From Prorocentrum cordatum (taxonomy: Eukaryota), in assembly GCA_963575745.1 (NCBI GenBank), contig CAUYUJ010000017.1:1-64000 (forward strand): 64,000 nt of DNA, read 5' to 3'. Made by a program: the position numbers and the translations under genes. Position 1 is the stretch's first letter; every line of letters begins with the position of its first letter. Below, one piece after another: positions 1 through 64,000 of this stretch. The notes under the pieces are model-generated. The model did not search any database. It was given only the letters and a program-made list of their open reading frames with translations, and was not told where the DNA came from.

Positions 1-387
1 CAGGGGCGGCGCCGGAGGCGCCGCCGGGGGGCCCCAGCGCCGATCCGAGAAATCTGCGCGGACCTCCGAGTTTTTATGTTGATGCCACTTCTCGTTCCCC
101 TAGCCTCCCCCGAAGTCTGCGCTCCCTGCGGAGCTCCATTCTCCTCCGCGTGGCCCGCTCGGGAGCTCGAGACCTCTGCTCCGAGAAAGCGTTGGCGCCT
201 CCCCTTTGACGCCTCCGCCGCCCTGCCGCCCTTCCCCTCCGCTGTAGCGGGCCCTGCGAGAGCCCACCCGCAGCTGCAGCACGGTGCAGCCGAAGCAGGG
301 GGCCACGGGGCCGCGCGTGCAGAGAGCCACGAGCCCCGTGGTCGCCGAGGGCCATGGGCCCCGTGGAGGCATGCAGAGACAACACTA

Positions 388-549
388 AAAGGGCCCTGGG
401 ACACACAAATAAATACACACAAATAAAAGGATTCCCCATATTTTCCCATATTTTCGGAGTTTCTGTCTTCCCCCCTACGTCGCACATTTTCCAATATCTT
501 CTGGGGAATCGCCGATTAATTGTGTCTGTGTGTTTCTTTCCCTCCTGAA
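388..549 (+). repeat. Family B dispersed repeat (~160 bp); copies about 3912-4077, 25590-25749, 40766-40926, 51002-51160, 58922-59088
   Basis: Shared GGGCCCTGGGACACACAAATAAATACAC...GGGGAATCGACGATT.ATTGTGTCTGTGTGTTT.TT.CCCTCC. Confidence 0.85.
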
Positions 550-2054
550 ACTCTTCAGGGCGGCGATGAGGGGGGAGGGACACTTCTGAGGAGAATGCTG
601 GAGGCCTCGCGCGGCAGCTTGAGGAGGGACACGAGCAATGACACAAACATAATAACTCGGGGGTCCGCGCGGATTTCTCGGATCGGCGCTGGAGCCGCCC
701 CTGGCGCGCTCCGCGCGCCAGGGAGGGGGGTCCAGCGATCCGAGAAATCCGCACGGACCTCCGAGTTTTTATGTTTACGTAATTTTTCGTCCCCCTAATC
801 ATGCTGGAGGCCTCGCGCGGCAACTTGAGACCCGAGTTACGTCGGATCCACGTCGGATGCACGTCGGGTTAACGTCGGACTACGTCGGAGTTGCGTCGGA
901 TTTACGTCGGACTGGCGCCGGAGCATCGCCGCGCGAGCGTCGACCCGTAGCTTGCGGAGCTGACTGATGGACTAGATAATACAACCATCACGCACCGCGC
1001 GAGGCCTCCAGGATTGGCGGATTTCCCTCCTAACCATAGGGGGGGACCCGCTCAGGGGGGGGGCGGAAACGTCGAGCTTGACTCGGCGATGCATCGCCGA
1101 CAGATCGCGGAACAGGCCCCCGATGGCGACACAGCGCACGGCCCTGGGCGGGGTGGGCCACGGGGCCCCATATATCGGCGATGCACGGGCGATCGGGGCG
1201 CATTCGCCCCCCGTCCTCGCTGGCCTCCGGGTCATAGCTCGGCTACCCAGCGGCCGCTCGGGACGATCCGATCCGGGCACACCCCTGTGGAACGCTCTCG
1301 GCGAGGAGCAGCGCTGCCGCAGCGCACCCCGAGGCTGGAGAACCGCCGAGAGCCGCCGGGCACGGCCGCGAAGCGGCGGCGGCCTGGCGGCCCCCCGAGA
1401 CGCTGTTTGCTGGCAGGCCGCGCGGTGGCCTCAGGACCCCGAAGGACCTCACCGCACGGTCCGTCGTCGCACGGCTGTGGGGCCCCGGATCAATGATCCT
1501 CAGAGCTTGTGCTTGGAGGCGCGGAGGAGGATACGGAGAAGGAGGAGGAGGCAGGGCGAGAAGGTCCGAGAAGGATGGGTCGCGTCCGGGAAGGGCGCCT
1601 CCCGTCAGCGGCCAGGAGGGCGGCTGGGGCCCGAGCCGGCTGTTAGCGCCCCCGCGTGCCTATTCACCCAAGCCCTCCAGTACGACGAAGGCGGTGCCGC
1701 GATGGCCGACGCGGGCCGAACGGGGTAAACAAAAGCCGTGGGCCCGCACACGTCCTGAGGACCGTCGGCCGGAGGCCCCAGGCGCCCGAGACGTCCCCGG
1801 AGCACGGCCCAGGTCCCCAGGCCCGTGCGGTGGCCCCAAACGCCATCCGACTCGCCACGCGGTTGAGTATCGTTTATCCGATCCCCATCCCCGGCGGCGT
1901 GGCCTGGGCCCCACTGGCCAGTCTACCCCCCCAGGTGGGGGTATAGGCCGTTCCCTTCGGGCTTCGAAAGGTGTATCCCCGACTGGGGGGGTAGTTTGCT
2001 GGGGGTCTCGAAGGGGATGGGGATGGGGATGGGGATCGTTGAAAGGATACTGCG

Positions 2055-2701
2055 AGGAGGAGGAGGAGGAGGAAGAGGAGGAGGCGGAGGAGGAGGAGGG
2101 AGGAGAGAGGAGGAGGAGGAGGAGGAGGAGGAGGAGGAGGAGGAGGAGGAGGAGGCAAGGAGGTAGGAGCAGGAGCGAGAGGAGGAGGAGGAGGAGGAGG
2201 AGGGAGGAGGAGGAGGAGGAGGGAGGAGGAGGAGGAGGAGGAGGGAGGAGGAGGTAGGAGGAGGAGGGAGGAGGAGGGGAGGGAGGAGGGGGCGGAGGAG
2301 GAGGAGGAGGAGAGGAGGAGGAGGAGGAGGAGGAGGAGGAGGAGGAGGAGGAGGAGGGAGTGGAGGAGGAGGATGGGGATCGGACAGACGATGCTGAGCG
2401 GAGTGGCAACCAGACTGCTCGAGGGAGGCCCTCGAGCGGCCGCCGGCGAGGCGCCTCCGCCAGCGCGGCGCTCCCCGAGGCCAGGGAGGCGCGCAGCCGT
2501 GCGCCCGCGGCCTCCGCGGGCGCGCCTTCCGCCGCGGCGCGCGCCGTCGTCGCGATCGTTGTCGTCGTCGCCGCCGCCGTCGCTGCCGTCGTCGTCGCTG
2601 CCGGCGTCGTCGCCGTCGCCGACGCTGGCGCTGGCGTCGCCGCCGCCCTCGTCGTCGTCGTCGCCGTCGTATTGTCGTCGTCGTATTGTCGTCGACGTCT
2701 T

Positions 2702-2793
<92 letters not shown>

Positions 2794-2905
2794 ATTGTCG
2801 TAGCACTCGTCGACGTCGTCGGTGTGGTCGCGTCGCCGTCGTCGGCGTCGCGCTCGTCACGGACGTCGTCATTGTCGCCATCGGCGTCAGGGTCCGCCGT
2901 CGTCG
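2055..2905. repeat. (GGA)n tract (2055-2370) followed by a (GTC)n tract (2545-2905)
   Basis: Directly visible trinucleotide repeats. Confidence 0.95.
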
Positions 2906-3579
2906 AGGTATTGTGGGGGGTGCCGAGGCCTCTGGCGTCTTATGAAAATCATGGCAGACGTCTTGTCAAAACCTTTCTCATACATCAAGACCGCTATGAC
3001 GCGATGCCAACGTTGGATATGCGACCATGGAGCAGGCTGTCCTGCAGCCTGCAGCGGGACCGTCATCACCCCTCTCCCCCTGGTGAAACGAAAACGTTGG
3101 CACGGACGAGGGGGGGAGCAGTGAAGGAGACAGAAACCAAACTTTACCCTGAACAAGCGCACCGGCCAACCTGCAACACGCGAGCCAGGGCTGAACCTAA
3201 ACAGTGTTTTTCGTTTTCTTGTTGTGTTCGTTTTCCCCCGCTTTGTCTCCAATCCGCCTTTAACGCAAAACGAAGTCGAAGCGAAAACGGCCCACGAAAT
3301 CGCCAAAACACCGTTTAGGTCCAGCCCTGACGCGGGCCAAGATGCGAATGCGCGCCTTGTCAACTTTGGGCCCCGGGCGCCGAAGTTGTGGCCCGGGGCC
3401 CGGCGCTCGTCAGAAGGCAGACCTCCGGTGGACAGAGCGGGCCGCTGCGAGGCGGCCCAGGCTGCCGGGGGCACACTTTCCCGAGGAGAGTGGGCGACGA
3501 GGCTCCCTTGAGGCCTGCGGCTCGTCGAGGAGGAGCCCCGCAGGCCCCCCGCGGGCCGTTCGCCCGATCGCTCCTGCTC

Positions 3580-3783
3580 CTAGGGGAACAGAAAGTGGCA
3601 TCAGCATAAAATCTCGGAGGTCCGCGCGGATTTCTCGGATCGGCGCTGGACCCCCCTCCCTGTCACGCGGAGCGCGCCAGGGGCGACGCCGGAGGCGCCG
3701 CCGGGGGGCCCCCGCGCCGATCCGAGAAGTCCGCGCGGACCTCCGAGTTTTTCTGTTTACCTATGCCACTTTTTGTTCCCCTA
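3580..3783. mobile_element. Family A hairpin MITE-like element (~200 bp); other copies about 1-105 (truncated), 625-797, 5248-5340 (half), 9525-9690, 15355-15470, 49745-49900, 50798-50958
   Basis: Long inverted arms AGGGGAACA.AAAGTGGCAT...CTCGGAGGTCCGCGCGGATTTCTCGGATCGGCGC around a conserved GC core. Multiple dispersed copies. Confidence 0.75.
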
Positions 3784-6714
3784 TCCTCCCCCGAAGTCTG
3801 CGCTCCCTGCGGAGCTCCACTGTCCTCCACGCGGCCCGCTCGGGAGACTTCTGCTCCGAGAGAACGTCGACGCCTCCCCTTGACGCCTCCGCCGCCCCGC
3901 CGCCCTTCACTGAAGGGGCCCTGGGACACACGACACAATATACACACAGATGAAAGGACTCCCCATATATTTTCCCACGCTTCCTGGGCCTCTGTCTTCC
4001 CCCCCGCTGCCCCTATCTTCCCCCTATTTCCTGGGGAGTCGACGATTCATTGTGTCTGTGTGTTTCTTCCCCTCCCGATGCGCCTCCGCTATAAGTAGCG
4101 GGCCCGCCGCCGTTCGGCCTCCGCCAGCGCCCCGCGGCCCGAACGCCACCTCCCAGGGTGGGCGGGGTGGCGCCGCAGGCGAGGGCCTCGCCGGGACGCC
4201 CTGCGTGGTCCGCCTCCTCGGCCCTCAGTCGCCGCCCCCCTCTCCTGGGATCCGACTCTCGCGCGGGAATGCTCTTTTGTCAGCGGCCGCAGGCGAGCGC
4301 GCCAGCGGCGGGTCCCGTCAAAGCGGGGCACGCAGCGACAAATTCACTTGAAGCAGCGGGGCGCAGCCTCACCAAAAGCGGCTCGGCGGAGCCTCACGCA
4401 GCACCTCAGCGGCGGACCGCCGAGTGGAGGGGGCTGGCCGAAACTGAGTCGCAACCGCGCGGGAAGAAATACAGCCTCCTGCAACAACCCACAAGAAGAA
4501 CCACGACCATCACGACCAGAAGCCGTGGGCCCCATACCTATCTGCAGCATGCTCCTCGAGCCAGATACTCGTCGGTCGGAAGAAGTGGGTAAACACATAG
4601 AATGTAGGAGCTCGGACAACGTGGGTTGGGTCCAGGCCCCCCCAGAGAACAACAAGACACAGCAAAAGCGTGCCGATTCTTGAAGTAGGAGGGCGCTTGA
4701 AGTATATTGGGATCTGGGAAGGCGTCTGTGCCCGGGGCTCCTGGGGCCCGACGTGCGGGGCGAAGAAGCTCGCCCAGCGTGCAGACCGGAGAGTGCGACG
4801 CCCGAAGCTCCGGGGTTCCCCCCGTGGAGAGGCAGCTTGTGCAGTCGGCCCGCACAGGAAGGACGGACGATGATGACACACTACTGCTCAGTCTTACGCC
4901 GCGGCGCGTGGACGCATGCGATGCCGACCTACGGAAAGTGCCCAATCAGATCTGCTGTAAACGCCAGTGCGAATGTCCATCTGGAAGGGCCTTGGAAGGC
5001 CACGTCGACACTTCGCGAGCGGGGCGCGGCCAGCGAACACGGCCAAGGATGGGCCGCAGGGGAAGGATGCAAAGGGTGACCTCGGAAAGTGGCACATCCT
5101 TACTATAGGCGGGTTGACCGCAGACTCGGGCAGGCTCGCTCGAATGGAGCGGGGAGCGGGGAGCGCGGAGAGGCGCGGAAGGAGCTCTGGGCTTCACGCA
5201 GGGCGGGACTCACTTGCACGCCTTCGTTCGGCCCAGAGCCTTATGCCAGGGGAACAACAAGTGGCATAAACATAAAAACTCGGAGGTCCGCGCGGATTTC
5301 TCGGATCGGCGCTGGACCCCCCTCCCTGGCGCGCGGGCCCAGGATCTTGAACGCGCCAAGGGCCCTGGGCTATCAACGCGGTTGCACGGCTTTCTGCCGG
5401 ACGCCCCCCCGCCCGGCTCGTGTTCATCATCCTCATCTTCGTCCCCCTCAGCGGCATGCTCACCAAGCTCTTGCAGGCGCTGGGCGTGCCTGGCGTGGCG
5501 CACGAGGTGATCAACAGGCCGCTGGCGGCGGCGCCTGCTTCGGCCGCTCTGCTGGCGGGGTAGATGCCAGACGACCTCGACATCCTGAGGCGAAACGCGG
5601 CGTCGCACCCAGTTACCAAACTCGACCACGTCACGACCGCTCCACGTGTTCGCCGCCGCGTGCAGAGCTTTCGGAGGCTTGGCGCGCGGCCTTTCCCATA
5701 GCTCCAGACGGTGCTCGCTCTGCTAGAGCTGGCGCCGACGCCTCGTGGCTGCAGCTCGAGGACCCCACCACCGCAACCATGCTCTTATCCGGCATGGGCC
5801 TCTTCGGTTCGACTGCGGCGACAGGGTGGCCGGGGGCGAGCCCGCGGGGGTCTCGGGCGAGTTCAGGAGTCTTCACCGTGGGGTCCCAAACCTTCACGGT
5901 GAAAGGGGCGGTTGGGGCTGGTCCCGCGCTCGACGACTTCGACGACGACATGCTGTCCGTGCACGACGACGCCTGCCACAACACGGGGCCACATGGTTAT
6001 CGGGAACCCCCGCCGGCAACGGCTTGGCAACCACGAGCGGCGCGTGCAGTCTCGTGGCCCCTCGTCCTCGCTCCAGGCATGCACCATGCTCTCAAACACG
6101 TGACGATCAACACTCGGATGTGCACGATGCGGATTGCAAGCCCATGTGATGCTTTGATCCTTCCTGTTCACGCGATTCGCGGTCCGCCGGCTACCTCATC
6201 AAGAAGCGCAGGGCTTTCGGCGTGTGCGCGTGCGTGGTTGATGGTGGCACGATTAAACCTATTCAAAATGCTGCCCGCGGGCTCCTGCAACGTTAACGCT
6301 CATCCACCTCCTCCTCCTCCTCCTCCTCCTCCTCCTCCTCCTCCTCCTCCTACCCCCTCCTCCTCCCCCCCTCTCCTCCCCACCCAGCCGCCTCCACAAT
6401 TACACAATACGAAAATACTCTCCCACTTCCCATGATGGCGTCCCGAAGATATCCGACCCCCCCCCGCGTACTGTTTTTTACACACAAGATTCCCGGGAAA
6501 CGGGTTTTCGCCTGCGTTGTTTTTCAAGATGCTGCTCTCGCTGAGGCGCCGGCCTCATTTCTGCTCCCGAATCGTTCCGAATCGTGCTCCCGCTGCAGCG
6601 TGGGCCTCATTTTCGGATCGGTGTTTGGCCTCCGTCGTTCAGGATGGCGTTCTCGCCCCAGCGCGGGCCTCTTTCTCGCGCGACCATCCGCCCGCCACCA
6701 CCGCGCCGCACCAC

Positions 6715-6903
6715 GACCACCACCACCACCACCACCACCACCACCACCTCCACCACCACCACCACCACCAGCACCAGCACCAGCACCAGCACCAGCACCA
6801 GCACCAGCACCAGCACCAGCACCAGCACCAGCACCAGCACCAGCACCAGCACCACCAGCACCAGCACCAGCACCAGCACCAGCACCAGCACCAGCACCAG
6901 CAC
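6715..6903. repeat. (CAC)n/(CAGCAC)n microsatellite
   Basis: Directly visible. Confidence 0.95.
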
Positions 6904-8343
6904 AATCACGCACACACGCAAGCACGCACGCACGCGCAACACCACCCACTACGCACGCGCGCGCGGAGCCACAGGTCCGCTACGACACGCGTCCGCGGAT
7001 AGAGAAAATCAGCGCCATGGTAAGGGATGGGAGGGAGGGGTAGGACGTCAGATATGACGCGAGCGCACCTAGCTTGCCCTTCTCCCCCTCCCCCCCTCCC
7101 ACTCCTCTGGCGACGGTGACAAACACACGAACGAACGAACGAACGAACGAACAAACAACCAAACTAAAACAGACAGACGGAGGAGAAAGCGCGCCTCCGC
7201 CGCTCGTGGCGCCCTGGTCGCCAAGCCGGCGCAGGAGCTCCCCGAGCAGCTCCTGTGGGCACGGCGGCGCTCGCCACGCGGCGCTTTTGGGCGGCGAGCT
7301 TGCGGGGGAGGCGCGAGCTGCGGGCCGGGAGCCCGCGCAGAGCCTTCGGGGGACCCCCCCTCGGGAGCGGCCAAGAGGGGGGCGTCCAAGAGGGGGGGGT
7401 GCAAATCATGAGCGGTGGCATGTGCGCGGCCCAGCGGGGGGGCCAGGGACGTAATGAAATAAGAAGAGGCGCCATGAAAGCTGGGGAAGCATCATGGCCC
7501 CCGCCATGATAGCCCCCCCCCCTAGTCATCACCCCCCTCTTTTCCGCCCCCGACCCCCCTGGCAACGAGGCTGCCTACCGGGATCGGCAGGACAACCGGC
7601 ACACCTCTGCTGAGCTCCCTGGGCCCTGGCGCTCTTGCGGGGGCCCGCGCGCCGCCTGGCGGATGGCCTCGCGGGGGCAGCCGCGCCAGCGGCGGGGCGA
7701 CGCGCCTCGCGCGCCCACTGGGGGGGGGGGGGGGGGGCACGAGTCGGCGGCGAGCCCGGGGGGAAGTGAGACGGGGCGCGAGACAGGCCCCAGTCCTCTC
7801 TCCGTCGCCAGGCGGGCCCCGTGCTTAAGCCAGCTCGGAGTGAAAGCGCCAGCGCTTGCTCCTCCACCTTCTCTGACGTTGCTCGGACACTTGCTTGAGC
7901 GATCGCTGCGCCTGTGTGGCGTGAGGGGGAAAAAACAGAGGGCCCCGGGCCTCCCGAGAGATGTGCGAAGCCGTCCCCGAAGGCGCGGGGCACCCCATCG
8001 GAAGGCCGGGAGGGCTCCCGGGGAGCCCTGCCGAAGGTCTGAGCAGGCCCGCGCCTGCTCGCCGCCCCCCCCCCCCCCCCACAGGGCGGCACGCTGGCGA
8101 GGGGTGCGGGCGCCCTGCCCAGACCTCCTCGCACGGCGGACAGGCCAGGAACCCAGACTCATGGACCAGAAAAGAGACCCTGAGCCTTAAGGCTTAGGGG
8201 TTCTCTCAAGACGTAGACGTAAGCCTTAAGCCTAGACCAGGTCAGCCCTACAGATCAGCCTTAAGCCCTTATCTGAGGGGGTCCCTCCCCTAAGCCTGAA
8301 GGCTTAGGGCTTAATTAGGGGCTTCGTTAAGCCTAAGCCTTAA

Positions 8344-8395
8344 GACATAGACGTATGCCCTCTCCCAAATTTGGGAGAGGGCATACGTCTATGTC
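8344..8395. repeat. Perfect 52-bp palindrome next to a TAAGCC(T)-rich block (8183-8343)
   Basis: GACATAGACGTATGCCCTCTCCCAAA|TTTGGGAGAGGGCATACGTCTATGTC. Confidence 0.95.
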
Positions 8396-11300
8396 GGGCA
8401 TGCCCCCCTACAGGAGGATTTGGGGCGAGAAATAAGGGACACCAAACATGTTCAGGAGGATTTGGGGCGAAAAAAAGAGACACCAAAAATGTTCAGCGGG
8501 ATTTGGGGCGAAAAAACGAGACACCAGAAATGTTCAAGCATAGTCAGAAGCAATCGGCAGATCGTCCCCAGACTATTTTGTCTACTGTCTTGGAATACTC
8601 CTCCTGTAGCGGGGCACGCCCAACTCGAGACCAAAAGCTGGGAGGGCCACGGACATCAGGGAGAAAAGGCTCTTGCCTGCAGATGTACGGCAGGTTCGTG
8701 TCGTGACGACCCCGGCGTTGGTTTCTGACACTGCGTGAATCGTTCAACCTTGAACGATCGGCGGCTTTTCGACCGCCCGACCGTTCCATATAAGCCGATT
8801 CTGGGCCACTGGCGGCGTTCAACCTTGAACGCCCTCGGCGGGGTCGCCGCCGGTCGACACGACGCGAACCTACCGTACCGAACCACAACGCCCTGATTTT
8901 TGTTTGCAGTCCGAGCCCTGCTGGCGACCAGTGGGCGACCAGGGGGCCGACTGCGAGCGCCCGTCCGCCCCTGTCGCTGCCCTTGACAATGTGTCCCCGC
9001 CCGGGCGCGCCGTCCCTGCCTCCTCCTCCTCCTCCTCCTCCTCTTCCTCCTCCTCCCATCCTCCTATCCTCCTATCCTCCTATCCTCCCTCCTGCGTTCA
9101 CCGGTGCATCGGCGATGCAACGGCAGCGTCGGCGATGCATCGGCGCCGTCGGCGCGAAGAAAAAATCGGGCTCCACGTCGAGCCGCATCGCCGATGCGTC
9201 GGCGATGCGTCGCGACCCTCCGGCCCCATCGGCTCGGGCCCCATCTGGGAGGCCCAGGCGTGCGCAGCCCGAAGCCTAGACGTGCGCAAGCCTGTTCGGT
9301 CGTACCGAAACCCGAAGGGTGTTGCCCAGAGTTGCCCTTGGTTGTCTTGCTTGCCCGTACAACGACAGGCAATACCAAGCAATACCAAGCATCGCCAAGC
9401 ATCGTTAAGCAATTCCAAGCAATGCCAGGCAGCGCCAAGCAATGCAAAGCAATGCAACACAGCGCGAGGCAATGCCCGGCGGCGCCAAGCAATGCCAGGC
9501 AATTCGAATAGAAGGGAAACTAATACCATAAACATACTTTTCGCGCACCGCGTGGATTTCTTGCATCTGCGCAGGACCCCACTTCCTGGCGCGCGGAGCG
9601 CGCCAGGGGCGGCGCCAGAGGCGCCGCCGGGGGGGGCCAACGCAAATCCAAGAAACCCGCGTGGAGCGCCAAGAGTTTACGTTCATGGAGTTTTTTCTTC
9701 TGCGATCATAGCAACCTTACCCATCGGTCGGAAGAAGCAGGTAGAAGCATGAAGTAGGAAGGCGTTGGAAGTAGATTGGGTTTCCGCCCGCCTCCTGACG
9801 AGGAGGGAAGAGGGAAAACCACTCGGCGCTTGAGGTAGGAAGGCGGCGAAAGTAGATTGGGAACTGGGAATTCACAAACACTTCCTTTCAACGACCGATG
9901 GGTACCCCCCTCCCGAGCGCGTCCACGTGCACGGCGCACGAGTGCAGATCGCTGGTGCCGACGGGCGCGTCGTACATGCCCGGCGCCTGGCCGCGCCGAG
10001 GCGGCTTCGCGCGGGAGCGGCGCGGCGCGCCAGCGGGGCGCATGGGCTTAAAAGGGACCGCCCGTCCACACAGAACCTTCCACGAGAAAACCAGCCTGGA
10101 GACCCCAGGACGTCCATTGTTTCTGTTGCTGTGGGAGCGTCACGCGCTCCATCGCAAGAACCATCGAAGCCCAGGGAACCCAGGGCACCCATGAGGCAAG
10201 CAGGGTGTTTCTTGGCATGGTTTTCCACTTGAAACCCTATACCACCGTGGAGGCCGGCCAGGCCCCGGGGGCGTAGCGGTGAGAGCAGCTGGTGAAGACA
10301 GGACGCGACTTTTGTATGCTTCCCAGAGATCCGACGCTCCATAGAAATGGGAGCGGGCAGCTTTCAGCCGTTTTCGGCCTCTGGAGGCCCTCGCAGGGCC
10401 TCGGGAGCGTCAAAAAAGGACTAAGGACGAAAGCCCGCCCAAGGGAAGTGGTCCGGACCTCCCGAGCCCACGCATTGAAAAAATTGGAGCAGCCCGATGT
10501 CTGAGTTAGAAACCTCCTAGATGGGGTCCGAATCTATATATATATATATATACACACACATATATACACATAAATATTTATACACGGTTGGAGGATCGCG
10601 CCGCATCGGCGATACATGGGGCGATGCATCGGCGATGCATGCATCGGCGACGCGGCGCGATCCCCCGACCCCATCTGCTCGGACCCCACTTGGGAGGCCT
10701 GAAACACTACCCCCACAAACAAGCTGGTCCGGCACACGACCGTGGAGCGGGGTTTGTCTACAAGAATGGCACCCTCTGGGGTCACGATGCTTACACAGTA
10801 TCAACAGGCTAGTCTGGCACGAGGCATGCAGGTAGGGGCGGTTGCCACACATCGGCCCCCGATGAGAGCATCCCGAGGCTGGAAAACCGCCCAGGTTAGA
10901 AGAAGTCCCTCGAAAACCCCGAATCTCGAACCGCCGTCGCCAGACCCAAAAGACGACAAGGGCGTTCTCGTCCCATTTCGGGCCTGGAGAGCCTCACAGA
11001 TCGATCCGGCTCGAAGACTGCCGCGGCACGACGGGGTCCGGGATTCCTGTCGCGATGGTTTGCGATGTTTTGCGATGTTGTTTGCAGTGGCGGGTCGCTG
11101 GTGAGAGGCGTGAGGAACGGCGGCACGTGCGCTGGGAGCTGACGGTTGACTTGGCGGCTGACTTCGGCTGCGCGGGGGTTGGGGGTTGGGGATTGGGGCG
11201 ATGGAGGGGGGAGGGGGATGCAGAGAGAGGAAGTTGAGAGCAATACGGTCATGGGATGCACAGAAAAGTACTAATACTATTTGTCCTCCGTGGAGGCGCG

Positions 11301-11451
11301 CGTCCGACCCGAGCATATAGTACACCCATCTTGTAGTACATCCTTCCTCGAGCGGTGTGGCCAGGAAGCGCCCGCCACGACGCATATGCCAGAAGATTTC
11401 TCGGTGCGCGCATCGCCCCTGGGGGGGCGATGCACACACAGTAGTAGTCTG

Positions 11452-11578
11452 GCCATCGCTCGGACGTCCATTCCCTGTTTTTTTCGGTTTCGTGCATGGT
11501 TTTTTCGCCAAATGATCAAGGATGCTCCTCGATGGTCCTCGCCACAGGAAAAATGCACACGTCCGAGCGATGCCAAGT
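11452..11578. mobile_element. Family G ~125-bp MITE with 14-bp TIR CATCGCTCGGACGT; second copy about 39128-39257
   Basis: Two near-identical copies with CATCGCTCGGACGT ... ACGTCCGAGCGATG termini. Confidence 0.75.
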
Positions 11579-12149
11579 AGTATGTTTGGGTGACGGCGGG
11601 GCCAGGAACTTTTGCACAGCGTGCCGCCGCAGCGGCCCTGGCGACACGCTGTGCCCTGCAGGCGGGTCGCGTGTCGCACCGCCTCGCGGGGGCGGGAGAA
11701 GCGGACAAGAGGGTCCGGACGTGGAAGCCGAGGGGCCAGGACGTGGACAGCGTGTCGCATCGAAGCGTGGCGGTCCAGCCCTGGCGGAGCGACACGCTGT
11801 CCAAAGATTCCCGACCGCAGCGAGCTGGAGCCAGCGCTGGTCAGGGGCAGTGCTCAGGAGAGGGGTTGAGGCAGGAGGAGCAGTAATCAACGGTGGGCGT
11901 CAGCGGTGGATCGTCGGCGAATGGCTTCTCCCTCGCCGTTCCTCTCTTCCTCTACCTCTTTCTCTCCCTCCCCCTCCCCCCCGAAAAAGGACGCTCTGAG
12001 CCCAGCATTTCCTCGAATATGTGACGAGATCGCTTGTCCGCTCTCCGTGTCGGAAGTGTCGCAAAAGGGAGGCGTGGGAGGAGGAGAAGGATGGCGACGA
12101 CGACGAGGGGGGAGGACGGAGGGGAGGGAAGAGGCAGCAGAGAGAGGGA

Positions 12150-12702
12150 TGAGGGATGGGGAGGAGGAGGAAGAGGAAGAGACGGGGGAGGGGGAGACGG
12201 AGGAGGAAGCGAGGGAGAAGAGGAGGGAGGAGGGACGGAGGGAGGAGCGACGCGGAAGGAGAGAGGATGCGGGTGTTTGGTAGCAGCGGCTCCCAGGTCC
12301 AGGGGGGAAACGGGCTCGCCGCCGCCGCACTGCGAGGCCGGAGCGCCGCCGCTTCCTCTCCTCCTCCTCCTCCTCCTCCTCCTCCTCCTCCTCCTCCTCC
12401 TCCTCCTCCCCCCTTCCTCCTCCCCCTCCTCCTACTCCTCCTCCTCCTCCTCCTCCTCCTCCTCCTCTTCCTCCTCCCTCCTCGTCCCCTCCTCCTCCTC
12501 CTGCTCCTCCTCCTCCTGCTCCTCCTCCTCCTCCTCCTGCTTCGTCCTCCTCCTCGTCCTCCTCCTCCTCGTCCTCCTCTCTCCCTCCTCCTCCGCCTCC
12601 TCAGGGCTCACTCCCTCCTCCTCCTCCTCCTCCTCCTTCTCCTCCTCCTCCTCTTCCTCCTCCTCCATCTCCTCCTTCTCCTCCTCCTCCTCCTCCTCCT
12701 TC
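12150..12702. repeat. GGA-rich then (CCT)n homopurine/homopyrimidine tracts; similar tracts at 14390-14535, 16990-17130, 23610-24125, 29560-29830, 35850-36080, 37085-37310, 39430-39525, 39935-40342, 47805-48283
   Basis: Directly visible. Confidence 0.95.
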
Positions 12703-14087
12703 TCGCGCTTCCGATGTTTTCTCGCCTCCCTCTGCCCCTCCTGCACTTTCCGTTGTTTTCCGATAGCTCCATGCCTCCTGCCCCTCGCCCGCTACTCCGC
12801 GAGCGCCGTTTGAACAAGGAAAGGCTGACCACGATCTGCCACGCCGCTCGCCTCGCGAAGCCTGCGACTTGGACAGGAGGCCTTCGGCACTCCAGCGTTC
12901 CCTGCAGAGCCAACGCTCGCTGTGTCAAGGGTCGGTTTCCGGGACCCTCCCTTCGTAACCCAATGCTTTGCCGAGGCCTCCTCCTCCTCCTCCTTCTCCT
13001 CCTCCTCCTGCGCACGGGGAGGGATGGAGGCCCGCGGGAGAGATCCGCAAGGCCGCATGGGGCGGGTGAAACACTGGCGCTGGCATCGCAAACCCGCCGC
13101 CGGAAGGCGGCGGGAGCGGCCAGGAGGAGCTCCTCGGACCTCGCTCGTGCACGGCGACGGGCCCCGCCGCACCGTGCTCGATCCTCGAGCCTGCAGCTGC
13201 TGGAGGGTGCTGAGCAAGGGGTGCGCGGCCCCGCCGATGCGCCCAGGGTGTTTGCGCCCGGGCGGGACCACGACCGGCAACAGAGGCCTCCCAGATAGTG
13301 GTCCGAGCAGATGGGGTCGGAGGAGCCCGCCGCATCGCCGGTGCATCGGCGATGCATCGGTGATGCTCTGGCGACGTCGGCGGTGCATCGGCGACGTCGG
13401 CGCGGTGAGAAACGGGCCCCACATCGAGCCGCATCGGCGATGCCTCGGCGATGTGGCGCGATCCTCCGACCCCCAGCTATACTCCGACCCCATCCCAGAG
13501 GCCTGTGAGAGGCAAGGGGGTGACAGCGGGGCTGGCAGCGCCCGGGGCCGCGCGTTCGCGCGGGAGCGGGGGGAGCGGGCGCCGCGACGGGCAGGGAAGG
13601 GGATAGGCAGGCGAGGGAGGCTCGGGGAGGCAGGGCCACGGAGTTAGGCCGGGCCTGTCCCCCTGCAGGCGGGTGTTGGACGAACATACAAACAGAGTCA
13701 ACAACATGCCCCAAGATGGCCAACACATGCTCAAAAACTCGTCCCCGTACTGTTCTTTGACTATTCCTGAACATCCCTCCTGTCGACTTGGACGCCCGAA
13801 ATGGGTACGGACAAATGGGTACAATGCCCAACAACGAATGTTGTCCCAAACCAACAGCGGCCGCTGTTGGGCAGGCGGTTTTCTGTCTCCAATGGACTCA
13901 GGCCGCGGCGGCGCGGACAGCGAGTCCTGCTCAACATGAACAGGAACTGCTGTTGGGCAGTGTACCCATTCTTTCCGTGCCCATTTCGTTCGTGCAGATG
14001 TCGAGGGCCAGGCCCGACGTAAGGCCACGGCGGCGGGGGGCAGGACGGCCCGTGCCGGGCCGGCAGGCGGCGCCGGCGCACGCCCTC

Positions 14088-14174
14088 TCAGCGCCCGCCT
14101 CGCGCGGGCGCCGCCCGCTTCTGCCGCACGTCCCGGGCGGCGTTCTTCCTCGCGTTGTGGAAGGCGAGCGCGTC
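14088..14174 (-). CDS. KIF9: KIF9-like exon 6 (DALAFHNARKNAARDVRQKRAAPARGGR*)
   Basis: ccccag acceptor, C-terminal PDxxAFxNA+ motif typical of KIF9, TGA stop. Confidence 0.78.
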   Translation of the reverse strand, partial: DALAFHNARKNAARDVRQKRAAPARGGR

Positions 14175-15920
14175 CTGGGGGCAAAGGCACGAGGCGCCCG
14201 ATGCCGCTATATCAGTCGGACTTCATTGGACAGCACGCGAGAGGACAGAAGACCCCTCCGAGGGCCGCACTGCCGCAGGAATGCAGGAGGCACGGGTCGC
14301 GAGACACGGGACACAAAGGCACCCTTGATTTGGCAGGGTCGACCTGCTAATCCGGGCCGGCTGTACTCTCCCCGGACCCCTCCCCCCTGCTCCTCTTCCT
14401 CCTCCTCCTCCTCCTCCTCCTCCCTCCTCCTCCTCCTCCTCTCTCCTCCTCCCTCCTCCTCCTCCTCCTCCTCTCCCTCCTCCTCTCCTCCTCCTCCTCC
14501 TCCTCCTCCTCCTCCTCCTCCTCCTCCTCCTCCCCCCTGTAGGACAACGAGCAGGAGGAAGAGGACTCTCCCCAGGCGTGCGCCCCGACCAGCTCCCGGG
14601 GCGAAGCCGGCCGCGTGGCGACGGGCGGCCGCCTCTCTCTCCGGAGGCCCGGGCAGGGCGGCGAACAAAACGGGGCAAGGGGGTCCCTGGTGTGTCGGTG
14701 CCCTTTCCTCCTCCGGCGTCCGGGTGCTGCGTCTCGATCCTGCCCGCCTCCATGCGGTCGAACATCTCCTTCGCGTCGGAGGCCGACTCCAGAATTGATC
14801 TGTCCCAGACTTTACAGGTGTCGCCGAACCCACGAGACATACGTACGTACATACATACATACATACATACATACATACATACATACATACATACATACAT
14901 ACATACATACATACATGCATGCATGCATGCATGCATGCATGCATGCATGCATGCATACACACATACATACATACATACATACATACATACATACATACAT
15001 ACATACATACATACATACATTCATACATACATGCATGCATGCATGCATGCATGCATGCATACATACATGCATACATACATACGTAGAGCGTCCGTAGATG
15101 CACGAACATTCTACGGACTTGTTTTGCAGATTCGACGACCAAACAAACTCTGGGGCTGGTCGATCCCAGACTCGGCTCCTGGGAGTCGAACTTGTCCCCC
15201 TGCGGCACGGCGGCCGGGGCGCGCTGCGCATGCCCGTGCTGCAGGCCGTACCACTCCTCGAAGGCCTGCACGAGCCTGGCCTTGCACTGCTGGAGGCTGC
15301 GCTCCACCTGGAGGGCAAGTCGCCGCGGGACAAGGAGAGGAAGGAACAACGGCATGCACAGAAACTTTCGTCGACGGTCCGCGCGGAGTTCTGGGCTCTG
15401 CGCTGGGCCCCTCTCCCTGGCGCGCGGAGCCCGCCAGGGGGGGGCCCAGCGCGGATCCCCAAAAAGAGTCCCGAGGGAAACGTCCAAGCGATGGCGATGG
15501 CGATGTCGACGCTAATCGACGCTACATCGACGCTAACCGACGCGAGCCGACGCTAAATCGGCGCTATCTCATCGACTCCCAGGCGCTAATCGACGCTAAA
15601 GACATAATTAAGATGATCTACCAGGCTCCCATGATTTGCCATCGAAACAAGGGGGCCCAAGAGAAACGCCCAAACGATGGCGAGGAATGGATACATATAT
15701 ATATATATACATATGTGTGTATATCCATATACACATACATACATACATACATACATACATACATACATACATACATACATACATACATACATACACACAC
15801 ATACATACATGCATACATACATACATACATACGTACGTACGTACGTACATACATACATACATACATGCATACATACATACATACACACAAATACATACAT
15901 ACATACATACATACATACAT

Positions 15921-15971
<51 letters not shown>

Positions 15972-18900
15972 TACATACACATACATACGCATACGCAGAT
16001 TTGCAAACGCACATGCATGTACGCAAACTTACATACACATATACACAACACATACATACACATATACATACGTACATGCATGTATGCGTGCACACATACA
16101 TACATACGCATGAACATACACGTTCATAGTCATACGCGTATGTTTATCCAGCATAGTCACACTGATAGTGTGAATGATGCTGATAATCAGAATGCGAATT
16201 ATACTGAGAATAACGATACTGATAATGACAGTACTACTAATAATAATACGGGGCGTACGAATAATGGCGAGACCAATAATGATGACATTGACAAGAATCA
16301 TGATGCGAATAACAACAAATAAAACTAATCCCCAAAGCGGGGGCGGGCGTCCGCCTATCCAGGGTGCCCAGCGCCAGGCGCTCGGGTAGTGCGCGTGGCG
16401 AGCCCGCTAGAGGCCTCCTAGATGGGGTCCGAGTAGATGGGGTCGAAGGATCGCGTCGCATCGCCAATGCATCGCCGATGTATCGGCGATGCATCGGCGA
16501 TGCGTCGGCGACGTCGGCGATGCATCGAAGACGTCGGCGTGGGGAAACCCGGGCTCCACATCGAGCCGCATCGTCGATGCCTCGGCCATGCGGCGCGATC
16601 CTTCGACCCCATCTGCTCCGACCCCATCCAGGAGGCCTAGAACCGCGTCGGTCGCGCGCGGGCTGCCGGCAGGCCCGGTCTGGCCGCCGCCCTCTTCTGT
16701 TGCAGCCTCGGGGGGCCCTGGTCTGTCCCGTCGCGGCCCTGTCCGCGTCGAGTCCGTGTCGAGTCCTGGTCGGACTCGTCGGGTCCGCGCCGAATCCGCG
16801 TGGAGCCCTCGCCAAGTCCGCTTTGAGTCCGCAGCGAGCCCGCGTCGGGCACCAGTTTGGGGGACAGGCGCGGCCCCCCGAAGGTGCAACGGAAGCCCTC
16901 CGCTTTGGGCCTCTGCGCCGCGCCCTCGTGAGAGGGCCGCCGCTCGCGCGGGAAAGGCGCCCACGGCAGGAGGGGCCCCCAGAAGCGCGAGAAGGAGGAG
17001 GAGGAGGAGGGAGGAGGAGGAGGAGGAGGAGGAGGGAGGAGGAGGAGGGAGGAGGAGGAGGAGGAGGAGAGGAGGAGGAGGAGGAGGAGGAGGAGAGAGG
17101 AGGAGAGGGAGAGGGAGGAGGAGGAGGAGGCAGGCTTCGCCATGGGGGGGGAGCGTGCGGGGCCCGACGGCAGCGGGTCCGAGGCTCGTCGCCGCCCGTG
17201 GGCCCTCGCGAGGCCCTGCACGGGCGCCCAGGGCTGTCAGAGAACGGCTGGGGAGGAAGACCTCGTCCTGGGGGCAGGCCCCAGGGTCCAGGACCAGTTT
17301 CGGCGGTGGACAAACCTCCCTTTAGTAAACCTCCCGTTAGTGAAAACGGCCTGGGACCGAAACCGACGAACCTGGACCCGCAAAAATGACCGCTGCGACG
17401 TATCAGGGTAGGAGGTCTGTCCACCCCCGACAGTCTTCCTCGGGACCCGCTTCCCCCCTGCCAGGGGACAGCACTGCACGAACGTTACTGGACGTCAGCA
17501 CGTGCTGGCAGGGGAGTGCCTCGCCGAGTGCCCGAGATGTTCCAGCTTTTTCGTGGGTTCTGGACGGCTTTCCAGCCTCGGGATATGCTCCAGCAGCTGC
17601 ACCTCGCCGAGGGCGTTCTGGGGTGTGCACTCTTGGGGCGTTGGCAGGACTAATGGAGAAATCCAAAGGTATCGATACCGCTACTCCCCTGACCTCTCCC
17701 GGGGTGCGTTCTGACCAGGATTTCGAAGCGAATCCAACGGTGGCGACCCTCCCAGAAGGTCCAAAATGGGGAAAACGAGGGAGGGGTATGGGTACCTTTT
17801 CCTCCTCTGAGGTTTAATGTCTTTAATGGGATATGCTTCAGTGATGTGTTCCAAGGGGCACCCCCCGGCCCCATGCCACTGACCGGAACTGCCGGCTACG
17901 GCAGGCATGGCTTAGTGCCAGGTCGGGCATGTCCCCGTACAGGCGGATCTTGGAAGAACATCGAAAATGATGCAAGAGTAGCCAGACATGGTCAAAAGAG
18001 CACGACAAATCGTCCCCAGGCTATTTTTCTGCTGCGTTCGAGCATTCTTCCTTCTGCAGAGGGCCATGCCCGACTTGAGCTTAGTGATTCCCGTTCCTTC
18101 TTGGACCCTCGGGAGCCAGTCACGAACGGGCTCCCCTCACTCGGGGACCTGGCCGTACCCCAAACAGACAGCCGCACAGACATAGAGCCTTCCGAGGGTT
18201 CGCGCGGATGGCCTTGACCGGCGCCGCCGAGGGGGGGGGGGGGGGAGGGGGCGGCGCCGTTCTGGGAAGCCCGCGCGGAGCCCAGACTGCCATGTTTATG
18301 CCATGCTCTCTTCCTCGGCCACCTGCATGACCTCTGTCCGGACCCGCGTGTGGGTCTCGAAGGCCTGGCGGTACTGCAGCTTGGTCTCCTTCAGGCTCCT
18401 GATCAGGGCGTACTCCTCCTCGTCGATGAACTCCTCGTCCCGGCCGCTCGGGTCCATGCCCTTGTCCGCCTGCTTCCTGTCCAAGCGCTCCTTCGCCTCG
18501 TCAATCTCCCGCTTCTTCGCGTTCGCGGTGGTCAGGGCCACACGCATCTCCTCCTTCCGCTCCCGAAGCTCCACCCGGCACTTCTCGAAGTCCTCCTCGA
18601 AGGCCCGGCCTTCGTGGGCCTTCCAGCCCGCGAAGGCGGCCTGAGCATCGTCGAACCGATCCCGATCCCCACCAGCGTGGCCCTGGCCCCACTGAGCGAC
18701 GGGGAGAAGATTACACCAGAGAGAAGCCCCAATCAGTGGATGGCTTGAAGGTCGGTGGTGATATGGATGGTGAGGTTGATGGTGAGATCGATTGAGTGGG
18801 AAGGATTGTGAGATCGATCATGAGATCGATGGTGAGCTCGATCGTGGGATCCCGAAGTCGGCCCAGAACCAGCAACCTGGAACCCGGGAACCTTGAACAA

Positions 18901-20839
18901 GCAACCCGGGAACCTAGCCGGCCATCCAAATCGGCCCGGGACTTTCGCCAAGTCTTTCAATATCCGCTAGGACCCCTTCAGTGCAAGCACTGATTCGGGA
19001 ATCTGCATGTCCGCTCGGGCTCCGCGGGGCGCCCATGCCCACCCAAACAGAGGACGGGCTGCCGGGGCTGCGATGGCATGGCCGGGTGGGGATGGGGGCG
19101 TGTTGGACCGTGCCGACGGCCTGCTTGTCGGGGGGGGACTCCTCCTCCCCCCGCGCCAGCGTGCGGGCCCTCTGCACCGACGCGTCCGACAGGCTGCCCG
19201 GCGTGCGCCCGTCCTCGCCCGCCTCGCCCGCGGGCGCGCCGGCCCTCTCCTCCGCGGGGGGCCGGCTGCCGGCGGGGGCGAGGCCCACGCTGATGCCGCG
19301 GCCCTCCTCGTCGTCTCCGACCTCGCCCTCGCGGCCGGGCGCGTGGCCCTGCGGGGCGGCGGGGCCGGCGCCCGGGGCCTGGTCCGCCCCCTCGCCCTGC
19401 TGCGCGGCGGCGGCGGGGCGCGAGGCCAGCTCCGTGCCCAGCTGCTGGTAGAGCCTGCGGAAGCACCCGAACGCCTCGTACACCATCCGCAGGCTCGAGA
19501 CCTCGATCTCCTGGAGCTCCCCGTCCACGTACATCTTGACCTTCTCCTCCAGCTCCCTCACCTCGTCGGGGGTGTACTCCTCGTACTGCACCCGGGAGCG
19601 CCCAGCCAGGGTGTCGTGCATCGCGAGCTCCTGCTTGAGGTCCTTGATCTGGCGCTCGTACTTCCTGATCAGCAGCTGGGGGTCCAGGTGCACGTTGACG
19701 GAAGCCTCGTTGGACACCCGCATCATGCGGGTGGCGAAGCGGAGCGTGCTGGCGGTCTCCTGCAGCATCTTGGCCTCCGGCCAGACGTTGGCGATCATGG
19801 TCGTCTTGCAATTGCCGCCGAGCGAATCTTTCAGCAGGTGCGTCAGCTTCGACTGCCGATACGGCACGTGGTCGCGGTGCTTGTTGCCGAGCGCAACTAC
19901 GACCTGCTCCAGGAAAGTGAGTGACTTGTTGATGTGTGTCGCCTCCTGCAGGATCACGCCGTCCGAGCCCGTCTTCTTGACGCGCTCGCTGCCCGCGAGG
20001 TCCACGAGGTGCAGCTTCGAGTAGATCACCTTCTCGCTCGACTCCACGCGCGAGCGGCTCTCCACGTGGATGGTGAACACCACGTGGGAGCGCGTGGAGC
20101 CCTTGTTCAGGGCGTGCTCCGCCACGTGCCGGTTGGTGTCGCCCTGGAAGAAAACGTGGAGAGCCTCCTCCTCCGAGGCGGCGACGGGCGCCGAGAGGCC
20201 TCTGGCCTGGATGTTCCCGCGCGCATCCTCCACGATGGTGATGTCGCCGGACTGATCGGACACGGCCACGTCCCGCAGAAGGTCAAACATCAGCTCGTTG
20301 TAGATCTCCAGGTAGGAGAGCCGGACGGTGATGCTGCTCTCTGGCCTGGCCGCCGCCTCCGAGAAGACGAGCGAGATGGCACGAGGGACGATGCCGCGGT
20401 CCGCGAAGCCGACGTGGCCGCCGGTCATCGTGTGCGTCTTCCCGGCACCAGTCTGGCCGTAGGCAAGGATCGTGCCGTTGTAGCCCTCCATCACGGAGCG
20501 CACGACGTCCTGCGCGCAGCACTCGAAGACCTGCTCCTGGCTGGCGTTGGACAGGACCTTGTCGAGCTTGAAGTGCCAGGCCTCCTGCTGGTTGTTGACG
20601 TGCCCGGCGGTGTCGTCCTTGGGCAGCCGCATGTCGATGCTGTCGGAGGCCTCCGGGGGGGTCAAAAGAGCACCCATACTGCTACTCCGCCCGCCCCTCC
20701 AGGGGTGCGTTCTGGCCAGAATTTTGAGGCGTCAGCATCTTCCCCCCCCCCCCCGAGCCTCGCTGAACTCGAAGTTCTGGCTCGCGTAGCTCGCCGTTGG
20801 GCGAGCACGCACCACGACCCTCACGCTCGAGCGACCCAT
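14088..20839 (-). CDS. KIF9: Kinesin-9 family motor protein (KIF9-like), 6 exons: join 20839-20759, 20650-19121, 18640-18323, 15307-15179, 14768-14721, 14174-14088; 730 aa
   Basis: Contains P-loop GQTGAGKT, switch I NKGSTRSH, switch II LVDLAGSER, HINKSL and HVPYRQSKLT. The N-terminal VRVVVRARP...VNNQQEAWHFKLDKVL and tail motifs IDEEEY, FEEWY and AFHNAR resemble KIF9 as I recall it. All exons join in frame at AG acceptors and end in TGA at 14090-14088. Confidence 0.88.
14721..14768 (-). CDS. KIF9: KIF9-like exon 5 (EMFDRMEAGRIETQHP)
   Basis: In frame, GC3-rich, AAG acceptor and GA donor. Continues into the PDALAF tail motif. Confidence 0.75.
14838..16110. repeat. (TACA)n/(TGCA)n/(GACA)n microsatellites in kinesin introns 4 (14838-15082) and 3 (15690-16110)
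   Basis: Directly visible tetranucleotide repeats on either side of exon 4. Confidence 0.95.
15179..15307 (-). CDS. KIF9: KIF9-like exon 4 (VERSLQQCKARLVQAFEEWY...DKFDSQ)
   Basis: Resembles the KIF9/KIF6 tail motif QC+.RL...F+.WY. CAG acceptor and GA donor. Confidence 0.82.
16412..16637. mobile_element. Family C MITE with ~40-bp TIRs; copies about 9105-9253 (partial), 10510-10699, 13285-13503, 28581-28772, 58200-58381
   Basis: TIR GGCCTCC.AGATGGGGTCCGAG.AGATGGGGTCG.AGGATCGCG with internal GCATCGGCGAT repeats. Flanked by TAGA on both sides here and at 58200-58381. Confidence 0.8.
17302..17420 (+). repeat. Family F dispersed repeat; second copy about 51316-51472
   Basis: Shared GGCGGTGGA.AAACCTCCCTT.AGTAAACCTCCC.TTAGTGAAAACGG...GGACCCGCAAAAATGAC...TCAGGGTAGGAGGTCTG. 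Confidence 0.8.
18323..18640 (-). CDS. KIF9: KIF9-like exon 3, coiled-coil tail (AAFAGWKAHEG...TEVMQ)
   Basis: GC3-rich, contains the IDEEEY..IRSLKETKLQYR tail motif, 106 codons, CAG acceptor and GT donor. Confidence 0.88.
19121..20650 (-). CDS. KIF9: KIF9-like exon 2, motor domain, neck coil and linker (510 codons)
   Basis: Core of track ORF 18914..20677 with all kinesin motor motifs and strong GC3 bias. GAG|GCC acceptor and CAG|GC donor. Confidence 0.95.
20759..20839 (-). CDS. KIF9: KIF9-like exon 1 (MGRSSVRVVVRARPTASYASQNFEFSE)
   Basis: ATG at 20839. Encodes the kinesin beta-1 strand VRVVVRARP that the track ORF lacks. GAG|GC donor. Confidence 0.85.
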
Positions 20840-21289
20840 GCTGGCAGCCCAGACATCCGAAGATGCGCTCTTGTTTCCAACGCGCGGGCCCCAGACCCCT
20901 CATCCTGGTCCAGCTTCCCAGAGATCCGACGTCGTGATTTCCTCAATACGGGGTCCCCGGAAGTCTCGACCCATATCCCAAGACCGGTTTCTCATCCCGA
21001 GACGTTTTTTGACGGTCCTGGGGCCCGGCGAGGGCGTCTAGAGGCCGAACATCGAGAAAAAACGCCGTCTTGACTTTTTCAATGCGTTGGAGGTCTGGGT
21101 TTTATGGCCTCCGATCCGCTCCTGATGGCCCCGGAGCTCGAGAAAACGGCCCCTCGAGGGCGAGGGCCGAAGCCGAGGGAAAGGCGCTGGGACGGCAAGC
21201 TGCTGCGTTCCTGCTCGCTGTGCACGCGTCACGCGCGCGGAGCTCACACTGCCAATGCCGCGCTTCTTGCTGTGGCTTTGTGCCTCGGC

Positions 21290-21615
21290 CCACCATGGTA
21301 ATGGGTGCCTTTTTCACGCGTAGAGGTGGGGGAGGGGCGGGTGGGGCGCGAGACAAGGGCCTCCTCCGTGGGGGATGGGGGGCGAGACGGAGGGCGCCTC
21401 GGTCCACCATGGTCATGGGTCATGGGTGCCTTTTTCACGCGCAGGGATGGGGGAGGGGCGGGTGGGGCGCGAGACAAAGAGCGGCCTCCGTGGGGGATGG
21501 GGGGCGAGACGGGGGGTGTCTCGGCCCACCATGGTAATGGGTGCCTTTTTCACGCGTAGGGATGGGGAGAGGCGGGTGGGGCGCGAGACAAGGGCAGCCT
21601 CCGTGGGGGATGGGT
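21290..21615. repeat. ~118-bp tandem repeat, about 3 copies, upstream of the kinesin gene
   Basis: Units begin CCACCATGGT.ATGGGT at 21290, 21404 and 21526. Confidence 0.9.
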
Positions 21616-22591
21616 CGAGTGGGATTTCTGGCCCTGTCCAGCGGGGGGTTTCGCGCCACCTTCAGGGCTGATTCCAAGGCCGTCGCTGCTACCCTACAGC
21701 GTCACAACAGTACGAAGTCTCAGGTGCAACTGCTTGACATTACATGAAAAGGAGGAATCTCATCTAGGAGGGCGCCCCCAGCTCCCCCAGACCCGTGTTC
21801 CCCCAGAAATGGCTGGTCTGACAAGGGCAGCCTCCGTCGGGGAGGGGGGGCGAGACGGAGGGCCACACCGTCCGACGTCTGGGAGGGACGCCGCGCCAGC
21901 CGCAGCCCGCGGCCCCGAGGAGGGCACGGCCGTGCCCGCGCGCCGCCGGGCCCGCGCGCGGGGGGCCGCGCGCGGGCTGCGGGGCGCCCCGCGGGGGCCT
22001 CGAGAGGCTGTCGCGCGCGCCGCCCGGGGGGGGCCAGCCCTGACCTTCCAGAGAGCTATGTTTTAGCACTGGAGACCTAAAAACCTAAAAAGCTGAGCGA
22101 AACAGCCTAAACCAAGACGTAGGATAGCTGTGGGACAGGTTTTTAAGTCGGGTGCTATCTTTTAGCCCTCCTGGAAGGTCAGGGCAGGCCGGGAGGGGCG
22201 CCGGCTGCGCGGGGGGGCAGACCCAGACCTGATCGCGTCGTTGAAACATCAGGACGCGGTAGGTTGTTGCCAGTGTTCGGCTTTCGGGGAGCCCTCGCCG
22301 GGCCTCGGAAGCGTCAAAAACGGCCCAGGACGGAGAACCGGTCCCTGGGAAAGGGTCGGGGCTTCCAGGGACCCCGTTCTGACAAAATCAGGGCGTCGCA
22401 GGTCTGGGGAGGCAGGGTGCGGAAGGAGAACCCCTTCCGGTCTTGCTTTCCGCGACCTTTCCTTGTCCCTTCTGGCGGGGAGAGTCTTAAGGACTACGCC
22501 ATGTTTCGCAGGCCCCTCGACTCGTACACCTGCGTGCCGAGGTGTTCGAGCCACCACCACCTCAAACTTCCTGTCCGCGGTTTGGGTGGAT

Positions 22592-22823
22592 TGAGCGAGG
22601 ACCGACCGTCCCGGCGTTCTTATAGTCCTACCACGAAATATTCTTAGAACCCAAAAATGTTCAAATAACAAAAACAATGTTCTTAGAGCATCACCCCGAT
22701 GCGACAAAACAAGACAGACTCCTCTAGAAGTGTTCTGAGAACATGTCGTGAAAACCACAGAAGGTTCTTAGAACATTGTTTGGTGGGGCTGTAGGCGAGC
22801 CAGGACGCTTCGCCACTGCTTGA
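22592..22823. mobile_element. Family E ~230-bp dispersed element; copies 28927-29158 and 50095-50329
   Basis: Three near-identical copies GGACCGACCGTCCCGGC...TGTTCTTAGAAC...GGACGCTTCGCCACTGC, each bounded by YTGA on both sides. Confidence 0.8.
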
Positions 22824-25800
22824 GTGGAGACGAGAGTAATGAGGTGGGGGGAAGGGAGGACCGACAGCAGGAGCAGGTCACTGGGAGAGAGAGAGAGAGA
22901 GGGTAGCAAGCACGAAGCTATCCTTCGCAGGAGAAGGTGCGTAGCGAGGCAGGAGTGGCCGGCATCGGACCGATACTCTGGATCGGACAGGGGCGTGCAT
23001 CACAAATGGCCGCACTGGCATGGCACGGAGTCGGAATAGCATCGAAGCGGCTGCGCCATGATGCACAGCAACGCCATGCAAACATCGGCCCGCATCACAT
23101 CGCCGGAACATTGTAAGCGACTCGGATCGAGCCGGTCGAAATCGATATCGGATCAGATCGATCGAATGTGATCATAGATGGGGAGGGAGATCTGATGAAG
23201 AGGCGCCGGCAAGAGGAGGGGGTCACGAAGAGGCAGAGAACTACCGTCAAGCAAAAAACTATCGGTCGCAAGGCCCCCTGCTGCCGCGAGTCAACAGAGC
23301 CTTTGCCCTAGGCAGGAGGGAGGAGGAGGGCGGCGCTCCTGGGCTCGTCGCCTCCCTCGGTGGACACACCACGCGTGGGCTCCTCGTCGTTCTCCTCGAT
23401 CTTCGATCCTCGATCCCCTGCGCACCCCTTCTGCCCTCCCAAGCGTTTCCTCTGGTGAAGGCCGCTTCGCTCCCTCCAGGACTCCCCGTGCAGCCGCCAG
23501 GCCTGTGCAGCATGCAGAAAACTAGGACCTGTCGACCCCCTGCCGTCCTTATGGGTTCTGGAGGTTGGCGTCCCCGCCCCACTCCCAACACGTTGTGTTG
23601 CTTCCCGTCCCGTTCCTCCTCCTCCTCCTCCTCCACCTCCTCCTCCTACTCCTCCTCCTCCCCCTCCTCCTCCTCCTCCTCCTCCTCCTCCTCCTCCTCC
23701 TCCTCCTCCTCCTCCTCGTCCTCCTCCTCCTCCCTCCTCCACGTCCCTCGATATAATCCTAAAGCATTGTCCTCCTTATCCACCGTCCACATCCTCCCTC
23801 CGAAAACCACCCACAAGCATCTTTCTCCTTCGCCTCGTCCTCCTCTTCCTCCTCTTCATCCCGGATTCATCCCTCCGCCTCCTCCTCCTCCTCCCTCCTC
23901 CTTCTCCTCCTCCCTCTCCTTCCCTCCTCCTCCTCCTCCTCCGCCCTTATCCCTACTCCCCCCTCGCTTCTCCCGCCCCTATCCTTTTCATCCTCCTCCT
24001 TCCTCCCTCGTCGTCGTCCTCGTCATCGTCCTCATCCTCGAACTCTTCCTCTTCCTCCTTTTCCTCCTCCTCCTCCTCCTCCTCCTCCTCCTCCTCTCAC
24101 CTGACTCCTCCCTCCTCCCTCCTCCCGCCCTCAGGGAGGGTACCTCGGCACTTGGGCGGGGCGTCGGGATTACTGGGAGAACTGAATTCCGCCAAGCCGC
24201 TGTCTTCGTGGGGGCTGCGCTGCGGTAAGAATGTCTGATGCCCCGCGGTCCTTGGACCGCAACCCCTGGGCTTGTCGCTGGATGGTGCAGTGCGGTCCTC
24301 GGGATCTGCTCCTTCTCCGCCGTGCAGCCCCACTGTGGGCGCACCCCGGTTGTGTCCCACCGGGTCGAAAGGGTGTGGGCCAGGGTCGCTCCGACCTGCT
24401 GACTGGGCGGGGGGGGAGGCTCTGGGGTGCGGGCCGCCTGCCTACGGGCTGTGGGGGCGGTGCTGGGCCCCGCGCTGAGCCGCGCACCGCGCTCCCCGCG
24501 CGGTGGACGAGGGGGTGCCAGGGCCCCCGACCTCAGAACGGCGGGGAGGCTCGGGGCGGCGCGCGCGGCGTCGCCATCACAGTGATCGGAGGGCTGCGTG
24601 CCGCCGCTGGTGACTCCACCGCTCTCGGCAGTCGTGAGCGCTCTCTCTCGGCGCCGCGGGACTCTCTCAGAGCAGGTCATCCTTGTCACAGCTCTCCCAT
24701 AACCCAGGCGCCCTGGCCTGTCCCAGGCTCCCTGCCCAGGCATCGTCTCTGTGGATACTTCCATGCTCGGTGCTAATTACGCTTCACAGTCTTGCTCACC
24801 ACCGGCTCAGCGCCGTTGAGTGAAACCTGCTCGACGGAGCACAGCGTCCGCACTCATGCCAGCGTCCCACCACCTTCCTCCTCCCTCCTCCCTCCTTGTC
24901 CTCACGACACTGCCATCGTCCGCCGCCGCCTCGTCCTCCCCCCTCCCCCCTGCCCACTCTCCAAGCCCCTGCCCCACGGGGAGGGCGGGCCTCCCGGCTG
25001 GGGCGCTCGGCGCAGTCGCCCTCCATCAGCTTGGGCCAAAAAGTGTAGGCTGCACGGCGGGCGCCAGACTTCGGAGCGCTCTCATGCTACGACGAAGCCA
25101 TCAGCGAGACAGCATTGGACCGGGGCCAATCGGGGGTCCGTGAAATCTGGCGGCTGTGGAAGATGCATCGGGCTCTGCGGTCTCTCCTACCCGCTCCAGA
25201 AGCGCCATGAGAGCGTCGCGGGACGCCCTGAGGCGCCTCGTCCCGGCCCTAGCACTGCCCGACACGCGCCCCTCCCGCCGTGCATCTTGCTGGGATCCTC
25301 CTGCGGGATCGAGGGTCTGTGGAAAGAGGCTGCTGGGCGCTCTTGATGCTGTCTGCGCTTGCCCCTGGGAGCACACACTAGCTAAGGATGCAGATCGTGA
25401 TGAGGAAGGGGAGGTGTGCAGGAGGGAAGAGCGGAGGAGGCGACAGACGACTCCTCCGCCTCGTCCTCCGCCTCGTCCTTCGCTTCTCGTTTTCCGCCTC
25501 CACCACCGCTTCCTCCCTTCGCCTTCTCATCGAGACAGCAACAGCTGTGCGCCTGGCAGCGGCCAGAGATGGCAGTTGCGAGGGTCGTTCGAAGGGGCCC
25601 TGGGACAGAAGTAAATACACACAAATAACAGGATTCCAAATATTTTCAAATCATTTCTAGGTTTTTGTTTCCCCCCCACTTCCCATATTTTTCCACATTT
25701 TCTTGGGAATCGACGATTAATTGTGTCTGTGTGTTTTTGTTCCCTCCTGGTCATTGCTTGATAGGCGCAAGACACCATTTCGCTGGACCCCCTGCGGGTG

Positions 25801-28800
25801 GACGCATGGAGGCTGCGACGGGCGTGCTCCTGGCAACACCCAGGGAGGGCGAGCAGAGAAAGGCAGGAGGACAGGGAAGGGCCCTGAGACGAGAAGGGAC
25901 GGGAGGGGCAAGGAAGGAGCCAGGAGGAGGCGGGAGAGCGGAGGTGAGGTAAACAACAAGTGCTCTATTCAGAACGGGGGCCTCGCTTAACACATACAAA
26001 GATGGTTGAAACAACGCGAAGGTGCAGGCAGCAGGGAAGTGAAATTGCTTCCGGCTTCCAGGCCACGCAAGCCGATTGATTCCCACAGCTGGGAGCCCAG
26101 ACAGGAAACATGACCCACCGGGGCCTCGACCGAACCAAACTGCCGAATGCCTCAGCCAAAGCTGGCGCGTCGACTTGGCCCCCGAATGGGCCTGACGTCT
26201 CATCGTGGCCACCTTGGGGGTGTTCTACAGCGGACGGCGATATGATGGAGTACAATAGATGACAATGCTGCAGAGCATCAGTGCCACTGGCAAGTAAAAA
26301 CTGGCCTGACCTGAAATGGCGTTCAAACGCTGGGGGCATGTTCCCCGTGTTCGAGATCGACGCTGTTGTTCCGTTTGGGATCGTTGTTTTCCGTTTGGGG
26401 ATTCTCATTCGCGTCGTCTTCGGTTCGGTTCCGTTTTGTACTGCCGTTTGTCGATCCTGTTGTGGGTTGCAATTGTGTGTTGTGCTCTTTTTGGTTGGCC
26501 GTAAACCTGGAAGTTCAGAAGGACAGTAATACGCTGCCAGCGCTTTTAACATCCACTGCGAACAGGCACTTTGGGATAGCGTGTCGCCGCGGCGGCCCCC
26601 GGCGACGCGCTGTGACTTGCGAGCGGATGGCGTGTCACTCCGCTCCGCGTGGCGCGGAACATCTAGCAACGTCAGAAATCGAGTCGAAGGGCAGCCCCTT
26701 CCCTCTGATCCCTACCCCGTCGGGGGAGAGATCCAAGGGAAGGGGCTTCCCTTCGACGCTCATCGCCCCGGATGGTGAACCCCGGGCCAAGATGCAGGAG
26801 CCCAGAATCGAATCGATAAGCCGAATCGGCAATCGAAATTCGCCGGCCCAACGGGCCAAGGGCGTGCTAAGATCTCCGGTAACTTGTTAACAATATTTCT
26901 AATTCGCGCGCGCGGGGCCGCCCCCGGGGGTCCCCGGACGAAAAGTACACCCGCAAGTCCCGGCCAACCCCCGGCCAACCCCCGGCCAGGTCCCAGCAGG
27001 CTCCCAATAGCGCTCCAGGAGCGCTTCAAGTGGCCTCCAAGAGACGCCTTCACGACGCACCTCTCAAGAGAGCCCACAGAGGCAGAAATGAGTGATTGTC
27101 CTTCAGTTTCTGACGCTTTTTGGCCTTCTCGCCTTTTCGGCTTACCGGCGCTCCAAGACGGCCCAAGAGGCTTCCAAGACCGCCCCAAAACGGCCCACGA
27201 ACCCTCCAAGAGGGCCCGAAGACGGCCCAAGATGGCCCCAAGACAACCCAAGAGGCGCCCAAGACGGCCCAAGAGAGCCTCAAAACTGCACGAAGAAGGG
27301 CCCAAGAAGGGGACCAGGAACCGAAACGTCCAGCCTTCAGCCCTAGGAGGCCCCCAGGAGGCCTCCAGGACGCCCCTAGAGGCCCTCACGAGGCCCCCAG
27401 GGGCCCCCAAGAGGCACCACAAGAAGCCCCAAGAGGCCCCCAAGAGGGCCGAAGAGGCTCCAACACGGTCCCCAAGAGGCCTCAAAACTGCCTCCCAAAG
27501 GCCCCTGAGAGGCCAACCACGAGAGCCCAACCAACATCCGTGAGGCCTCTGACCCGCCACCCACCGCCTCCGAAAAATGGAAGCCACCCAACCGCACCGC
27601 ATTGACAACGACACCCCGACAAACGACAGCGGCGAGGCAATATGGGCCGGCGGAATGAGCGAAGCGATTAAATACATCGGATCGGCGGAAATCGGCAGCC
27701 GAGTCGGAAAAGTTCGAATCGGCGGAAATCGGCAGGCCAGCATGTCTCCAATACGAAATCGGAACCCAAACTGGAATCCCAAGCCGAATCGGATCGGAAT
27801 CGGAAGCCATCGAGATCGAATCGAGTCGAATCGAATCGGAGGCATCGAAACGAGCCCTGAAGATTTGTGTTTTCTCTAGATGTGCTGCGTGCGCGGTGTT
27901 GGCAGCGTCTAGGGACGTGCATTGAACACACAGGAGGAAGGGCGGCACCGTGTGAAGATCTCCTGTGGCCCAAACGGCCACACGCATAAAGTTAGAACAC
28001 ACACAGCGGCAACCCAGGAGGGAGGAGCGAGGAGGGAAGCAAAGGGGAAAGCGCGCACGCAGACAGCGCGCACGAAACGAGCCCTGAAGGTGGCGTCTGC
28101 CGTGCTCGGCCACCTCACCCCACGGCCCCCCCGTGGAGCACCAGCGAGCCAGCAGCTTCCGGGAGGCGGCGAGCGGACCGAGGGCGAAGGAGTGCGAGGG
28201 CGAGGAGGGCAAGCAGGCGCCAGGAGGGCGACGAGGGCGAGGGCGAGGGCGAGGGCGAGGGCGAGGAGGGCGAGGAGGGCGAGGGCGAGGAGGGCGAGGG
28301 CGAGGAGGGCGAGGGCGAGGAGGGCGAGGGCGAGGAGTGGAGTGGAGCAATCGGACGTAGTCCGTGAGGGCGAGGGCGAGGAGGGCGAGGGCGAGGGCGA
28401 GGAGGGCGAGGGCGAGGGCGAGGAGGGCGAGGACGCAGGAGGGCGAGGACCAAGGAGGGCGAGGGCCTCGTGGTCGACACCCCTCCTACTCGACGCTGGC
28501 CCTCCCGCCCGCTCATCCTCCTCCTCCTTCTGTCCTCCTTCTGCTCCGCCCCCTCCTTTCCTCCTCAGATCACGCCCTAGAAGCCTCTTGGATGGGGTCC
28601 GAGTAGATGAGGTCGACGGATTGCACCGCATGGCCGATACATCGCCGACGCATCGGCGATACATCGGCGACGTCGGCGATGCATTGGCGACGCCGGCGTG
28701 GAGAACATCGGGCTCCACATCGAGCCGCCTCGCCGATGCATAGGCGATGCGGCGCGATCCTCCGACCCCATCGACAGCCAACCCGTCTCGTACGGAGGCG

Positions 28801-30224
28801 CGGTAGGGATGCAAGGGCCTGGGAGGCCCACGCGAACGCTGTTCCAGCGAGGCTGGCCAGCGAACGCCGCCGAGCATGGACCGAAGGGGCGAGGCTGCCA
28901 AAGGGCACCCCTGGGAAGGCTGCACTTGAGCAAGGACCGACCGTCCCGGCATTCCTATAGTCCTACAACGAAAAGCTCTTAGAACCCAACAATGTTCTAA
29001 GCACAAAAACAATGTTCTTAGAACATAAACCCGATGCGTTCAAACAAGACAGACTCCTCCAGAAATGTTCTAAGAACATTTCGTGGAAACCACAAAAAGT
29101 TCTTAGAACCTTGTTTGGTAGGGCTGTAGGCGAGCCAGGACGCTTCGCCACTGCCTGATGTACATCCTCAGTGGGCGGGCTGCCTCTGCTCCGACCCCAT
29201 CTGGGATAGGACTCGGCGCCCCCGGCGCCCCCCGAAGACGCGCCGCCCTCGCCCCGCAGTGAGCCGCGGTGGCGCCTCGGCCTTATTAAGCCTCGGCGGC
29301 CGAGCCCCCGGCCGAGCCCCGGGTGCCAATGGGGACATCCCCCCCGCGGCTCTCGAGGGCGGGCGGGGCCCCCCCGGGGGGGGGGGGGCCGGGCAGGGAG
29401 CCGCGGCGCCGCGGCCGAGCCCAGCCTGCCCCGGGTCTGACGGGCCACCCCCCCGCGCGCGGATCTCGAGGGCGGGCCTGGGGCCCCGAGGGGGGGGGGG
29501 CCCAGGCGGCGGGGGAGGGGGCTCCTGCTCCTTCATCCTCGTCCCTCCTGCGGTCCCCTCCTTCTCCTCCTCCTCCTCCTCCTCCTCCTCCTCCTCCTCC
29601 TCCTCCTGATTACCTGGTTACCTGATGGCAAGAAGGTCGTGCAGACGTTGCCACCCTCCTCCTCATCCTCCTCCTCCTCCTCCTCCTCCTCCTCCACCTC
29701 TTCGGCCTCGTCCTCGTCCTCGTCCTCGTCATCGTCCTCCTCCTCCTCCTCCTCCTCCTCCCCTCCTCCTCCTGCTCCTTCTCCTCCTCCTCCTCCTCCT
29801 CCTCCTCCTCCTCCTCCTCCTCCTCCTCTGGGGCGGAGGGTTAATTTGGACGTGTCTTCGAGTCAAGCGCTAGCTCCCGAACGCTCGGTAGAGAGACGAG
29901 CGGGGGCCTAGACACAGGGGTGCAACTGCACAACCAAGGCAGGGAGGCCAGGAGAGGGGAGGCGACAGAGGGGGAAGGAAGGGAAGGGCCCCCCCGCACA
30001 GACCCTGGTGGGCCCCCCGAGGCCCCATATCAGAGGCGCCCTGGCCTAGAGCCTCGGTCCTCGAGACTCGCGACTCGGCGACTCGGTCCTCGTGGGAGGG
30101 GAACAAAAACAAGGGAGCGACGGCGGGTGCGCGCGCGGGGATAAGGGGGAGAACAGAAGGAGGTGGAGGTGGAGGTGGGGGTGGAAGGGGGTCCTCCTCC
30201 TTCCCCTCCTCCTCCTCCTCCTCC

Positions 30225-30312
30225 TCACCACCATCACCATCACCATCACCATCACCATCACCATCACCATCACCATCACCATCACCATCACCATCACCAT
30301 CACCACCATCAC

Positions 30313-30347
<35 letters not shown>

Positions 30348-30435
30348 CCATCATCATCAAACTCATCATCATAATCATCATCAGCAGCATCATCAGCATC
30401 AGCATCAGCATCATCATCACCATCACCAACATAAG

Positions 30436-30467
<32 letters not shown>

Positions 30468-31360
30468 ACATCAGCATCATCATCGTCATCAACATCATCA
30501 ACATCAGCGACAGCATCATCATCGCCATCACCGTCATCATCATCAGCAGCGACACCATTATTATCATCATCGTCGTCGTCAGCATCATCATCAGCAGCAT
30601 GACCATCACCACCATCATCATCGTGATTATCATTGTCGCCATCATCAGCATCAGCAACATCACCAATAATAGCAACACCATCATCAGCAGCATCGGCATC
30701 ATCATCACAACCACGACTAGCATCATCTGTATCATCATGTTCATCACCACCACCAGCACCATAAACATCCTAACTTCCACCATCAACATCATTACCGTCA
30801 TCACCACCATCACCACCACCATCGTAATCATCATCATCACTAGCATCATGAAACTCATCATCATAATCATCGTCATCATCCTCATGATCATCATTATGCG
30901 CAGCATCATCGGCATCATCGTGATATTCAGCACCACCCAAATCACCGCCATCATCATCATCATCATCAGCATCATCATCATCATCATCAGCGGTAGCAGC
31001 AACAGACACATCATCATCAGCATCATCAGCATCGTCTTCACCATCGCCATCACCACGACGCTCTTCCTCACCATCACCATCATCAAAATCATCTTCGTCA
31101 TCACCGTCACCATCCCCCCATTAAATATCACCATCACCATCATCATCACCACCATCAGCATCTTGATCATCACCATCACCAACACCATCACCATCGTCAT
31201 GACCATCACCAGCATCATTACCATCACAAGCATAACCTTCATCATCATCACCAGCAGCACAACCACCATCGTCACCATCAGCATCACCATCAACATCGTC
31301 GTCACCATCGTCACCATCAACATCAACATCAGCAGCAACATCACCACCGCCATCATCACC
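30225..31360. repeat. ~1.1-kb degenerate (CAT/CAC/CAG)n trinucleotide repeat
   Basis: Directly visible. Produces spurious poly-Ile, poly-His and poly-Met ORFs. Confidence 0.95.
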
Positions 31361-31379
31361 AACGGCACACACCGTCATC

Positions 31380-33320
31380 CTCTTGTTCTCCTGCTCCTCC
31401 TCTTGTTCTCCCCCTCCTCCTCTTCTTCCTTTTCAGGAGGAGAGGGGAATGAGGGGACGACCAAGACCAGGAGGATACCGAGGAGGAGGAGGAGGAGGAG
31501 GAGGAGGAGGAGGAGGAGGAGGAGGAGGCCGAGGGGGAGGAGGCCGAGGAAGAAAGGAGGAGGGAAATAATGACGAGGAGCCAACGAGGAGAAGGAGGGG
31601 GGGAGGAGGAGGAGGAGGAGGAGGAGGAGGAGGAGGGGAGGAGGAGGAGGAGGAGGAGGAGGAGGAGGAGGAGGGAGGAGGAGAAGGGAGGAGGAGGATG
31701 AGGAGGAGGAAGAGAGGAGGAGGAGGGAGGAGGAGCAGGAGGAAGGAGGAGGAGGAGGAGGAGCAGGAGGAGGAGAAGGGAGGAGGAGGAGGAGGAGGAG
31801 GAGGAGAGGAAGAGGAAGAGGAGGAGGGAGGAGGAGGCCGAGGAGGAGCGGAGGAGAGGAAGGAGGAGGAGGAGGAGGAGGCGGAGGCGGGGAAGGAGGA
31901 GGAGGAGGAGGACGAGGAGCAGGGGCGGGCGCGCTCGCGCGGTCGCGCGGATCGCGGGCGGTCCCTCGCGCCGGGTAGTTGCAGACCTCGGCGGGCGCTC
32001 GGCATGCCGTGCAGGGGGGGGGGGGGGGGGGGGCGGCTGCCCGCGGGCAGCACGCAGGCAGGCAGGAGGAGCAAAGGAGGAGGAGAGGAGGAGGAGGAGG
32101 AGGAGGAGGAGGAGGAGGAGGTGGAGGATGCCGAGGAGGAGGAGAAGGAGGACAGAGGGAGGAAAGGAACACAGTGCGAAGAAGATTGAGGAGGAAACCA
32201 GGAGGAGGAGGAGGAGGAGAAGGAGGAGGAGAAGGAGGAGGAAGAGGACGAGGATAACACAATGAGGAAGGGGAGGATGAGGAGGAGAACGAAAGGCGCA
32301 GTACGACGATGCCGCTGGAGAGGCTTCGTGGCCAATTGGAGCGTTCTCTGGGCGTCGTGGAAGATCGTTACATGTTAGGCCATATCGCACGGTCTTGTGT
32401 CATCTTGAGGTGTATTGCTGGACTTCTGAGGCTACACTGGGGCCATGTCGGGGTTCTGACCGCTCGCGGGACGCGGGACGCCCCTTTAATACCCAGGGAA
32501 GGGGGTGGGAATCCATCCCCGGCTGGGAAGAAGGGGGTTGGAGAGGACGCGCCGTGAGCGACCGCCATCAGGGCTGGTGGAATGTAGGACGGTCCCTGGG
32601 TCCGAACTTCGGCCCTGGAAGCCCTGCTGCGGCGGTGCGAGTAGGCGCGAGGGCCTACTCGGCGCCGCCGCAGCCGTCACCCGGGCCGCCTTCGTCGTCC
32701 TTCTCTTCCCTGTCCTCCTCATCGTCCTCCTCCTCCTCCTTCTCCTCCACCTCCTCCCCCATGGCCTTCCGCCTCCTCGTCCTCGTCCTTGGCCTCCTCC
32801 TCCTCCTCCTCCTCCTCCTCCTCCTCCTCGTCAACTTCCTCTTCATCGTCCTCCTTCCCCTGCTTCTCCTCCTCCTCCTCCTCCTTCTCCTGCTCCTCCT
32901 CGGCATCCTCCTCCTCCTCCTCCTCCTCCTCCTCCTCCTCCATCCATCTCCCCCCTCCTCCTCGCCCTCGACGCGGCCTCATCCGCGTCCTCCTCCTTCT
33001 CCTCCTCCTCGTTGGCCACTCCTTCTCCCTCTGAAACGGCCCTCGGCTTTACCCTCCTCCGCCTCCTCATCCTCCTCCTCGTCGTGGTCGCCCGCGGCAT
33101 CCTCGTTCACATGATCCTCCTCGTCATCTTTCTCCCCTCCTCCTCCTCCTCCTCTCTCCTCCTCCTCCTCCCCATCCTCCTCGTCCTCCTCTCCTTCCTC
33201 CTCCTCCTCCTTCCTCCTCCTCCTCCTCCTCCTCATCCTCCCTCCTACCTCCTCCTCCTCCTCCTCCTCCGCCTCCTCCTCCCCTCCTCCTCCTCCTCCT
33301 CCTCCTCCTCCTCCTCTATA
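31380..33320. repeat. Long GGA-rich (31480-32290) and CCT-rich (32690-33320) low-complexity tracts in opposite orientation
   Basis: Directly visible. Confidence 0.9.
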
Positions 33321-34023
33321 TGGTCCTACATGCTCCTACGCCTCCCGCAATGGATCCCGTGCTATGGTCGGAATGTGCTGGAATTTGGTGAATCAAACTC
33401 CTGGGCTCCTCCCCGATTGATTCCCGGGTTCGAGTATTGAAAACGTGGGTGTCGGCGTCGTGCTTCTAAGGCTGAAGCGTTTCCTGTGGGCCGAGGCTTT
33501 CTCGGGCCAGAGGGGAGAAAGGATGGAGGCAATGGGAGGAGGAGAACGAGGAGGAGGAGGAGGAGGAAGGAGGAGGAGGGAGGGAGGGAGGGAGGGAGGG
33601 AGGGAGGGAGGGAGGGACGGAGGGAGGGACGACGGAGGGGAGGGGACGGAGGGAGGGGCGGCTCGCCGCCGAGCAGCGGGTCGCACCTGGGGGGGGGGGG
33701 TTGCGCCGGCTCCCGATCACAGTGCTCTCAGCGCGCGGCAGACACGCGGCCGCCCGGAGGAGGAGGAGGAGGAGGAGGACTGGGGGCAACCTGTACTGCC
33801 GCTGAAAACTACACTCTGCTGAACCTCGGACGCCGGGCAACCGCCGAGAACACGCGCGCACTTCTTGCCCACTGGCACCGGACGAGCCCCGCGGCGAGAA
33901 ACGGAGCGAGAAACGCGGGGAGGGGGGACGGAGGGCACGCGCAAGACGGACCTAGGCCGCCGGGGCAAGAGCAGGACGCTAAGAACACACGCGAACCTAT
34001 ATCTATATACATATATATATATA

Positions 34024-34072
<49 letters not shown>

Positions 34073-34080
34073 TACATGTA

Positions 34081-35655
34081 CAAGACTGCATTGGCGCTTC
34101 GCGCCATGCACCTGGGTCCTTGAGGCTCTGCATCTGTTGGTCGTTCGCACCATGAGAGTTCGGGCGGTCCCTGGCCCTTCCCGGGCCTCTGGGGGCTCCC
34201 GAAAGGCGCCGGGTGCAGGGCGAAGGATAGGAGGGAGGGGACCTCGGAGAGCGAGGAAAGGACGCGGATGTGGATGTGGGGGAGGACCAGCAGAATGAAG
34301 AGGAGGAGGAGGAGGAGGAGGAGGAGGAGGAGGAGGAGGAGGAGGGCGCCGTCGGGGGACGGCGAAGAATGTTGCAGCGGGTTGCAGCGGGTCGCAACGG
34401 GGCACGCGAACGCACATAATTCTTAGGGAATGCACCAAATCACGGGTTCGCAACAGATTTCCGGGATCTGTGGTTGCGAGCCCGGGATTCGGGTTAGTTT
34501 GGTGGAGCCCGCCGTGTGGGCCTTGTTGGAGCCCTGGTGGGCCAGTTGGCTTGGGGCCGTCTCGAGCCGTCTTGGGGCCATCCTGGGCCGTGTTGGGGAG
34601 CTTAGGGGCCTTACGGTGGCTACGTTGGCCCTCCTGGTGGCCTCCCACGGCCTTTTGGGGGGCCTCCCATGGCCTTCTGGGCTTCTCTTGGGGGCCTTGT
34701 GAGGGCCTGTTGGGCTTCTGTTTTGCTCAGTTGGGGCCCCCCTGGGCAGCCCCAGGGCCGTCCAGGCCGTCTAGAGGCCCCCCCCCGGAGGTCTCTTGGG
34801 CCGTCTGGCGGCGAAACCGGAGGCCTTCATTGCTGCTATGGACGCTGCTAAGATCCGAACAGCGAATGCGCTGAAAAGGCACGTTTCCCCGGGGCGAAAC
34901 GACTAGAGGCTCTCTTGGAGGTCTCTTGGGCCGTCTGGCGGCGAAACCGGAGGCCTTCATTGCTGCTATGGACGCTGCTGGGGTCTGGGCAGCGAATGTG
35001 CTGGGGGGGCACGTTTCCCCGGGGCGAAACAGACCCCCTGCATTCTGGGAGCCCTGTTGAGGGCCTCCTGGGCCGTCTTGGGGGCCTCTGGAGGCCCTCT
35101 TGGTCCTTCTTGGAGGGCTCTTGTGCTGTCTTGGGTCTTTCTTCGGCCTCTCTGATCACTGCTCTGATTGCTTCGGGGCCGTGTGAGGGCCTGCTGGGCC
35201 TCTTTTTGCCTCAGTTGGGGCTTCCTTGGGCAGTCCTGGGGCCATCCAGACCGTCTAGAGGCTCTCCTGGGGGTCTATTGGGCCGTCTGGGGGCGAAGCC
35301 AGAGGCCTTCTTGGCTGCTTTGGGCGCTGCTAAGACCCGAACAGCGGATGTGCTGAGAAGGCACGTTTTTCCTGGGGGAGCGCACCGATTTCTGCATTCT
35401 GGGAGCCCTGTTGAGGGCCTCCTGGGCCGTCTTGGGGGCCTCTGGAGGCCCCATGGAGCGCTCTTGTGCTGTATTGGGTCTCTCTTCGGCCTCTCTGATC
35501 ACCGCTCTGATCGCTTGGGGCCTGCTGGCAGGACCCGGCTAAGCGCCCTGGGAGGTAGGGACCTTTGACGGGGGTGTCCGGGGGGCCCCAGAAACTCGCT
35601 ATCCTAGGGGTCCAATTTGGGGGGGGGGGCGGGGTTGTCCCACCCCCCCAGCTTG
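34081..35655 (+). mobile_element. Family H ~1.5-kb non-coding dispersed element; second full copy 55944-57318; related reverse-oriented pieces about 26890-27560, 46310-46860, 52780-53480
   Basis: Colinear homology from CAAGACTGCATTGGCGCTTCGCGCC to CTAGGGGTCCA.TT.GG...GCTTG, with internal GGGCCGTCTTGGGG repeats. Both full copies follow (TA)n tracts. Confidence 0.75.
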
Positions 35656-37591
35656 TAAACGCGTAGGGAGGATGTGCACGTACATGGGCACACACACACA
35701 CGTATCTATATCTATTCTAAAAATTTAAACGTTTATATATATATATATATATATAAGACAGAGAAACAACAACAGAGAGAGGCGGAATAGGACACAGACG
35801 ACACATCAGGTCGCAGTGCACCTTCCTGTTCCTGCTGCACTCTGATGTGTCCTGCTCTTCCTCCTCCTCCCCCTATCAGATCCTCCTTGTCATTCTCCGC
35901 CAGCTTCTTCTCCTACTTCTCCTCCACCTCATTCTCTTCTCATGCTCCATGCCCTCTTCCTCCTCCTCCTCCTCCTCCTCCTCCTCCTCCTCCTCCTCCT
36001 CTTCCTCCTTCACGTCCTTCTCCTCCTACTCTTCTCCCTCCTCCTCCTCCTCCTCCTCCTCCTCCTCCTCCTCCTCCTCCTCCACTGTCCTCTTCCCTCT
36101 CCCACTCCGCTTCCTCATCCTCTTCTTTCTTCCCCCGCTGCCCTTACCCACAATTTGTCCGTCTCTTCCCTCCTCCATGCTCCTCCTTCTCCTCAACATT
36201 AGTGTCTCTCCTGTCTCCTCTGCCTCCCCCTCCCCCTTCCGTCTCATTGCTCCTCCTCCTGCCTCTCCCAGGGTTGGCGCGGGATCGCGCCTCCTTCCCG
36301 GTGCGCCCTGCTGTGCCGGCTCCTCTACACACTTCCCCCCACTCCACAATTACCGAATTATCATGAATAGAGCCTGTTTTTTTAAGACTCTGGCAAGTTT
36401 ACTTGCATGGACGGGGGGGGGCTGAGCCTGAAGCAAGCCGCAAACGACTTGGACGTTTGGGGGGGCGCGGGGGTCACGCAAGTCGGGGGCCGCTTGCGCG
36501 CTGGTGCTCGCTTGGGGGGGGGCGGGGGGGGGGGGGGGGGGGCGAACGCCATGCAAGTAAACTTGCCTCAATCCAAAAAAAACAGGCTCATACTAAGTTC
36601 CACTCTCCCCTGGCTCTGTCCGGGGGGTGACCGGCCCTCTCCGCGTACTGATTTTCTTACACGCAAGGTTTCGGGCGGTGGTGTGTCTTGCGGCGTGTTT
36701 TGAAATCCGATAGTTGTTGGTGTTTCAAAGTGGTGCTCCCTCATTTTAGGATCGTCACGCTGCTTTCATCGTTTAAAATGACGCTCTCTCCCCAGCGCGG
36801 GCCACTTTTCTGTATCCGAGTCCTTCTTCATCGTGGTCGCCCCCCATCTCCTCTCCTCCGCAGGATGGCGGCGAGAAAGGAAGCTTGGGAGACAAGCTTG
36901 GTGTGCTCACGCGACGTCCGACATCTATACACTCCCTCCCATCCCTTCCCAATGCGCTGTTTTTTCTCTATCCGCGGACGCGTGTTCTAGCCGACCAACC
37001 TGGAAATCCAAAACAAACCACGCAGTCGGAAAAGGGGAGCTGTGTAATTTTTCACATGGGGAAGAGAAGGTCCGGGGGGGGGCGGGAGGAGGAGGACGAG
37101 GAGGAGGAGGAGGAGGAGGAGGAGGAGGAGGAGGAGGAGGAGGAGGAAGGGGGAGAACGAGGACGAACGGCAGGAGCAGAAGCTGGAGTGGAAGGAGCGG
37201 GAGGAGCTGGAGGATCAGGGGGAGTGCTCCCCCCTCTCTCTTTTGTCCTCCTCCTCCTCCCTCCTCCTCCTCCTCCTCCTCCTCCTCCTCCTCCCCCTCC
37301 TCCTCCTCCAGAAGAGGACGACGACAACCAGAGCCTTCTCTCACTTCTCCGGGCTCCCTCCCTCTCCTCCTTGCCGCCGCAGGGTGCCCGCGCTGGGACG
37401 CGCTGGCGCCCGGGCACCCCGAACGGAGCGGATCCTGGGAGAAGCGGGCCCAGGGGCCCAGGACCAACTGTTCCTTTGAGGGAGGAAAAACGACCCTACC
37501 CTGGGTTACAAGTGCGTGGTCTGTAAACCTCCTGGGAAACCTCAAAGCCTAGAGCCGCCAAGACGCGGCACATCACGCAGGGTCTAGCCTG

Positions 37592-39407
37592 TCAGCCCAC
37601 AGGAGTTTCAGCGAACAGCGCCTCGTAAACCAGGGTAGGGGCGTTCTTTCTGCCCGAAGACCAAACCTGGCGGGCGCAGGCCTGGAACACAACGGCCGCG
37701 GCGCCCTCCCGAGAACCGAAAACGGACAATCCACGAATCGACGTGTCACTGTTGGGGGTTCTTAGGGGGAAAACAAACCTACCTCGCTTTTGACCACCCT
37801 CGCTTCCAAGAGATACCAAGCGATGCCAAACTACGGCCTGTACTGGTCAGGCCGCTCGACGGGGAGGCGCGTGGCATGACTTGTCATTTCCTGGAAGCGA
37901 AAGCGGAGTAATTAGGTAATTCACGCTCTGAGTTCTGTCCGCCCCCGACCTTCCTTCATCCCGAATCCGCCTCCTGACGGCCCCGGGAGCCCGCCGGGGG
38001 CCCCGGGAGGCCCAGGGCGGCAGAGCCGCCGGGCCCCCCCCTCTCCCCCTCGAGGCCCCCGGGCGCGAGCCCGCGCGGCGGCGGCGCCCCACGCGCGGGC
38101 GCGGCCGCCTCCCGCGCGCCGGCCGCCAGGGAGGCGAGGCAGCATCGGCGCCATCGCATTCCAGAGCGCTCCCCCTCCACACCCCTCACTCCTGCCTCCT
38201 CTCGTGCCGGGCGAAGGGGGGGGGGGGGGATAGCAAAGGGGGGGTTCGAGAATCAGCTCACGGAGCTGATTTCCCCAGCGCCTCTCGGCGCCGGAGGCGG
38301 TCATGCATCGAGGAACGGGCCCCGGGCCCCTCGGCGGGGCCGGGGCCAGCGGCGCGCGGCGGGTTTCGTTCCCCCCCCCCTTTTTTTCGTCTGGCCCGGT
38401 CCTCTCGCGCCTCCTCCTCGCGCCTCCTCCTCGCGCCTCCTCGCGCCTCCTCGGCCTCCTCGTCGTCTGCAGGGGCGGCCGCGGCGGTGCCCCCGCGGCG
38501 GTGCCCCGCGGCGGCGGCCGGCGGCGCCGCCTCGTGGATGCGCTGCAGCAGCTTCTCTAGGCGGCCCAGGCAGTACGAGGCGTTCTCGGGCACCTCTGGC
38601 CGGTCCAGCTCGATGTCCGCCTCCGCGCCGCGGCGCTCGCGGCAGGGTGCTGCGGCAGGGGGGAGCCACCAGTGGGCGCTGCCCCGCTCCCCCAATAGAC
38701 TCGAAGTTGGGCCCGCGCCGGGGGAGACTGCGCGGTCGAAGTGCGACTCGCCAGACCCACCGCCAACTCTGCACGGTGGGGGGGAGGGGGGAGGCGTTGA
38801 CCGATGCATGTGGCATGCGTGTTCGCTGTTTCTTCCCGAGGCCTGAACCGTCGGGTGCTGGAAACGCCCTTTTTAGGGGCATCCTCGGGGCGCCCTGTGG
38901 CGGGGGGGGGGAGGGGGAAGGGGGAGGGAGGGTGGAGGGGGGAACGCGCAACTAACTAGTCCGGGCGCCCCCGGGCGCGACGCGAGCCGCAGCGCCTCGC
39001 GCCTCGCGGCTTCCGCGCCGCCCGCCCGGGCCGGCGGCGCCAGGGGCAGGGCGGCGGCGCGCGGCGGCAGCGCCGGTGCGGCGGCGCGGGATGCTGGGGA
39101 CGCGCACGTGGCTCCAATCGTGCCCTCGCCATCGCTCGGACGTCCATTCCCTGTGTTTTTTTTCGGTTTCGTGCGTGTTTCTTTCGCCAAATGATCAAGG
39201 ATGCTCCTCGATGGTCCTCGCCGAGGGGGGGCAGCACACGTCCGAGCGATGCCAAGTGCCTGGAGCAGCCGGAGGTTCACGGGCTGGATGCGCATGCGGA
39301 GATGCGGAGGCCCGACGTGCACGGCCACACAAACGGGCCGAGCGCTGGAACACGGGAGCTGGCCGCAGGCGTAGTTGTCCGCTCCTCGCCCAGGCCAGCC
39401 GGGCCAC
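37592..39407 (-). CDS. Candidate exons of an unknown multi-exon gene: 39407-39260, 38620-38456, 37681-37592
   Basis: GC3-rich frames join in phase at AG|GC junctions (..NLRLLQ|ADIELDRPEVPENASYCLGRLEKLLQRIHE..DDEE|ACARQVW..ETPVG*). No recognisable domain. Confidence 0.35.
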
Positions 39408-40507
39408 CTGCATCTGGCCAGCTCGAGGACGCAGGAGGAGGAGGAGGAGGAGGAGGAGGAGGAGGAGGAGGAGGAGGAGGAAGAGGAGGAGGAGGAGGAG
39501 GAGGAGGAGGAGGAGGAGGAGGAGGGGGTCAGTCCGAAACCGGGTCGGTCGGGCCCTGCAGGATCCTGCAACAGCCTCCAGGACCTTGCAGAGTCCTGCG
39601 CGCAGACCCGGGGTCGGTGCACCCCTTGCCCTGCAGGATCCTGCAAGACCTGGCGCTCTGGCTGACCCCCGTTTGCATTGACCCCCGTCTCTTGAGCCCT
39701 TATGCCAGCTTTAGGTCGGGCGTGTCCTCCTACAGGGGGGATATTGGACGAAAAATGACAAAGATCCCCCAACTATACTCGACAAATGCTAGAAAAGTCG
39801 TCCCAAGACTATTTTTGACTGTTTTCCATGTTTCTCCTGTAGAGGGACGCGCCCGACTTGATGCCAGCTCCCGCCAGGCTCCCGAGGGGCCTTGTGACCA
39901 GGCTGCTGGCAGGTTGTGCCAGCAGCCCCAGGACCTGCCTCCTCCTCCTCCCTCCTCCTCCTCCTCCTCCTCCTCCTCCACCCTCCCCCTCCTCCCCTCC
40001 TCCTCCTCCTCCTCCTCCTCCTCATCCTCCTCCTCATCCCTCCTCCTCCCCTGCCTCCTGCTCCTCCTCCTCCTCTCCTCCTCCTCCTCCTCCCCCCCTC
40101 CTCTCCCCTCCTCCTCCTCCTCCTCCCTCTCCTCCCTTCTCCTCCTCCTCCTCTCTCCCTCCTCCTCCTCCTCCTCCACCCTCCCCTCCTCCTCCTCCTC
40201 CTCCTCCTCCTCCTCTCCTCCTCCTCCTCCTCCTCCTCCTCTTCTCCTCCTCCACCCTCCCCCTCCCCTCCCCCTCCCCCCCTCCTCCTCCTCCTCCGCC
40301 CTCCTCCTCCTCCTCCTCCTCCTCCTCCTCCTCCTCCTCCTCTCCGTGCCGACTGGCGGCCAGCTATCCGCCTTCGCTCGGCAGCGCGCCAGGGAGCCCG
40401 TCCTCGGGCGGCCCCAGCAGATCATCAGGTTCGGGCTTCCGGCTTCGGGAGCGCGGCTTCGGGCGCCAGAACAGCAACACACCATGTCCTAGCCTCGAAC
40501 GTAATTA

Positions 40508-40629
40508 TCCCTATCCCTAAGATTGACACGCCAAAAGGCGATGCCAATCTTAGGGATTCGCCCTCAAAAAATAAGCGAATCCCTAAGATTGGCACCGTGA
40601 TGAGGAGGTGCCCAGCATAGGGATAGGGA
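40508..40629. mobile_element. 122-bp TA-flanked MITE-like element with nested inverted repeats
   Basis: TA|TCCCTATCCCTA...TAGGGATAGGGA|TA, plus an internal perfect 20-bp inverted repeat (40542-40561 / 40575-40594). Confidence 0.6.
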
Positions 40630-43519
40630 TATGTTCCAGGCTGGTAAACAATCCCGACGAGAAAACAAACCTGGAGGTCGACGGGATGCCCGGGGTCCAA
40701 ATCGAGCCGCCAAATGTCTAGGCTGGCTGCGCGCTGGATGGGGTGGGAATACCCCTGCGTCGTTTAAGGGCCCCAGGGACACGCAAAAAAATACACACTA
40801 ATCCCAGGCTGCCCCACAGTTTCCCATGTTTTCTGGGTTCTCGTCTCCTACCCCATCTCCCATGCTTTCCTATCTTTTCCGGGCAGTCGACGATTGATTG
40901 TGGCTGTGTCAGTTTTTACCCTCCTGATCTGGGCTAGCTTTAGGTCAGGCCTGTCCCCCTCCAGGGGGATTTTCGACGAAAACTAAAAAATATTCAAAAC
41001 AAATAAGATAAAAAAATATCCAAAAATAGCCTGGAAACTATTGTTTGAATATTTGTTGGCCTTTGGGGGGAATTTTTGTGGTATGTTTTATGTTTCGTGG
41101 AAAATCCCCCTCCAGGGGGACAGGCCCGACATAAGGCGAGCTGCACGCTGGAGGGGGTGGGAACACCCGCTCGTCGTCACGGCGACGCGGCGCGAGAGGC
41201 GGGCCAGGGCGAGTCCCAGGAGGTCGGGAGACTGGCCTGGGCCGGCGCTGGTCGGACCTGGGGTAAAGAGGGGGCCCTTCTGAGAGTGCTCCCCGACCGC
41301 GAACGACACCCCTGCGCCCCCTTTTACCCTACTTCTGCTCGGCTTCGGCTACCCTGCGCATTCCCCTCCCATTCGCTGCATTCCCTTCCCCACCTCCTTC
41401 TGCCCTCTCCCACGCACCCCTCGTTACCTCACCCTCCTTTTCCTCCTGTGGACCCTTCCGCACACACTCATCGTTACCTGCCGCCGTATCCGACCTAGTT
41501 GGGTGATTTCTGATCGCGCCCCCATATAGGAACCAAATCACGTCTAATTGCCCCCGCTCTGTTTGGAGGTACCTTGGGCATCCTACTGATCCTGCTTGAG
41601 CTCCAGCTCCTCCTCGTCCCTCCTCCAACCCTTCCTCCTCTTGGTCCTCCTCTTGGTCCTCCTCTTGGTCCTCCTCCTCCTCCTCCTGCTCCTCCTCCTC
41701 CTGCTCCTCTGTATCTTTCTCGTGCCCTATCGCGCGCCGCCCGTCTCCAGGTCGCCACCCTCACCCTTACCCTCCCACCCCCCTCGTACTCGTCCTCCGC
41801 CACCCTGCCTTCCCATTGGCAGGATTACTCGACTCTTCTCTTTCTTCTCTGGACCCTCCACCACGTACTCCTCGTTACCCCCGCCGCACCCGTCTTCACC
41901 CCCTCACTCCTCACCCACCTCACCACGTTCTCCCCATCCTGAGCCTCCTGGTCCTCCTCCTCCCCCCCGCCCCCACCCTCTCCACAACCCCTGCAGCCTC
42001 TCCCGCATACTCCTCCACCTCGCCCCCTCGCTCACCTCTAGCATCCTTGCTCTTCTCCCTCCTGCCCCTCCGCATCGTCTGCAATCTCTTCTCCCAAATT
42101 GCATTGCTGCTTCTGGAATGGCCGGAAGCCGTCCCGGGTGTATGCCAACGCGGTGCAGGTGCGGGACCTCACTGCATGTTCCCGGCGTGGACGGGGCCGT
42201 TCTGGTTCGGGCCTCTGCGTTCCTGGTGTCGGCGAGCAGGTTTTGGTTGTGAGCTGCTGTTCCTGGTGTGATCTCTGACCCACAGGAGCCCAAGGCTGTC
42301 CAAAGACGGCTCAAAATGAGCTCCAAGAGAGCTCCTCAACATGTCAAAAACAAATGGTGCCACGTTTGGCTGCCTTTCGTTTGAGCTGTGCTATCCGGCT
42401 GGCTGAGCTGTCACGGTGACGGACTGCCCCAATGCAGATGGCTTATGTGTATATATTTATACACACAGTTATACATTTGTACATCCCCAGGCCGTAAGTT
42501 TTTCCTCTTGAACAAAAAATGTGAGAACACCGATGGATCCAATTTGACCCTTTTTTCGTGTGTGCGACAGCGTCGTGGATCTTATTTCTGTGTTGCGCGG
42601 ATCCAATTTCCAGCATGTGAAAACCAATGGATCCATTTACTTTCCGGAAATAAATAGAATGATTAGCATCCCGGAACCAGGGGAAATAGGATCCGCGGGG
42701 CACCGCACGTGAAGCATCATACCATCCGCGGAACAGCGCATCTGCTGACCAAAGCTAACTATAATTATACGGGGGAGGGAGGTCTTCCCAGGACAGAGGG
42801 GGGAACGAGTAGGGAGGAGGCACGAGGATGGGGCAGGAGGGGAGAAGGGACGGGATGCTGTTGCGTCCGACATTTGGGGCTCAAGAGAAACATCTTTCGG
42901 CCTGCGTGAGACATCTATAAATGTATGTGTGTACGTATGTATATAGATACACACATACATCTACATAGTAGGTGTGTGCATATGTATACACGAGATCACA
43001 TGTAATCAAGCGTGGACCTCAAGTAACTTATTCTAGCATACTCTGCGATGTGATATGTGCGATGCAGCCCGCGCAATACAATAGATCCAGTGCAGCCCAT
43101 ACAGTGCCAATCCATGCGAAACAATCTCCGAAACAGAATCGATTTGACGCAACCGTCGCACCACACTGAATGCGCCACGTGCTTTGTGCCCGTCTGTGCT
43201 ATGCTATGCTATACGAAACTCAACGGGGTTATGCTTAGCTATGCTGTCATAAGCCGTTCTATGCTGTGCTATGCTATGCACGAGGACGAGTGCAAGTGGA
43301 CGAGCGCAAGAGGCGGCAACGGACGTCGGCGTTGGGCGGCGACGGGCGGCGACGAGCCGGCTGGACCGGCACCAGCGCCCGGAGCGGCACCGGGGCCCCT
43401 GAGTGCAAGCACAGCTTGAAGAACAAATGTATCGGTATGTTTGCCAGCGTGGACCCCAAACAAAATGTATTGCACTGTGGATGTGCAAGCTATGCAGTCT
43501 ATGCTATGTGGCGGAAAAG

Positions 43520-45190
43520 GCGGCAACGAGGCGACAACGAAGAAACACCAACCAGGCACCAGCCGACATCCCGACACACCCACTCAGCGCACGAGGCGGC
43601 AACGAGGGGGCACCAACTGGGCATCCCCCAAAACACCGACACACCCACCCAGCCGAAGATGCGGCGACGAGGCGGCAAACCATAGCATCAACGGGGCACC
43701 AGCAGAAACCCTGACACACCCAATCAGCGCACAAGCCAGCAAAGAGGCAGCAACGAGGCAGCAACGAGCTAGCAACAACCGAGCACCAGCCCTAACCCAG
43801 ACACACCCACCCAGCGCACGAGATGGTAACGAGGCGGCACCAATCAGGCACCAACCGACACTCCGAACCACGCACCCAGTGCACGAGGTGGCAACAAGGC
43901 GGCAACGAAGCTGCGACGAAGCGGCACCAACCGAGCACCAGCCAAACACGCGACACACCCAACCAACGCACGATGTGGCAACGAGGCGGAAACAGGACGG
44001 CACCAACGAGGAACCAACCGAACCCCTGACAAACCCATCCAGTTCCTTAATAAAACGAATGAGAACCGCTAAATGCAAGCACTGTTCTGGGAACGCGCAC
44101 ACACACACACACACACGTGTGTATATATATATATACACACATAGATCCCCCAATCAGAGCTTGCCTCTGTAAGGGGTCCTAGCGGACTCACATGCCTTAT
44201 AGCCGAATAGGCCTATAGCCCTATAGCCTTATATAGCCCTCTAGCCCTGTCGCCCACATACCCTATAGTTCTATAGCCATATAGTCCGATAGCCCTATAG
44301 CCCTAGAACCCAATAGCCCTATAGCCCCATAGCCCTATGGCCCTGTAGCCCAATAGCCCTACAGCCCTATATCTCTATAGCTCTATAGCTCTGTTGCCTT
44401 TATCGCACTATAGCCCTACAGCTCTATATGCATATAGCCCTACAGCTGTCTAGCCTCATTGCCCTACATCCTTATAGATATACAGCTCTGTGGTTCGATA
44501 GTCATATAGTTTCAGAACCTCATAGTTCTATGGCCTTATAGCCCCATTGCCCTATAGCCCAACAGCCCCATTGTCTTATAGCCCTAAAAAGCTTTGTTTC
44601 GGCTGTTCTATGGTACGATATATGTATATATATAAGTATATATGACAGATATCCAAATGTATGTGTGTATCTACCCATATGCACATGCACATGTACATTT
44701 AACCAGCGGGGGCGCAACACAATGTGATTCCTGCCGTACAGATTGCACAACGGGGCTGGAACAGTATAAGTTGTGCGGTAGGTGTTGTGAAATACATGTA
44801 GTGCAATGTTTGGTTGGCAATTTATGGTGTGAAATCGATGTAGTGCCATCGATGTGGTGGGATATGCAAGATTTGTTGTGCAATCGTTGTCATACAAATT
44901 ATGTTGCGCACTCCGCGTGGTGAAATCTACGTGGCACAATGTGGTGCAACAGGCGCTGTGCTAAACATATGCCTAGATGTGCATTTCATATAAACACAAG
45001 GTGGTGCAATATATGCTGTGCAACCTGCGCGGTGAAATATATGTGCTGCAACTTACGTGGTAGACAATAATGTACTGCAACCTATGTGGTGCAAGCTGCG
45101 GGCTGTATTCTTCGTTGTGCGCTCCATGTTGCGCAAGCGACGTTGTGCACTATATGTGGTGCAACTCATGTGGCGCAACGAATACTCATT
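43520..45190. repeat. Block of degenerate satellites: ~60-bp GAGGCGGCAACGAGG..CACCAACC unit (43520-44035), (TATAGCCC)n (44200-44585), TGTGGTGCAA-type repeats (44700-45190)
   Basis: Recurring motifs visible in each sub-block. Confidence 0.8.
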
Positions 45191-46113
45191 GCGCGCGCAA
45201 CCGCCACGCCCACCCACCCGCAGCTCGATTTGCAAAACAACCCATGAGGCGGCGATTGCGATGTGTGCTTACTGCTGCCTGGTATATTTGCGCGGCCACG
45301 CCAGCCCACGCATGCTCGCGCGCGCACTGGCCACCTAGCCCGGCGTGACCGACGCGGCCGCGGTGGCGCAGATCGATGGGCACTTCCCAGCACATCTCGC
45401 AGGCCGGGTTGACACGCGGGCACTTCAATGCGAATCGGTGAATTGGGCGGGCGCGAAATCATGGCGACGTCGACAACGGTAGACACAATGATAGTAGTAT
45501 CGATGACGGTTGCGATGATGACGACAACGATGGCAAAGCCAATGACGGCGCCGATGCTGATCACCCCGATGGCGATGATGGTGTCCTCATGTCGGTGCTG
45601 AAGTTTGTGGTGAGATTTAGACATGCGCGCGCGACCGACGCGCCCGGGTGGCCCGCATGGAACTGTTTGACAGGGATCACGCCCCCCCCCCCGCACACAG
45701 CACGCGCGCAAGGCACCGGCCGCGCGCGCATGTCGAAATCCTGGCCCAACCTGCATCACCCACGCGAAGACGCCGTCATTGTCGCCGGCGTGATCAGCAT
45801 TGGCGCCGTCACTGGCCTTGCCGTCGTCGTTGTCACACTCGTCACCAACATGGTTTCTGTCATCATCGTGTCTACCTTTGTCGACGTTGCCATGAAACCG
45901 CGCCCGCCCGCTGGGAAATGCCCAGCGGTCAGCGCCACCACGGCCGAGTCGGTCGCGCCAAACTAGGTGACCGCTGCGCGCGAGCATGCGCGGGCAGGCG
46001 CGGCCGCAGAGATGCACCAGCCAGCGCCGAAGCACACATCGCGATCGCCGCCGCATGGGTTTTGTCAACCAAGTTGCGGGTGGGTGGGTGGATTGGCTGC
46101 GCGAGCAGTGGAG
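45185..46113. repeat. Long imperfect inverted repeat (foldback), arms about 45185-45638 and 45717-46113
   Basis: Colinear reverse-complement matches, e.g. CCCATGAGGCGGCGATTGCGATGTGTGCTT vs AAGCACACATCGCGATCGCCGCCGCATGGG, and GACATGCGCGCGCG vs CGCGCGCGCATGTC. Confidence 0.85.
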
Positions 46114-47044
46114 TGGATAACTCACTGCGAACAAAAATTATTTACACCACATAGATTGCTTCACCTAGACTACACAACCAATACGGTTAGAAACGCACTG
46201 TTTGGCGTCCACGGAGGTAGTAGGATTCGGCTGACAGGGTCCCGTGCCGCGAGGCACTGAGCGAAGTGTCCTGAAGTCCCTAAGAGTCCTCCATAATGGC
46301 TACCGAACACTCTGTCGAAGGTGGCCCACAGCCCCGTGTTCTGGGCGATCCTGGGCGCTTTTGAGAATCCGCGCGTGTCCCCGCGGTTTCCTGCGTGACT
46401 CTTCCGGAGGCAAGAGGACTCCAAGATGGGCCACGAGGCCCCCAAGACGCCCCGAGAGGGCTCCAACAGGGCCCCGAGAAGCCAAAAGAATTGATTGTCC
46501 TTCGGTTTTGAAGGATATCAGCGGCGTTCTCCTCCAAGACGGCCCAAGAGGCCTCCAGGATCGCCCGAAGACGGCTCAAGAGGCGCCCAAGAGGGTCCCG
46601 AGGCGGCCCCAGACAGTCCAAAGAGGGCGCCAGGAAGATGAACTCGAACTGACAGGTCGCGCTCCCCGCCCCAAGACCAACCCCGAGACCGCCTGCAGGC
46701 TTCCCAAGGGCCCCCCCCCCGCAAGCCCCAGCAGTCTCCCAAGAGGCCCAGATCAGGCGCAATGAAGCACCCGAGAGGCCCCCGAGACACCCCGAAAACT
46801 GCCTCCAAGAGGCTTCCGAGAGGCCTCCCATGATGTCCCCCACAGGCATCCAAGAGGCCTCTGACCTACCACCCAGGCACGGCGGCAGGATGGTCCGAAC
46901 GCCACTGTACATGTGTGTGTATATATATATATATATATATGTGTTAGCCCGCGTGGACCCCAAAGCTTTGCTGTCTAGGTCGTGCTCTCAGTGTGGTGCA
47001 ATACAGGTGGTGCAAGCCATGCGTGGCCACGTATGTGGTACAAA

Positions 47045-47350
47045 ACAATGCACAGCAATGCAGAGCAATGCAAACCGATGCAAAGCGATGCAAATCAATG
47101 CACATCAAATCAAAGCAATGCCAAGCAATGCAACGCCAAGCAGTGCCAAGGAATGCTACACCATGCTGGGCAATGCGGAGCCATGCAGAGAAAACCAAAG
47201 CAATGAAACACAATGCCCATCAGTTCGAAGCAGTGCATCGCAGTGCAGAGCAATGCAACGCACTGCACTGCGATGCAGCTCCGTGCAGATCCGTGGAAGG
47301 CGATGCAAAAAGCAAAGCAGCGCCGTGCGAAGCGAGGCAAAGCAATTCAG
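47045..47350. repeat. Degenerate AAGCAATGCC-type ~10-bp satellite; similar block 9365-9505
   Basis: Recurring GCAATGC motif. Confidence 0.8.
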
Positions 47351-47423
47351 CCCGCGGCGACGGTGGCAACGGGCGGCGACGGGTGGCGACGAGCCCGCCG
47401 GACCGCCACTGGGGCTTCGTTTT

Positions 47424-47610
47424 ATGTCGGGCGTGTCCCCCCTACAGGGGGATTTTCCATGAAAAAAAATACCCCCAAAATGCCCCAAAAAGGCCAACAA
47501 ATACTCCAAAAATACTCCCCAGACTATTTTTGGGCTAGTGTTTGACTATTTTTGGGGTATGTTTGATTTTTCGTCGAAAATCCCCCGTGTAGGGGGACAC
47601 GCCCGACTTG
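47424..47610. mobile_element. Family D MITE with ~25-bp TIRs; copies about 8390-8626, 17920-18077, 39713-39860, 40941-41132
   Basis: TIR GTCGGGCGTGTCCCCCTACAGGGGGA / TGTAGGGGGACACGCCCGAC with an AT-rich interior, most copies containing a CCCAGACTATTTT-like motif. Confidence 0.8.
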
Positions 47611-49203
47611 AGCGCAGTTGCCAGCGGCGACGGCGGCGACGGTCTGGCGGGCTAGACTGCCGGGGGCGACGGCGGCGGCGACGGCGGCGGCGGGCCGGCA
47701 GGCCAAAAGTTGCCAGCGTTGACGGCGGTGGCGGCGGGCGGCGACGAGCTGGCGGGACCGCTGCTCGGGCTCAGTTACCTTAGAAACCGAATAAGAAACC
47801 TGGTCATCCTCCTCCTCCTCCTCCTCCTGCTCCTTCTCCTCCTCTCCTCCTCCTCGTCCTCGTCCTCCTCCTCCTCCTCGTCCTCGTCCTCCTCCTCCTC
47901 CCCCTCCTCCTCCTCCTCCTCCTCCTCCTCCTCCTCCCTCCTCCTCCTCCTCCTCCTCCTCCTCCGCCTCCTCCTCCTCCTCCTCCTCCTCCTCCTCCTC
48001 CTCCTCCTCCTCCTCCTCCTCCTCCTCCTCCTCCTCCTCCTCCTCCTCCTCCTCCTCCTCCTCCTCCTCCTCCTCCTCCCTCCTCCTTCCTCCTCCTCCT
48101 CCTCCCTCCTCCTCCTCCTCCTCCTCCTCCTCCTCCTCCTCCTCCTCCTCCTCCTCCTCCTCCTCCTCCTCCTCCTCATCCTCCTCCTCCTCCTCCTCCT
48201 CCTCCTCCTCCTCCTCCTCCTCCTCCTCCTCCTCTCCTCCTCCTCCTCCTCCTCCTCCTCCTCCTCCTCCTCCTCCCCCTCCTAGCCCCTTCGATCAGGG
48301 TCGGCGGCACCGGCCGTCAAGGCTCTCCAATAAGAAACCCCAAGTTCAAACACTGTTTGGGTTCTGGATGATCTAAATATGTGTATGTGTGTGCGTATGG
48401 ATATATCAGGTTGCTGCGAGGTCCCATTCTGAATTTCCAAACAGACCTACCCCCCAAATCGCAAATTCAGTAGGGGGGTCCCGCGTGACTCTCGGAGCGC
48501 ACCACATGACTTTTCCAGAATCCAGCAAGAATGTTGTCATTGCCTTCGGCAACAGAGGCAGGAGCACGAACTGCTCCTACGAGCAACCTTGTGCCAAGAT
48601 GGTCCCCGAGACCGGCAAGCGGCCCATAGGGACGCCCGAAAGGCGTCCAAGAGGCCTCTAAGAGGCGCCCAAATGGGCCTTCGAGAGGCCCCCTAAGAGG
48701 CCCCAGCTAGCCGTTTCCAGGCCCCTCAGATGCACCCCGAGAGGCCCCAGTATGCATCCAACAACACCTCGACCCAGAACTCAGGCACGGTGGCGGGTGT
48801 GCCGAAGGCCACCAGACCTGAGGGTCGACGCAGCACATGACAGCACGGCGAGTCTTGCTGTGGAGATACGCATGCAGCGCGGCGAGCTCGGCGAGAGGTT
48901 CGTGCAAAGACAGAGGCCGTGCTTGCAAGGGCGTCGAGGGCCTTCGTGAGCTGGTTCACGTTCACCAGCTCTGATCTGAGATTGACGCCACAGGACAAGA
49001 GGCCAATGTCGCCCAACTGCGCGCGGCCGCCGTCTCGTCCCGCAAGGGGCAGTGAGGATGAGATGGAGGGGGGGAGGTGGAGGAGGGAAGGGACAGAGGG
49101 AGAATGGAGGAACGCAAGCCCAATGAACTCCGTCGAGGAAGAGGTGGAAGCACGAGTTGAAGAGGGAAAGCGGGGAAGCCCCTCAGCCAACGGTCTCTGA
49201 AAG

Positions 49204-49665
49204 TTATCCTGGCGAGGGGCCCAACCATATGCAAGTGTGAATACCGCAAGGCGAGTGGGACGAAGGGTGGGCCCTCTGTGGGGCCATGAATCGTGTGAGG
49301 GGTATGCCGAAGTGGGCGGGGGAACGCATGCGAACTCCGCCGCAGGAGCCTTCGGAGGAGCTCCCCGATGGGGCCACGAAACGTGTGAGAGGTGTGCAAA
49401 ATGGGCGGGGGGACGCATGCGAACCCTGCCTCAGGCGCATTCGGTGCTCCCCCTGGGGCCACGAAACGTCTGAGGGAGGTGCCGAAGTGGGCGGGGGCAC
49501 GCATGCGAATCCTGCCACAGGAGCCTTTGGTGGAGCTCCCCCTGGGGCCACGAAACGTGTGAAGGTTGTGTCGAGATTGGAGGAGGGAGGGGGAAAAAGA
49601 GGGAGTGACGCGGGCGCTCTCTCTTCAAAACGAGGACCCAGCACCGCAGGGCGGCTGGGAACAAT
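49204..49665 (+). repeat. Family M element carrying an ~88-bp minisatellite; related pieces 59133-59265 and 63868-64000
   Basis: Units begin GGGGCCACGAAACG at 49280, 49370, 49455 and 49544. Shares its left end TTATCCTGGCGA.GG.CCCAACCATATGCA with 59133. Confidence 0.8.
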
Positions 49666-52600
49666 CAAGCTGTCAGAGGTCTGGGCCCCACTCAGGGATG
49701 AGAGGCGACGCCCTGTGACCATCGTGTCTCTCTTACGCCATACACATACACTTTTGGCGCTCCGCGTGAATCTCTTGGATCTGCGCTGGACCCCCCTCCC
49801 TGGCGCGCGGAGCGCGCCAGGGGCGGCGCCGCAGGCGCCGCCTAGGGGGGCCCCAGCGCGGGTCCAAGAAACCCGCGCGGAGCGCCAAAAGTTTATGCTT
49901 ATGGGCCATAAACAGAAACTTTTGGCGCTTGTGGCTCTGAAGCGCTACAAATGATGGCGTTCGTTGTTCTCTCTATCGATCCTTGTCGACTCGAGGGGCG
50001 ACGCGCTGGGGCCGGGCTCGGGGCGAGAGGCCCCTCCCGAGCTCCGGGGTGCTGGGGCCTGCCCCCCCCCCGCCCACCCCCCCCCCTTCCCCTCTGAGCA
50101 GGGACGGACCGTCCCGGCATTCCTATAGTCCTGCCACGAAATGTTCTCAGAACCCCAAAAATGTCCTAAGAACAAAAACACTGTTCTCAGAACAGTAACC
50201 CGATGTGGTAAACCAAGGCAGTCCCAACCAGAAACATGTTCTAAGAACATGTCGTGGAAACCACAAAAAAAACTTAGAACCTTGTTTGGTAGGGCTACAG
50301 GCGAGCCGGGACGCTTCGCCACTGCTTGATCCCTGCGACGCCGCTGGGGCCTCGGCCGCCCGGCATCCTCTCTCTGATCGGGGAGCCGCCAGGCCCCGCC
50401 CGCCGCCCGGGCCAGCACCTCCCCAGGCGACACGGTCAGCCCTTGCAGTGAGGATGCGCGATGGGGATGCAAGGGCCTCGGGAGGCCCTCTCGAGGCTTT
50501 CCGAGCGGGCCGCGGCCGACGAAAGTGGCCAGGGGTGGGCCGAGGAAGCAGGGATGCAAGAGGGTAGCCTTGGGCAGGATGCCCATCCTCCTTGCGCGGG
50601 TTGGCTGTGCTCCTCGACCAAAAAAAAATACGATGCGGGTCGGGCAGGGGACAAAAAGCAGCGTGCACTGGCGGGTGGGGGAACAATCGAGAGCCGCTCC
50701 TCGGCGTGAGGAGCCACCTACCACATGTACTGGATCATTTCTTTATTAGGCAGCAATGAGGACCACTTCGTGAAACCTAGAAAAGACAAGACGACATAAA
50801 CATTAAACTTTCAGCGCTCCGCGCGGATTTCATGGATCCGCGCTGGACCCCCCTCCCTGGAGCGAGGAGCGCACCAGGGGCGGCGCCAGAGGCGCCGCCA
50901 GCGGGGGGCCCAGCGCGGATTCAAGACATCGGCGCGGAGCGCCAAAAGTTTACGTTTGATGGCGCTTTCTCTGCTTCGACAACCGACCCCCCCCTCTCTC
51001 TGAAGGGGCCCTGGGACACACAAGTAAATACACACAAATCACAGGATCCCCCATATTTCCCATATTTTCTGGGTTTGTGTCTTCCCCCCCACTCCCCATA
51101 TTTTACATATCTTCGGGGGAATCCACGATGAATCGTGTCTGTGTGTTTTTGTTCCCTCCTAACTCTCGTTCGGCGGCCGCAAGGACACGGAGCGGCGGTC
51201 GAGCTGCGCTGGGGCACACCCGAAAGCAGACCTCGAGGCACGAGAGGCCCCGGGGGAGGCGCCGCCCCCTCCAACGGGGCAGCTTCGGCTCCGCGGCTCG
51301 CCGGCGCCAGAGATCGGCGGTGGATAAACCTCCCTTCAGTAAACCTCCCTTTAGTGAAAACGGGATGGGACCGAAACCGACGGACTTGGACCCGCAAAAA
51401 TGACGGCCGCGACGCCCTCTCTTGCACCGAAAACGGCCAATTCGCTAGTCGACGTGTCAGGGTAGGAGGTCTGGCCCCCCCCGAAGAGAGGACGAGGCGG
51501 GAGGAGGAGCTGGCGCCGGAGTGGGGTCGGAGCAGAGCTCGGCGGCGAGCGAGGGGGGGGAAGTGAGGAGGAGGTTTTCTTCGGGTCTCAGGAGGCAGCT
51601 CTTCTTCGGACGCTCTCGTCTGTCCTCTGCGGTTTTCCAGCCTCGGGATGCCTGCGGGCAGCTGCGCCTCGCCAAAGGCGTTGCGGGGGTGCCCGCATCG
51701 TCCCGAACGGCCGCCGGAGAACGAGCTGTGGCCCCGAAGCCAACTTCGGCGGCGCGCCCGGGCGGGGGGGAGTGAGAAGGAGAAGGCCTTCTCAGAGGGC
51801 GGCGGGGCTTCTCAGAAGCCCTCAGGCCCTCTGAGAAATGGTCCGCGTCTTTGGCGGAGCCTTACGAAACTTCTCCGAAGGCCGGGGGACTTCCGAGCTT
51901 TCTGAGAAGGCCCGCGCCCTCTCACTTCCCCCCCGGGCGCGCCGCCGAAGATTGGGTCGATCGCGCCGCATCGCAAACGCACCAGCGACGTCGAGATGGA
52001 TGTGCTCGGGTTCTGGCTCGCCTCGCATCGCTGATGCGTCGGCGATGCAGCGTAACAATTCGACCCCATCTGCTCCACCTCCGTCCAGTCGGCCTGGAGC
52101 ATCTGCGGGGCACCGAGGAAAGGACGAGGCACGTGGCTGGCCGGGCTCTGTGTCCCTCACCCCCGTTCGCCAGCGTGACCCTGCGCAGGGTTGCAACTGA
52201 CGGTCCATCTCTGCATGCATCGCTAAAGCGCGCACATGCTCTTCTCAACTGCAATCCTGAGTATAGTGATATGTTTATTTATCCCTCCCTCTCTATGTGT
52301 AGATACGTGTGTCTGTATATGTATATATAGATATACATTTATCTATGCCCTGAGCTCTTTATAAAGCCGCAATCTTCCCCGCTTCGAGTGAGTCAATTGT
52401 CATGGTAGATCGGACTCAACATCACGAGCGGCCTCCATAATCGCGTACTTCGATGACAAGAACCGGTCCCTTCCCACCACATGGATTGCCAGGAGCCGCC
52501 AATGATACAAATAAGCAGCTAGAGGCACGAATGTACTGAACATTCGGGTGTGCTGTAAGACATCAAGAACGAATCAGCAATTTGATGCGGGCATGTGGGC

Positions 52601-53889
52601 AAACAAGGCTTAGCATGAATGCGGAATGGCACGACGACCTGCACAAACACTTTGGCGCGAACGTGAGCCACACATGGGAATTCTGATCGAGCTGGAAAAC
52701 AAGGGACTACTCGGGGTGATTGCGCGGCTACGTGTGTGTAGAGATCTCACTTTCGCGAGCGATCGCCATAACACTCTCCAAATCCCACAAGCCCTCTGGG
52801 CGTAGGTGGCCAAATGATATGCTCCTGTCCTCTTCCGAACCCCCTCTTCGCTTCGGAGAGGCCTCCCTGAGGTTGTTTTGCCCCTGCCCCCCGCGATGTT
52901 TCAGAGGGTCCTTTTGGCCTGGGATGGCTCCAAGATGGTCTTCGATGCTCCAAGATGGCCTCCGAGATGGCTCGAGATAGCCAAGGGTGGTTTAAGATAG
53001 CCTGTGTCATGCCTCCAAGAGGCCTCAAGCGAGCCTTCAGATGGTTCCAAGTGCTCCTGGAGCCCTCCAAAGACCACCGTAAGAGCCCCAAATCCTCCCA
53101 ACACCGACGGACAAGTAATGTGTTGTACATTCTCGCCGTTTCGCTTCTTGTGGGCTTCTGAGGCCTCAAGATGGCCCAAACTGCCCAAAGAGGGCCCCAA
53201 TAGTGGCCCAAGATACCCACAGCCCCAACTTGAGCGCCCCAAGAAGCGATCTCGATGGTCCCAGAAGGTGGGAGGGGGGGAATTCGAGGACCCCCCCTTT
53301 TTTGATCAACGCCCTCCAAGATGGCCCAAATAAGCTCTTCAGGGCCCCCAAGAACCCCCCATGAGGGCCGCAATATCTTCCAATAGAGCTCCAAGAATGC
53401 AACATAACTGAAAGAGGGTACCAAGAGGGCCCAGAGAGAGTCTCAAGAGAACTCCAAGAGGGCCCCAAGCAAACCCTAAGATGGCTGTCAGCGTCCACAT
53501 CCTCGTCCACTTTTTCTGGTACTTCTCATCTTCTCTCCTCTTCCTCCTCGTCCTCGTGCTGCTTTTTTTCCTCTTCCTCATCTTCCTCCTCCTCCTCCTC
53601 CTCCTCGTGCTCGTCCTTGTCGTCGTCCTCCTTGTGCCAAGCATCGTCCCCGCAAGGGGATCGGTGGGGATACGCGAGAAGCGTTCAGAATCCAGCCTTG
53701 GTGCTGCAACTGCTTGGCCGCGATCGCACACACTCTGCTGCGATGCCTCCTCCTTTCTGCCATTCCTTCGCCGCTTTCGGCCATACGCAAGAGCGACCCT
53801 GGGTAAGCGTGACCTCTGGTGCGCGGCTTCTTGGGGGGCCGCGGGGGATCAAGCCTGGGCGCGCAACCAGCTGCTACAGTGAGCGGCTT

Positions 53890-54100
53890 GAATAAGGAAC
53901 ACTTACTACAGTTATGTTATTTGCATGCGTTATTTACAGTTCCTTATGCATGCGTTATTTACAGTTCCTTATGCGTTAAGGAACCAGCGGCTTGCATGCG
54001 TTATTTACAGTTCCTTATGCGTTATTTGTTATTTATCGTTCCTTATGCGTTATTCCTTGGGATAAAAAAGGGGCTTCGTTCCTTATTTATCGTTCCTTAG
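53890..54100. repeat. AT-rich ~25-bp tandem repeat TGCATGCGTTATTTACAGTTCCTTA
   Basis: Three near-perfect copies plus degenerate ones. Confidence 0.85.
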
Positions 54101-57100
54101 ATCAACGCCTCGACTGTACTGCTTCGCCTTCGGCCATCTGGGGACTCGGCTGTGCCCGCAGCAACAGCTCACTCCGGCGAAAGGTCACTCTTGCGTCTCG
54201 TCGCCGCTCGCCTGCCGCCAGAGGTGGCAGGCCAGGCCCCGCCCGGCATCCCTTCCCACTGCGGTCTCGAGCGGCTGCTGCCCCCCCCCCCCCTTGCCGG
54301 AGCCACGGAGTGTCCGACGGCGGCCCGCCGGAGGAGGAAGGATACTTATTACAGAGGTGGTATTCATTGAGCGAGACACCGCGCAGCAGAGAGGGAGACG
54401 GAGAGACCAGGACATCGACGGAAGGAGAGAGAGAGAGAGAGAGAGGATCGAGCCCAGAGAACACACAAATGGCACATTTCAGGGAGACAAGGGGGGGAAG
54501 AGAGAAAATGAGACTCCGCCGACCCTGTCGGCGTGCGGGAGACGCTTTTCCATCTTCCCCACAGCGTCGTGGCCTCTTCTGCTTTCCGAGGGTTCCCTAC
54601 ACAAGTCCACACAACAATTGAACAAAGTCGTCCTTCAGTCGAAGGGAAGATCCCTTCTCTGCCGGGGGGGGGGGGGGTCCCGGGGGGAGGTCCTGGGGCG
54701 ACTCCTCGGGGTGGTCCCCCCTCGGATACGCAGCCCCGCACCCCTCATCATCCTGCGCCCTGGGGTTCCATTGGCCCTCCGGGGCCGTCTGCGGGCCCTT
54801 TCAGCCTATCTTAAGGCTCCTTGGAGACCTTTCGTCATTCTGAGACTCTCTTGGCAGCCTCTGGCGACACTCTTGACAGCCTCTGCGGGCGCTCTCGGAC
54901 CTCGCTTCGCTTGACGCCGTCTTGGAACCCTCTCGGGCCACTTAAGGGCGCTCTTTGCCTATCTTGGCACTCTCTGGAGCCGTTCCCGAACCCTGGAGGA
55001 GGCCTCTGGAGCTGTCCTCGAACGACTTTGCAAGCATCTGGCGCCGTCTTGAGCCATCTGACGGCATCTTGAACTAATATACCTCCATTGTCTTCGTCGT
55101 CGCTGCCTCCAGGGTCGGCGGCATCGGCCGTAAGGCCTTCGCAATAAGAGAACCACAAGCAAACATAAACACACAACATATGGACATGCACGTATGTTTC
55201 TCTTCCTCTCAACATAATTATACGCATGTTCATGTGTTCACGTGCAAATGCGATGGGTAGATATAATCCTACACACAAGGCAACTCAACCATATATTCTC
55301 AAACATATACATATATATATACCTATACGACCACCCTGCGGGTGATATGGAGGTTGTGGGGGGGTGGGGGGAGGGGGGTGGCTCATGACGACAACTGTGT
55401 TGAACGTGGTGCTGATGGGCGATGATGGTGTGGATGACGTGGCGGATTTGTTTGTTCCTTCGCTTGGGCGATTTGTGTCGTTCGGTTGTTCGCTGCGCGA
55501 CGCGGCATTCAGCCGACGACGTGAATGTGGGATCGATGGTGAGATCGATTATGAGACCGAATGTGGGATCGATGGTGAGATCGATAGTGAGATCGATAGT
55601 GAGACCGAATGCGAGACCGAGTGTGCGATCGATCTCACTATCGATCTCACGACAGGACACCGATGGGACACCGACGGGACACCGACGGGACAACGGCGAG
55701 CCACCGACGGGACAATGCGGGCCCCCGCTTGACAAGGCCGGAGGGGGAAACATTTGTGTTGGCGGACCCCTAGCGACAGCATAATGAATTCCTCTCGCCC
55801 GCCCACGCAGCTTCGCCTCGCACGCACGCACGGCACGAGCACGAACTCGAAACTCGACTTCCCGGTGGGGGGACTCCGTTACACTGCGATCTCACCCCCC
55901 AACCTCCGATATGTATATATATATATATATATATGTATACACACAAGACTGCATTGGCGCTTCGCGCCATGCACCTTGGTCCTTGAGGCTTGTCGGGCGG
56001 TCCCTGGCCCTTCACAGGCCTCTGGGGGCTTCCGAAAGGCGCCGGGTGGACGGCGAAGGATAGGAGGGAGGGAATCTCGGAGAGCGAGGAAAGGAAGCGG
56101 ATGTGGGGGAGGACGAGTGGTGGAGCGGCAGGAAGAAGAGGAGGAGGATGGCGCCGTCGGGGGACGGCGAAGAATGTTGCAGCGGGTTGGAGCGGGTAGC
56201 AACGGGGCACGCGAACGCTAGTCATTCTTAGTGAATGCACCCGATCCCAGGTTCGCAACAGATTTCTGGGATTTGTGGTTGCGAGCCCGGGTTTCGGGTC
56301 AGTTTGGTGGAAAACGCCGTGTGGGCCTGGTTGGAGCCCTGGTGGACCGGCCGGGTTGGGGCCGTCTGGAGCCGTCTTCGGGCCGTCCTGGGCCGTGTTG
56401 GGGAGCTTGGGCCATCTAGGGACCTTACGGGGGCTACGTAAGCCCTCCTGTTGGCCTCCCATGGCCTTTTGGGGGGCCTCCCATGGCCTTCTTGGGCTTC
56501 TCTTGGGGGCCTTGTGAAGCCATGTTAGGCCTTTTTTTGGCTCATGTGGGGTTTCCTTGGGCAGTCTTGGGGCCATCCAGGCCGTCTAGAAGCTCTCTTG
56601 GGGGTCTCTTGGACCGTCTTGGGGCGATGCTGGAGGCCTTCTTGGCTGCTGTAGACGCTGCTAAGACCCGAACAGCGAATGTGCTGAAAATGCACGTTTC
56701 TCCAAGGGAATGAAGCGATGTTTGCGTTCTCCAGAGGTCCTCTGGGTCCTTCTTGGAGCGCTCTTGTGCTGTCTTGGGTTTTTCTTCGGCCTATCTGATC
56801 ACTGCTCTGAGCGCTTCAGGGCCTTGTGAGGGCCTCTTGGGCCACTTTTTGGCTCATTTGTGGATTCCTTGGGCAGTCTTCGAGCCATCCAGGCCGTCTA
56901 GACGCTCTATTGGGGGTCTTTTGGGCCGTCTTGGGGCGATCTCATCCTCCTGTTTGGCTGTCTGGACGCTGCTAAGACCCGAACAGCGAATGTGCTGAAA
57001 ATGCACGTTTCGCCAATGGGGAATGAAGCGATTTTCTGCGTTCTGGGGGCCCTGGTGAGGGCCTCCTGGCTGTCTTGGGGGGCCTCTGGAGGCCCTCGGG

Positions 57101-59929
57101 GTCCTTCTTGAAGCGCTCTTGTGCTGTCTTGGGTCTTTCTTCGGCCTCTCTGATCACCGCTCTGATCGCTTGGGGCCTGCTGGCAGGACCCTGCTAAGCG
57201 CCCTGGGGGGTCCAGGACGAGCCGGGGGACCTGTGGAAAGGATGTCCAGGGGGCCCAGAAACCCGCGATCCTAGGGGTCCAGTTGGGAGGGGGGGGGGCC
57301 CTCACCCTCCCCGGCTTGCAAACATATAAGAAGAGGAAGGGATACAGGTTATACCCACGGGTACGCATACGTGAGAGAGCTATAGAGAGACAGAGGGAGG
57401 GATGTGTATCGAACTACCAAACGAGTCGTTGCTACCTCCCGTCTGGCATACCCCCTTCTTCACTCGAGTCTCCATGAGCTTCCTCTCGCCCCAACATCAG
57501 ATGGGCGATGCGGACGTCTTTCTGCGTGCACGCCCTCCACCAAGCGACGGGATCGCACAGATACCACGAGCGCTACGGCGCCGGCTGGCAACGATCGCTC
57601 GAACCCAAGAGCAACCGCCCCGCGACGACACGGAACACATCCTGCCCCGCCCCCTCCACAAGTTGGGCGCCCTGTTCTTCCGATAGACCAGGAGCTCGAC
57701 CCCGTGCCCCTGCCGCAGCCGCGCTCTTGTGCGGCCCACCGGCGCAGAAAATGCGAAGGGGGCAACGAGGATGCCGAATGGCGTCCGCCCGTCGAAGGGC
57801 CTGCTCCTGCTGGGGCAAGAGAGGCTCCCTGGGGCACAAGCAAGGAGCAGGGGCAAGGCGAGCAGGGATGCGGAAACTCAGTGGCGATGTGTTCGAGCGA
57901 CCACGGCGTGCCAGATTTTGGGGGGCCCACGCCACGAACAAGTCGTGCCGTCGAAGGTCAGAGCGAGCAGACGTGAAGACCAGGAACGACTGCCGACGAC
58001 GCGCGCCCGACTCGGTGGCTGCTCCACGTTCGGCATGCGAATACCCAAGCGGAAGGACGAGCCCCCCCTCGCCCCGAGACCCTGAACGACACGGGCAGAG
58101 GGAAGGCACGGCCACGACACGGCACGGCGCAGCACCACCCAGCCGACCCCACGAGCTGGACGCACGACACGCCCACGTCTGGGCCGCCACGGGTTTAGAG
58201 GCCTCCCAGATGGGGTCCGATCAAATGGGATCGGATTGGCGAAGCATCGCCGATGCATCGGCGATGCGTCGGCGCCGTCGGCGTGGATAAAATCGGGCTC
58301 CACATCGAGCCACATCCCCGACGCACCGGCGATACGGCGCGATCCTGCGACCCCATCTGCTCGGATCCCGCCTGGGAAGCCTAGAACTTTACACACCGCA
58401 GTGTTGCGCCGCGAGGTGCTCCGCCAATGCCCACCCGCACCCCCTCGAACCACAGGTCCTTCCGCTCTGTCGCCCCGCGCCCGAGGCTACACGCTGGAGG
58501 CTGCGCTGCCACCCCGCCCGAGCAGCAGGGGCTGGCAACTCTCTGCGCCCTCCTCGCATGCTCTTCCGCCCCCTGGCGGCACTGGCTGCTCTGGAGAACG
58601 GGAATCGGCTACACTTTTTTGGTCTGCGGGGCGAGAGCGAACCTCTTCCGGTAAAAGCTAGGCGGGCTACGCACAGCTCTAATTGGGGAGACAGGGCACA
58701 GGCGGGCGGGGCCTCAGGCGGCCGGAGGGCGGGCCGGGGTGGGGAATCGGCTACACGTAGGGGTGACATGTGGCAAGAGAGTGAGCTTGAGTGCGTGGCT
58801 TTCGGGGGCAGCGGGGTGGCCAAGCAGAAGCGCGCAGGCCGAGTGCTGGGCGGACCCCTGCATCGGGGGGGGGGGCGGCAATGGGGGGTGGCCCGCAGGT
58901 GGGGTGAAGCACAGGGCCCTACAGGGGCCCCAGGACACACAAATAAATGCACACAAATAAAAATACTCGCCGTACTTAGTTTCTTACTTTTTTTCTGGGT
59001 TTCTGCCTTCCCCCCCACTTCCCATGTTTTCCTATATTTTCCTGGGGAATCGAGGATTCATTGTGTCTGTGTGTTTCTTTTCCTCCTGAAGGGGCCCTTT
59101 GGGGCCCCTTTTTGGGCACCAGCTGGCTCTAATTATCCTGGCGAAGGACCCAACCATATGCAGTTGTGAGTATCGCAATTGTGAATATCTTCTTCGGTGG
59201 CGCTCCCTATGGGGCCACGAACCGCATGAGGGGTGTGCCGAAATGTGGCGGGGCACACAACGCAAAGGAATACGATAGGTCTGATTACGAAAGAAAGAAC
59301 GCGGGTGAGTCAGAGCGCGAGGGAATCTGAGCATGAATGGGTCTGCGCGCGAATGAATATATTTGCATGAATGCGATCATGGAAACGCCTAGTGTAAGTG
59401 TATATGAATGTGAATGGTTCGAACATGCCTGTCCGAACACACGTGACACTGGGCGTGGCCGCCGCAGGCAGCTTCCGCGGGAACCCCGACGGCAGCGTCC
59501 GCACGTCGCGACGCCCATGTCGGCACGCCTCTTGCGAGGATCGCGCCCGCTTTCGGCTCTTCTTTTCCTTCCTCTTTGCCCGCGCACTCCAAAATCCAAG
59601 GCTGCGGGCGCGGCGCAGCGCGGAGTCCCCGCGACGCGCGCTGGTCGCCCCGGGCGGGGTCCCAGCGACGCGCGCGGGTCGTCCGCTGCGCGAAGCAGAG
59701 AGAGCTGACTAGCTAACTGGCTGGCTGATAGCGGGCAAGTCTCTGACCGCTGGGCAGAGCGACGACGGGCGAACGAGGCGCCGGGCCCCCCGCAGCACGG
59801 AGTTCCCGCGACGCGCGCTGGTCGCCCCGAGAGGGTCCCAGCGACGCGCGCGGGTCGTCCGCGGCGCGAGGCCAAACAATTAGTCGGGCAGTCGAGAGAA
59901 GGCGCAGCTCGGGGGAGACGCTCCTCAGG

Positions 59930-60172
59930 TCAGGCCTCGCGGATGAACTCGGTGAAGCCGAGCTCCCTGGCGAGGGCCGTCGCTTCCCTCCTGCACCGCT
60001 TCGTGCGCGCAGCAAACTGCTCCAGCTGCTTCCGCAAGCCCTGCGGCGGCCCTGCCATGAAGAACTCGATGCGCGGCGCCCGCATGAGCAGGAGGTCCTC
60101 GTGGCGCGTGGCGCGCGAGAGCAGCGCGTAGAGCTCCAGCCACCAGTCGTCGTCCTCCTTCTTGCCGTTCCC
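59930..60172 (-). CDS. Pif1-like helicase segment with motif VI (LYALLSRAT) and C-terminus
   Basis: Core of track ORF 59930..60202, strongly GC3-biased, ends at TGA. Confidence 0.72.
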   Translation of the reverse strand, partial: GNGKKEDDDWWLELYALLSRATRHEDLLLMRAPRIEFFMAGPPQGLRKQLEQFAARTKRCRREATALARELGFTEFIREA

Positions 60173-60174
60173 TA

Positions 60175-63100
60175 CAGAGCACTCATTTGTAATTCCGGTC
60201 ATTTGTAATTCCGGTCATTTCCAATTCCGGCCACGAATTGCAAATGAGAGGTGCCGACGGGAAGGCATGTGCTCAAGCGCTACGCCCAACGTGTCTCCAA
60301 GGCGTCAGGGCGCAGCCTCTGCTTACGCTCGTAAAAGATCACAAGAATAACGGCAACAGCAACGTCGCCGCCGTTCCGTGCGACACGCAGGATTTGCGTG
60401 TCACGTCTACGCGACACGCAAATTCTGCGCGTCGCGTCGCCCGGCCGCCCAGAGCGCGTTCCGGGTGACACGCAGGATTTGCGTGTCACTTTTAATTACT
60501 TACGCGACGCCGCCCCGAGCGCGTTCCGTGTGACGTGACACGCAGGATTGGCGTGTCGCGTAGACGTGACACGCAAATCCTGCGTGTCCGCCCCCCTGGC
60601 GTGGCCCGCGTGACCCGCAGATTCTGCGTGTCCCCACCCCGGCCCCCCCGACCCCCGGCGTGCGACGCACAGATTTTGGGCCCGCGAGACATGCAGATTC
60701 TGCGCGTCCCCACCCCGGCCCCCAGGACCCCTGGCGTGCGACACGCAGATTTTGAGCCCGCGTGACACGCAGATTTTTCGCGTCCCCATCCCGGCCCCCG
60801 GGACCCCTGGCGTGCGACACGCAGATTCTGCGTGTCCGCCCCCCCTGGCGGGGCCCGCGTGACACGCAGATTCTGCGTGCCCCCACCCCGGCCCCCAGGA
60901 CCCCTGGCGTGCGACACGCAGATTTTGAACCCGCGTCACACGCAGATTCTGCGTGTCCCCACCCCGGCCCCCAGGACCCTTGGCGTGCGACACGCAGGTT
61001 CTGCGTGTCCGCCCCCCCTGGCGGGGCCCGCGTGACACGCAGATTCTGCGTGCCCCCACCCCGGCCCCGGGGCCCCCGGCGTGCGACGCGCAGATTCTGG
61101 GCCCGCGTGACACGCAAATTCTGCGTGACCCCAACCCGGCCCCCAGCACCTTTGGCGTGCGATACGCAGATTCTGCGTGTCCGCCCCACTGGCGGGGCCC
61201 GCGTGACATGCAGATTCTGCGCGTCCCCACCCCAGCTCCCGGACCCCCGGTGTGCGACGCGCAGATTTTGGGCCCGCGTGACCGCCCCCCTGGCGGGCCC
61301 CGCGTGACACGCAGATTCTGCGTGTCCCCACCCCGGCCCCCGGGCCCCGGCGTGCGACACGCAGATTTTGGGCCCGCGTGACACGCAGATTCTGCGCGTC
61401 CCCACCACGGCCCCCAGGACCCCTGGCGTGCGACACGCAGATTCTGCGTGTCCGCCCCCCTGTGCGTCATGCAGACTTTGGGCCCGCATGACACGCAGAT
61501 TCTGCGTGTCCCCACCCCGGCCCCCACCCTTGGCGTGCGACACGCCTGCTTGGCTGTGCGTCACGACCCGCGTGACACGCAGATTCTGCGTGTCCCCACC
61601 CCGGCCCCCAGGACCCTTGGCGTGCGACACGCAGATTCTGCGTGTCCGCCACCCTTGGCGGGGCCCGCGTGACACGCAGATTCTGCGCGTCCCCACCCCG
61701 GCCCCCGGGCCCCCGGCGTGCGACACGCAGATTTTGGGCCCGCGTGACACGCAGATTCTGCGTGTCCCCACCCCGGCCCCCAGGACCCCCTGGACCCCCG
61801 GCGTGCGACGCGCAGATTTTGGGCCAGCGTGACGCGCAGATTCTGCGTGTCCCCACCCCAGCCCCCAGGACCCCCAGCGTGCGACACGCAGATTCTGCGC
61901 GTCCGCCTCCCAGCTGGCGGGGCCCGCGTGACACGCAGATTCTGCGTGTCCCCACCCCGGCCCCCGGGCTCCCGGCGTGCGACGCGCAGATTTTGGGCCC
62001 GCGTGACACGCAGATTCTGCGTGCCCCCACCCCGGCCCCCAGGACCCCCGGCGTGCGACACGCAGATTCTGCGTGTCCGCCCCCCTGGCGGGGCCCGCGT
62101 GACACGCAGATTCTGCGTGTCCCCACCCCGGCCCCCAGACCCCCGGCGTGCGACGCGCAGATTTTAGGCCCGCGTGACACGCAGATTCTGCATGTCCCCA
62201 TCCCGGCCCCCAGGACCCTTGGCGTGCGACACGCAGATTCTGCGTGTCCGCCCCCCTGGCGGGGCCCGCGTGACATGCAGATTCTGCGTGTCCCCACCCC
62301 GGCCCCCGGACCAAGGGGAGGCGAAAGGCAGATTCTGGGGCCCGTGTGACACGCAGATTCTGCGTGTCCCCCAGGACCCCCGGCGTGCGACACGCAGATT
62401 CTGCCTGTCCGCCCCCCTTGGTGGGGCCCGCGTGACACGCAGATTCTGCGTGTCCCCACCCTGGCCCCCGGGCCCCCGGCGTGCATCGCGCAGATTTTGG
62501 GCCCGCGTGACACGCAGATTCTGCATGTCCCCACCCCGGCCCCCAGCACCCTTGGCGTGCGACACGCAGATTCTGCATGTCCGCCCCGCTGGCGGGGCCC
62601 GCGTGACACGCAGATTCTGCGTGTCCCCACCCCGGCCCCCGGACCCCATTCTGCGCGTCCCCACCCCGGCCCCCAGGACCCCCGGCGTGCGACACGCAGA
62701 TTCTGCGTGTCCGCCCCCCTGGCGGGGCCCGCGTGACACGCAGATTCTGCGTGTCCCCACCCCGGGCCCCGGGCCCCCGGTGTGCGACGCGCAGATTTTG
62801 GCCCGCGTCACACGCAGATTCTGCGTGCCCCCACCTCGGCCCCCAGGACGCTTGGCGTGCGACACGCAGATTCTGCGTGCCCGCCCCCTCTGGCGAGGCC
62901 CGCGTGACACGCAGATTTCGCGTGTCCCCACCCCGGCCCCCCGACCCCCGGCGTGCGACACGCAGATTTGGGGCCCGCGTCACACGCAGATTTTGCGTGT
63001 CCCCACCTCGGCCCCCAGGACGCTTGGCGTGCGACACGCAGATTCTGCGTGCCCGCCCCACTGGCGGGGCCCGCGTGACACGCAGATTTCGCGTGTCCCC

Positions 63101-63625
63101 ACCCCGGCCCCCCGACCCCCGGCGTGCGACACGCAGATTTTGGGCCCGCGTCACACGCAGACTCTGCGTGTCCCCACCTCGGCCCCCAGGACGCTTGGCG
63201 TGCGACACGCAGATTCTGCGTGCCCGCCCCCCTGGCGGGGCCCGCGTGACACGCAGATTCTGCGTGTCCCCACCCCGGCCCCGCGACCCCCGGCGTGCGA
63301 CACGCAGATTCTGCGTGTCCGCCCCTCTGATTCTGCGTGTCCCGCCCAGGCGCGCTCCGTGTGACACGCAGATCTTGCGTGTCACGTGTACGCGACACGC
63401 AGGATTTGCGCGTCACGTCTACGCGTGCCCGATCGAGGGTGGCGCGCACCAGATCCAGACTCGGGCGCGCGCTCGAATGTGTTTGCCCTGGGGCCTCCGG
63501 GGCCTAACAAGCGCGTTCATTTCTAATTCCGGTCATTTGCAATTCCGGCCACGAATTAGAAATGAAGCGCGCCGAAGGGGCGGCGGAGGCCACGTGCAGC
63601 ACACGAATTAGAAATGAGCACTCTG
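60175..63625. mobile_element. Non-autonomous TIR DNA transposon, Tc1/mariner-like (TA target duplication, ~21-bp TIRs starting CAGAG)
   Basis: Left end TA|CAGAGCACTCATTTGTAATTC, right end GAATTAGAAATGAGCACTCTG|TA. Both ends share the subterminal TAATTCCGGTCATTT.CAATTCCGGCCACGAATT block. Precise removal restores the helicase frame. Confidence 0.8.
60380..63425. repeat. Higher-order tandem array of the 21-bp palindrome GACACGCAGATTCTGCGTGTC with a few recurring GC-rich linkers
   Basis: Dozens of full and half palindromes separated by recurring linkers such as CCCACCCCGGCCCCCAGGACCCCTGGCGTGC, CGCCCCCCTGGCGGGGCCCGCGT and TTTGGGCCCGCGT. Confidence 0.95.
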
Positions 63626-63657
63626 TACCTCGTGGCGGCCGCAATCCAGGATCACGC
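63626..63657 (-). CDS. Pif1-like helicase short segment (G)VILDCGRHEV
   Basis: cccag|GC acceptor. In frame with both neighbouring segments once the TA-flanked element is removed. Confidence 0.62.
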
Positions 63658-63803
63658 CTGGGCGACGTCGACCGAGGGAGCAGCGCGCCGGGCAGCCGAC
63701 GGCCCAGGGCGAGAGTCCACAGGACCGAGAGATGGTCTGGCCGCGGACTGCTCGCGCCCGGAGGTCTGGCCGCCCCCGGAGCGCCGTTTCTCCGCCCCGT
63801 CGC

Positions 63804-63861
63804 CTTCGCGCATGGTGCGCCCCTGGCACGCCACCGTGGTGATGACCCTGCCGTGCGAGAA
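63804..63861 (-). CDS. Pif1-like helicase segment with motif V (HGRVITTVACQGRTM); upstream boundary uncertain
   Basis: Lies in track ORF 63652..63990. GAAG|GC donor of a 146-nt intron (63803-63658). Upstream sequence is a minisatellite repeat. Confidence 0.62.
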
Positions 63862-64000
63862 ATGCAAGGGGGGTGCCGAAATGGGTGGGGGTGACGCATG
63901 CGGGCGGCGGGCACTGGGGCCTTCGGTGGAGCTCCCTATGGAGCCACGAAACGTGTGAGGGGTGTGCCGAAATGGGTGTGGGTGACGCATGCGGCCGCGG

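What the first reader, a model, noticed from the sequence alone, without database searches (positions are those of the whole stretch)
60173..63627. TA-targeting TIR element whose cargo is a ~3-kb ordered array of perfect palindromes
The ends are well defined (TA duplication, ~21-bp TIRs, in-frame empty site GAG GTA GGG). Each end has a further hairpin (CTCATTTGTAATTC..GAATTGCAAATGAG on the left, TTCATTTCTAATTC..GAATTAGAAATGAA on the right). The interior has no transposase, only dozens of GACACGCAGA-T-TCTGCGTGTC dyads and half-sites separated by a few recurring linkers in a higher-order pattern, with variant dyads at both array edges. It resembles a repeat-spacer array but spacers are not unique. 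It may be a mobile carrier of dimeric-protein binding sites or cruciforms, or a satellite being born inside a transposon (inference).
Basis: partly seen in the sequence, partly recalled or inferred. Interest (0 to 1): 0.7.

Follow-up and report, generated by a model that had tools for sequence, protein, structure and literature searches.

The report
Gene-less jumping element carrying a satellite
A 3.45-kb gene-less cut-and-paste transposon has landed inside one copy of a many-copy helicase gene of a GC-rich marine protist, and almost all of its interior is a tandem repeat grown from a short palindrome, which is a known way for satellite DNA to arise.

Summary
Window 60175-63625 is a 3451-bp insertion bounded by an 18/21 terminal inverted repeat and a duplicated TA. 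Contigs from three public runs join 60172 directly to 63626, which is the empty site, and a 96%-identical protein reads straight across the site. The host sequence is the last exon of a PIF1-like helicase family.

Each end carries four copies of a 16-bp repeat (TCATTTNNAATTCCGG), probably transposase-binding sites. No ORF in the element matches Pfam.

The interior is one same-orientation tandem array. It has about 16 units of a 171-bp higher-order repeat made of four sub-monomers, with older, diverged units at both edges. It holds 52 dyads, 45 of them in the array proper. Only 18 of those 45 are perfect.

Dyad columns vary as much as linker columns (4.9% vs 5.9%, p 0.43). All 34 changed arm positions break the pairing and none is compensated, so nothing shows selection for the palindromes.

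Best reading: a non-autonomous TA-duplicating (Tc1/mariner/pogo-type) element whose internal palindromic repeat expanded into a satellite-like array, as in DTC84 and Tetris. No autonomous partner was found and no whole genome was available. This is a new member of a known kind, of modest interest.

The parts
60173..60174 (.). Left copy of the duplicated TA target
   Evidence: Sequence. Empty-site contigs join 60172 to 63626 and skip 3453 bases, with 3 ambiguous letters.
60175..60195 (+). Left terminal inverted repeat (21 bp)
   Evidence: 2 matches in the window (this one and 63605-63625 on the other strand, 3 mismatches), 0.00 expected.
60183..60247 (+). Left cluster of the 16-bp repeat TCATTTNNAATTCCGG: three forward copies and one inverted copy, forming a hairpin. 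Presumed transposase-binding sites.
   Evidence: 8 matches with up to 3 mismatches, all at the two ends, 0.23 expected. TRF period 16. Fold.
60248..60358 (.). Unique left 'cassette' sequence between the end repeats and the repeat region
   Evidence: No repeat found here. Covered by independent contigs in runs X1 and X2 (records 4, 19, 20).
60359..60588 (+). Old, diverged repeat units at the left edge. They hold five variant dyads (centre GGATT or AATCC) arranged as a 207-nt palindrome (60382-60588).
   Evidence: Inverted repeat I1: 63-nt arms, 90% complementary. Dyad list. DNA fold -134 kcal/mol, z -10.8.
60589..63341 (+). Tandem array: about 16 units of a 171-bp higher-order repeat made of dyad+31, dyad+23, dyad+30 and half-site+14. 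It holds 45 dyads, all in one orientation.
   Evidence: TRF. Parse. Alignment of the 10 regular units out of 16 intervals. Identities 86-96%.
63342..63425 (+). Old, diverged repeat unit at the right edge (two variant dyads 10 bp apart)
   Evidence: (I7, I10). TRF period 31. The junction with the array is covered by contigs of X1, X2 and X8 (records 6, 21, 28).
63426..63516 (.). Unique right 'cassette' sequence
   Evidence: Contigs of X1 and X2 (records 6, 21).
63517..63565 (+). Right cluster of the 16-bp repeat (two forward copies and one inverted copy). It lies in the same orientation as the left cluster (85% identity over 66 bp), not mirrored.
   Evidence: (60196-60261 vs 63514-63579, direct).
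63605..63625 (-). Right terminal inverted repeat. It contains the fourth, terminal copy of the 16-bp repeat (63602-63617).
63626..63627 (.). Right copy of the duplicated TA
59933..60172 (-). Host sequence: the last 80 codons of a PIF1-like helicase gene, downstream of the insertion
   Evidence: 6 proteins with E from 2.9e-44 to 4.8e-23; P0006 carries PF05970. Sequences.
63626..63657 (-). Host sequence: the same helicase exon upstream of the insertion (GVILDCGRHEV), preceded by a putative 146-nt GC-AG intron at 63658-63803
   Evidence: P0004-P0006 run from CQGRTM..G straight into V(I/V)IDC with no inserted stretch there.

Best explanation
This is a non-autonomous cut-and-paste DNA transposon of the TA-duplicating kind (IS630/Tc1/mariner/pogo type). 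It inserted into the last exon of one copy of a very high-copy PIF1-like helicase family. I infer that a transposase encoded elsewhere binds the four 16-bp repeats at each end, cuts at the 21-bp inverted termini and integrates at TA. The element has no gene. Its whole interior descends from a short internal repeat unit containing a 21-bp palindrome. That unit multiplied head to tail by unequal exchange or replication slippage, plausibly helped by hairpin formation at the palindromes. The result is a 171-bp higher-order repeat of about 16 units with older units left at the two edges. The palindromes look perfect only because the array is fairly young or homogenised; they now decay like the linkers. 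Shown here: the ends, the TA duplication, the empty site, the lack of a recognisable gene, and the tandem higher-order structure with its neutral-looking variation. Inferred: the transposase family, binding to the 16-bp repeats, and the expansion mechanism.
For: Ends and target:
- The TIR agrees at 18 of 21 bases and occurs nowhere else in the window. TA lies on both sides.
- Contigs join 60172 to 63626 and skip 3453 bases: X1 2 contigs, X8 1 contig, X15 one 502-bp contig with 237 letters on its shorter side and 6 other letters.
- Protein P0001 (96% identical) reads ...GVILDCGRHEVGNGKKEDDD... across the site.
- The 16-bp repeat gives 8 matches, all in the two ends, against 0.23 expected.
- No Pfam family matched 8 element ORFs, and Rfam gave nothing in 58000-64000.

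Other copies (suggestive only):
- An X2 contig carries the left end from 60173, with 15 differences, behind 80 letters that do not fit this flank.
- An X15 contig carries the right end up to 63631 and then 169 unlike letters.
- Contigs of X1, X2 and X8 cover the junction between the array and the right cassette.

Array:
- TRF gives periods of 171-173.
- All 45 in-array dyads lie in one orientation.
- The 10 regular units are 86-96% alike, and the last three neighbours are 96% alike.
- The edge units are the most diverged.
- Dyad columns change at 4.9% and linker columns at 5.9%, p 0.43. There are 0 compensatory and 34 pair-breaking changes.

Precedents:
- Tandem-repeat-bearing MITEs with a palindrome in each repeat (DTC84, PMC3879986, abstract).
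- Tetris (PMC4079207, abstract).
- TA as the Tc1-mariner duplication, and three binding repeats per end in Bari (PMC4877112, passages).
Against: - No transposase gene with these ends was found: none in the window (Pfam on 43 ORFs of 150 aa or more from 41.5-64 kb) and none in the collections searched.
- No complete second copy was seen. The two contigs with other flanks could be rearranged or diverged versions of the same site.
- The element ends have a contig depth of only about 16-19 in X1, against 7-14 for the lowest variant-specific flank contigs. The family therefore looks low-copy, unlike a typical MITE. The tool warns that depth is no copy number.
- The clusters of end repeats lie in the same orientation at both ends rather than mirrored, which is unusual for this superfamily.
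- The array length rests on the assembly alone, because no laid contig spans it.
Confidence: 0.72

Rival explanations
1. The dyad array is a functional cargo: a mobile block of binding sites for a dimeric DNA-binding protein (a decoy or sponge, a partition or origin-like site), or a cruciform-forming block that the element spreads.
For: The motif is a 10-1-10 palindrome, present 52 times and found only inside the element. Seven variant dyads with conserved 8-bp arms also stand in the older edge units, where they build a 207-nt palindrome. Single strands fold far better than shuffles (z -7.0, -10.8 and -5.9). Contigs of three runs cover the right edge of the array, so the array is not private to this copy.
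Against: There is no sign of constraint. Dyad columns change as often as linker columns (31/629 vs 57/968, p 0.43). None of the 34 changed arm positions is compensated, and only 18 of 45 dyads are perfect. Centre-to-centre spacings of 52, 44/45 and 75 bp are simply those of the tandem unit. The dyad was not found as an array in viral or metagenome contigs; the single hit is inside a bacterial gene. No protein partner is known.
Confidence: 0.08
2. It is a Helitron2/Helentron-type non-autonomous rolling-circle element (HINE/DINE-1-like). Such elements often carry central tandem repeats, and earlier notes of this scan report them as abundant in this genome.
For: It has central tandem repeats, inverted repeats near the ends, hairpins near both ends and no gene. 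HINEs have central repeats, subterminal inverted repeats and a 3' palindrome (PMC4067079, passages). Scan notes e1-7625408 and e1-7694971 describe satellite-carrying Helitron2-like elements in the same genome; I did not check them.
Against: The inverted repeat reaches both termini, whereas in HINEs it lies 38-60 bp inside the 3' end. The target is CCC-TA-CCT, not T-rich. The filled site has two TAs where the empty site has one, whereas HINEs show no target modification and insert at TT.
Confidence: 0.06
3. The TIR insertion is real, but the 2.7-kb array is partly an assembly artefact: a shorter or longer repeat mis-sized by the assembler.
For: No laid contig spans the array. One X1 contig joins 60926 to 61276, skipping 349 bases or about two units. 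X1 and X2 differ from the window at the same six places in 63326-63481.
Against: The units are individually distinct (86-96% alike, with irregular units of 76-302 bp), which is not what collapse or artificial expansion produces. Array words are present in all 30 depth bins of X1. Both junctions between array and cassette are covered by independent contigs (records 5, 6, 21, 28).
Confidence: 0.1

Closest known systems
DTC84 and other tandem-repeat-containing MITEs of bivalves (Satovic and Plohl 2013, PMC3879986; abstract read)
   Same: A gene-less element with short inverted repeats in flanking 'cassette' sequences. [quoted passage not shown]
   Different: DTC84 has up to five core repeats, a microsatellite and a putative AA target. 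Here there are about 16 higher-order units (2.7 kb), no microsatellite, a proven TA duplication and terminal rather than subterminal inverted repeats. DTC84 is high-copy, while this family appears low-copy.
Tetris, a foldback-type element of Drosophila virilis (Dias et al. 2014, PMC4079207; abstract read)
   Same: A non-autonomous DNA transposon whose internal tandem repeats were the building blocks of kb-sized satellite-like arrays.
   Different: In Tetris the 220-bp repeats lie inside long inverted terminal arms (foldback structure). Here the array is a single same-orientation block between short 21-bp ends.
Tc1/mariner elements with several transposase-binding direct repeats per end, e.g. 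Bari (PMC4877112; passages read)
   Same: A TA duplication and short terminal inverted repeats, with several copies of a 16-18-nt repeat in each end. In Bari these repeats are reported to mediate the transposon-transposase interaction.
   Different: Bari has three repeats spread over about 250 nt and mirrored at the two ends, and it encodes a transposase. Here four abutting repeats form a hairpin, the clusters lie in the same orientation at both ends, and there is no gene.
HINE / DINE-1 non-autonomous Helentrons (Thomas et al. 2014, PMC4067079; passages read)
   Same: Non-coding elements with central tandem repeats, inverted repeats and end hairpins.
   Different: HINEs insert at TT or T-rich sites with no target duplication, and their inverted repeats are subterminal. 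This element duplicates TA and its inverted repeats are terminal.

Membership tests
IS630/Tc1/mariner/pogo (TA-duplicating cut-and-paste transposons), non-autonomous member | Duplication of a TA dinucleotide at the insertion site | tested here: met
   TA lies on both sides. Empty-site contigs in X1, X8 and X15 hold one TA. An uninterrupted protein reads across the site. ISL2EU, the other 2-bp group, duplicates AT within AATT (PMC4482050, passages), which does not fit CCC-TA-CCT.
IS630/Tc1/mariner/pogo (TA-duplicating cut-and-paste transposons), non-autonomous member | Terminal inverted repeats reaching the very ends | tested here: met
   18 of 21 bases agree, there are 2 matches in the window and 0.00 are expected.
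IS630/Tc1/mariner/pogo (TA-duplicating cut-and-paste transposons), non-autonomous member | An autonomous relative with the same ends that encodes a DD(E/D) transposase | tested here: inconclusive
   None was found in the window, in viral, metagenome or prokaryote contigs, or by look-alike search of earlier scan windows. The organism's genome is not held, so absence is not shown.
IS630/Tc1/mariner/pogo (TA-duplicating cut-and-paste transposons), non-autonomous member | Several copies at different sites, each with its own TA flanks | tested here: inconclusive
   One X2 contig has the left end behind an unlike flank and one X15 contig has the right end before an unlike flank, and both include the TA. 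No complete second copy was seen.
Helitron2/Helentron non-autonomous elements (HINE/DINE-1) | Insertion at TT or T-rich sites without target modification | tested here: not met
   The target is CCC-TA-CCT, and TA is present once in the empty site and twice in the filled site.
Helitron2/Helentron non-autonomous elements (HINE/DINE-1) | Subterminal inverted repeats (38-60 bp from the 3' end), followed by a short 3' palindrome | tested here: not met
   The inverted repeat ends exactly at 63625, the last base before the TA.
Foldback elements (Tetris-like) | Long inverted terminal arms built of tandem repeats | tested here: not met
   All 45 in-array dyads have the asymmetric centre in the same orientation. 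The array is one direct block.
Satellite DNA with higher-order repeats | Head-to-tail monomers organised in a higher-order unit, with neighbouring units most alike | tested here: met
   TRF periods of 171-173. 10 of 16 intervals measure 161-174 bp. Identities are 86-96%, and the last three units are 96% alike.
Satellite DNA with higher-order repeats | Long arrays, abundant in the genome outside the element | tested here: inconclusive
   Array depth in X1 (up to 282) is about what one array of some 16 units would give at the depth of the ends, about 18 (depth is a poor measure). No array was found in viral or metagenome contigs or among predicted proteins.
CRISPR-like repeat-spacer array | Unique spacers between identical repeats | tested here: not met
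   The linkers recur in a fixed order of 31, 23, 30 and 14 bp.

The most novel reading that the evidence does not exclude
The 21-bp dyad may be a real protein-binding or cruciform site that the element needs or exploits, for example an internal site for its transposase or a host factor. The seven dyads in the old edge units form a 207-nt palindrome that could reflect such a role. On this reading the 45-copy array is a mobile 'sponge' or architectural block that changes local chromatin or transposition control in an organism said to lack ordinary nucleosomes. The lack of constraint inside the array does not exclude a function that depends only on having many roughly intact sites.
Probability: 0.07. 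Interest if true: 0.65.

Novelty: new member of a known kind. Interest (0 to 1): 0.3.

Why it matters
It is a clean, well-bounded example of a satellite-like array growing inside a TA-duplicating DNA transposon. The insertion has a verified empty site, and the host lineage is a GC-rich marine protist that earlier notes of this scan call a dinoflagellate; I did not check that. Mobile elements of such lineages are little described. The case adds to the evidence that transposons seed tandem repeats and that palindromes at unit junctions accompany array growth. It does not open a new question: the phenomenon is already documented in bivalves and Drosophila, and nothing here shows that the palindromes have a function.

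Tried and rejected
- Public collections:
  - The double 16-bp repeat pattern gave 0 hits in viral contigs and 0 in metagenome contigs.
  - The dyad gave 0 hits in viral contigs. In metagenome contigs it gave 1 hit, a single site inside a bacterial coding region, read as chance.
  - The degenerate TIR pattern gave 4 single hits in viral contigs and 39 in prokaryote contigs, none paired, scattered over unrelated taxa. This is at about the level I estimate for chance.
- Array and right-end ORF (292 aa) against the 5.8-billion-protein set: no hit among proteins of 160-511 aa or 30-159 aa.
- Pfam on the two host-exon pieces: nothing meaningful. The helicase identity comes from relatives.
- Rfam on 58000-64000: 0 matches.
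- Sequencing runs: no RNA holder is listed. X15 is only guessed to be RNA, so nothing can be said about transcription.
- Look-alike search of earlier scan windows with the left end, the array and the right end: 0 windows. No link could therefore be made to the pogo-like or Rep-plus-mariner families noted in the same genome.
- CRISPR-like reading: rejected, because the linkers recur.
- Foldback reading: rejected, because the array has a single orientation.
- ISL2EU: rejected, because it duplicates AT within AATT.
- A literature search for dinoflagellate satellites or transposons with such arrays showed nothing relevant in its listing (listing only). The listing likewise named no dinoflagellate TA-type element.
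Full report
**1. What is there**

The stretch 60173-63627 reads TA, then a 3451-bp insert (60175-63625), then TA.
- The insert begins with CAGAGCACTCATTTGTAATTC. It ends with the inverted partner of that sequence, agreeing at 18 of 21 bases.
- These are the only two matches in the 64-kb window, and shuffles give none.
- Directly inside the ends lies a 16-bp repeat, TCATTTNNAATTCCGG. It gives 8 matches with up to 3 mismatches, all in the two ends, against 0.23 expected.
- The left end has three forward copies and one inverted copy (60183-60247).
- The right end has two forward copies and one inverted copy (63517-63565), plus one inverted copy inside the terminal repeat (63602-63617).
- The forward-forward-inverted cluster lies in the same orientation at both ends (60196-60261 vs 63514-63579, 85% over 66 bp).

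**2. The insertion is real and its borders are exact**

I laid the contigs of four public runs on 59800-63900.
- Contigs join 60172 directly to 63626, skipping 3453 bases with 3 ambiguous letters. That is the site with a single TA. They comprise two contigs in X1, one in X8, and one 502-bp contig in X15 with 237 letters on its shorter side and 6 differing letters in all.
- Many slightly different empty-site variants were also listed.
- The flanks have summed word depths of thousands to tens of thousands, while the element's ends have about 16-25. The host sequence is therefore a very high-copy family and the element is not.
- At the protein level the flank is the C-terminus of a PIF1-like helicase. 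The last 80 codons found 6 longer proteins (E from 2.9e-44 to 4.8e-23), one of them carrying PF05970.
- P0001, which is 96% identical, reads ...GVILDCGRHEVGNGKKEDDD... without a break across the insertion point.
- In the window the frame runs from ...CGRHEV into the element and stops after five more codons (QSAHF).
- ISL2EU, the other group with a 2-bp duplication, duplicates AT within AATT (PMC4482050, passages). That does not fit CCC-TA-CCT.

**3. Other copies**

- Independent contigs cover the left end in X1 (60174-60409, 3 differences).
- They also cover it in X2, in two variants with 15 and 9 differences.
- They cover the right end and the junction with the array in three runs: X1 63288-63585, X2 63303-63560 and X8 63285-63378.
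- One X2 contig has 80 letters before 60173 that do not fit this flank.
- One X15 contig continues after 63631 with 169 unlike letters.
- These contigs suggest further insertions elsewhere, each with the TA, but they are not proof, and I saw no complete second copy.
- X1 and X2 differ from the window at the same six positions in 63326-63481, so the window's copy is not the one in those runs, or it carries assembly errors.

**4. The interior**

No Pfam family matched 8 element ORFs, and Rfam found nothing in 58000-64000.

The dyads:
- The dyad GACACGCAGATTCTGCGTGTC gives 88 matches with up to 2 mismatches, counting both strands. All lie within 60382-63383 and none are expected by chance.
- 18 of these are exact.
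- My parse gives 52 dyads and 18 lone half-sites.

The repeat unit:
- Between 60589 and 63341 the order is fixed: dyad + 31-bp linker, dyad + 23-bp linker, dyad + 30-bp linker, half-site + 14-bp linker. This adds up to 171 bp.
- The half-site unit looks like a dyad unit with an internal deletion, because its linker equals the second half of the 23-bp linker.
- TRF reports periods of 171-173 with 87-93% matches.

Variation among units:
- Of 16 intervals between successive half-site anchors, 10 measure 161-174 bp and were aligned. The other 6 (76, 85, 100, 110, 256 and 302 bp) are deletion or duplication variants and were left out.
- The 10 aligned units are 86-96% alike, and the last three neighbours are 96% alike and share diagnostic changes.
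- All 45 in-array dyads have their asymmetric centre in the same orientation.

The edges:
- At the left edge (60359-60588) and the right edge (63342-63425) lie older units of the same kind. They have variant dyads (centre GGATT or AATCC) and 10-bp spacers.
- On the left they form a 207-nt palindrome with 63-nt arms that are 90% complementary. It folds at -134 kcal/mol with z -10.8.

Diverged units at the edges, homogenised units in the middle and most-similar neighbours are the usual picture of a tandem array evolving by unequal exchange. That statement rests on established knowledge of satellite DNA.

**5. Are the palindromes kept by selection?**

- In the 10 aligned units, dyad columns depart from the consensus in 31 of 629 cells (4.9%) and linker columns in 57 of 968 cells (5.9%). 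Fisher p is 0.43.
- Among the 45 in-array dyads, 18 pair at 10 of 10 arm positions, 20 at 9 and 7 at 8.
- All 34 changed arm positions break the pair, and none is compensated on the other arm.
- Single strands fold much better than shuffles (z -7.0 for one unit), but that follows from the palindromes themselves.

Nothing therefore indicates that the dyads are maintained. They are perfect where the array has been recently copied.

**6. Mechanism**

Most likely (0.72) this is a non-autonomous TA-duplicating transposon, mobilised in trans by a transposase that recognises the 16-bp repeats.
- Tc1-mariner elements such as Bari have three 18-nt binding repeats per end and a TA duplication (PMC4877112, passages).
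- Its internal palindromic repeat expanded in place.
- The closest described parallel is DTC84. It is a tandem-repeat-containing MITE with an ordered array of variants and a palindrome at each unit junction, which its authors propose as a hotspot of array-length change (PMC3879986, abstract).
- Tetris shows how such internal repeats seed kb-sized satellite arrays (PMC4079207, abstract).

**7. Rivals**

- A Helitron2/HINE-type element is a fair suspicion. Earlier notes of this scan report many satellite-carrying elements of that kind in this genome (I did not check them).
  - HINEs insert at TT or T-rich sites without target change and have subterminal repeats 38-60 bp from the 3' end (PMC4067079, passages).
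  - Both of those features were tested here and not met.
- A functional binding-site or cruciform cargo is not excluded, but it has no support (section 5).
- An assembly artefact in the array length cannot be excluded without long reads.
  - The units are individually distinct.
  - Both junctions between array and cassette are independently covered.

**8. What could not be done**

- No genome is held.
- Scans of viral, metagenome and prokaryote contigs with the end patterns and the dyad found nothing beyond chance.
- The array ORF found no predicted proteins.
- Look-alike searches of earlier scan windows found none.
- No link could therefore be made to the pogo-like or Rep-plus-mariner families that earlier notes report in this genome.
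- The organism's identity as a dinoflagellate comes only from those notes. In my own calls I saw only marine and estuary metagenome holders with small shares and one putative GC-AG intron.

**9. Verdict**

This is a new member of a known kind, a tandem-repeat-bearing non-autonomous TIR transposon, and its interest is modest (0.3).

Noticed in passing
window 59800-60172 and 63636-63900: The host sequence is part of a very high-copy family. Summed contig word depth is about 6,000-23,000 in X1 and 3,400-43,000 in X2, against about 20 for the element ends. Many sequence variants exist. Relatives are PIF1-like helicases of 600-680 aa (P0002, P0005, P0006), so the helicase is probably itself carried by a mobile element.
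   Followed up: partly
window 63658-63803 (- strand): A putative 146-nt intron with GC...AG borders splits the helicase between ...CQGRTMREG and VILDCGRHEV. Relatives P0004-P0006 have no extra residues there, whereas predicted proteins P0001-P0003 read through it.
   Followed up: partly
window 49279-49574, 59192-59245, 63867-64000: An 89-bp repeat (3.4 tandem copies at 49279-49574) recurs just upstream of the helicase exon and at 59192-59245, with 77-91% identity. It is an interspersed repeat of unknown kind.
   Followed up: no
window 59599-59696 and 59776-59872: Two 98-bp direct repeats (88% identical) lie just downstream of the helicase stop codon.
   Followed up: no
window 2054-48283 (many places): The window is studded with long trinucleotide arrays (GAG, TCC, CCT, CGT and others) of up to about 600 bp. 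Examples are 32713-33316, 23614-24125 and 47807-48283. There are also two (ACAT)n arrays at 14837-15082 and 15733-15988 and a 1.1-kb CATCAT array at 30232-31358. No Pfam family was found in the 43 ORFs scanned (41 of 150 aa or more, plus two of 115 and 130 aa at the window's end) between 41.5 and 64 kb.
   Followed up: partly
window 60926-61276: One X1 contig joins 60926 to 61276, skipping 349 bases or about two 171-bp units. This is either an array-length variant in another copy or strain, or a contig collapse.
   Followed up: no
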